Positions 1 to 28,588 of a stretch of 28,588 bases of DNA are shown piece by piece; position 1 is the first letter of the stretch, and each line of letters starts with the position of its first letter. Below the pieces are notes generated by a model. That model made no database searches. It was not told where the DNA came from and worked only from the letters and a program-made list of their open reading frames with translations. Source of the DNA: an uncultured Deferribacteres bacterium (lineage in GTDB: Bacteria; Zhuqueibacterota; Zhuqueibacteria; Zhuqueibacterales; Geothermadaptataceae); contig CAXHAT010000094.1 of assembly GCA_964014485.1 (NCBI GenBank), forward strand, positions 1 to 28,588. The letters are read 5' to 3'. The translations under genes were made by a program, and so were the position numbers.

Positions 1-44
1 CACCAAGAAGCTCGTCGGCAGCGTCAGATGTGTATAAGAGACAG
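1..44 (+). other. Illumina Nextera adapter remnant (library artefact)
   Basis: 12-44 is exactly TCGTCGGCAGCGTCAGATGTGTATAAGAGACAG. It is preceded by CAC plus 8 nt (CAAGAAGC), the layout of the P5 end plus i5 index. It produces the spurious LSLIHI tail of ORF 24..614. Confidence 0.97.
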
Positions 45-614
45 GATAAATATGGGAATTTCCAGGCGTTCTTGTAAAAAAGTTTTGACGGGGAATTGGT
101 GCCAGTGCAAGAGGCTCTGAAGTTGCGCCGTTCCAGCCTCGTAGTTGACCACTCCGGGAATTGCCGCTCCAAGGCCAAAGATTTTCTCTTGCGGGATATT
201 TTGTTTTTCGATCATTGCGATCAGTTCATCGGCGATGCCGGAAAGTGTGTCGTGAGCTGAAATTTGGTGATTGTGGCGAATCGTTTTCGAAGCCACTGTC
301 TCACCGGCGATATTGAGAATTCCATACTGAATGTAATGCAGACCGATGTGAATGGCGATGACGTAAATGGCGTTTGGCTTAACGGCGAGAAGCACCTCGC
401 GCCTGCCGCGCCGTCCGTCCGAGTCGCCTTTGCCGATTTCTTCGATAAAACCGTTTTCAATGAGACGCGTTGCGCCAATCGTAACTGCGGCGCGGGTTAG
501 AGAAAGCCTCTCGGCAACTTTTACGCGCGAAATCGGGTTCCGCTCATAAACCGTTTTATAAATGCGTTGCTCGTTTGCCGTAAAAAGTTTGCGAAAACCG
601 TTCAAGCCGCTCAT
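45..614 (-). CDS. ROK family transcriptional regulator (3' truncated at contig end)
   Basis: N-terminal HTH (PISRVKVAERLSLTRAAV...LIENGFIEE), GRR linker and ROK-like core (AIHIG, GLGAAIPGVVN). Runs into the adapter. Confidence 0.88.
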
Positions 615-683
615 GATGTTACTCGATCATTAATTTGTTCAAGCCGGTAGAATTGTGTTTTGCAGTACGTGTCGGAGAAATGC

Positions 684-1652
684 TTAATCCGCCTCAGTTA
701 ATCTTACGCCGATCGGGAAATGGTCGCTGAATCCGGCTTCGTTTACTTTTTTGCCGAGCCCGCCGAAACGAATCGGCGCTGGGTAAGCCCCGCGACTTGT
801 CATTTCAGAAAATTGTACAATCTCTGTCGATGCGGGCGCGATTTGAATGGGGGAGTTGCGCTTGAGAAGGTTTTTGTTAGCCAAAAATTGATCGAGAAGG
901 TTTGGATCGTTGTTAAAATAATGCGTCCCCTTGCCTTGCCCCATTAGCGGCCACATTAAATTGAGGAACCGCGCCGTGGTGGCTTTAACGACGCGCGTCT
1001 TGCTCCTGCCTGCGCGTGCGTAATGTACGATTGCGCGGTCGAAAGGCTCGTCATTGAAATCGCCCATCGCCAGGACGGGAGTTGCTTTTCCGTGGATTTC
1101 AAGAATGCGCTGGTGAAAATAAGAGAGTGTTTCGCCGGCGATTTGACGATAACCTTCCGTCTCCAATTTGTTCGGGATTCTGGACGGCCAATGGTTGCCG
1201 ACGACGACCAGTAGACGGTTTTTGTTCGTTCGAAAATTGACCTGAAAAATTTCCCGCGTCGCCGTCCTGCGCATCACAAAATGACTGAAATTGCCCTCCG
1301 GCGTGAACAGATTCGCGTCATAGAGAAAGGCGGAGTCAATGCCCCGATTGTCGGATGTATCGAAATGCTGGATAGCATAGTTTCGATTCGGCGCGTTTGC
1401 AGCCTGCGCCAGCAGATTTAGCACGTGAGCATTTTCCACTTCGCAGACGCCGAGCAAGTCGGGGCCTGCGCCGCCGTTCATCTTTTTGATGATCGAGCTG
1501 AGCTGGGTGATTTTTTTATTCAGACGCTGTTGATTCCAACCGTCAATGCTCTTCCCGAGCGTTCTTTCCAGCTTGGCGGACCGACGCGGCGAATCGTTGA
1601 CGTCGAACAAATTTTCAACGTTCCAAAATGCGACGTAGTAAGTTTTCGGCAT
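684..1652 (-). CDS. Endonuclease/exonuclease/phosphatase (EEP) family protein
   Basis: Motifs FWNVENLFD, GVCEVEN, NHWPSR, MGDFND, LDQF and SDHFP. Confidence 0.92.
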   Translation of the reverse strand: MPKTYYVAFWNVENLFDVNDSPRRSAKLERTLGKSIDGWNQQRLNKKITQLSSIIKKMNGGAGPDLLGVCEVENAHVLNLLAQAANAPNRNYAIQHFDTSDNRGIDSAFLYDANLFTPEGNFSHFVMRRTATREIFQVNFRTNKNRLLVVVGNHWPSRIPNKLETEGYRQIAGETLSYFHQRILEIHGKATPVLAMGDFNDEPFDRAIVHYARAGRSKTRVVKATTARFLNLMWPLMGQGKGTHYFNNDPNLLDQFLANKNLLKRNSPIQIAPASTEIVQFSEMTSRGAYPAPIRFGGLGKKVNEAGFSDHFPIGVRLTEAD

Positions 1653-2021
1653 GACGACACTCCCCTGATAAATTCTTGAGAAACAGTCTTTGACGCAGGT
1701 CTCCGGCGAGTATTAAAAAGCGAGTCTTTGCTTTTCTATCCAATTGATTTGACACAAATAGGGTGGAAGGAGAAGTTAAATGTGAGAAAAACGGCAAGGT
1801 GAAGAAGGCGCCGGCGTTTTTGCTTGGAGAAATCAGCGCTGCAAAGACTATCGGAAAAAGCCAGAATTCCCATTCTGAAAAGCCAAAAAATTGCGAAGCA
1901 AAATCTTTGTTATCTTCCGGTACGGATTACGCTTAAAGTCAGGGTTTGGTCAAAAATGATGCTTCCAGCATGACACTTCGGGCTTTTTCGACAGTATCGC
2001 AAGAGTTGTGATTTTTACATG

Positions 2022-3461
2022 TTATTTTGAGACGACCCCGCGAATCCAGTCTGCCATAAATTCGAGCGCTTCCGGCGAAAACGTCTCTTCAATTTGGGCG
2101 TACTCAGACGGCGCGCCTGTGGTTGAAGTCTGGAAAAGATGATTGAGCTGAGGAAATTCTTTCACGGTTATGTTCTTGTTGCCGCCGTTTATGAGCGCTT
2201 TTTCGATTGCGGCCAGGTTTTCCTTCGGCGGCACCTGCAAGTCTTTTTCGCCGTTGATGGCCAAAACCGGACACTTGACCTTTTTCAAGGTTGAGCGCGG
2301 GTCGTATTTCAGGAAAAATCGAAACCAGTCTGAAAGCAGACGGCCAATCGAAGCGTCAAAGTTTTTCTCCGGGTCGCCGAATTTTTGCGCCTCTGTTTTC
2401 AAATCTTCGGGCGCGTTCGCCCAATATTCGTCAAAATGAGTGCGAATTTCCTTCTTGGCTGCTTCATTGTCCGTTTCGCGATTGATGACTTCATAAACTT
2501 TTTTTGAGTAGGCGCTTGTGGCGTCGATCAACTCATCACTAGCGCCGCCGGCCTTGGCAATGAGCGCGGATTGAAGCAGCAGAATCTCACTTCCCGGCAA
2601 CCCCGGCCCGGCCATTAAAACAATAAAACCGACGTCCGAAGATTCAACCGCGACCATTGGCGCGATGAGCCCGCCTTCACTATGGCCAACGAGACCTATG
2701 TTGTTTTGATCGACTTCCGAGCGTGTTTTCAAGTATTCAACGGCAGCGGTGACGTCCTGCGCAAAATCTTCGGAAGAAGCTTCCGCGAAATTCCCCGTAG
2801 ATTTGGCCACGCCGCGATCATCATAGCGCAAAACGGCTATGCCCTGGCGTGTGAAAAAATCGGCGATCACAAGAAACGGCTTGTGAGTCAATAACTCTTC
2901 ATCCCGATTTTGCGGGCCGGAACCGGAAATGAGCACGACTGTCGGAAAAGGGCCGTCGGATTCAGGCGATGTGAACGTTCCGGCCAGCGTCACTCCGGCT
3001 TCGTTATTCTCAAATGTGATTTCTTCAACGCGATAGGGAAAGGGCGGCTTTGGCTCTTGGGGACGCTCGATGACAATTTTTTCGTCTGTGCGCTTCAGAT
3101 CGAGCGGAAACGACGCACCGCCTTGCGCCCAGGTTCCTTTAATGGAATTCTTGTCTTCCAAAAGCTTTCCTGTATAAACGCCGCCAATGCGCTCAACGCG
3201 TATCACCAAACTATCGTGTTGGAAGGTTGTGCTTGTTGTGGGAATGCCGTTCGCGCCTTGGTCCGGACTGTCCATTTTTGCACTTAAGTCGCCAGATTCA
3301 CTTTTCAAAATGTGGAAAACGATCCGCAGTTCCACGCCGGAAACGCTTAACTTTCCTTGCCAATCGCCGACGATGCTCTGCTGCTGCGCGTTAACCGCAA
3401 CCCCGAGGCTTAGGGCAAAACAGGTTAGCAAAGCAGTCAAAAACTTGTGTCTATTTTTCAT
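2022..3461 (-). CDS. Secreted alpha/beta-fold hydrolase (serine aminopeptidase/esterase-like)
   Basis: Signal peptide from ATG 3461 (MKNRHKFLTALL..AVNA) with GGAG upstream. Motifs SGSGPQNRD, nucleophile elbow GHSEGG, GEKDLQV and LNHLFQ. Confidence 0.9.
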   Translation of the reverse strand: MKNRHKFLTALLTCFALSLGVAVNAQQQSIVGDWQGKLSVSGVELRIVFHILKSESGDLSAKMDSPDQGANGIPTTSTTFQHDSLVIRVERIGGVYTGKLLEDKNSIKGTWAQGGASFPLDLKRTDEKIVIERPQEPKPPFPYRVEEITFENNEAGVTLAGTFTSPESDGPFPTVVLISGSGPQNRDEELLTHKPFLVIADFFTRQGIAVLRYDDRGVAKSTGNFAEASSEDFAQDVTAAVEYLKTRSEVDQNNIGLVGHSEGGLIAPMVAVESSDVGFIVLMAGPGLPGSEILLLQSALIAKAGGASDELIDATSAYSKKVYEVINRETDNEAAKKEIRTHFDEYWANAPEDLKTEAQKFGDPEKNFDASIGRLLSDWFRFFLKYDPRSTLKKVKCPVLAINGEKDLQVPPKENLAAIEKALINGGNKNITVKEFPQLNHLFQTSTTGAPSEYAQIEETFSPEALEFMADWIRGVVSK

Positions 3462-3570
3462 GATTATCTCCCAAAAGTATTTTTCAAATCTACCCCGCGT
3501 TGATGATAAACGCCAAGGAGCGCGATATTCATCCAGGCGACGCGGCGTTTTGATTTTTCGGGTCAAACAC

Positions 3571-3602
3571 AAAAAAAACGCGGCCCAATTTGGAACCGCG
3601 TT
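3571..3602 (-). terminator. Intrinsic terminator downstream of tRNA-Arg
   Basis: AACGCGG...CCGCGTT stem followed by a T-run on the minus strand. Confidence 0.7.
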
Positions 3603-3617
3603 CTTGAAATTATTGAA

Positions 3618-3690
3618 TACCCCTACCAGGACTCGAACCTGGCCACTCGGTTTAGGAAACCGACGCTCTATCCACCTGAGCTATAGGGGC
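3618..3690 (-). tRNA. tRNA-Arg (anticodon CCT), CCA not encoded
   Basis: Reverse complement GCCCCTATAGCTCAGGTGGATAGAGCGTCGGTTTCCTAAACCGAGTGGCCAGGTTCGAGTCCTGGTAGGGGTA forms a cloverleaf with anticodon loop TTCCTAA and a GTTCGA T-loop. Confidence 0.95.
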
Positions 3691-3754
3691 AAGATATTGT
3701 TTTTATTTTGTTTGAATTGATTGTGAATCTCTGCCTTCGCGATTAACTTAAGTA

Positions 3755-4762
3755 TTATTTAAGTAATTGAAAACAGTCGATCTCGACGAGCTTGTTGACG
3801 GCCATCTGTTTGTGGTCGGGCGCCAAATGACTGTAACGCATAACCATTTCCAACGACTTCCATCCGCCAAGCTCCATAATCGTATACGGGTCGACGCCGC
3901 GCTTCATCAAATGACTTGCAAACGTGTGACGCATCGCATGAGGCGTGGCGGGTTCGATTCCGGCTCTTCTACAGGTGCTTTTGAAAGCCTTGCTGATGCA
4001 TTGAAACGGTTTGCCATTACGATGAGCGAAAATGAAATCAGACCTGCGCTTAAGACGCTTTAGGACGTTGATCACAACAGCGTTCATTTTCACTTTACGA
4101 TATTCGTCGGTCTTCGACTCACTCACAGTGACATAATCGTTCTCGAAGTCAATAGCACTCCACTTCAAGCTAAGCAATTCGCTAATTCTCATTCCGGTAT
4201 TAATCCCGATAAGGAAAATCGCCTTGATCCGCTCATCGCCGACAATCAAAAACTTTTCGATCTCATCTTCTGAAAACCATCGAAAACTTTTTTTGGGCTC
4301 CCGAAAAAACGTCACGCCTTTTGCGGGATTTTCATGCGCGAGTCCCCATTGGATCGCGAGATTATACATCCGCTTAAGACAAGCGACTTCCCGGTTAACC
4401 GTAGAGCCGGAAACGAACTTTATGCGGTGAGTCTTGTAGGCCTCAACATCCAAACTGGAAATATCCGCAAGTTCCTTCTTGCCAAAGAACTCCAATAAAT
4501 GGCGTACTAGAGAGACGTCTCGCTGAAAACTCCTTTTGTGGGATTGAGACCAGCTTAGGAATTTTTCCGCAAGATCAGCTAACGCAATCCTTTTTGATTT
4601 CTTTATATCATGTTGATTACGAAGAAGATCGATTTTGTGCGATTCAGCAATTTGCTTGGCCAGCGTTTTGTTATTTGTTCGAGTACTGCCAGATATCCGT
4701 TTACCATGAACAGTGAATGTGTAATGAAAGTAAGGGCTATTGGGGTGTTTGTAAATACCCAT
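3755..4762 (-). CDS. Tyrosine recombinase / phage-type integrase
   Basis: Catalytic motifs TGMRISEL (R), HAMRH (HxxR), LGGW and MRYSH (Y). N-terminal arm-binding-like region. AGGAGG RBS. Confidence 0.95.
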   Translation of the reverse strand: MGIYKHPNSPYFHYTFTVHGKRISGSTRTNNKTLAKQIAESHKIDLLRNQHDIKKSKRIALADLAEKFLSWSQSHKRSFQRDVSLVRHLLEFFGKKELADISSLDVEAYKTHRIKFVSGSTVNREVACLKRMYNLAIQWGLAHENPAKGVTFFREPKKSFRWFSEDEIEKFLIVGDERIKAIFLIGINTGMRISELLSLKWSAIDFENDYVTVSESKTDEYRKVKMNAVVINVLKRLKRRSDFIFAHRNGKPFQCISKAFKSTCRRAGIEPATPHAMRHTFASHLMKRGVDPYTIMELGGWKSLEMVMRYSHLAPDHKQMAVNKLVEIDCFQLLK

Positions 4763-4821
4763 AATAGCCTCCTTTCAATGGAGGAAGATTATATGTAATT
4801 TAGGCATTCGAAGCAACTTTT

Positions 4822-5031
4822 TTAGCTGATACAGTAGGTTCGGTTATAATGATCGTCCACCCAACGATCGATCTCATTTCGGTCAAACCGGATCGCCTTC
4901 TTGCCGAATCGCTTGAAAGGAATTTCCTGTTTTTCTACCATCGAATAGATTGAGGAAAGCGGGAAGTTCAGGTAGGCTGAAAGTTGTTTCGCTGTCAGTA
5001 AACGGGGCTCGATAATATGTTGTTTTTTCAT
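4822..5031 (-). CDS. Excisionase-like HTH DNA-binding protein (HTH_17)
   Basis: LLTAKQLSAYL..SSIYSMV...IPFKRFG..IRFDRNEIDRW pattern, directly upstream of the integrase. Confidence 0.85.
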   Translation of the reverse strand: MKKQHIIEPRLLTAKQLSAYLNFPLSSIYSMVEKQEIPFKRFGKKAIRFDRNEIDRWVDDHYNRTYCIS

Positions 5032-5058
5032 GACAACCGCTCTTTTGGGGATCGAAGC

Positions 5059-6069
5059 TTACGATTGCAGATAAGAAATTTTTTGTATTCGTTTTGATTT
5101 TACTTGGCATTGATTCAGCATCTCTTCGATATCATGAAGATCGACCATTGATCGCGACATAATCTTGTGCAGCTCCCGCTGTTTTTTGCTCAACTGCCGC
5201 GTCAACGGCAGCTTCCCGGTTTCTTCAATTGCCGCCCGGCATTTTTCCAGAAACGACTTGATCTCGTCATGATCAAATTGAGCCTTCAAACGCTTGAAAA
5301 GCCGCTTTCCGTTCGGCGTTCGATAGGGTTCCATTCCGCTCCCTGCCAGCAACGCCAGTAATAGAATGCCGCATTCAGTGGTGACCACAATGATAACGCT
5401 CACAATTTTTTTGGCGGTCAACTCGGATATTCCCCACAATTCGGTAACCGCCCGCGTCGTCGCCAATGAGCCGCGAACAATTGACGAAACTGGTTTAAGT
5501 TCGAGCCCAAGAATCGCAGCGTGGGCGTTGATCCAGACTTCGGCATTCTCCACAGGCGCAGCATGCAATAAGGAATCACGAGCGGCGACCACAGTTCCAC
5601 GATCAGTCATGCGCTGATCAAGTCGATTTTTCCAATACGTTTGACTCGGATCCTTCGCTAAGTTTTGGCGGCATATGTCTATTTTTCCGTCCAACTCGGC
5701 CAACTTTATTTCCGCCTCCTTGGCATAAGCGCGCTTAATCAGATCGATGCGCCGCGAATGCTCTTGTTTCAGCGGACGCATCGCCGCGTCATGACTGGCG
5801 ACGATTTTCGCGTGGAAGCTGGTGACGGACGCAAAGGCGCAAGTCAGCGTGACCAGGACGTAAACCGGTACGGCGACGATTCTGGTCGTCCACCGATCGA
5901 CCGCCAACGACCACAGACAGCCAACGCGAATCGTCTCGAAGATAACCGAGCACAGAATCGCCGTGACAAGATTGAACATGCCGTTATACAGCTCAAAGCC
6001 CGCCAGTACGCTAACCAGAGTTAAGCCAAGGACGGCGACGAAGATGAAATTTTGTTTTCTCTTGTTCAT
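5059..6069 (-). CDS. Hypothetical membrane protein (3 N-terminal TM segments, coiled coil, further TM, cytoplasmic tail)
   Basis: 336-aa ORF with clear hydrophobic segments flanking a charged helical region. Confidence 0.7.
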   Translation of the reverse strand: MNKRKQNFIFVAVLGLTLVSVLAGFELYNGMFNLVTAILCSVIFETIRVGCLWSLAVDRWTTRIVAVPVYVLVTLTCAFASVTSFHAKIVASHDAAMRPLKQEHSRRIDLIKRAYAKEAEIKLAELDGKIDICRQNLAKDPSQTYWKNRLDQRMTDRGTVVAARDSLLHAAPVENAEVWINAHAAILGLELKPVSSIVRGSLATTRAVTELWGISELTAKKIVSVIIVVTTECGILLLALLAGSGMEPYRTPNGKRLFKRLKAQFDHDEIKSFLEKCRAAIEETGKLPLTRQLSKKQRELHKIMSRSMVDLHDIEEMLNQCQVKSKRIQKISYLQS

Positions 6070-6109
6070 CTGTATTTCTCTATCCTAACGTTTCTGATCG
6101 CGACTAGTC

Positions 6110-6178
6110 TGCAGTTCACGTCAAAGAATCGACACAGCACAGATTGCAAAAAGCGTCGATTCTTTGACGTGAACTGCA
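6110..6178. repeat. Perfect 24-bp inverted repeat with 21-bp spacer
   Basis: TGCAGTTCACGTCAAAGAATCGAC (6110-6133) is the exact reverse complement of 6155-6178. Confidence 0.95.
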
Positions 6179-6204
6179 AGCGGGTGAAGGCTTGGTTTCC
6201 CAGA

Positions 6205-6408
6205 CTATCCGCCGATGAAGGTTTGAGTCGCAAAGTTATTGGAAGGAAATTGCTCAATTTTCGCCGCATTCTTCTGAAGAACGGCCCGTCCAGAGTGAAT
6301 AATCGTGACTCCCGAAGGCGCCATCGCCGGTCCGCTTGCCCCAAAGTTCCGGCGACGCCGTTCAACCCGCGAGCGCTGCAAAGGGGAGATGTCTTTAAGG
6401 ACGGACAT
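6205..6408 (-). CDS. Small hypothetical protein (67 aa)
   Basis: AAGGGAG RBS upstream of the ATG. Overlaps the end of the upstream vWA-like gene, suggesting translational coupling. Confidence 0.45.
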   Translation of the reverse strand: MSVLKDISPLQRSRVERRRRNFGASGPAMAPSGVTIIHSGRAVLQKNAAKIEQFPSNNFATQTFIGG

Positions 6409-7081
6409 TGTTGGCTCCCTTGTTGGAAGTCAGGAATGCGACGGCGGCGCTGATGTTCTCAAACACGTCGACTTGGCGGCCAAACCACTGCTGCGCCTGC
6501 TCTGCGTCGCAACCGACAGCGAACACGCGCACATCGGCGTTGATGCGGATTTTCCCGGCGCGTTTCTTGGCCGTTTGGCGGCCGTCGGACACGAAGAAGA
6601 TCACCTTGTCGCTGCTGGAATCCGCAATGTCCGGTTCATTGAAAAAGGCCGACGTCTTCAAGAGAGCGCCCTGCACGTCCGTCTTTTGCTGGTTGCGCGG
6701 CTGAGCCAGCTTCTCGCCGACGACGAAGTTGAAGCGGTCGATCCTGGCCTGGTTGCGTTGGTTTTGTCGGGCGCGCTCGCCGAGCCGCTTGCCGAGGATC
6801 GGACGAACGCTCAGGCGCGCCAAGGGCTTGAAGGAATTGGCGCCGATCTCGGCAAAGGCCAGTTCGCCGCCGCGATGCTTGAGCACGGCGATCAGTTTTT
6901 CGAGATGATCGACCGTGAGTTCGGGCAGGGCGTTTTCGTCGGAGCTGCCGCTCTGGTCGTAGAGCACGGCGGCGTACAACGGTTTTGAAACGGTCGCGGG
7001 TTCATTTGAACACGCGGCGGTCAAAAGCAGGGCGACGCAGAACGACGCGCCCGGTAGAGTAAAAAGCCTTCCATTTTTCAT
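6395..7081 (-). CDS. vWA-domain lipoprotein
   Basis: Lipobox-like LTAAC, MIDAS-like VLYDQSGS, TDVQGAL, IFFVSDG and VFAVG. AGGAG RBS. Confidence 0.75.
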   Translation of the reverse strand: MKNGRLFTLPGASFCVALLLTAACSNEPATVSKPLYAAVLYDQSGSSDENALPELTVDHLEKLIAVLKHRGGELAFAEIGANSFKPLARLSVRPILGKRLGERARQNQRNQARIDRFNFVVGEKLAQPRNQQKTDVQGALLKTSAFFNEPDIADSSSDKVIFFVSDGRQTAKKRAGKIRINADVRVFAVGCDAEQAQQWFGRQVDVFENISAAVAFLTSNKGANNVRP

Positions 7082-7469
7082 GACGGTTTGCTCCTGAATG
7101 GCGTTTGTTGTAAGGTGTATTTCGTGTTTTAGCGCGGCTAACAGCTTGGCTTTCTCGACGATTATCGTTGCTTTCCGCGAAAACTTTTCGGTTATTGCTT
7201 GTTAGGACGCACTGCTTGCACCCAAACGCAAAGGGCCTTCAGGCCTGCACGTTTGGCGCGGGCGGCGGTCGGTTTCGTCTCAAGGCGGAACGTTCCATAG
7301 CCGTAGAAACGCAAAGGGCCGCGAATCCTGATCGCGTTTCTAAGGCTCGGGCATGGTTTCCAGGTCGGCGCGCGCGCAAAACGCCCGTAAACTTTGCGGC
7401 GCTAATTTCTCATTATCGGTTGCCGCCGATGATGAGATGAATCCAACCTGGGACAGTCAATTATTTTTG

Positions 7470-7502
7470 GGCTCAGGCGGTTGCGCTTCCTGAGCCTTTT
7501 TT
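7470..7502 (+). terminator. Intrinsic terminator
   Basis: GGCTCAGG (7470-7477) / CCTGAGCC (7489-7496) stem followed by TTTTTT. Confidence 0.65.
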
Positions 7503-7507
7503 GTTTA

Positions 7508-8506
7508 CTAAGTCAGCCCTTCTGATTTATCCTTCCATCTAGTGTACTTTTCCGGGGCGGCGTGTTTCTTTTGACATTGAGAGCTCCTCAGGTCAGTTAA
7601 GAGTACATATCCAAATCCCTTATCTAAACAAACCGCAGCTACTATGGAACCGAACCCAATATAAGTGACGATTTTGTGTACTAATCTGGCTACTCCCGCC
7701 TTGCGGAAATCATGAGTATGAGCTCCATCTGCGTAACGGCCTTTAGCAAGATACCAAAGATGATCTATGTTGTAATTGATACCTTCGCTAGCAAGAGACT
7801 TCAATTCGCTTCTAGAATACAACTTTTGGTTTTTCATATGAATTAGTAGTCTGTAAGCCGCATTTCCCAATCTGCGGTTTATAACGAAAAGACGCGTCAC
7901 CAAAACGCCATAAACAAGCCAGAGAAAAATCTCTGGAAGGGTAAAATAATTATGGAGCGCAGTGACTATTACGAAGACGAAGGCAGTTAGGACACAGGAA
8001 ATACCTGCAGCCTCGGCAAAACCGGCAAATAATCCTGCCTTATATCGTCCAAGAAATTTGCTGATCGTTTCTTGCGAAAAAGAATCATCGAATGCACTTT
8101 CGATTGAATTCTTGAACGTCGTCAAATTTGACGAGCTCAACAATATTCGCCGCACTACAGCATAGTGGCCTTCTTGTTTTTCGATCTTCCAGTCTCGCTT
8201 ACGGACGGCCGAACGCCGCCTTTTTGCTCCAGCGACAATTTTTTCCGGGCTCTGGAATTTGAGCTTTTTAGCGACGCTGCCTACGGCCTTGTGGCTAATT
8301 TCCAGCCTACGTGCAATTTCCCGATAAGACAAGCCTTTCTTCAGCGACCGGTCAATTTCTTTTACCGTCTTCAAGTCTTGGGAAACGCGGCGATATTTGC
8401 CGTATCGAATGGGAAACGACGTAGCATTCTTGCGGGTTGAATCGCCCAAAACTAACCTACTTTTGACAAGGTGTGAACTCTGTGCTACGCTTGCTGAAAG
8501 AAACAA
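7508..8506 (-). CDS. Hypothetical protein with N-terminal HTH and transmembrane segments (start uncertain)
   Basis: GLSYREIARRLEISHKAVGSVAKKL is HTH-like; two to three hydrophobic segments follow. Confidence 0.55.
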   Translation of the reverse strand: MFLSASVAQSSHLVKSRLVLGDSTRKNATSFPIRYGKYRRVSQDLKTVKEIDRSLKKGLSYREIARRLEISHKAVGSVAKKLKFQSPEKIVAGAKRRRSAVRKRDWKIEKQEGHYAVVRRILLSSSNLTTFKNSIESAFDDSFSQETISKFLGRYKAGLFAGFAEAAGISCVLTAFVFVIVTALHNYFTLPEIFLWLVYGVLVTRLFVINRRLGNAAYRLLIHMKNQKLYSRSELKSLASEGINYNIDHLWYLAKGRYADGAHTHDFRKAGVARLVHKIVTYIGFGSIVAAVCLDKGFGYVLLTDLRSSQCQKKHAAPEKYTRWKDKSEGLT

Positions 8507-9365
8507 GCGTGGCGAGTTTGTGTCTCAAGGCCTGTGCTACCAGGCTCCTGAACTTCGGGGTCACATACCCAGTATATGTGATTTGAGGCATGAACCCCAC
8601 GCCATTTTAATTGGCGTGAACGAGGAAGTCATAAACAAGAGTTTTCCTGTCCGGGGGCTTATGTAATGAACGGGTTTTTGGATTTCAAGAAGAAAGATTT
8701 AGCGCCCCGCCCTTATGCGCCCTTGGACTCAAAAAAAGAATTTAGCGCACCACTTTTTGGTATTATAATCTGCGCCGGAACAAAAGCAACGAGACAGTCC
8801 AGCCCTGAGCCGTTGAAAACGAGAGCAAAAAGTCTGAGATTTGCTGTTCTCGTATTCTGCATGATAGTAGTTTCATTACGGACCGTCTATATCCGTTGCA
8901 AGACTGCACACGATATCGAAAAAAAGAACACCCTTGTCATTATTCGCAACGATCCATAAGCAATTTTCTATTTAAAAGCCGATTTCTATCATAACTGCAA
9001 ATCGCCGTGAGAAACAAACCGAAATTTAAAGTAGAGACGCTAAACAGCTGTCACGTCTGGTTGTTCCGCAAGTTGGACGGAATCTGAGACGCTCCCAATA
9101 TCTCAATCGCCCGTTGGGAGCGATGTAGAAATAGATCTTCAAGGGTTTCAGCTTGACTTCGGACCTGCACGACTTTACTTTACTTGCTGCGGGTCGACGT
9201 CACCAATCAAAGCGTCGGCGCGCACTACGCATGGCCCTTAGACGTTTTCTGATTCTGTATTTGTTCACGGCCGTCTTGCAGTAATGCACAAATTTTGAAA
9301 ACCGGACGCATTTTGCATGAAAAGCTGTCCATCTGCTCTCAAATCAGGCTCAGACTCGGTTCCAA

Positions 9366-9995
9366 ATGGAAGAAACCGCAATCCTCGTACAGCGTTTTCA
9401 GAACTCACTTGATCAACGAGAACGAGAACTCGTCTTTCGCGAGATTTATGGTCGCTATCTTCGCCTCGTTTATGCAGCAATTAGAAAAACGGATCTGTCC
9501 TTTTCTCATGAACAGATGGAAGACGTCGCACAGGAAACGATGCTCGTCGTTGCGAATCGACTTGATGAATTTGTGTGGGAGTCTGAAATTAAATTTCGGT
9601 CGTGGCTTTACGCTATTGCTGCGAATAAAACGAGATTGGAGGCGAGGAGAATAAGAGAAAAAACAATCGCCGTAGTTGAAAAAGAAACCGAAGCGGAAGC
9701 TGCGGATGAGTTCGCGAATAGTGACGAAAATGCAATGGCCGCGCTCTTTAGGTTGTGGCGAGAATTTGACGAGACAGGGTTCGATCTCAACTTTTTGTTT
9801 TTGTTCAAAGGCAAGAAGGATAGAGAAATTGGAGAGCTTCTTGGAATTTCCGCAGAAGCGGCGCGAAAGAGGCGTTCAAGGGCGTTGAAACTGTTTAGCG
9901 AACATCTTTCCGTTTCATACGGCGTAGATTCCAGTTTTGACTGGATTAGGAAGTTTTCGCGGTCACAAATAGAAATAGGGTTGAGAGAGCATTGA
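9366..9995 (+). CDS. ECF-type RNA polymerase sigma factor
   Basis: Region 2 (EDVAQET...FRSWLYAIAAN) and region 4 (EIGELLGISAEAARKRRSRA). Confidence 0.88.
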   Translation: MEETAILVQRFQNSLDQRERELVFREIYGRYLRLVYAAIRKTDLSFSHEQMEDVAQETMLVVANRLDEFVWESEIKFRSWLYAIAANKTRLEARRIREKTIAVVEKETEAEAADEFANSDENAMAALFRLWREFDETGFDLNFLFLFKGKKDREIGELLGISAEAARKRRSRALKLFSEHLSVSYGVDSSFDWIRKFSRSQIEIGLREH

Positions 9996-10720
9996 AACAA
10001 GGCAAGGCCAAAAAATTGGAGCGCGCACTAAAATCTCATGCGAGAGCGGCGGAAAGCGCGGCAAGAGAGGGGCATCTTGATTTTGACGCCTTCTATGCGC
10101 TTGCCAACGATGATTTGGAGGACGCTAAACGTTTGCACGCGGAGACTCACTTGGCGGCGTGTGAAGCGTGCCGAATGCAATTGAATGACCTCAAAAAATC
10201 AATTGCACTTGTGACAACATATGATCCGGACTACAGGCAAGATGTTGTTCCAGAACGGATTCTGGGCGCCATGCCCAAACCGAAGAGCGCTCAAGGCGCG
10301 TTGGCCAAGTTGACGTTTACTAAGAATCAAGTTCTGCGTCGCGTCCAGGGCGTACCGAAAAGCATGGGCGGCATTGTTGAGGATTTGAGCGATTTTGTAG
10401 TAGAGACCCTATTGCCGGACGCCGCGTTTCTTACACAGACGCGCAGCGTTGCGCATACCGCCTCTCCAGACTATCAGGTCAACTACAGAGGCTACGAGAT
10501 TATTTTTTCGGTATTGCTCGAGCAGAACACGCTTGAAATTCATCTGAAAAGCGACGGCAAGAATATCGTGGAATTGAAGCGGTTGAACGTTTACCTAGTC
10601 GACGATGCTGACGCCGTATTTGAGCCCGAAAGCGTTGCAGTGACGGGGAAAACGCTAAAGCTCATCTTTACCAAACTCGCTTTTGAGTCAAAAAACTATG
10701 AAATGCGTCTGCGTTTATAA
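9992..10720 (+). CDS. Zinc-finger (zf-HC2/ZAS) anti-sigma factor-like protein, soluble
   Basis: H...HLAACEACR (HxxxCxxC) motif. TTG start overlaps the sigma stop codon. No TM segment seen. Confidence 0.78.
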   Translation: MKQGKAKKLERALKSHARAAESAAREGHLDFDAFYALANDDLEDAKRLHAETHLAACEACRMQLNDLKKSIALVTTYDPDYRQDVVPERILGAMPKPKSAQGALAKLTFTKNQVLRRVQGVPKSMGGIVEDLSDFVVETLLPDAAFLTQTRSVAHTASPDYQVNYRGYEIIFSVLLEQNTLEIHLKSDGKNIVELKRLNVYLVDDADAVFEPESVAVTGKTLKLIFTKLAFESKNYEMRLRL

Positions 10721-11779
10721 CCAGTCGCCGACCAAGATGAAGGGCGCCCAAAAACGCATTTCTTGATACTTCGGCGTATTTTTTAGCTGGATTTGAGCTT
10801 CTTGATACGCGATCGCTTTCGGCGCGCCGCTTACAAGAGTCTTGTAAAAAAGCCTCATAAACGTGACGGCGGCCCCATGGTGCGCTTCCTATAAGCTCAA
10901 CATCATAGACGGGACGCCTGCGATGAAGAGGCCGCGCGCAAGGCCAAGGAGTTCATCGCCGCTCCGAACCTCGCTCATTCCGGTAAAACAGCCGTTTAAG
11001 ACAACAAGATTCGCATGAAGATCAACACGACTTAGATCACTGACGCTCAATACATGGTTGTGAAAACGGCGTTTGTCAAAGAGTGAAGGAAGTTTATTTC
11101 TTGCAGCCAGAAACAGCCCCGATTCTAGTGGTTCTTCGGCGTTAAAATAACCGTGTGCGGCAATATGAACAAGATCGCAGTCAGGTGACTTGTCCATAAA
11201 AGCGCTCCTTGTCGCTTTGGCGCCGCGCAAAACTGTTGATGTTGACTCTTCAAAATAGTCGACGACGGTTTCGACTTCTTCAATGTATTTCTTTCTAGTT
11301 TCAAGTAGATCTTCTTTTGCGCCCGTTCCTGCGGCAAAAATGCGGGAATAGCGGAAATCTTCGTTCCCACGTCGAACATTGTTTTCCTGACACGTTTGAA
11401 TCATCGACGCACTCGGCAAATACGAGACGGCGAAGCGTTCACAAATCGACTTGCCATTGATTTCAACGGCGTGCAACGGCAGATAATGCAGTTCCTTATG
11501 AGGAACAATATAAAGAATGTCGCATTGACCGACGCATTCAAGAACCGGCTGTAAAAGCTTGGCGGCAATTTCATGGAAACAGGTTTCGTTCCGCTGCACA
11601 ATTCTCCGGTTTTTACCAAAGCCCCAAATAAATGGGCGTATACTGCGGATTTCTTCAAGCGTGACCCCCGCTCGTATGCTTGTTGGCCCGTCCGCAGTAC
11701 CAGGGTTCTGCGGATCAATGATAAAAACAAATGTGTAATTCTCTGTCAGAAAGAATTCAGCTAAGGCGACTCGCATCAA
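10715..11779 (-). pseudogene. CHAT-domain (caspase-like) protease interrupted by an in-frame TAG at 10889-10891
   Basis: IVPHKELHYLPLHA, LVHIAAHG (His), LVVLNGCFTG (Cys) and GDELLGLARG. After SL* the same frame continues EAHHGAAVTFMRLFY...AIAYQEAQ...FWAPFILVGDWL* (stop at 10715), the canonical CHAT C-terminus. Confidence 0.85.
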
Positions 11780-11861
11780 TACGCCTGAGTTTTACTTCTC
11801 AATATAATCCACAAGCATTCAAATACCCGACTTGCATTACAATAGGAATCTGATCTAAGCC

Positions 11862-14363
11862 ATGACGCCGGAATCCAAGGATTTTGTTGACGAAATAACA
11901 GACTTGGCCCTGGACGTCGTCGCCGGAAGGAAAAACCTCGTATACGCTCATCGAATCGGCAGCAAGCGTATTAAGGTTGACAAGTCTTTTCAACTGAGCA
12001 TGCTTTTTGAAATCAACCAAAAAGTACAAGAGTTTAGAGTGGCGGAACCGGACCTAGCCGTCGCGCTGTCGCGACTTAATTTTCAGCTTGCAAAGGTCGC
12101 AAAAGATCATGCAACCATTGGCGTATCCGCCTGGACCTGTGGAAGTCTTGCAAAAAACGCCGAAGAATTTGAACAAGCCCTGAGATTATTCAAGAAAGCG
12201 CGGTTACATCTTCAGAAAGTTAACATCATATCGAATGTTGTGACGCTCACTTTGCACATCGCCCATATATATCAGAAGACAGGTGAATTCAAAAAAGCGC
12301 GCCGTCAGTTGAGCAGAGCTTTGAATAAGCTGCAAGAAATCGACAGTACTCGCCAAAAGAGCGAGTTATATTATATGATTGGCTTGCAATTCGAGATATT
12401 TGAGACCCTGGAAGACGTTTATAAGTCCGTCGCCTACTGCAAAAAAGGACTTAAACTGTCTGAGTCCGTACGTGATCTCGCTTCGTGCTTTAAAATAGCG
12501 GAGAATCTCCTTCGTTTGCACTACCAATTAGACGAACTTACAGATGCTATTGCGTTCTGTTCAAAAGTTATTTCCTTTTCGAGAGCGCTTGGTGATCCTG
12601 TTTCGGAAGCGCTTTACACGAGACAATTAGGCCTGCTCTACCACAGAATGTCTGATAATAATCAGGCTGTTCATTATTTTAAGAAGAGTCGGAATCTCGC
12701 TCAGAAACTCGGCAATCGAGACTTGCAACTAAAGGCGGATCTGGGGATCGCCGTCGTACTTGCCGCCGCAAGTCAATATTCTGCTTCTTTTTCTCTATAT
12801 AAGAAGCTTCTACATTCTGCAAGAGACTTGCAAGATGATGATTTTGAACTTGCGCTCTTGTCCTCGATTTCCTCCAGCTATTTGCGCATTGGGCGTCCGG
12901 CCAAAGCGCTCCACTATGAGCGGAAAGCACAAAGATTAGCCGCAAAACTTAATAAAACCAAGGTACGCATTCATAGTCTTGTTAAGATCGCAGAAGCTGA
13001 AATTGATTGCGGTTTCCCGCATAGAGCCATTAACCGGCTACAAAAAGAATTATTAAACCATCAAAAAAGTATGGATCCTGGGGTCGGCTACCGCTTGAAC
13101 GGCGTATTGGCTCGGGCCCACTTGGAATCAGGGCATCCAGAGTTGGCGCAGGATTTTTTTAGCCGGGCCATTCCTTTCGCTCGTCAACTGCATAAAGTTG
13201 CTCCATTATCAGTGCTGTTAATGAACTATGGTTCAGCTTGTCAATATGGGCACAGAATTCAACAAGCTCTAGAAGCCTATGAAGAAGCTATTGGTTTGAC
13301 CAAAAAGCACCACGACCGTCAGGGAGAAGCGAAAATTCAATCATATGTCGGTGATCTCTACTATTTTTATGGAGACATAATCAAGGCAAGAGAAGCCTAC
13401 GGTTCTTCCTTGAAGCTTTTTCGCAGTGCCAACGACCGAAGCGGCATACTTATGAATTTGATGCAAATCGCCCGCGTCTCAAAAGAAACGAGTATGATCG
13501 ATGAAGCCCGCTTGTCTTATGAGAAGTTGATGCAAATCGCCCAGAGATGGCGTTTTCCTAAGTATGAGATACAAGCCGCCGGAAATCTAGGCGTCCTTTT
13601 ATGCGCCAAGTCTGAACAATACGAATTGAAGAACGGACTCTATTATCTCAACAAGGCGATCAATATTGCCCATAAGCACAAGTTTGTTGGCGCGGAGATG
13701 CAGTGGAAAAACGAGCTTGGCTCGATTCACAGCGCTTTAGGCTCTCTCACTCAAGCAAGCGCCATATTTAAAAGCGTTTTAGCGGTCGCAAAAAAAACTG
13801 GTGACGTGGAGGCCGAAATGCAAGCTTCAGTCGGAGCGGCGACGATCTGCAAGCGGACCGCAAAATATAGGAACGGGTATCAATTCATCAAGCGAGCCGT
13901 TAGTATCTGTGAAAAACTAAGAGAACAGGCCCATCTGGAGCGTCACAAAATCAAATTTATGGAAGCTTCTGAAAAAATCTATTCTCTTGCTGTTGAAATT
14001 TGCATCGCAATGGACGAGAAGAAGACGGCCTTAAGATTTCTTGAAATGGCCAAATCTCGCGCATTGGCGGATCAAGTTTCATTGCAAGTCATGCGACTAT
14101 ATCAAAGCTCGCGGAGAACTCGCGATCTGATTGCAAAAGAAAAAACGATCTTGCTGAAACTAAAGTCAATGCAGGAACTGGATATATTTAATCTGAACCA
14201 AGCATTGCTTGATTCCGAGCGGCCGGTATTAAAATACAAGACACTAACTGCAGAGTTAGAAAATGTTTATACAAAACTAGGTGAGTTCGATCATCAGTAT
14301 GTTGCGCTACGAAAAGGTCTTCGTGTGAGCTATACAGCTATTCGAAGCGCTTTATGCAGATAA
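11862..14363 (+). CDS. Tetratricopeptide-repeat protein (N-terminal half of a TPR-CHAT architecture)
   Basis: Many TPR-like helical repeats, then ALRFLEMAKSRALAD and a coiled-coil/linker (YVALRKG..VSYTAIRSAL) typical of the region preceding a CHAT domain. Confidence 0.85.
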   Translation: MTPESKDFVDEITDLALDVVAGRKNLVYAHRIGSKRIKVDKSFQLSMLFEINQKVQEFRVAEPDLAVALSRLNFQLAKVAKDHATIGVSAWTCGSLAKNAEEFEQALRLFKKARLHLQKVNIISNVVTLTLHIAHIYQKTGEFKKARRQLSRALNKLQEIDSTRQKSELYYMIGLQFEIFETLEDVYKSVAYCKKGLKLSESVRDLASCFKIAENLLRLHYQLDELTDAIAFCSKVISFSRALGDPVSEALYTRQLGLLYHRMSDNNQAVHYFKKSRNLAQKLGNRDLQLKADLGIAVVLAAASQYSASFSLYKKLLHSARDLQDDDFELALLSSISSSYLRIGRPAKALHYERKAQRLAAKLNKTKVRIHSLVKIAEAEIDCGFPHRAINRLQKELLNHQKSMDPGVGYRLNGVLARAHLESGHPELAQDFFSRAIPFARQLHKVAPLSVLLMNYGSACQYGHRIQQALEAYEEAIGLTKKHHDRQGEAKIQSYVGDLYYFYGDIIKAREAYGSSLKLFRSANDRSGILMNLMQIARVSKETSMIDEARLSYEKLMQIAQRWRFPKYEIQAAGNLGVLLCAKSEQYELKNGLYYLNKAINIAHKHKFVGAEMQWKNELGSIHSALGSLTQASAIFKSVLAVAKKTGDVEAEMQASVGAATICKRTAKYRNGYQFIKRAVSICEKLREQAHLERHKIKFMEASEKIYSLAVEICIAMDEKKTALRFLEMAKSRALADQVSLQVMRLYQSSRRTRDLIAKEKTILLKLKSMQELDIFNLNQALLDSERPVLKYKTLTAELENVYTKLGEFDHQYVALRKGLRVSYTAIRSALCR

Positions 14364-15036
14364 ATTCAGGCCAAAAATTACATCGACCATTGTCTGGATA
14401 GAAAACAAGTTCTGGGCAACTATTATATTTTCGGATAAAAAGCAGATTTTGAAGTCTGCACTTTTGATGGCCTTGGATGGATTCAGCAAGGTTTTCGCGG
14501 GGAGCAAATGCCTGTCAATTCCTTCTTTCAAATATCATAGAACGGGCGACGGTTCAAATTCGAAATGAGCGGCGATTCTCCTTTGGCAGAGGAGCTGGGT
14601 TTCAGATCGTTTAGTTGTGTGGTGATCGCCCCGGCAGGCAAATTTCCCCGGCTCGTCATATTCATCATCGCTTGCGACAATAAAAGGGAGCAACTGATCA
14701 GTCTTACCTGAAACTCAATGCGTCGTAAACCCAAGAGCTATCAGCTTGTCTGGCAATATGCGCCGTCTAAAGGTTCAGAAGGCGCCAATCTCGGCTTTGA
14801 ATTTCTGCTTAGACCTGTTTTTGACGATCCGGATAAATTTCAAAGCGACAACTTGGTCAATACTGAAAACCAATCGCCGGATTGACGAAGATTTAAGAAA
14901 CGTGGCATAATGAACGCAGGTCTGACTACAAATGCGCTCTCGTTGTTTTTACGAGAGATTTGCGCCATTAACGCCTTTAAGCGCGATCTTTCGCATTCAG
15001 CGATGAATCGGGCCGTGAAGGCGAATCACCTGGATT

Positions 15037-16797
15037 ATGCAAGCAGCGCTCTATGCACGGGTTTCCACCGAAGAGCAAAAAGAAGGAAAAACCATTGATT
15101 CTCAGTTAGAAGAACTGAGACGCTTTGCGGATGAAAAAGGATACGACGTGACTGAAGAATATCTCGACGCCGGGGTCAGCGGGGCCACTATGATCAGACC
15201 GGGGCTTGGCAAGCTGCGTGAAGACGCTCAGGCCGGAAGATTTCAGACCGTGTTGGTTTATCATGTCGACCGGTTAGCGCGGGATACGACCTACCTGGGA
15301 ATCATCATGAAGGAAATGGCTCATTTTGGCGCTAAAGTTATCTTTAAACAGGTGCCTATAACCGCCAACGATGATGAAGAAGGTCAGGACCCGATGACAG
15401 ACTTTATTATTTCCTCCTTTGGCGGCGTGGCCCAACTGGAACGCGCGCTGATTAGAAGAAGAACGATAAGGGGCAGGAAGTACAAGGCGGAAGTGCGGCG
15501 GCTTGTCATCGGCCACAAAGCGCCCTACGGCTACCGCTACATCAAAAAGAACAGAGACGCTGGACAGGAAGGCTATTACGAACTGATTCCTGAAGAAGCA
15601 AAAGTCGTCAGGATGATTTTTGATTGGGTGGTTGACGAAGGATTGAGCGCGCGCCGCACTATCAAGCGCCTGGCGGACATGAAAATCCCGACCCGTACAG
15701 GCAATCCCAAATGGGCGAAAAGCACTGTTTCTCGTATTCTCAAGAACGAAACCTATTGCGGCGTAACGTATTACAACAAGCACAAGGTCACGCAGTTGCA
15801 CGAAGATTTCCCTCTCGTGGGTCAGAGCGGAGCCGCTTTGCACTTGCAAAACAAAGTCCGCTGTCGTCAGCGTCCAAAAGAACAGTGGATCGCCATTCCT
15901 ATGCCTGAGAACTGCCGCATCATCTCGCGAGAAAAATGGTTGCAAGCTCAGGAACAGCTAAAGCGAAACACGGCTTTTTCACCGAGAAACGCCAGGCGGA
16001 AGTATCTGTTGCAAGGACTGACTAGATGCGGCAATTGCGATTCGCCATTTACCGGAGAGGTAAGCAAGAACAGCACGGTTTATCGCTGCGGCAATCGTCA
16101 CAAGCGCTATCCGGAGCCGAGAAACTGCTTCGTGAAAAGCGCCAATCAAGCGGTTCTTGAAGACCTGGTTTGGAATTCGGTGACCGAAGCCGTTCAAAAC
16201 CCCGACGTTCTAACAGACCAGATTGAGCGCCTTCGAAAAAAATACGCCAATATGAACGTCGTGGAGCAAGAATTGGCCGAAGTGAAGCAAATTTTGCAAA
16301 AGAAGGCGAAAGAAGAGGACAGATTGATCGAAGCTTTGCAGGCCGGCGTGCTGACGATGGAGCAGATCAGGTCCAAGCTGGACGACTTGAATAAAGAAAA
16401 GGAGAGACTGTTGCGTGAAAAAGACAGACTTACGTCTGATATGAACAAGCAAGGCTTCTCCAAAATCGACGATTGGTCGATGGCGCAATGGCTGCAAGCC
16501 TTAAAAACGCGAATGAACGGCTTGGCGTTTGATGAAAGGCAAAATCTATTGCGTCGCCTGCTGAAATGTATCCGCATCGACGACGATAAAGTCGTCATTG
16601 ATGGTGAAATTCCCTTCGCCGCTGACGAAGCGTCTATAAACACGCCAAAGTGGAACAAAACCGATGACGCCCCTGCAATTGCGACCACGTTATCAGCAAG
16701 ACGTGGCCGCAATACGGCCTATGCAATTCCTTTCCAAATTGTTGAGCCTTTGCCCAGAAAAGTCAACCAATTCAAGACGATTACACCCAAGATATAA
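15037..16797 (+). CDS. Large serine recombinase (resolvase + recombinase + Zn-ribbon + coiled coil)
   Basis: ALYARVST (catalytic Ser), DAGVSG, RPGL, DRLAR, PYGY, LLQGLTRCGNC and YRC. Confidence 0.95.
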   Translation: MQAALYARVSTEEQKEGKTIDSQLEELRRFADEKGYDVTEEYLDAGVSGATMIRPGLGKLREDAQAGRFQTVLVYHVDRLARDTTYLGIIMKEMAHFGAKVIFKQVPITANDDEEGQDPMTDFIISSFGGVAQLERALIRRRTIRGRKYKAEVRRLVIGHKAPYGYRYIKKNRDAGQEGYYELIPEEAKVVRMIFDWVVDEGLSARRTIKRLADMKIPTRTGNPKWAKSTVSRILKNETYCGVTYYNKHKVTQLHEDFPLVGQSGAALHLQNKVRCRQRPKEQWIAIPMPENCRIISREKWLQAQEQLKRNTAFSPRNARRKYLLQGLTRCGNCDSPFTGEVSKNSTVYRCGNRHKRYPEPRNCFVKSANQAVLEDLVWNSVTEAVQNPDVLTDQIERLRKKYANMNVVEQELAEVKQILQKKAKEEDRLIEALQAGVLTMEQIRSKLDDLNKEKERLLREKDRLTSDMNKQGFSKIDDWSMAQWLQALKTRMNGLAFDERQNLLRRLLKCIRIDDDKVVIDGEIPFAADEASINTPKWNKTDDAPAIATTLSARRGRNTAYAIPFQIVEPLPRKVNQFKTITPKI

Positions 16798-16945
16798 CGG
16801 GCTTCGCATCGTCAAGACAGCCTTCATGAATTGGCTTTAGCCGGACTGTCGACGCGTTTCTGAACGCCCTGAATATCCAGCCAATGCCGTGCAACTACGC
16901 CGTATTTCATTGACGGCAGCGAGAATTATAGGTTCAGAAAATATG

Positions 16946-16982
16946 AAAAAAGCGGCTCTTGATGACAACGTTCAAAGCCGCT
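16946..16982 (-). terminator. Intrinsic terminator downstream of radC
   Basis: AGCGGCT/AGCCGCT stem with an A-run on the plus side (T-run on minus). Confidence 0.5.
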
Positions 16983-17007
16983 CAACGAAATTCCGCGAAG
17001 TCGCAGG

Positions 17008-17460
17008 TTACAGCAAGTTGTTCATGGCAAAGCTGTAGTGATCATCTTTGCCAATGATGATATGATCATGGAGTCGAAGCTCAGCAGCGTCGGCAAAACG
17101 CTTGAGCTTTCTCGTGAAGCTTTTGTCCGCCGGCGAAGGGGTCGGATCGCCCGTGGGGTGGTTGTGCAGAATAATCGCGCCGTAAGCATTGAAGACGAAC
17201 GACGTTCGGAATACTTCCAGGGGTCGTATGGAAACGCGGTTGACCGCTCCGACCGCGACGACTTCGAAGCACAAAATCTTGAAGCGCGAATCGATGCTGA
17301 CGGTGATGAACTTTTCTTTGGTCTCATCTTCGAGATCGGAAAAAAGCGAAACGATCTTTTGCGGATCGGCGGCGTTAGCTCCGGCAAGATCGCCGTCGGC
17401 GCGTTTCCGATTGTACCGGATTTCAACTTCGCGAAGATATGTGCATTTGCCTTTGGCCAT
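17008..17460 (-). CDS. radC: RadC-like JAB domain protein
   Basis: KEKF, IILHNHPTGDPTPSPAD (JAMM HxHx7Sx2D) and LHDHIIIG. Short mobile-element form. Confidence 0.9.
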   Translation of the reverse strand: MAKGKCTYLREVEIRYNRKRADGDLAGANAADPQKIVSLFSDLEDETKEKFITVSIDSRFKILCFEVVAVGAVNRVSIRPLEVFRTSFVFNAYGAIILHNHPTGDPTPSPADKSFTRKLKRFADAAELRLHDHIIIGKDDHYSFAMNNLL

Positions 17461-17640
17461 ATCATATAGGATACATGATCTGAATTGAAATGCAAATTGC
17501 GGCCTTCGAGATGCTACATGAATTCATTGTCGTTCCACATCCCATGAACTGTAGATAGAAGCGAAATACCCGTGTTTGGCCGGGATCACGAATGGCTCGA
17601 GCCGCAACCTTCGACGTCAACTTCAGAGAATCCGTCTTTG

Positions 17641-17676
17641 AAAAAAGCGGAAAGCCTGATACAGTGCTTTCCGCTT
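17641..17676 (-). terminator. Intrinsic terminator
   Basis: AAGCGGAAAGC/GCTTTCCGCTT stem with a T-run on minus, just after ORF 17701..18204. Confidence 0.65.
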
Positions 17677-17700
17677 CTCATGCAAGCAATTCAACTTACG

Positions 17701-18204
17701 CTAAAGCCTGAGATTTCGTCTTCTCAATCGTGACAATTCGTGCAGATCGATGTTGGGCACGGCCTCGCCGCGACCTTGCAACAAATCTCCCGCGTCGCGC
17801 AAAACGTCCGTCATGGCAAACACGCCGTATTGATATTTTTGCAGGGTTGCTTTTGGGTGCAGCAGCAGATGTCGCAACAAACCGACCGCCACAGGCCAGA
17901 GACTGGAACGGGGAACGACTTCGGTCATTTGATCAAAGAGCTTTTTCGCCAAACGATCCGACGCTTCAGAGCGTTGATGTTTACATATCTCATGCACGGT
18001 GATTTCGTTATCGACCAACAGATGAAAACAATTAACGCAAGCGAGTTCAAGAATGTGTTCAGTCCCGGCAGTTGGTTCTGACAAGTCGACGGATTCTCCC
18101 TTGTCATCAACTAGATAGAGACGTTGTTCCCAGACCAATTTTTTGAATGTTGCGGCGTTGTCGCAAGCCGGGCATTTGTAGGGGAATAGTCCTTCAATTT
18201 GCAT
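17701..18204 (-). CDS. Hypothetical protein with zinc-ribbon (CPAC...CVNC)
   Basis: AGGAG RBS, two CxxC motifs and a downstream terminator. Confidence 0.7.
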   Translation of the reverse strand: MQIEGLFPYKCPACDNAATFKKLVWEQRLYLVDDKGESVDLSEPTAGTEHILELACVNCFHLLVDNEITVHEICKHQRSEASDRLAKKLFDQMTEVVPRSSLWPVAVGLLRHLLLHPKATLQKYQYGVFAMTDVLRDAGDLLQGRGEAVPNIDLHELSRLRRRNLRL

Positions 18205-18517
18205 TTAGCGCTCTCCTTTTTGAAAATGACAATGAACGATTGTATTTGAGTTCATTGTACCACAATGCTTTCATGCCTTTTGCGAGCATTCTGTGGACGC
18301 AGGATGAGAATTTTGCCGTTTTTGGCAAAATATCCCGTCTATGCCCGCTTCGCTTTCCGATCCATACTGAAGAGACTATATCCGTGTCAATCTGATATAA
18401 TCTTCCACTCCTTTCTCAACAAGAAGCGCGGCAAAATCCAAAACGCAAGAGAGGGCGGATATAGAGACGCCTTGTTTTAGTCGTGGAAATGCACTTACAG
18501 AACACAAAGTTGTCGAC

Positions 18518-19462
18518 TTGTTTGCAGGCTGCGGCGGGTTTTCATTGGGGTTTATGAACGCCGGTTTCAATGTCGTCGCGGCGTTTGACAGTTGGAAATC
18601 GGCGATTGCAGTTTATCGCCAAAACTTCCCAGACCTTCCCGTTTTCGAACTTGATCTTTCCAGTGAAGACGCTGCACAACGCGTTGCAGAACATAAACCG
18701 GACGTCATTATTGGCGGGCCGCCGTGTCAGGATTTTTCGTCGGCGGGAAAACGGGATGAATCCTCGGGGCGCGCCGCTTTAACAATCTGTTTTGCGCAGA
18801 TTGTTGACGAAGTCAAACCTGCATGGTTTGTGATGGAAAACGTCGAACGCGCGAAAAAAAGCCGTTCGTTGCAGAAAGCCAACAAGATTTTTAGACGGGC
18901 TGGTTATGGCTTGACCCTGGTCGTATTGGACGCCGGCTTGTGCGGCGCGCCGCAAAAAAGAAAACGTCTGTTCATTATTGGAAAGCTTGGCGGAAAGGAC
19001 GACGCGCTCAAAGCCCGACTCGTGAATCATCTGAGCGGCAAGCCGACGTCGATGCGCGATTATTTCGGCGACGCATTGGATTTCGAACACTACTATCGCC
19101 ACCCGCGCAGCTACAAGCGGCGCGGAATTTTCAGCATCGATGAACCCAGCCCGACGATTCGCGGCGTGAGTCGACCCATGCCAAAGGGCTATCCCGGTCA
19201 TCCTGGTGACAGTGCGCCGAAGTCCGCAACCATTCGTCCGCTGACAACTGAAATGCGCAGTCAGGTGCAAACCTTTCCCGAGCGTTTTATTTTGGAAGGA
19301 TCAAAAACGGACTTGGAGCAAATGATCGGCAACGCCGTTCCAGTCAAGCTGGCTGAATATGTAGGAATGCAACTATTGGATCAAATTCAGGAGGGACTTT
19401 CTTTCCAATTACAGCTTTCTCAAGTATTCGAGAAATTAGCGAACGTCGATGCCGATGCCTGA
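18518..19462 (+). CDS. DNA (cytosine-5)-methyltransferase, orphan; true start upstream and uncertain
   Basis: Motif I (KVVDL)FAGCGG, IV GGPPCQDFS, VI MENV, VIII QKRKR, X IGNAVP. The TRD YYRHPRSY..RGIFSIDEPSPTIRG resembles from memory the M.HgiDI/M.HindV (GRCGYC) group. Confidence 0.92.
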   Translation: MFAGCGGFSLGFMNAGFNVVAAFDSWKSAIAVYRQNFPDLPVFELDLSSEDAAQRVAEHKPDVIIGGPPCQDFSSAGKRDESSGRAALTICFAQIVDEVKPAWFVMENVERAKKSRSLQKANKIFRRAGYGLTLVVLDAGLCGAPQKRKRLFIIGKLGGKDDALKARLVNHLSGKPTSMRDYFGDALDFEHYYRHPRSYKRRGIFSIDEPSPTIRGVSRPMPKGYPGHPGDSAPKSATIRPLTTEMRSQVQTFPERFILEGSKTDLEQMIGNAVPVKLAEYVGMQLLDQIQEGLSFQLQLSQVFEKLANVDADA

Positions 19463-19650
19463 AGGAAAGGTAAAACAAGCTTGAAAAACCAGGGAAGACG
19501 CTTACAAACAAAGTAGATTTTGTCAGCAAAAATAAAAAGCGATTGTTTCGTAGCCATTAGGGCGGCACAGCCCAAGCGGGCTGTTTCGAGAGAAAGAAAC
19601 GCTGCAACACATCCAGGCGCTATTGAAATCCGCGTAAGTAAAACAACCCC

Positions 19651-19690
19651 AAAGCCGTTCTCGCTTTCGCGGACGGCTTTTCTTCTTTTT
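19651..19690 (+). terminator. Intrinsic terminator
   Basis: AAAGCCGT...ACGGCTTT stem followed by a T-rich tract. Confidence 0.6.
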
Positions 19691-19779
19691 TGAGCAGGAG
19701 AAACCTATCGCTTGGTTTAACCTGCAACAGGTATTACTTTATATCCTCAATTTTATGAATACATTACCGGGAGCGCTCA

Positions 19780-20079
19780 ATGGATGAAATGAAAATCGAT
19801 ATTGCAACTGCGATGACACAATTACGCACCGAACTGCTGGAAGCGATTGATCAGGGAGAAAAAAGTTACCTGAAATTCGATCTCAAAGAAGTAGAAGTCG
19901 AATTCAAATGCTCCGTTCGCGCCGATGAAACCGCCAAGCTCGGCTTTAAATTCTGGTTGATTAATGGGCAACTAACCGGGAAAGACTCGGAAGAAATCGT
20001 ACAAACTGTGAAGCTAAAGTTAGACCCGCAACTCAGCGGGAAAAGCGTTCAGTTGAGCGACGAAGATAATCCGAGATAG
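19780..20079 (+). CDS. Trypco2-like (trypsin co-occurring) small protein
   Basis: Pattern AMTQLRTELLEA...LKFDLKEVEVEF...GFKFWLI...QTVKLKLDP, immediately upstream of a trypsin-like gene. Confidence 0.75.
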   Translation: MDEMKIDIATAMTQLRTELLEAIDQGEKSYLKFDLKEVEVEFKCSVRADETAKLGFKFWLINGQLTGKDSEEIVQTVKLKLDPQLSGKSVQLSDEDNPR

Positions 20080-20116
20080 TTTTTATATGCAGCAAACGAA
20101 ATAGGGGACAGGAGTT

Positions 20117-21556
20117 ATGATCGAACAGGACTGGCTTGCGGAAGTCGCGGCGCCCATTCCGGGCAAGAACGCCTCGAAAATCAGCACCGGCGCGCCGATT
20201 AGCCGCCGATTGTTGCTGACAACCGGCCACGGCGTACCGCAAGAGAAAGATCAGGAAATCAAGATTCGCTTTATTCGCGATTTTAGAGAAGGTAGAGATT
20301 GGCGAACGGCGCAAACCATTTGGCACGGTAAAAAGTACGGTATTGATGCGGCATTGCTCGAGTTCGATACCATCAAGGAACTCGATTCTTTCATTTACAC
20401 CGGAATGCGCCCCGTCAATCCGGTTGAATGGTACGGGGCCGGATTTGCGGCGGCGGGAAAGATTACGGAAGGCGAACTTGCCGGCTATCGTGATGCGCCG
20501 GGACTGGTTGGAAAGCTCAACCCCATGGGCAATCCGAAGACCGATCTGCTCGATCTAACGGTAGAAGCCAAGCCAGTCAAACCTAAGCTTTGGGCGGGGA
20601 TTTCCGGCGCGCCGGTTATATTCCATGGGCAATTGATCGGAATTATCCAGTCTCTCGATGAAGATTTCGGCGGCGACCGTCTCAACGCCATGCCCATGCA
20701 GCGCTTGCTTGAAATCCCCGAATTTTGCAAGCTGATCGTCTTCGAAGACCGCGAAGACCTTGTCAAGTCGTCACGTCACGATTTGGTGAACACGCTGAAA
20801 GAATCCGAAGAAGCCATGACCGCCCTGCACGCCCAAAAAGCGTTGAAGAACATCGTCAAAGGCGCGGAGACCATCATCGATGCATTGTTTAAGATGGATT
20901 TAGAAACGTTCTCCATAACTCTGCGCGGGGCGATTCGCAACCCTTGCGTCAAGTCGTCGGCTTCCGCCAACGTTCTTTTTGATACCCTGGATCGCATGCT
21001 GCCCATTCTTTATGACGCATCCACCATCGCCTCCGTCAAAACCCAAATTGGAGAATTTAATTTTATCCGCCTGCCCGTGCATACGCATACGATTGCGGAA
21101 ATCATTATGGCGGGCGTCGACCGCCGTCCAGTCAAATTTAAAAAACCCGTTAAAGGAACGGAACATCCGGTCGGTACTTTCAATATCGATTCGCAGCCGG
21201 AAACGGGTTTTGATCTGCAAAACGAAGCTGCGATCACCGACGTCGAAAATCACCTGGCCAAAAAGCTTTTGCCGGAGAGCGACTTTGCGGTTAGAAAAGA
21301 GACGCTGCACACGCTTATCAATGAAGAACTTGAATACCGCTCGGAAAACAACGACGAAGGCGGCGAAGCCTTGCGCCACTACTTCATTTATCGTGAAGAC
21401 GCCGTGCGAGATGATCTAGTCGCTTCCTTGAAACGCATTTTTCACCAAATCAAGTTTATCGCTATAACCGGAACCGAAGCGTCCTTGATTGAAGAGCGGC
21501 GCATCAGTCGGCCGCTAAGAGACGCCTACGAACGCAGGAGAGATGAAAAAAAATGA
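20117..21556 (+). CDS. Trypsin-like serine peptidase fused to an uncharacterised C-terminal domain (probable MoxR/vWA-associated protein)
   Basis: Catalytic triad LLTTGHGV (His), DAALL (Asp), GISGAPV (Ser). No signal peptide. Stop overlaps the MoxR start. Confidence 0.8.
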   Translation: MIEQDWLAEVAAPIPGKNASKISTGAPISRRLLLTTGHGVPQEKDQEIKIRFIRDFREGRDWRTAQTIWHGKKYGIDAALLEFDTIKELDSFIYTGMRPVNPVEWYGAGFAAAGKITEGELAGYRDAPGLVGKLNPMGNPKTDLLDLTVEAKPVKPKLWAGISGAPVIFHGQLIGIIQSLDEDFGGDRLNAMPMQRLLEIPEFCKLIVFEDREDLVKSSRHDLVNTLKESEEAMTALHAQKALKNIVKGAETIIDALFKMDLETFSITLRGAIRNPCVKSSASANVLFDTLDRMLPILYDASTIASVKTQIGEFNFIRLPVHTHTIAEIIMAGVDRRPVKFKKPVKGTEHPVGTFNIDSQPETGFDLQNEAAITDVENHLAKKLLPESDFAVRKETLHTLINEELEYRSENNDEGGEALRHYFIYREDAVRDDLVASLKRIFHQIKFIAITGTEASLIEERRISRPLRDAYERRRDEKK

Positions 21557-22530
21557 CCTGGAAACACCTGAGCTTCAAAACCAACGAAAAACCCGTCGTC
21601 GAGCTCGATGCGCTGGACAAGGGCCTGGAGCAAGTGCATTTGTTCGATGACGATTCCATCGCCGCCGTCAACGCCGCCATTGCCGCACGACGGCCTCTGC
21701 TGGTGCGGGGCGAACCTGGCACCGGCAAAACGCAACTGGCCCGCGCCGCCGCCAAGAAGCTCGGCTGGGCGTTTATTCCCGCCACCGTAGACGCTCGCAC
21801 CGAAGCCAGCGAATTGTTCTACACCGTCGACGCCGTCACCCGCCTGGGCAAGGCCCAGGCCGTCGCCGCGCTGGGCGTGAAAACCGCTTCGGAAGTCGAA
21901 GGTCTGCTCAACGAAAAAAATTACGTCATACCGGGCGAGCTCTGGTGGGCGTTCAACTGGCAATCGGCCCAGGAGCAGGCTGACTTGGCCAAAAGCGAGA
22001 CAATGGCTTTGCCGGACAAAGGCGATCCGGACGAAGGCCGGGTGCTGCTCATCGATGAAATCGACAAGGCCGACGCCGACTTGCCCAACAGCCTGCTTGA
22101 AGCTTTCGGCGCCTGGCAATTCAGGCCGAAGGGCTTCGAAGGTTCCGTTTTGCGCGAAGAAAAACCCATTCTCGTGATTATTACCACCAACGAGGAGCGC
22201 GCCCTGCCCGACGCCTTCGTGCGCCGTTGTCTGGTCTTGCATCTCGCCTTCGAAGAAAACAACCTGGTCGATTTCTTCGTCAAGCGCGGCAAGGTGCATT
22301 TCCCCAAAATGACGCTTCCCATTCTAAAATACGCCGCCGAACAAGTGGAAAAAGACCGCAAACGCTGGCGCAGCGAACACCCCGGCGTACCGGCGCCCGG
22401 TCTGGCGGAATACCTCGACCTGCTGCGCGCCGTGCATGATCTTTCCGACGGCAAGGCCGAAAAACAGAAGGGCTTGCTTGATGACATTAAACACTTCGCC
22501 CTGGACAAGCATCCGAAAGGACCGGCGTGA
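21553..22530 (+). CDS. MoxR-family AAA+ ATPase
   Basis: RPLLVRGEPGTGKT (Walker A), VLLIDEIDKAD (Walker B), ITTNEERALPDAFVRRC. Confidence 0.93.
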   Translation: MTWKHLSFKTNEKPVVELDALDKGLEQVHLFDDDSIAAVNAAIAARRPLLVRGEPGTGKTQLARAAAKKLGWAFIPATVDARTEASELFYTVDAVTRLGKAQAVAALGVKTASEVEGLLNEKNYVIPGELWWAFNWQSAQEQADLAKSETMALPDKGDPDEGRVLLIDEIDKADADLPNSLLEAFGAWQFRPKGFEGSVLREEKPILVIITTNEERALPDAFVRRCLVLHLAFEENNLVDFFVKRGKVHFPKMTLPILKYAAEQVEKDRKRWRSEHPGVPAPGLAEYLDLLRAVHDLSDGKAEKQKGLLDDIKHFALDKHPKGPA

Positions 22531-25500
22531 TGAGCTTTTGCGGACGCGGCGACCTGCTGCGCATTTTGGCGCACACACAGGACGAACAGCGCATCGCCCG
22601 CTTCGTCGGCTATAAAGCGGGGTTTCGACCGACGGCGGCGCCCTCGAAGCCCGCAAAGCCTGGAGAAGCGCCAGCGCCGTCCGACGCCCCGAAAGACGAA
22701 AAGCCGGAAGAAAAAATCATCATCAAACACATGGACGCACCTTTTTTCGTCCCGGTGCGCTTTGATCCGGTTGAGCCGGAAGAAAAAGAAGAGGTCGAGA
22801 AAAACCGCCTCACCCTCGCCGATTTGCTCGACACCCGCCTGAGCCTTGAACCGCCGCCGCCAACGCCGCTCCTGGCGCCCTGGTCGCGCCTCGAACGCCG
22901 GGCCGCCGCGCTGCTGAAAGAACCCGCCCCCAGCAGGATGCTCGACATCCAAAAACTGATCGACTGCATGACGCGCGCGCAAGTGCTGGAAAAAATTCCC
23001 CGCAAGCAAAGAAAACGCTGGCCGCGTCGCTTACGCCTTGTCGTCGACAGAAGCGCGCATCTTACGCCGTTTTACCATGACCAGGACGAGGCTGTTTCCA
23101 GGCTGGAAGCCGCCATCGGGACGGGGAACGTCGACCTTTTTCTCATGGATGAAAGCGCGAAGAAGCCCAGGCCTGTGCGACGATTACGACAGCGCGGCGT
23201 TACCTTCGCGCACAACCCCGAAACGCCGGTTTTGGCGCTCGGCGATTGCGGCGCGCTTACCCTGTACGATCAGAATGCGCGCAAGTGGCTCGCGCTCGGT
23301 GAAGCGGTGCGCGAAGAAGGCGGCGCGCCAAAACTCCTGTCCTTTGCGCCACCGTGCCGGTTGTCGGCGATGCTCACATCTTGCTGGCAATGGCGCACCT
23401 GGCAAGATCGCCGTCTGTATCCCCATATTTTGGATGAGCGTACACTGGCGGAGAACGCTCTCAACCTACTGACCCTGACCGCGCACGCCAACGGCGTTGA
23501 GCCCGGTCTTTTGCGTGAATTGCGCAATCTTTTGCCCGCCAACCAAGCGGACGCCGGTACGGAAGCCGACGTTTGGGCGCATCCTTACGTTGTCGGCGTT
23601 TTCGTTTCCGGGTTTAGCGTCTCGCCGGAAAAAGTCAAGGAATTGCGGGACGGTTTTGCCGAACTCGACGATCATTTGCGGGCGCGGGCGCTGCGGGTGA
23701 TCGAAAAATGGCGGCAATCGAAGCCGATGGAAATCTGGTTTGAAGAACTGCTTGGCTTGAGCAATGAAAAGGATAAAAAGCTCTACCGGAAAGATCGGGC
23801 GCGCGCCCAGGCTTTTTTTACCCGTTACGCACAAACCATTCAACATGAATCCCAAAAGAGCGACGGCGTGATCTTTAAGGGTCTGGCCGCCCACCTGCTG
23901 CGCATGAGAGAACGCACAGATTATGACGGCGCCACCTGGGACAGGGAGACAATTTTAGGTCGGGAGCTGCACGCCGCATTGGAAAAGGCGCTCGAAGGCA
24001 GACGAGTGGTTAAAATCCCCGTGGGCGGCGCGCCGCAAGACTGGGGCGATCCCGGCGAACGCCGCGAATGGCGCTTTGTGCAGCGGGGCGAAACGTTTGA
24101 AGTGACGCAAAAAAGCGCCGCTGAACCGCCGCCCAACGCCAGTCCGGTCGCATCCTTGCAATCGACCCGCCCAATCTTCGATCTTGCTCGAGCGGCAGCG
24201 CCAACTGAGCGTCTTTTTAAGCCGCTATGGGCGCAAGACGTTGGCGAAGACCAGTTTGGGATTTGGGCGATGATTCACGTCGGCGAGGCGGAGCAAAAAC
24301 TGCGCTGGATCGCACCCGGCGAATTCATGATGGGTTCGCCAGAAAATGAAGAAGGGCGCTACGATGACGAAAAGCAGCATCACGTTACCTTGACGCGCGG
24401 TTTTTGGCTGTTCGACGCGCCGGTGACGCAAGCGCTTTGGCAAGCGGTCATGGGCGAAAATCCGAGCGATTTCAAAGGCGAAAACCTGCCAGTGGAAAAC
24501 GTAAGCTGGGAAGATTGCCAGGCGTTTCTCGAAAAAATCAATCAATCCACCGGCCTGGCTTTGTCTTTGCCCAGTGAGGCGCAATGGGAATACGCCTGCC
24601 GCGCTGGAACGACCGGTGCGCGCTATCACGACAATATCGATGAAATCGCCTGGTACACGGACAACAGCGGCTCTAAAACGCACCCGGTCGGCGAAAAACA
24701 TCCGAACGCCTGGGGCCTTTATGACATGCTCGGCAATGTGGACGAATGGTGCCAGGATTATAGAGAAGAAAACTATCCCGACGAACCGGTGATCGATCCG
24801 CTCGGCCCGGAAACCGGCGCCAGGCGCGTGATTCGCGGCGGCAGTTGGAGCGACTACGCTCGCCTCGTGCGTGCGGCTTGTCGCGGCTGGGTCAGGCCAG
24901 GCTACCGCAGCAGCAGCCTGGGCTTCCGGTGCTCCCAGTTCCCGTTGCCGGAGGACGACGCGGATGCGCTAGCCGGTTTAAGCGGAGCGAGCAAAGTTGA
25001 GCCGGTCTCGGCGGAGCCGGACGGCGAAACTGCAGCAAGCGCAGCGGCCGCGCACACCAGCGACAAGTCCGGGGAGCGCCGCAAACGGCGCATCCAGGAA
25101 CTCAAGCCCGATTGGGCCGCTACCATCGGCGAAGATCGCTATGGCCTATGGACGAATTTTCGGCTGCGGGAAATCGAACAGCGCCTGCGCTGGATCGCGC
25201 CCGGCGAATTTCTCATGGGCTCGCCGGAAGGCGAACAAGGTCGTTTCCCGGAGCGCGAGAAACAACACCGGGTCACCCTTACACAGGGCTTCTGGCTGTT
25301 CGATACGCCGGTGACGCAGGCGCTCTGGCAGGCGGTTATGAGCAAGAATCCGAGCTATTTCCAAAGTCCGACGCGACCCGTCGAGCAAGTGAGTTGGGAC
25401 GATTGCCGGAAATTCATCGAAAAAATCAATCAATCCAGCGGAATGGTTTTATCTCTGCCGACTGAGGCGCAATGGGAGTACGCCTGCCGCGCCGGAACCA

Positions 25501-26075
25501 CGACGGCGACTTACGCCGGCGATCTTGAAATTTTAGGTCAAAACAACGCGCCAATTCTCGATGAAATCGCTTGGTACGGCGGCAACAGCGGCGTCGATTT
25601 TGAACTGGAGAACGGATATGATGTGTCCGGTTGGTCGGAAAAACAATACGATCATCAAAAAGCGGGCACGCATCCAGTCGCCGAGAAACAACCGAACGCC
25701 TGGGGTCTCTACGACATGCTCGGCAATGTCTGGGAATGGTGTCAGGACTGGCTCGAAAATTATCCCGACGAGACGATGGTCGACCCAATCGGCCCGGAAA
25801 CCGGCGCCGGGCGCGTGATTCGCGGCGGCAGTTGGTACAGCTTCGCTCGCTACGTGCGTGCGGCTTATCGCTACTGGTACGAGCCAGGCTACCGCAACTA
25901 CTACCTGGGCTTCCGGTGCTCCCAGTTCCAAGTACAGGAGGAAGGCGCGGCAGCGCTAGCCGGATTAAGCGGAGCGAGCAAGGTTGAGCCGGTCTCGGCG
26001 GAGCCGGACGGCGAGACCGCAGCAAGCGCAGCGGCGTCGACCTTGCGAAAAATTTTTAGGCGTAAAAAGACATGA
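22527..26075 (+). CDS. DGR target: vWA-like N-terminal region plus two tandem FGE-sulfatase (CLec-fold) domains, each ending in a variable region
   Basis: LVVDRS and VLALGD vWA-like motifs. Two copies of FxMGS...PVTQALW...LPxEAQWEYACRAG...PNAWGLYDMLGNVxEWC...RVIRGGSW...LGFR. Confidence 0.92.
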   Translation: MMSFCGRGDLLRILAHTQDEQRIARFVGYKAGFRPTAAPSKPAKPGEAPAPSDAPKDEKPEEKIIIKHMDAPFFVPVRFDPVEPEEKEEVEKNRLTLADLLDTRLSLEPPPPTPLLAPWSRLERRAAALLKEPAPSRMLDIQKLIDCMTRAQVLEKIPRKQRKRWPRRLRLVVDRSAHLTPFYHDQDEAVSRLEAAIGTGNVDLFLMDESAKKPRPVRRLRQRGVTFAHNPETPVLALGDCGALTLYDQNARKWLALGEAVREEGGAPKLLSFAPPCRLSAMLTSCWQWRTWQDRRLYPHILDERTLAENALNLLTLTAHANGVEPGLLRELRNLLPANQADAGTEADVWAHPYVVGVFVSGFSVSPEKVKELRDGFAELDDHLRARALRVIEKWRQSKPMEIWFEELLGLSNEKDKKLYRKDRARAQAFFTRYAQTIQHESQKSDGVIFKGLAAHLLRMRERTDYDGATWDRETILGRELHAALEKALEGRRVVKIPVGGAPQDWGDPGERREWRFVQRGETFEVTQKSAAEPPPNASPVASLQSTRPIFDLARAAAPTERLFKPLWAQDVGEDQFGIWAMIHVGEAEQKLRWIAPGEFMMGSPENEEGRYDDEKQHHVTLTRGFWLFDAPVTQALWQAVMGENPSDFKGENLPVENVSWEDCQAFLEKINQSTGLALSLPSEAQWEYACRAGTTGARYHDNIDEIAWYTDNSGSKTHPVGEKHPNAWGLYDMLGNVDEWCQDYREENYPDEPVIDPLGPETGARRVIRGGSWSDYARLVRAACRGWVRPGYRSSSLGFRCSQFPLPEDDADALAGLSGASKVEPVSAEPDGETAASAAAAHTSDKSGERRKRRIQELKPDWAATIGEDRYGLWTNFRLREIEQRLRWIAPGEFLMGSPEGEQGRFPEREKQHRVTLTQGFWLFDTPVTQALWQAVMSKNPSYFQSPTRPVEQVSWDDCRKFIEKINQSSGMVLSLPTEAQWEYACRAGTTTATYAGDLEILGQNNAPILDEIAWYGGNSGVDFELENGYDVSGWSEKQYDHQKAGTHPVAEKQPNAWGLYDMLGNVWEWCQDWLENYPDETMVDPIGPETGAGRVIRGGSWYSFARYVRAAYRYWYEPGYRNYYLGFRCSQFQVQEEGAAALAGLSGASKVEPVSAEPDGETAASAAASTLRKIFRRKKT
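24816..24938 (+). repeat. DGR variable region 1 (VR1, internal)
   Basis: Ungapped 123-nt match to TR with 18 mismatches, 17 at TR adenines. Confidence 0.95.
24966..25048 (+). repeat. Post-VR 83-bp direct repeat, copy 1
   Basis: 79/83 identical to 25953-26035 and at the same distance from its VR. Confidence 0.9.
25803..25925 (+). repeat. DGR variable region 2 (VR2)
   Basis: Ungapped 123-nt match to TR with 15 mismatches, 14 at TR adenines. Confidence 0.95.
25953..26035 (+). repeat. Post-VR 83-bp direct repeat, copy 2, with GC-rich hairpin
   Basis: Contains the stem CGGTCTCG (25990-25997) / CGAGACCG (26012-26019). Confidence 0.9.
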
Positions 26076-26533
26076 AAATCCGAATATTCACCATCCCCGT
26101 TTTAGGTGGAGAAGACCTTGAGTCGGAACTGAATGGTTTTCTTTCAAGCCATCGAATCGTTTCCGTCGAAAAGCAGCTCGTGCAATCCGGCGGGCAAAGC
26201 TATTGGACGTTTTGCCTGACCTGGACGGAAGCGCGCACGACCCTGCCGGGCCGCAAGACAAGAATCGACTACAAGGAAATTCTGGACGAACGACAGTTCG
26301 CACTCTATGCCAAGCTGCGCGATCTGCGCAAAAGCCTATCCGAACAAGAAGGCGTTCCGGCTTACACGCTATTTACCAATGAACAGTTGGCGGAAATCGT
26401 CAAGCGGCAAGTCGTTTCAAAATCGGCGTTGGCGGCCATAAAAGGCGTTGGCCCGGCGCGTGTTGAAAAATACGGCGCGCCGGTTATTGCCTGCATTAAG
26501 GACTTTTTCGAAAAAGAGATTGGAGTTGAATAA
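26072..26533 (+). CDS. HRDC-domain protein (probable DGR accessory protein)
   Basis: LYAKLRDLRKSLSEQEGVPAYTLFTNEQLAEI...IKGVGPARVEKYG is an HRDC pattern. ATGA overlap with the target; lies between target and RT. Confidence 0.88.
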   Translation: MKIRIFTIPVLGGEDLESELNGFLSSHRIVSVEKQLVQSGGQSYWTFCLTWTEARTTLPGRKTRIDYKEILDERQFALYAKLRDLRKSLSEQEGVPAYTLFTNEQLAEIVKRQVVSKSALAAIKGVGPARVEKYGAPVIACIKDFFEKEIGVE

Positions 26534-26665
26534 TTCATGGATTCCAGCAATTTCAAAACAGATGAGAGAGAAACATCCCTCTGCTTTTCGAAGGGAGTTT
26601 GCGATTCCCCCTTCGGAGGGCTTTCAAATGTAGGTTTTTTCTTTTTACTCGAAAACGTTGTTTTT

Positions 26666-26742
26666 GTCATACCCGCGCAGGCGGGTATCCAGAATTTTCT
26701 GAGCGTACGGCGAGACTGGATGCCCGCCTGCGCGGGCATGAC
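26666..26742. repeat. Inverted pair of REP/dRS3-like palindromic units
   Basis: GTCATACCCGCGCAGGCGGGTATCCAG (26666-26692) and an inverted copy at 26716-26742. Confidence 0.85.
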
Positions 26743-26967
26743 ACGGTGGATTACACTCAGATTTTCAAAACCTGCCCCTGAAAGTCTTCGAAGGGGGACG
26801 ATTTGTGAATTCCGACTGATTCGGGAGAACAAATCAGGGGGATGTTCGCCAGGCATGCTTTTAAACTTAGTTTCAACAATTTGAGCCTGAAACGGCGGTT
26901 TGTAAATAACTGATGTTACGCATATAAGGCATAATCTCAAATTATGCCTGAAAAACACTGTTTCTAC

Positions 26968-27038
26968 GTCATTCCCGCGCAGGCGGGAATCCAGAGGCTC
27001 TGCGCGATTGACTGGATTCCCGCCTGCGCGGGAATGAC
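26968..27038. repeat. Inverted pair of REP/dRS3-like palindromic units
   Basis: GTCATTCCCGCGCAGGCGGGAATCCAG (26968-26994) and its exact reverse complement at 27012-27038. Confidence 0.9.
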
Positions 27039-27111
27039 TTCAACAGGAAGAATTTCTGTGTTGTGATTGGTGTGTAACATCAGTAAATAATTCAGGTGGA
27101 AGCAAACAGCC

Positions 27112-28125
27112 ATGAAGCGCTGCAAGGTCACCCTCGCGCAAATCGCGGACTTGAACACGCTGTACCGCGCTTTCTGGCGCGTCGCACAAGGCAAGCGCCG
27201 TCGCCCGGAGGTGCGCGCCTTTGAAGAAAACCTCGACGCCCGCCTGACGGCGCTCTCGCGGGAAATCCTGAGCGGAGCCGTGCGCGTCGGGCGCCAGCGA
27301 AAATTCAGAATTTTTGATCCCAAGCCGCGCGAAATCTCCGCCCCCTGTTTTCGCGAGCGCGTACTGCACCATGCGATTATTGAGCACATCGGCCCGACGC
27401 TCGAAAAAACCGCCGTCTTCGACAGCTACGCCTGTCGCAAGAACAAAGGAACGATCAAAGCCGTTCAACGCGCGCAGCATCATGCCCGCCGCTTTCCCTG
27501 GTACGCCCAAATCGACATAAAACGCTATTTTAAGAGCATCGATCACGCTATTTTAAAAACGCTGCTGCGTCGGCGCTTAAAACATGAGCCGCTCCTGGAA
27601 TTGTTAGACAAAATCATTGAGGCCGGAGCGGACGGTCCCGGTCGCGGCCTGCCGATTGGCGCGCTTACCTCGCAAACCTTCGCCAATTTCTATCTGGGCG
27701 GCTTTGATCGCTTTTTCCTGGAGCGTTGCAAGGTCGCCGCCATGCTGCGCTACATGGACGACGTCGTTTGGTGGACGCACGAGAAAGCGCACGCGGAGCT
27801 TGTCCTGCAACAGGCCGCCAATTTTCTGAAAAGCGAACGCGCACTGACAATAAAAGCCGGCTACAAAGTGCAGCGCAGTAAAGCCGGCATACACTTGTGC
27901 GGCTTTCATATTCTGCCGGGACGCATTCGCCTCGGCAGGCGCCGCCGCAAACTCTATGTGCAGACCTGGAAGCATTGGGAAAAGCAGTACCGGGAAGGAA
28001 AAATCAGCGAGCGCCAACTGCAAATCGGTTATGAAGGCGCCCGGTCGCTGACTTTATTCGCCGACGCCCGCGCGTGGCGGCAAAGACTGCATCGACAAGC
28101 TTCGGAGGTGGAGCTCGGCTTTTAA
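27112..28125 (+). CDS. DGR reverse transcriptase
   Basis: PKPREI, FRERVLHHA, SYACR..KG, DIKRYF, GLPIGALTSQ (DGR-type GxxxSQ), RYMDD. 337 aa with no maturase or endonuclease domain. Confidence 0.95.
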   Translation: MKRCKVTLAQIADLNTLYRAFWRVAQGKRRRPEVRAFEENLDARLTALSREILSGAVRVGRQRKFRIFDPKPREISAPCFRERVLHHAIIEHIGPTLEKTAVFDSYACRKNKGTIKAVQRAQHHARRFPWYAQIDIKRYFKSIDHAILKTLLRRRLKHEPLLELLDKIIEAGADGPGRGLPIGALTSQTFANFYLGGFDRFFLERCKVAAMLRYMDDVVWWTHEKAHAELVLQQAANFLKSERALTIKAGYKVQRSKAGIHLCGFHILPGRIRLGRRRRKLYVQTWKHWEKQYREGKISERQLQIGYEGARSLTLFADARAWRQRLHRQASEVELGF

Positions 28126-28152
28126 GAGCCGTCTTAAGACGCCCGTGTTCTC

Positions 28153-28179
28153 GTCATTCCCGCGCAGGCGGGAATCCAG
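28153..28179 (+). repeat. Single REP/dRS3-like unit
   Basis: Identical to 26968-26994. Confidence 0.85.
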
Positions 28180-28230
28180 TAATTTTGTGGTTTTGAATTC
28201 GTCAATATCAATCAGGGCAACGCCCCCAAA

Positions 28231-28353
28231 AGCGCCAAGCGCGTGATTCGTGGCGGCAGTTGGAACAACAACGCTCGCAACGTGCGTGCGGCTTATCGCA
28301 ACTGGAACAAGCCAGGCAACCGCAACAACAACCTGGGCTTCCGGTGCTCCCAG
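28231..28353 (+). ncRNA. DGR template region (TR)
   Basis: AAC-rich copy of both VRs (10 AAC and 2 AAG codons in VR frame), about 105 nt downstream of the RT. Diverges 3' of TCCCAG (TTC in the VRs, CTC in TR). Confidence 0.95.
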
Positions 28354-28495
28354 CTCGACGGCGGATTGGATGATCCGCGGTGGAACAGGGCGTTGTCCCG
28401 TCCGCATTTTTGCGGCGAACAGCAATTGACGCCCGGCGTGTGAGTAGCCGTCGCGAAAGCTCGCCGGGTTGCCTTTCTCTGACAATGGCTCGAAC

Positions 28496-28588
28496 ATGAT
28501 TGAAGTGATCAAAGAAATTTCTCACCCGCTTGTGCGCGGCGCGCCGCCGGAATGGGCCTCCGGCTGGGGACAGGATCAGTGCGGCGTC
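28496..28588 (+). CDS. 5' fragment of a probable further FGE-sulfatase/CLec protein (runs off window)
   Basis: MIEVIKEISHPLVRGAPPEWASGWGQDQCGV matches the P-x-WA-xxx-G-x-D-x-x-G lead-in of both CLec domains (PLWAQDVGEDQFG, PDWAATIGEDRYG). Confidence 0.65.
   Translation, partial: MIEVIKEISHPLVRGAPPEWASGWGQDQCGV

Follow-up and report, generated by a model that had tools for sequence, protein, structure and literature searches.

One TR and three VRs in a DGR locus from an uncultured lineage, with two VRs on a single tandem-lectin target

DGR targets with tandem variable repeat (VR) domains in a single ORF are already in print (Schillinger 2012, PMC3521204; Wu 2018, PMC5758913; Yan 2019; Doré 2024, PMC10907252). 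As far as they are described in the sections we draw on, MarpuDRAFT_1558 of Marichromatium purpuratum 984 (PMC3521204, PMC5758913) and DGR 4 and 5 of Thiohalocapsa PB-PSB1 (PMC10907252) carry tandem VR-bearing FGE-sulfatase/lectin domains in one ORF served by one TR, their VRs are diversified separately, and genes for a MoxR-type ATPase, an adaptor and a peptidase adjoin the target. All of this applies to the locus reported here. The published targets are described as having three domains and a recognisable N-terminal vWA, whereas the present one has two domains and a module that Pfam does not match, and in comparison with those descriptions our locus has an additional short target. The two-VR target is a real new example of this design, already described from comparable putative defence systems. 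A further relative is TvpA of Treponema denticola, which illustrates the FGE-sulfatase targets, a class in which more than half are listed without any further appended motif; like ours, its cassette holds an HRDC gene, a known alternative accessory gene that 14 of 372 DGRs possess (all from the parts of Wu 2018, PMC5758913, used here).

The window is the whole stretch of DNA analysed, 28,588 nt in length, and its features are collected in Table 1. When the three repeats were realigned, TR matched both VR1 and VR2 over 123 nt without gaps, and the coordinates and the counts of 17 and 14 adenine changes that had been proposed from inspection of the sequence (hereafter the original prediction) proved correct. 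The 18 sites at which VR1 differs from TR comprise 12 A>G, 4 A>T, 1 A>C and 1 T>C, and the 15 of VR2 comprise 5 A>G, 9 A>T and 1 T>C. The original prediction had missed a third repeat, VR3, on contig C428. It is changed at 14 adenine sites and shares the T>C, which is located at position 28251 (T in TR, C in all VRs). Thus TR adenines account for 17/18, 14/15 and 14/15 of the differences in VR1, VR2 and VR3, respectively. The TR adenines occupy 15 first, 14 second and 1 third codon positions, and every one of the 24 that are mutated in VR1 or VR2 lies at codon position 1 or 2. VR1 and VR2 are unlike at 20 of these 24 sites, in keeping with the expectation that they would differ at most of them. 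Only one TR-type copy was found in the 8.4-Mb assembly. The repeat alignment and this genome-wide count together bear out the central claim that one TR serves two separately diversified VRs in a single polypeptide.

Table 1. Features of the locus and their coordinates in the window
Feature	Coordinates	Strand	Remarks
Trypco2 adaptor-domain gene, 99 aa	19780..20079	+	Pfam PF19631, E 3.7e-20
Trypsin-like peptidase protein, 479 aa	20117..21556	+	Weak matches only
MoxR-like AAA+ ATPase	21553..22530	+	3' end overlaps target gene start
DGR target gene, 1182 aa	22527..26075	+	Uninterrupted ORF; N-terminal module and two tandem FGE-sulfatase/C-type-lectin domains, each VR-terminated
N-terminal module, residues 102-512	22830..24062	+	Alpha/beta domain followed by helical domain; no Pfam family
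Lectin-fold (FGE-sulfatase) domain 1	24249..24941	+	61% identity to domain 2 (tblastn)
VR1, internal variable repeat	24816..24938	+	17 adenine-site changes and 1 T>C relative to TR
Post-VR tail copy 1 (linker peptide)	24966..25048	+	Beyond TR homology
Lectin-fold (FGE-sulfatase) domain 2	25134..25931	+	About 34 extra residues
VR2, C-terminal variable repeat	25803..25925	+	14 adenine-site changes and the same T>C relative to TR
Post-VR tail copy 2	25953..26035	+	Near-repeat of 24966-25048
HRDC-domain accessory gene, 153 aa	26072..26533	+	Pfam HRDC, E 3.7e-17; intact
REP/MITE-like palindromes	26659..27045		Fill HRDC-RT spacer; repeat families D5, D6, I1-I6
Reverse transcriptase (RT), 337 aa, intact	27112..28125	+	Pfam RVT_1, E 8.8e-15; PADLOC RT, E 2.3e-42
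TR	28231..28353	+	30 adenines; ten AAC codons
Start of second, short target gene	28497..28588	+	Runs off contig end

The history of the VRs can be read from the sites that are not adenines in TR. VR1 and VR2 do not differ at any of the 93 non-adenine sites, and none of VR1, VR2 and VR3 carries a private change at these sites. The 108 nt just upstream of the VRs, which belong to the scaffold, show 15.7% divergence between domains 1 and 2; given this value, 0/93 has a probability of about 1e-7. Similarly, third codon positions of the two domains differ at 0/41 sites in the VR, against 11/36 and 35/80 in the scaffold. Identity of the VRs at non-adenine and third positions despite a diverged scaffold (61% protein identity, with about 102 nt of insertions in domain 2) supports homogenisation of the VRs by TR through repeated overwriting. 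The original prediction had reached the same view from diverged scaffolds with inserted residues and identical non-adenine bases, and each of these points held. At the 3' side, a GC-rich block of 22 nt is identical in TR, VR1, VR2 and VR3. The TR and VR sequences part directly after it, and the first 4 nt downstream are the same in the three VRs. No common stem that could serve as a recognition hairpin was seen in DNA folds of the 130 nt 3' of VR1, VR2, VR3 and TR (z −2.3 to −3.8).

Both VRs are in frame within the long ORF and each makes up the last 41 residues of one FGE-sulfatase domain (Pfam E 3.2e-84, in two stretches). The distance from the end of VR1 to the stop codon is 1137 nt, as predicted (about 1.1 kb). 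The two tails that follow the VRs lie outside TR homology; they are identical at 79/83 nt, and the other 4 sites are all third codon positions. In structural comparison the whole model came closest to TvpA (2y3c, E 1e-9, 33% identity), a target of the FGE-sulfatase subclass, through its lectin domains. TvpA is a surface lipoprotein with one lectin domain and one VR. In contrast, the target here has two VR domains, an N-terminal region of 570 residues and no visible export signal; nor was a hydrophobic segment found in its 1182 residues (highest 19-residue Kyte-Doolittle mean 1.13). The label of receptor given in the original prediction is therefore doubtful, the more so as the gene context is, in the sections of Doré 2024 (PMC10907252) that treat it, that of putative intracellular antigen sensors. 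From this context, namely Trypco2, a trypsin-like peptidase and a MoxR-like ATPase, the long target is most likely a cytoplasmic sensor within a MoxR-type conflict system rather than a surface receptor.

The genes upstream of the target were then compared with those of its relatives. The ATPase matched Pfam AAA_5 well above the cut-off (E 6.9e-12, 46 bits against 22) and bpMoxR just under it (E 3.4e-6, 26.7 bits against 27); a MoxR-like ATPase also stands directly upstream of the target in relatives L006, L012 and L030. For the 479-aa protein, Trypsin_2 (E 0.06, residues 25-176) was the only Pfam match up to E=1, with no VMAP family reported from a Pfam set that may lack VMAP models, and PADLOC matched the Avs1b N-terminus (E 5.2e-5). 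Its counterpart in L006 matched Trypsin_2 at E 1.5e-5, and the His, Asp and Ser motifs align between the two proteins. L006 also has the Trypco2 gene at the same position, and the gene neighbourhood of the target is conserved there. The Trypco2 adaptor, the trypsin-like peptidase protein, the MoxR-like AAA+ ATPase, the long target and the short target form a conserved five-gene module.

Downstream of the long target, an adenine-specific TR/VR pair, an adjacent RT, a lectin domain ended by a VR and an HRDC accessory gene are all present, as in DGRs. The RT gene lies upstream of TR, with 105 nt between the end of its ORF and TR. Its translation contains YMDD and IGALTSQ, the latter being presumably a DGR-type motif, and the assignment of the RT to the DGR type is based on the profile matches and this motif. 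Pfam revealed no Avd gene in the cassette. A 115-aa ORF (26537-26884) was considered as a candidate Avd and rejected, as it has no family match and runs through the REP palindrome; it is probably spurious and not a gene. A further copy of the REP/MITE-like palindromes lies at 28146-28185, between the RT gene and TR, and their 14-nt core occurs 236 times on 127/465 contigs. The sole Rfam match within 19000-28588 was a chance miRNA hit on the REP palindrome (E 0.062). Past TR, frame 2 encodes a peptide matching the motif that precedes both lectin domains. Contig C428 begins about 45 residues further into such a domain, which closes with VR3 and a stop codon, and no sequence overlap between it and the end of the window was found. 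Judged from these sequences, VR3 probably ends the short lectin-only target begun at 28497.

To see how common the tandem arrangement is, the relatives of the target were surveyed. Two FGE stretches occur in 7/16 close relatives. In a larger set of 163, one complete lectin domain was found in 84 members, two in 26 and three in 1, so that two or more are present in at least 27 of the 111 members in which such a domain is complete. In L006 and L007 a single ORF encodes the N-terminal module and two lectin domains, and a short target stands as a separate gene after it; their VR blocks show fixed and variable columns patterned as in the target of the window. In L034 and L037, relatives with a single domain, the long and the short target alike are matched by TR/VR pairs with an adenine bias. 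The genome of L006 yielded three VRs and no TR copy; that of L007, queried with the VR of L006, gave no match, a result which this choice of query makes uninformative. The single-ORF tandem-VR architecture of the window is genuine and recurrent. The suggestion in the original prediction that an internal VR is unusual was overstated, since tandem VR-bearing FGE-sulfatase domains have been published since 2012 and are frequent in this family. The idea that the tandem design arose once, in the distant past, found no support: on a FastTree tree of 46 domains the labels of first and second domain need 16 changes against 15.7 when shuffled, in a tree with weak branch support from which the three-domain protein and 4 two-domain proteins with domains split in three pieces were omitted.

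The N-terminal module was modelled by AlphaFold2 with 45 sequences at pLDDT 91.2 and pTM 0.87. Its relatives number 998 representatives at E<=1e-3; an N-terminal extension "without predicted domains" is thus common to about a thousand representative DGR targets. In a fold search, vWA domains scored Z 8.6-8.9, level with phosphoribosyltransferases (Z 8.9), and the vWA of NorD matched the module with a Foldseek probability of 0.98 (E 7e-3). D-x-S and G-D motifs are conserved in this region, and we take them to resemble the MIDAS strands of vWA. Pfam vWA gave no match in the target up to E=1, and hhalign against a profile of 15 vWA domains taken from the same genome returned probabilities of 0.05-0.6%. 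A profile search of PDB sequences retrieved GrpE only (E 0.099), NCBIfam had no match to the module, and the ESM Atlas scores of 0.75-0.84 are below the useful range. On the strength of the model, the alpha/beta domain with its helical extension could be the missing counterpart of vWA. A bolder proposal is that the extension plugs the target into the MoxR ATPase by means of a cryptic, vWA-like docking domain whose metal site has degenerated, followed by a STAND-like helical domain, and that about a quarter of the family repeatedly evolved two independently rewritten binding sites per chain by local duplication. We regard this as doubtful. If it were true, the target would be a single-chain two-paratope immune sensor whose combinatorial repertoire would be the product of both VR repertoires, with two ligands at once either demanded or tolerated.

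Taken together, the above results are best explained by a DGR in which one TR serves three VRs, two on a probably cytoplasmic, two-site sensor of 1182 aa that belongs to the five-gene module and one on the short target; we put the probability of this reading at about 0.8. The single TR would supply mutagenised cDNA to all three VRs. The RT would copy TR RNA with errors at adenines, and the cDNA would replace each VR separately, so that the two pockets of the long protein would come to have different sequences, while VR3 would most likely end the lectin-only protein encoded 3' of TR. The long protein is the variable component of the module and most likely senses ligands through two binding sites that are diversified independently of each other. 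By analogy with Kaur 2020 and Doré 2024, such a sensor would be coupled through the MoxR-like ATPase to the peptidase effector. Should the bivalent sensing put forward in the original prediction be demonstrated, bacteria would have an analogue of multi-paratope immune receptors.

An alternative is that the DGR is a fossil, whose VRs record past homing and are no longer diversified. The T>C at 28251, common to all VRs, fits this view if TR mutated after the last homing of all of them; either that is so or the site lies beyond the transferred tract, the first adenine with clear variation being 13 nt further downstream. The REP-like elements in the HRDC-RT and RT-TR gaps and the failure to find Avd in the cassette also agree with a decayed element, whereas the intact RT ORF with its catalytic box and the intact HRDC gene speak against decay. 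Population data consisted of assembled Logan contigs from three runs of one marine-metagenome study, at a depth of about 5, compared with 22000-28588. These low-depth contigs gave no usable VR polymorphism, as a fossil would; apparent variants at 25753-25899 over VR2 match the VR3 paralogue mapped onto VR2. However, assembled contigs lose rare variants, so that they cannot prove absence of variation, and contig gaps in runs X2 and X3 have no meaning as absence. Against 30-44% divergence at synonymous scaffold sites, the lack of private changes at the 93 non-adenine sites indicates that homing was recent on that scale. We therefore consider it unlikely that the element has fallen silent.

It could also be argued that only VR2 (and VR3) are still homing targets, and that the internal VR1 is a duplicated relic in which rewriting has ceased. 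Unequal diversification of VRs within one target is reported in Doré 2024 (PMC10907252), at least in the portion cited here, and at an internal site a downstream recognition element would have to double as coding sequence. Yet VR1 keeps the 22-nt block and the first 4 nt downstream as in VR2 and VR3, is free of private changes at the 93 non-adenine sites and bears the most adenine-site changes of the three, which makes its retirement quite improbable. Finally, the tandem arrangement might be an assembly artefact fusing two separate lectin-domain genes. The assembly, a metagenome bin, is fragmented into 465 contigs, a third paralogue broke the assembly at the contig end, and some run contigs have repeat-induced joints between the domains (24601>25714 and 25240>24367). 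Against this, a 580-nt contig from run X1, possibly of the same sample as the window, spans 24662-25241 with zero differences and connects VR1, by way of the linker, to domain 2; the ORF is continuous, and no fewer than 27 relatives share this architecture, as do L006 and L007, from other assemblies and phyla. An artefact is thus extremely improbable, and the two-site target served by one TR stands as the preferred reading.

Two described groups come close to this locus in gene content. In the VMAP ternary conflict systems, as presented in the relevant part of Kaur 2020 (PMC7159879), a MoxR-like ATPase and a Trypco adaptor with a trypsin-like peptidase are found, as they are here (the ATPase adjacent to the target, the peptidase match weak), and a DGR-linked hypervariable FGS domain occupies the C-terminus of the central protein, as here. 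Those systems are defined by vWA and VMAP domains, whereas here neither was detected by sequence and the fold evidence for vWA is ambiguous. Thiohalocapsa DGR 8 and 9 and "clade 5A", within the description given in Doré 2024 (PMC10907252), resemble our locus in possessing an additional short target made up of a lectin domain only, in having genes for Trypco2 and a trypsin-like peptidase nearby and, so far as the Pfam matches show for our locus, in lacking a canonical VMAP domain; the likeness is one of gene content. One lectin domain per target is described there, whereas our long target has two. The locus is a well-resolved example, from an uncultured lineage, of one TR with three VRs, two of them on one chain. 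It adds two points to the published descriptions, so far as these extend in the sections cited: tandem VR domains, described there only for the vWA-bearing lineage, are common (at least 27/111) in a MoxR-associated family with an uncharacterised N-terminal extension, and this extension has a confidently predicted fold (pLDDT 91).

The template repeat (TR) and the two variable repeats of the long target (VR1, ending lectin domain 1, and VR2, ending lectin domain 2) were compared in an ungapped three-way alignment, in which they prove to be copies of a single 123-nt unit. VR1 departs from TR at 17 adenines (12 A>G, 4 A>T, 1 A>C) and VR2 at 14 (5 A>G, 9 A>T); the only other change, found in both, is a T>C at TR position 28251. 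The coordinates, the gapless match and the adenine counts of the original prediction were correct in every particular. The TR contains ten AAC codons and 30 adenines (15 at the first, 14 at the second and 1 at the third codon position). Twenty-four adenine sites are altered in one or both VRs, every one at codon position 1 or 2; the VRs differ at 20 of these, that is at most of them, as had been claimed, and carry an identical change at 4. At all 93 non-adenine sites VR1 equals VR2. In contrast, the 108 nt immediately 5' of the VRs are 15.7% divergent between the two domains, so that 0 differences in 93 sites would be very unlikely by chance (P about 1e-7). Likewise, 0 of 41 third codon positions differ between the VRs, versus 7/20, 4/16 and 35/80 in stretches of the scaffold. 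The lectin domains share 61% protein identity, with about 102 nt of insertions in domain 2, which agrees with the predicted contrast of diverged scaffolds and identical non-A bases. Taken together, the invariance of non-adenine and third positions against a diverged scaffold indicates that the VR blocks were rewritten from a shared template when the two domains had long been separate, and the mechanics expected of a diversity-generating retroelement (DGR) are borne out.

Positions of features in the window and of two further RT genes of the same genome
Feature	Position	Strand	Remarks
Tyrosine integrase	3755-4762	-	5' of DGR module
Sigma-70-family gene	9366-9995		beside CHAT/TPR pair
CHAT protease-domain gene	10889-11779	-	E 1.7e-35; divergent to TPR gene
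TPR protein gene	11862-14363	+	833 aa
Large serine recombinase	15037-16797	+	5' of DGR module
RadC-like JAB protein	17008-17460	-	5' of DGR module
C-5 cytosine methyltransferase	18518-19462	+	5' of DGR module
Trypco2 gene		as long target	5' of long target; E 3.7e-20
479-aa protein		as long target	5' of long target; weak N-terminal match to trypsin-like peptidases
MoxR-like AAA+ ATPase gene		as long target	5' of long target; stop overlaps its start
Long target	22527-26075	+	1182 aa
VR1	24816-24938
83-nt stretch after VR1	24966-25048
VR2	25803-25925
83-nt stretch after VR2	25953-26035
Palindromes, HRDC-RT spacer	26659-26743, 26961-27045		REP/MITE-like
Palindrome, RT-TR gap	28146-28185		REP/MITE-like
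TR	28231-28353
RT gene on contig C135	7212-8102
RT gene on contig C74	30618-31496

The genome bin amounts to 8.4 Mb in 465 contigs, of which the window is one entire 28.6-kb contig. A search of the bin with TR returned one TR, VR1, VR2 and a third VR (VR3) on the 2.5-kb contig C428, and also a weak 72% match on contig C343, which elsewhere carries an unrelated FGE-type domain (38-41% identity, tblastn). VR3 differs from TR at 14 adenines and by the T>C seen in VR1 and VR2. The lectin domain that it ends is 83% DNA-identical to domain 2 and truncated at the contig end, with a stop 12 codons past VR3. In the final 92 nt of the window, 3' of TR, a reading frame opens whose peptide matches the motif preceding both lectin domains. 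Because of this motif and of the ending of the C428 domain in VR3, 28497 is very probably the start of a short lectin-only target whose remainder, less about 45 residues, is on C428, a join that we infer from contigs that do not overlap. No paralogue of residues 1-535 of the long target was found elsewhere among the 465 contigs.

The GC-rich 3'-terminal 22 nt of the repeat are identical in TR and all three VRs, and are followed directly by TTCC in the VRs, where TR departs. By the Bordetella phage system, we take this junction to be the expected place of an IMH-like boundary. Folds of the downstream sequence gave no hairpin common to the repeats. All three VRs (24836, 25823 and C428) have C where TR has T at 28251, a synonymous difference (CGT vs CGC). 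Either TR changed later than the last homing into any of the VRs, for which the shared T>C is the one sign, or 28251 lies outside the transferred tract, as it might since adenines become unambiguously variable only 13 nt beyond it. Outside TR homology, an 83-nt stretch recurs from 28 nt past VR1 and VR2. Its copies agree at 79/83 positions and mismatch only at 4 third codon positions; they are far closer to each other than the domain scaffolds are, and VR3 is not followed by it. Gene conversion, a young duplication or a DNA-level signal could account for this similarity.

The stretch is contained in only three public runs, all from one marine-metagenome study and used as assembled contigs with a depth of about 5. 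A 580-nt contig, possibly from the window's own sample, matches 24662-25241 with 0 differences, which confirms that VR1 is joined to the linker and domain 2 in one stretch. Differences over 25753-25899 were rejected as population variation because they reproduce the letters of VR3 and thus reflect paralogue mapping.

The long target is followed by an HRDC-domain gene (E 3.7e-17), a 580-nt spacer, the reverse transcriptase (RT) gene and TR. The RT is intact (337 aa; RVT_1 E 8.8e-15, PADLOC RT E 2.3e-42) and contains IGALTSQ and YMDD. According to Wu 2018 (PMC5758913), an HRDC accessory gene is known and uncommon (14/372 DGRs), about half of these having avd too. A 115-aa ORF in the spacer was rejected as Avd, since it runs through a palindrome and matches no family. 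The 14-nt core of the REP/MITE-like palindromes occurs 236 times on 127/465 contigs of the genome, and the contig depth in one run (X1) rises from about 5 to 441 over 26840-27059. MITE-like arrays in DGR loci of a different bacterium are described in Doré 2024 (PMC10907252). Two more RT genes of the genome are about 31% identical to the cassette RT; the TR search of the genome linked neither to these VRs.

Residues 1-570 of the long target match no Pfam or NCBIfam family, and the N-terminal region belongs to a family with 998 representatives at E<=1e-3 and 598 at E<=1e-10. A model of residues 102-512 (pLDDT 91.2, pTM 0.87; 45-sequence alignment) consists of an alpha/beta domain and a helical domain. 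For the alpha/beta part, fold search gave the vWA domains of CMG2 (Z 8.9), ANTXR2 (Z 8.7) and TEM8 (Z 8.6), equalled by phosphoribosyltransferases (Z 8.9); the part after it gave MalT (Z 9.0) and a STAND protein (Z 8.1). The vWA domain of NorD (NorQD complexes) was returned by Foldseek at a probability of 0.98 but E 7e-3, and the vWA domains of the genome itself gave a negative profile comparison (probability <1%). Given the tie in fold and this negative comparison, vWA is a possible reading of the alpha/beta part. We infer a cytoplasmic location from the lack of any hydrophobic segment or obvious signal peptide in the protein; the predicted 'receptor', as a surface protein, is probably wrong. 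For the lectin domains, the closest structural match is TvpA. Modelling of the whole protein (pLDDT 63.8, pTM 0.41) gave low confidence over the residues encoded by VR1 and VR2 and no readable placement of the two pockets relative to each other. Bivalent binding by the long target is an unproven proposal.

The gene order 5' of the long target recurs at L006, a locus from a bin recorded as Methylococcaceae: Trypco2, a Trypsin_2 protein, an AAA_5 protein, a two-lectin long target and a short lectin-only target. The peptidase His, Asp and Ser motifs align between the window's 479-aa protein and its L006 counterpart. The region further 5', with its integrase, recombinase, RadC-like and methyltransferase genes, resembles a mobile or defence island. 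The CHAT/TPR pair there may be another conflict-type module; beside it, within 9366-10720, the sigma-70-family gene is accompanied by a possible zf-HC2 protein (weak, E 0.033).

Among 16 near relatives found via the N-terminal region, FGE-sulfatase stretches number two in 7 and one in 9. In the pool of both searches (163 relatives), a local domain profile counted one complete lectin domain in 84, two in 26, three in 1 and none in 52, the last mostly fragments <700 aa; this count is an underestimate, some proteins with two Pfam stretches being scored as one. Of 75 loci in reference genomes, the 13 whose match starts within the first 140 residues were inspected. L006 and L007 have two lectin domains in the long ORF and a separate short target; in seven (L012, L027, L030, L033, L034, L037 and L040) a single domain in the long ORF is accompanied by short targets; the remaining four are single-domain or truncated by contig ends. 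In L006 and L007 the columns of the VR blocks follow the fixed/variable pattern of DGR diversification; adenine specificity is unproven for L006, since its assembled genome contains no TR. TR/VR pairs at L034 and L037 are adenine-biased (16/18, 20/22, 14/15 and 16/17 differences). As in the window, TR lies between the long and short lectin-only targets at the single-domain loci L034 (11086-11276), L037 (11560-11690) and L030 (11486-11653), preceded at L030 by only a 203-aa RT fragment. A FastTree tree built from 46 domain scaffolds, trimmed of their VR part, does not separate first from second domains (16 changes vs 15.7 shuffled), and in it the window's two domains are mutual nearest relatives (69% identity, local support 90), which weakly fits repeated local duplication or concerted evolution. 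In the record of one related protein (P0017, 1520 aa), the N-terminal module and a lectin domain are fused to the type VI secretion sheath domains VipA and VipB; this fusion may be real or result from read-through in gene calling.

A DGR target with tandem VRs in a single ORF is of a kind already known, and the window locus is another member. Schillinger 2012 (PMC3521204) called 'highly unusual' a 3366-bp ORF of Marichromatium purpuratum 984 with three tandem FGE-sulfatase paralogues and three VRs; Wu 2018 mentions a single target with three such tandem domains, apparently all diversified, and Yan 2019 (PMC6642488) reports several VRs within the same ORF in 31 DGRs. MoxR-vWA ternary systems were defined, and a DGR link drawn, by Kaur 2020 (PMC7159879). 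In Doré 2024, Thiohalocapsa DGR 4 and 5 combine a vWA domain with three tandem lectin domains in VMAP/MoxR systems, and VRs within one target are unequally diversified. The same source describes a large 'clade 5A' in which a MoxR-like ATPase is followed by a target whose N-terminal extension is uncharacterised, the second target is short and lectin-only, and Trypco or trypsin genes lie nearby. Compared with these descriptions, the window locus brings together a neighbourhood like that of clade 5A and the tandem-domain design.
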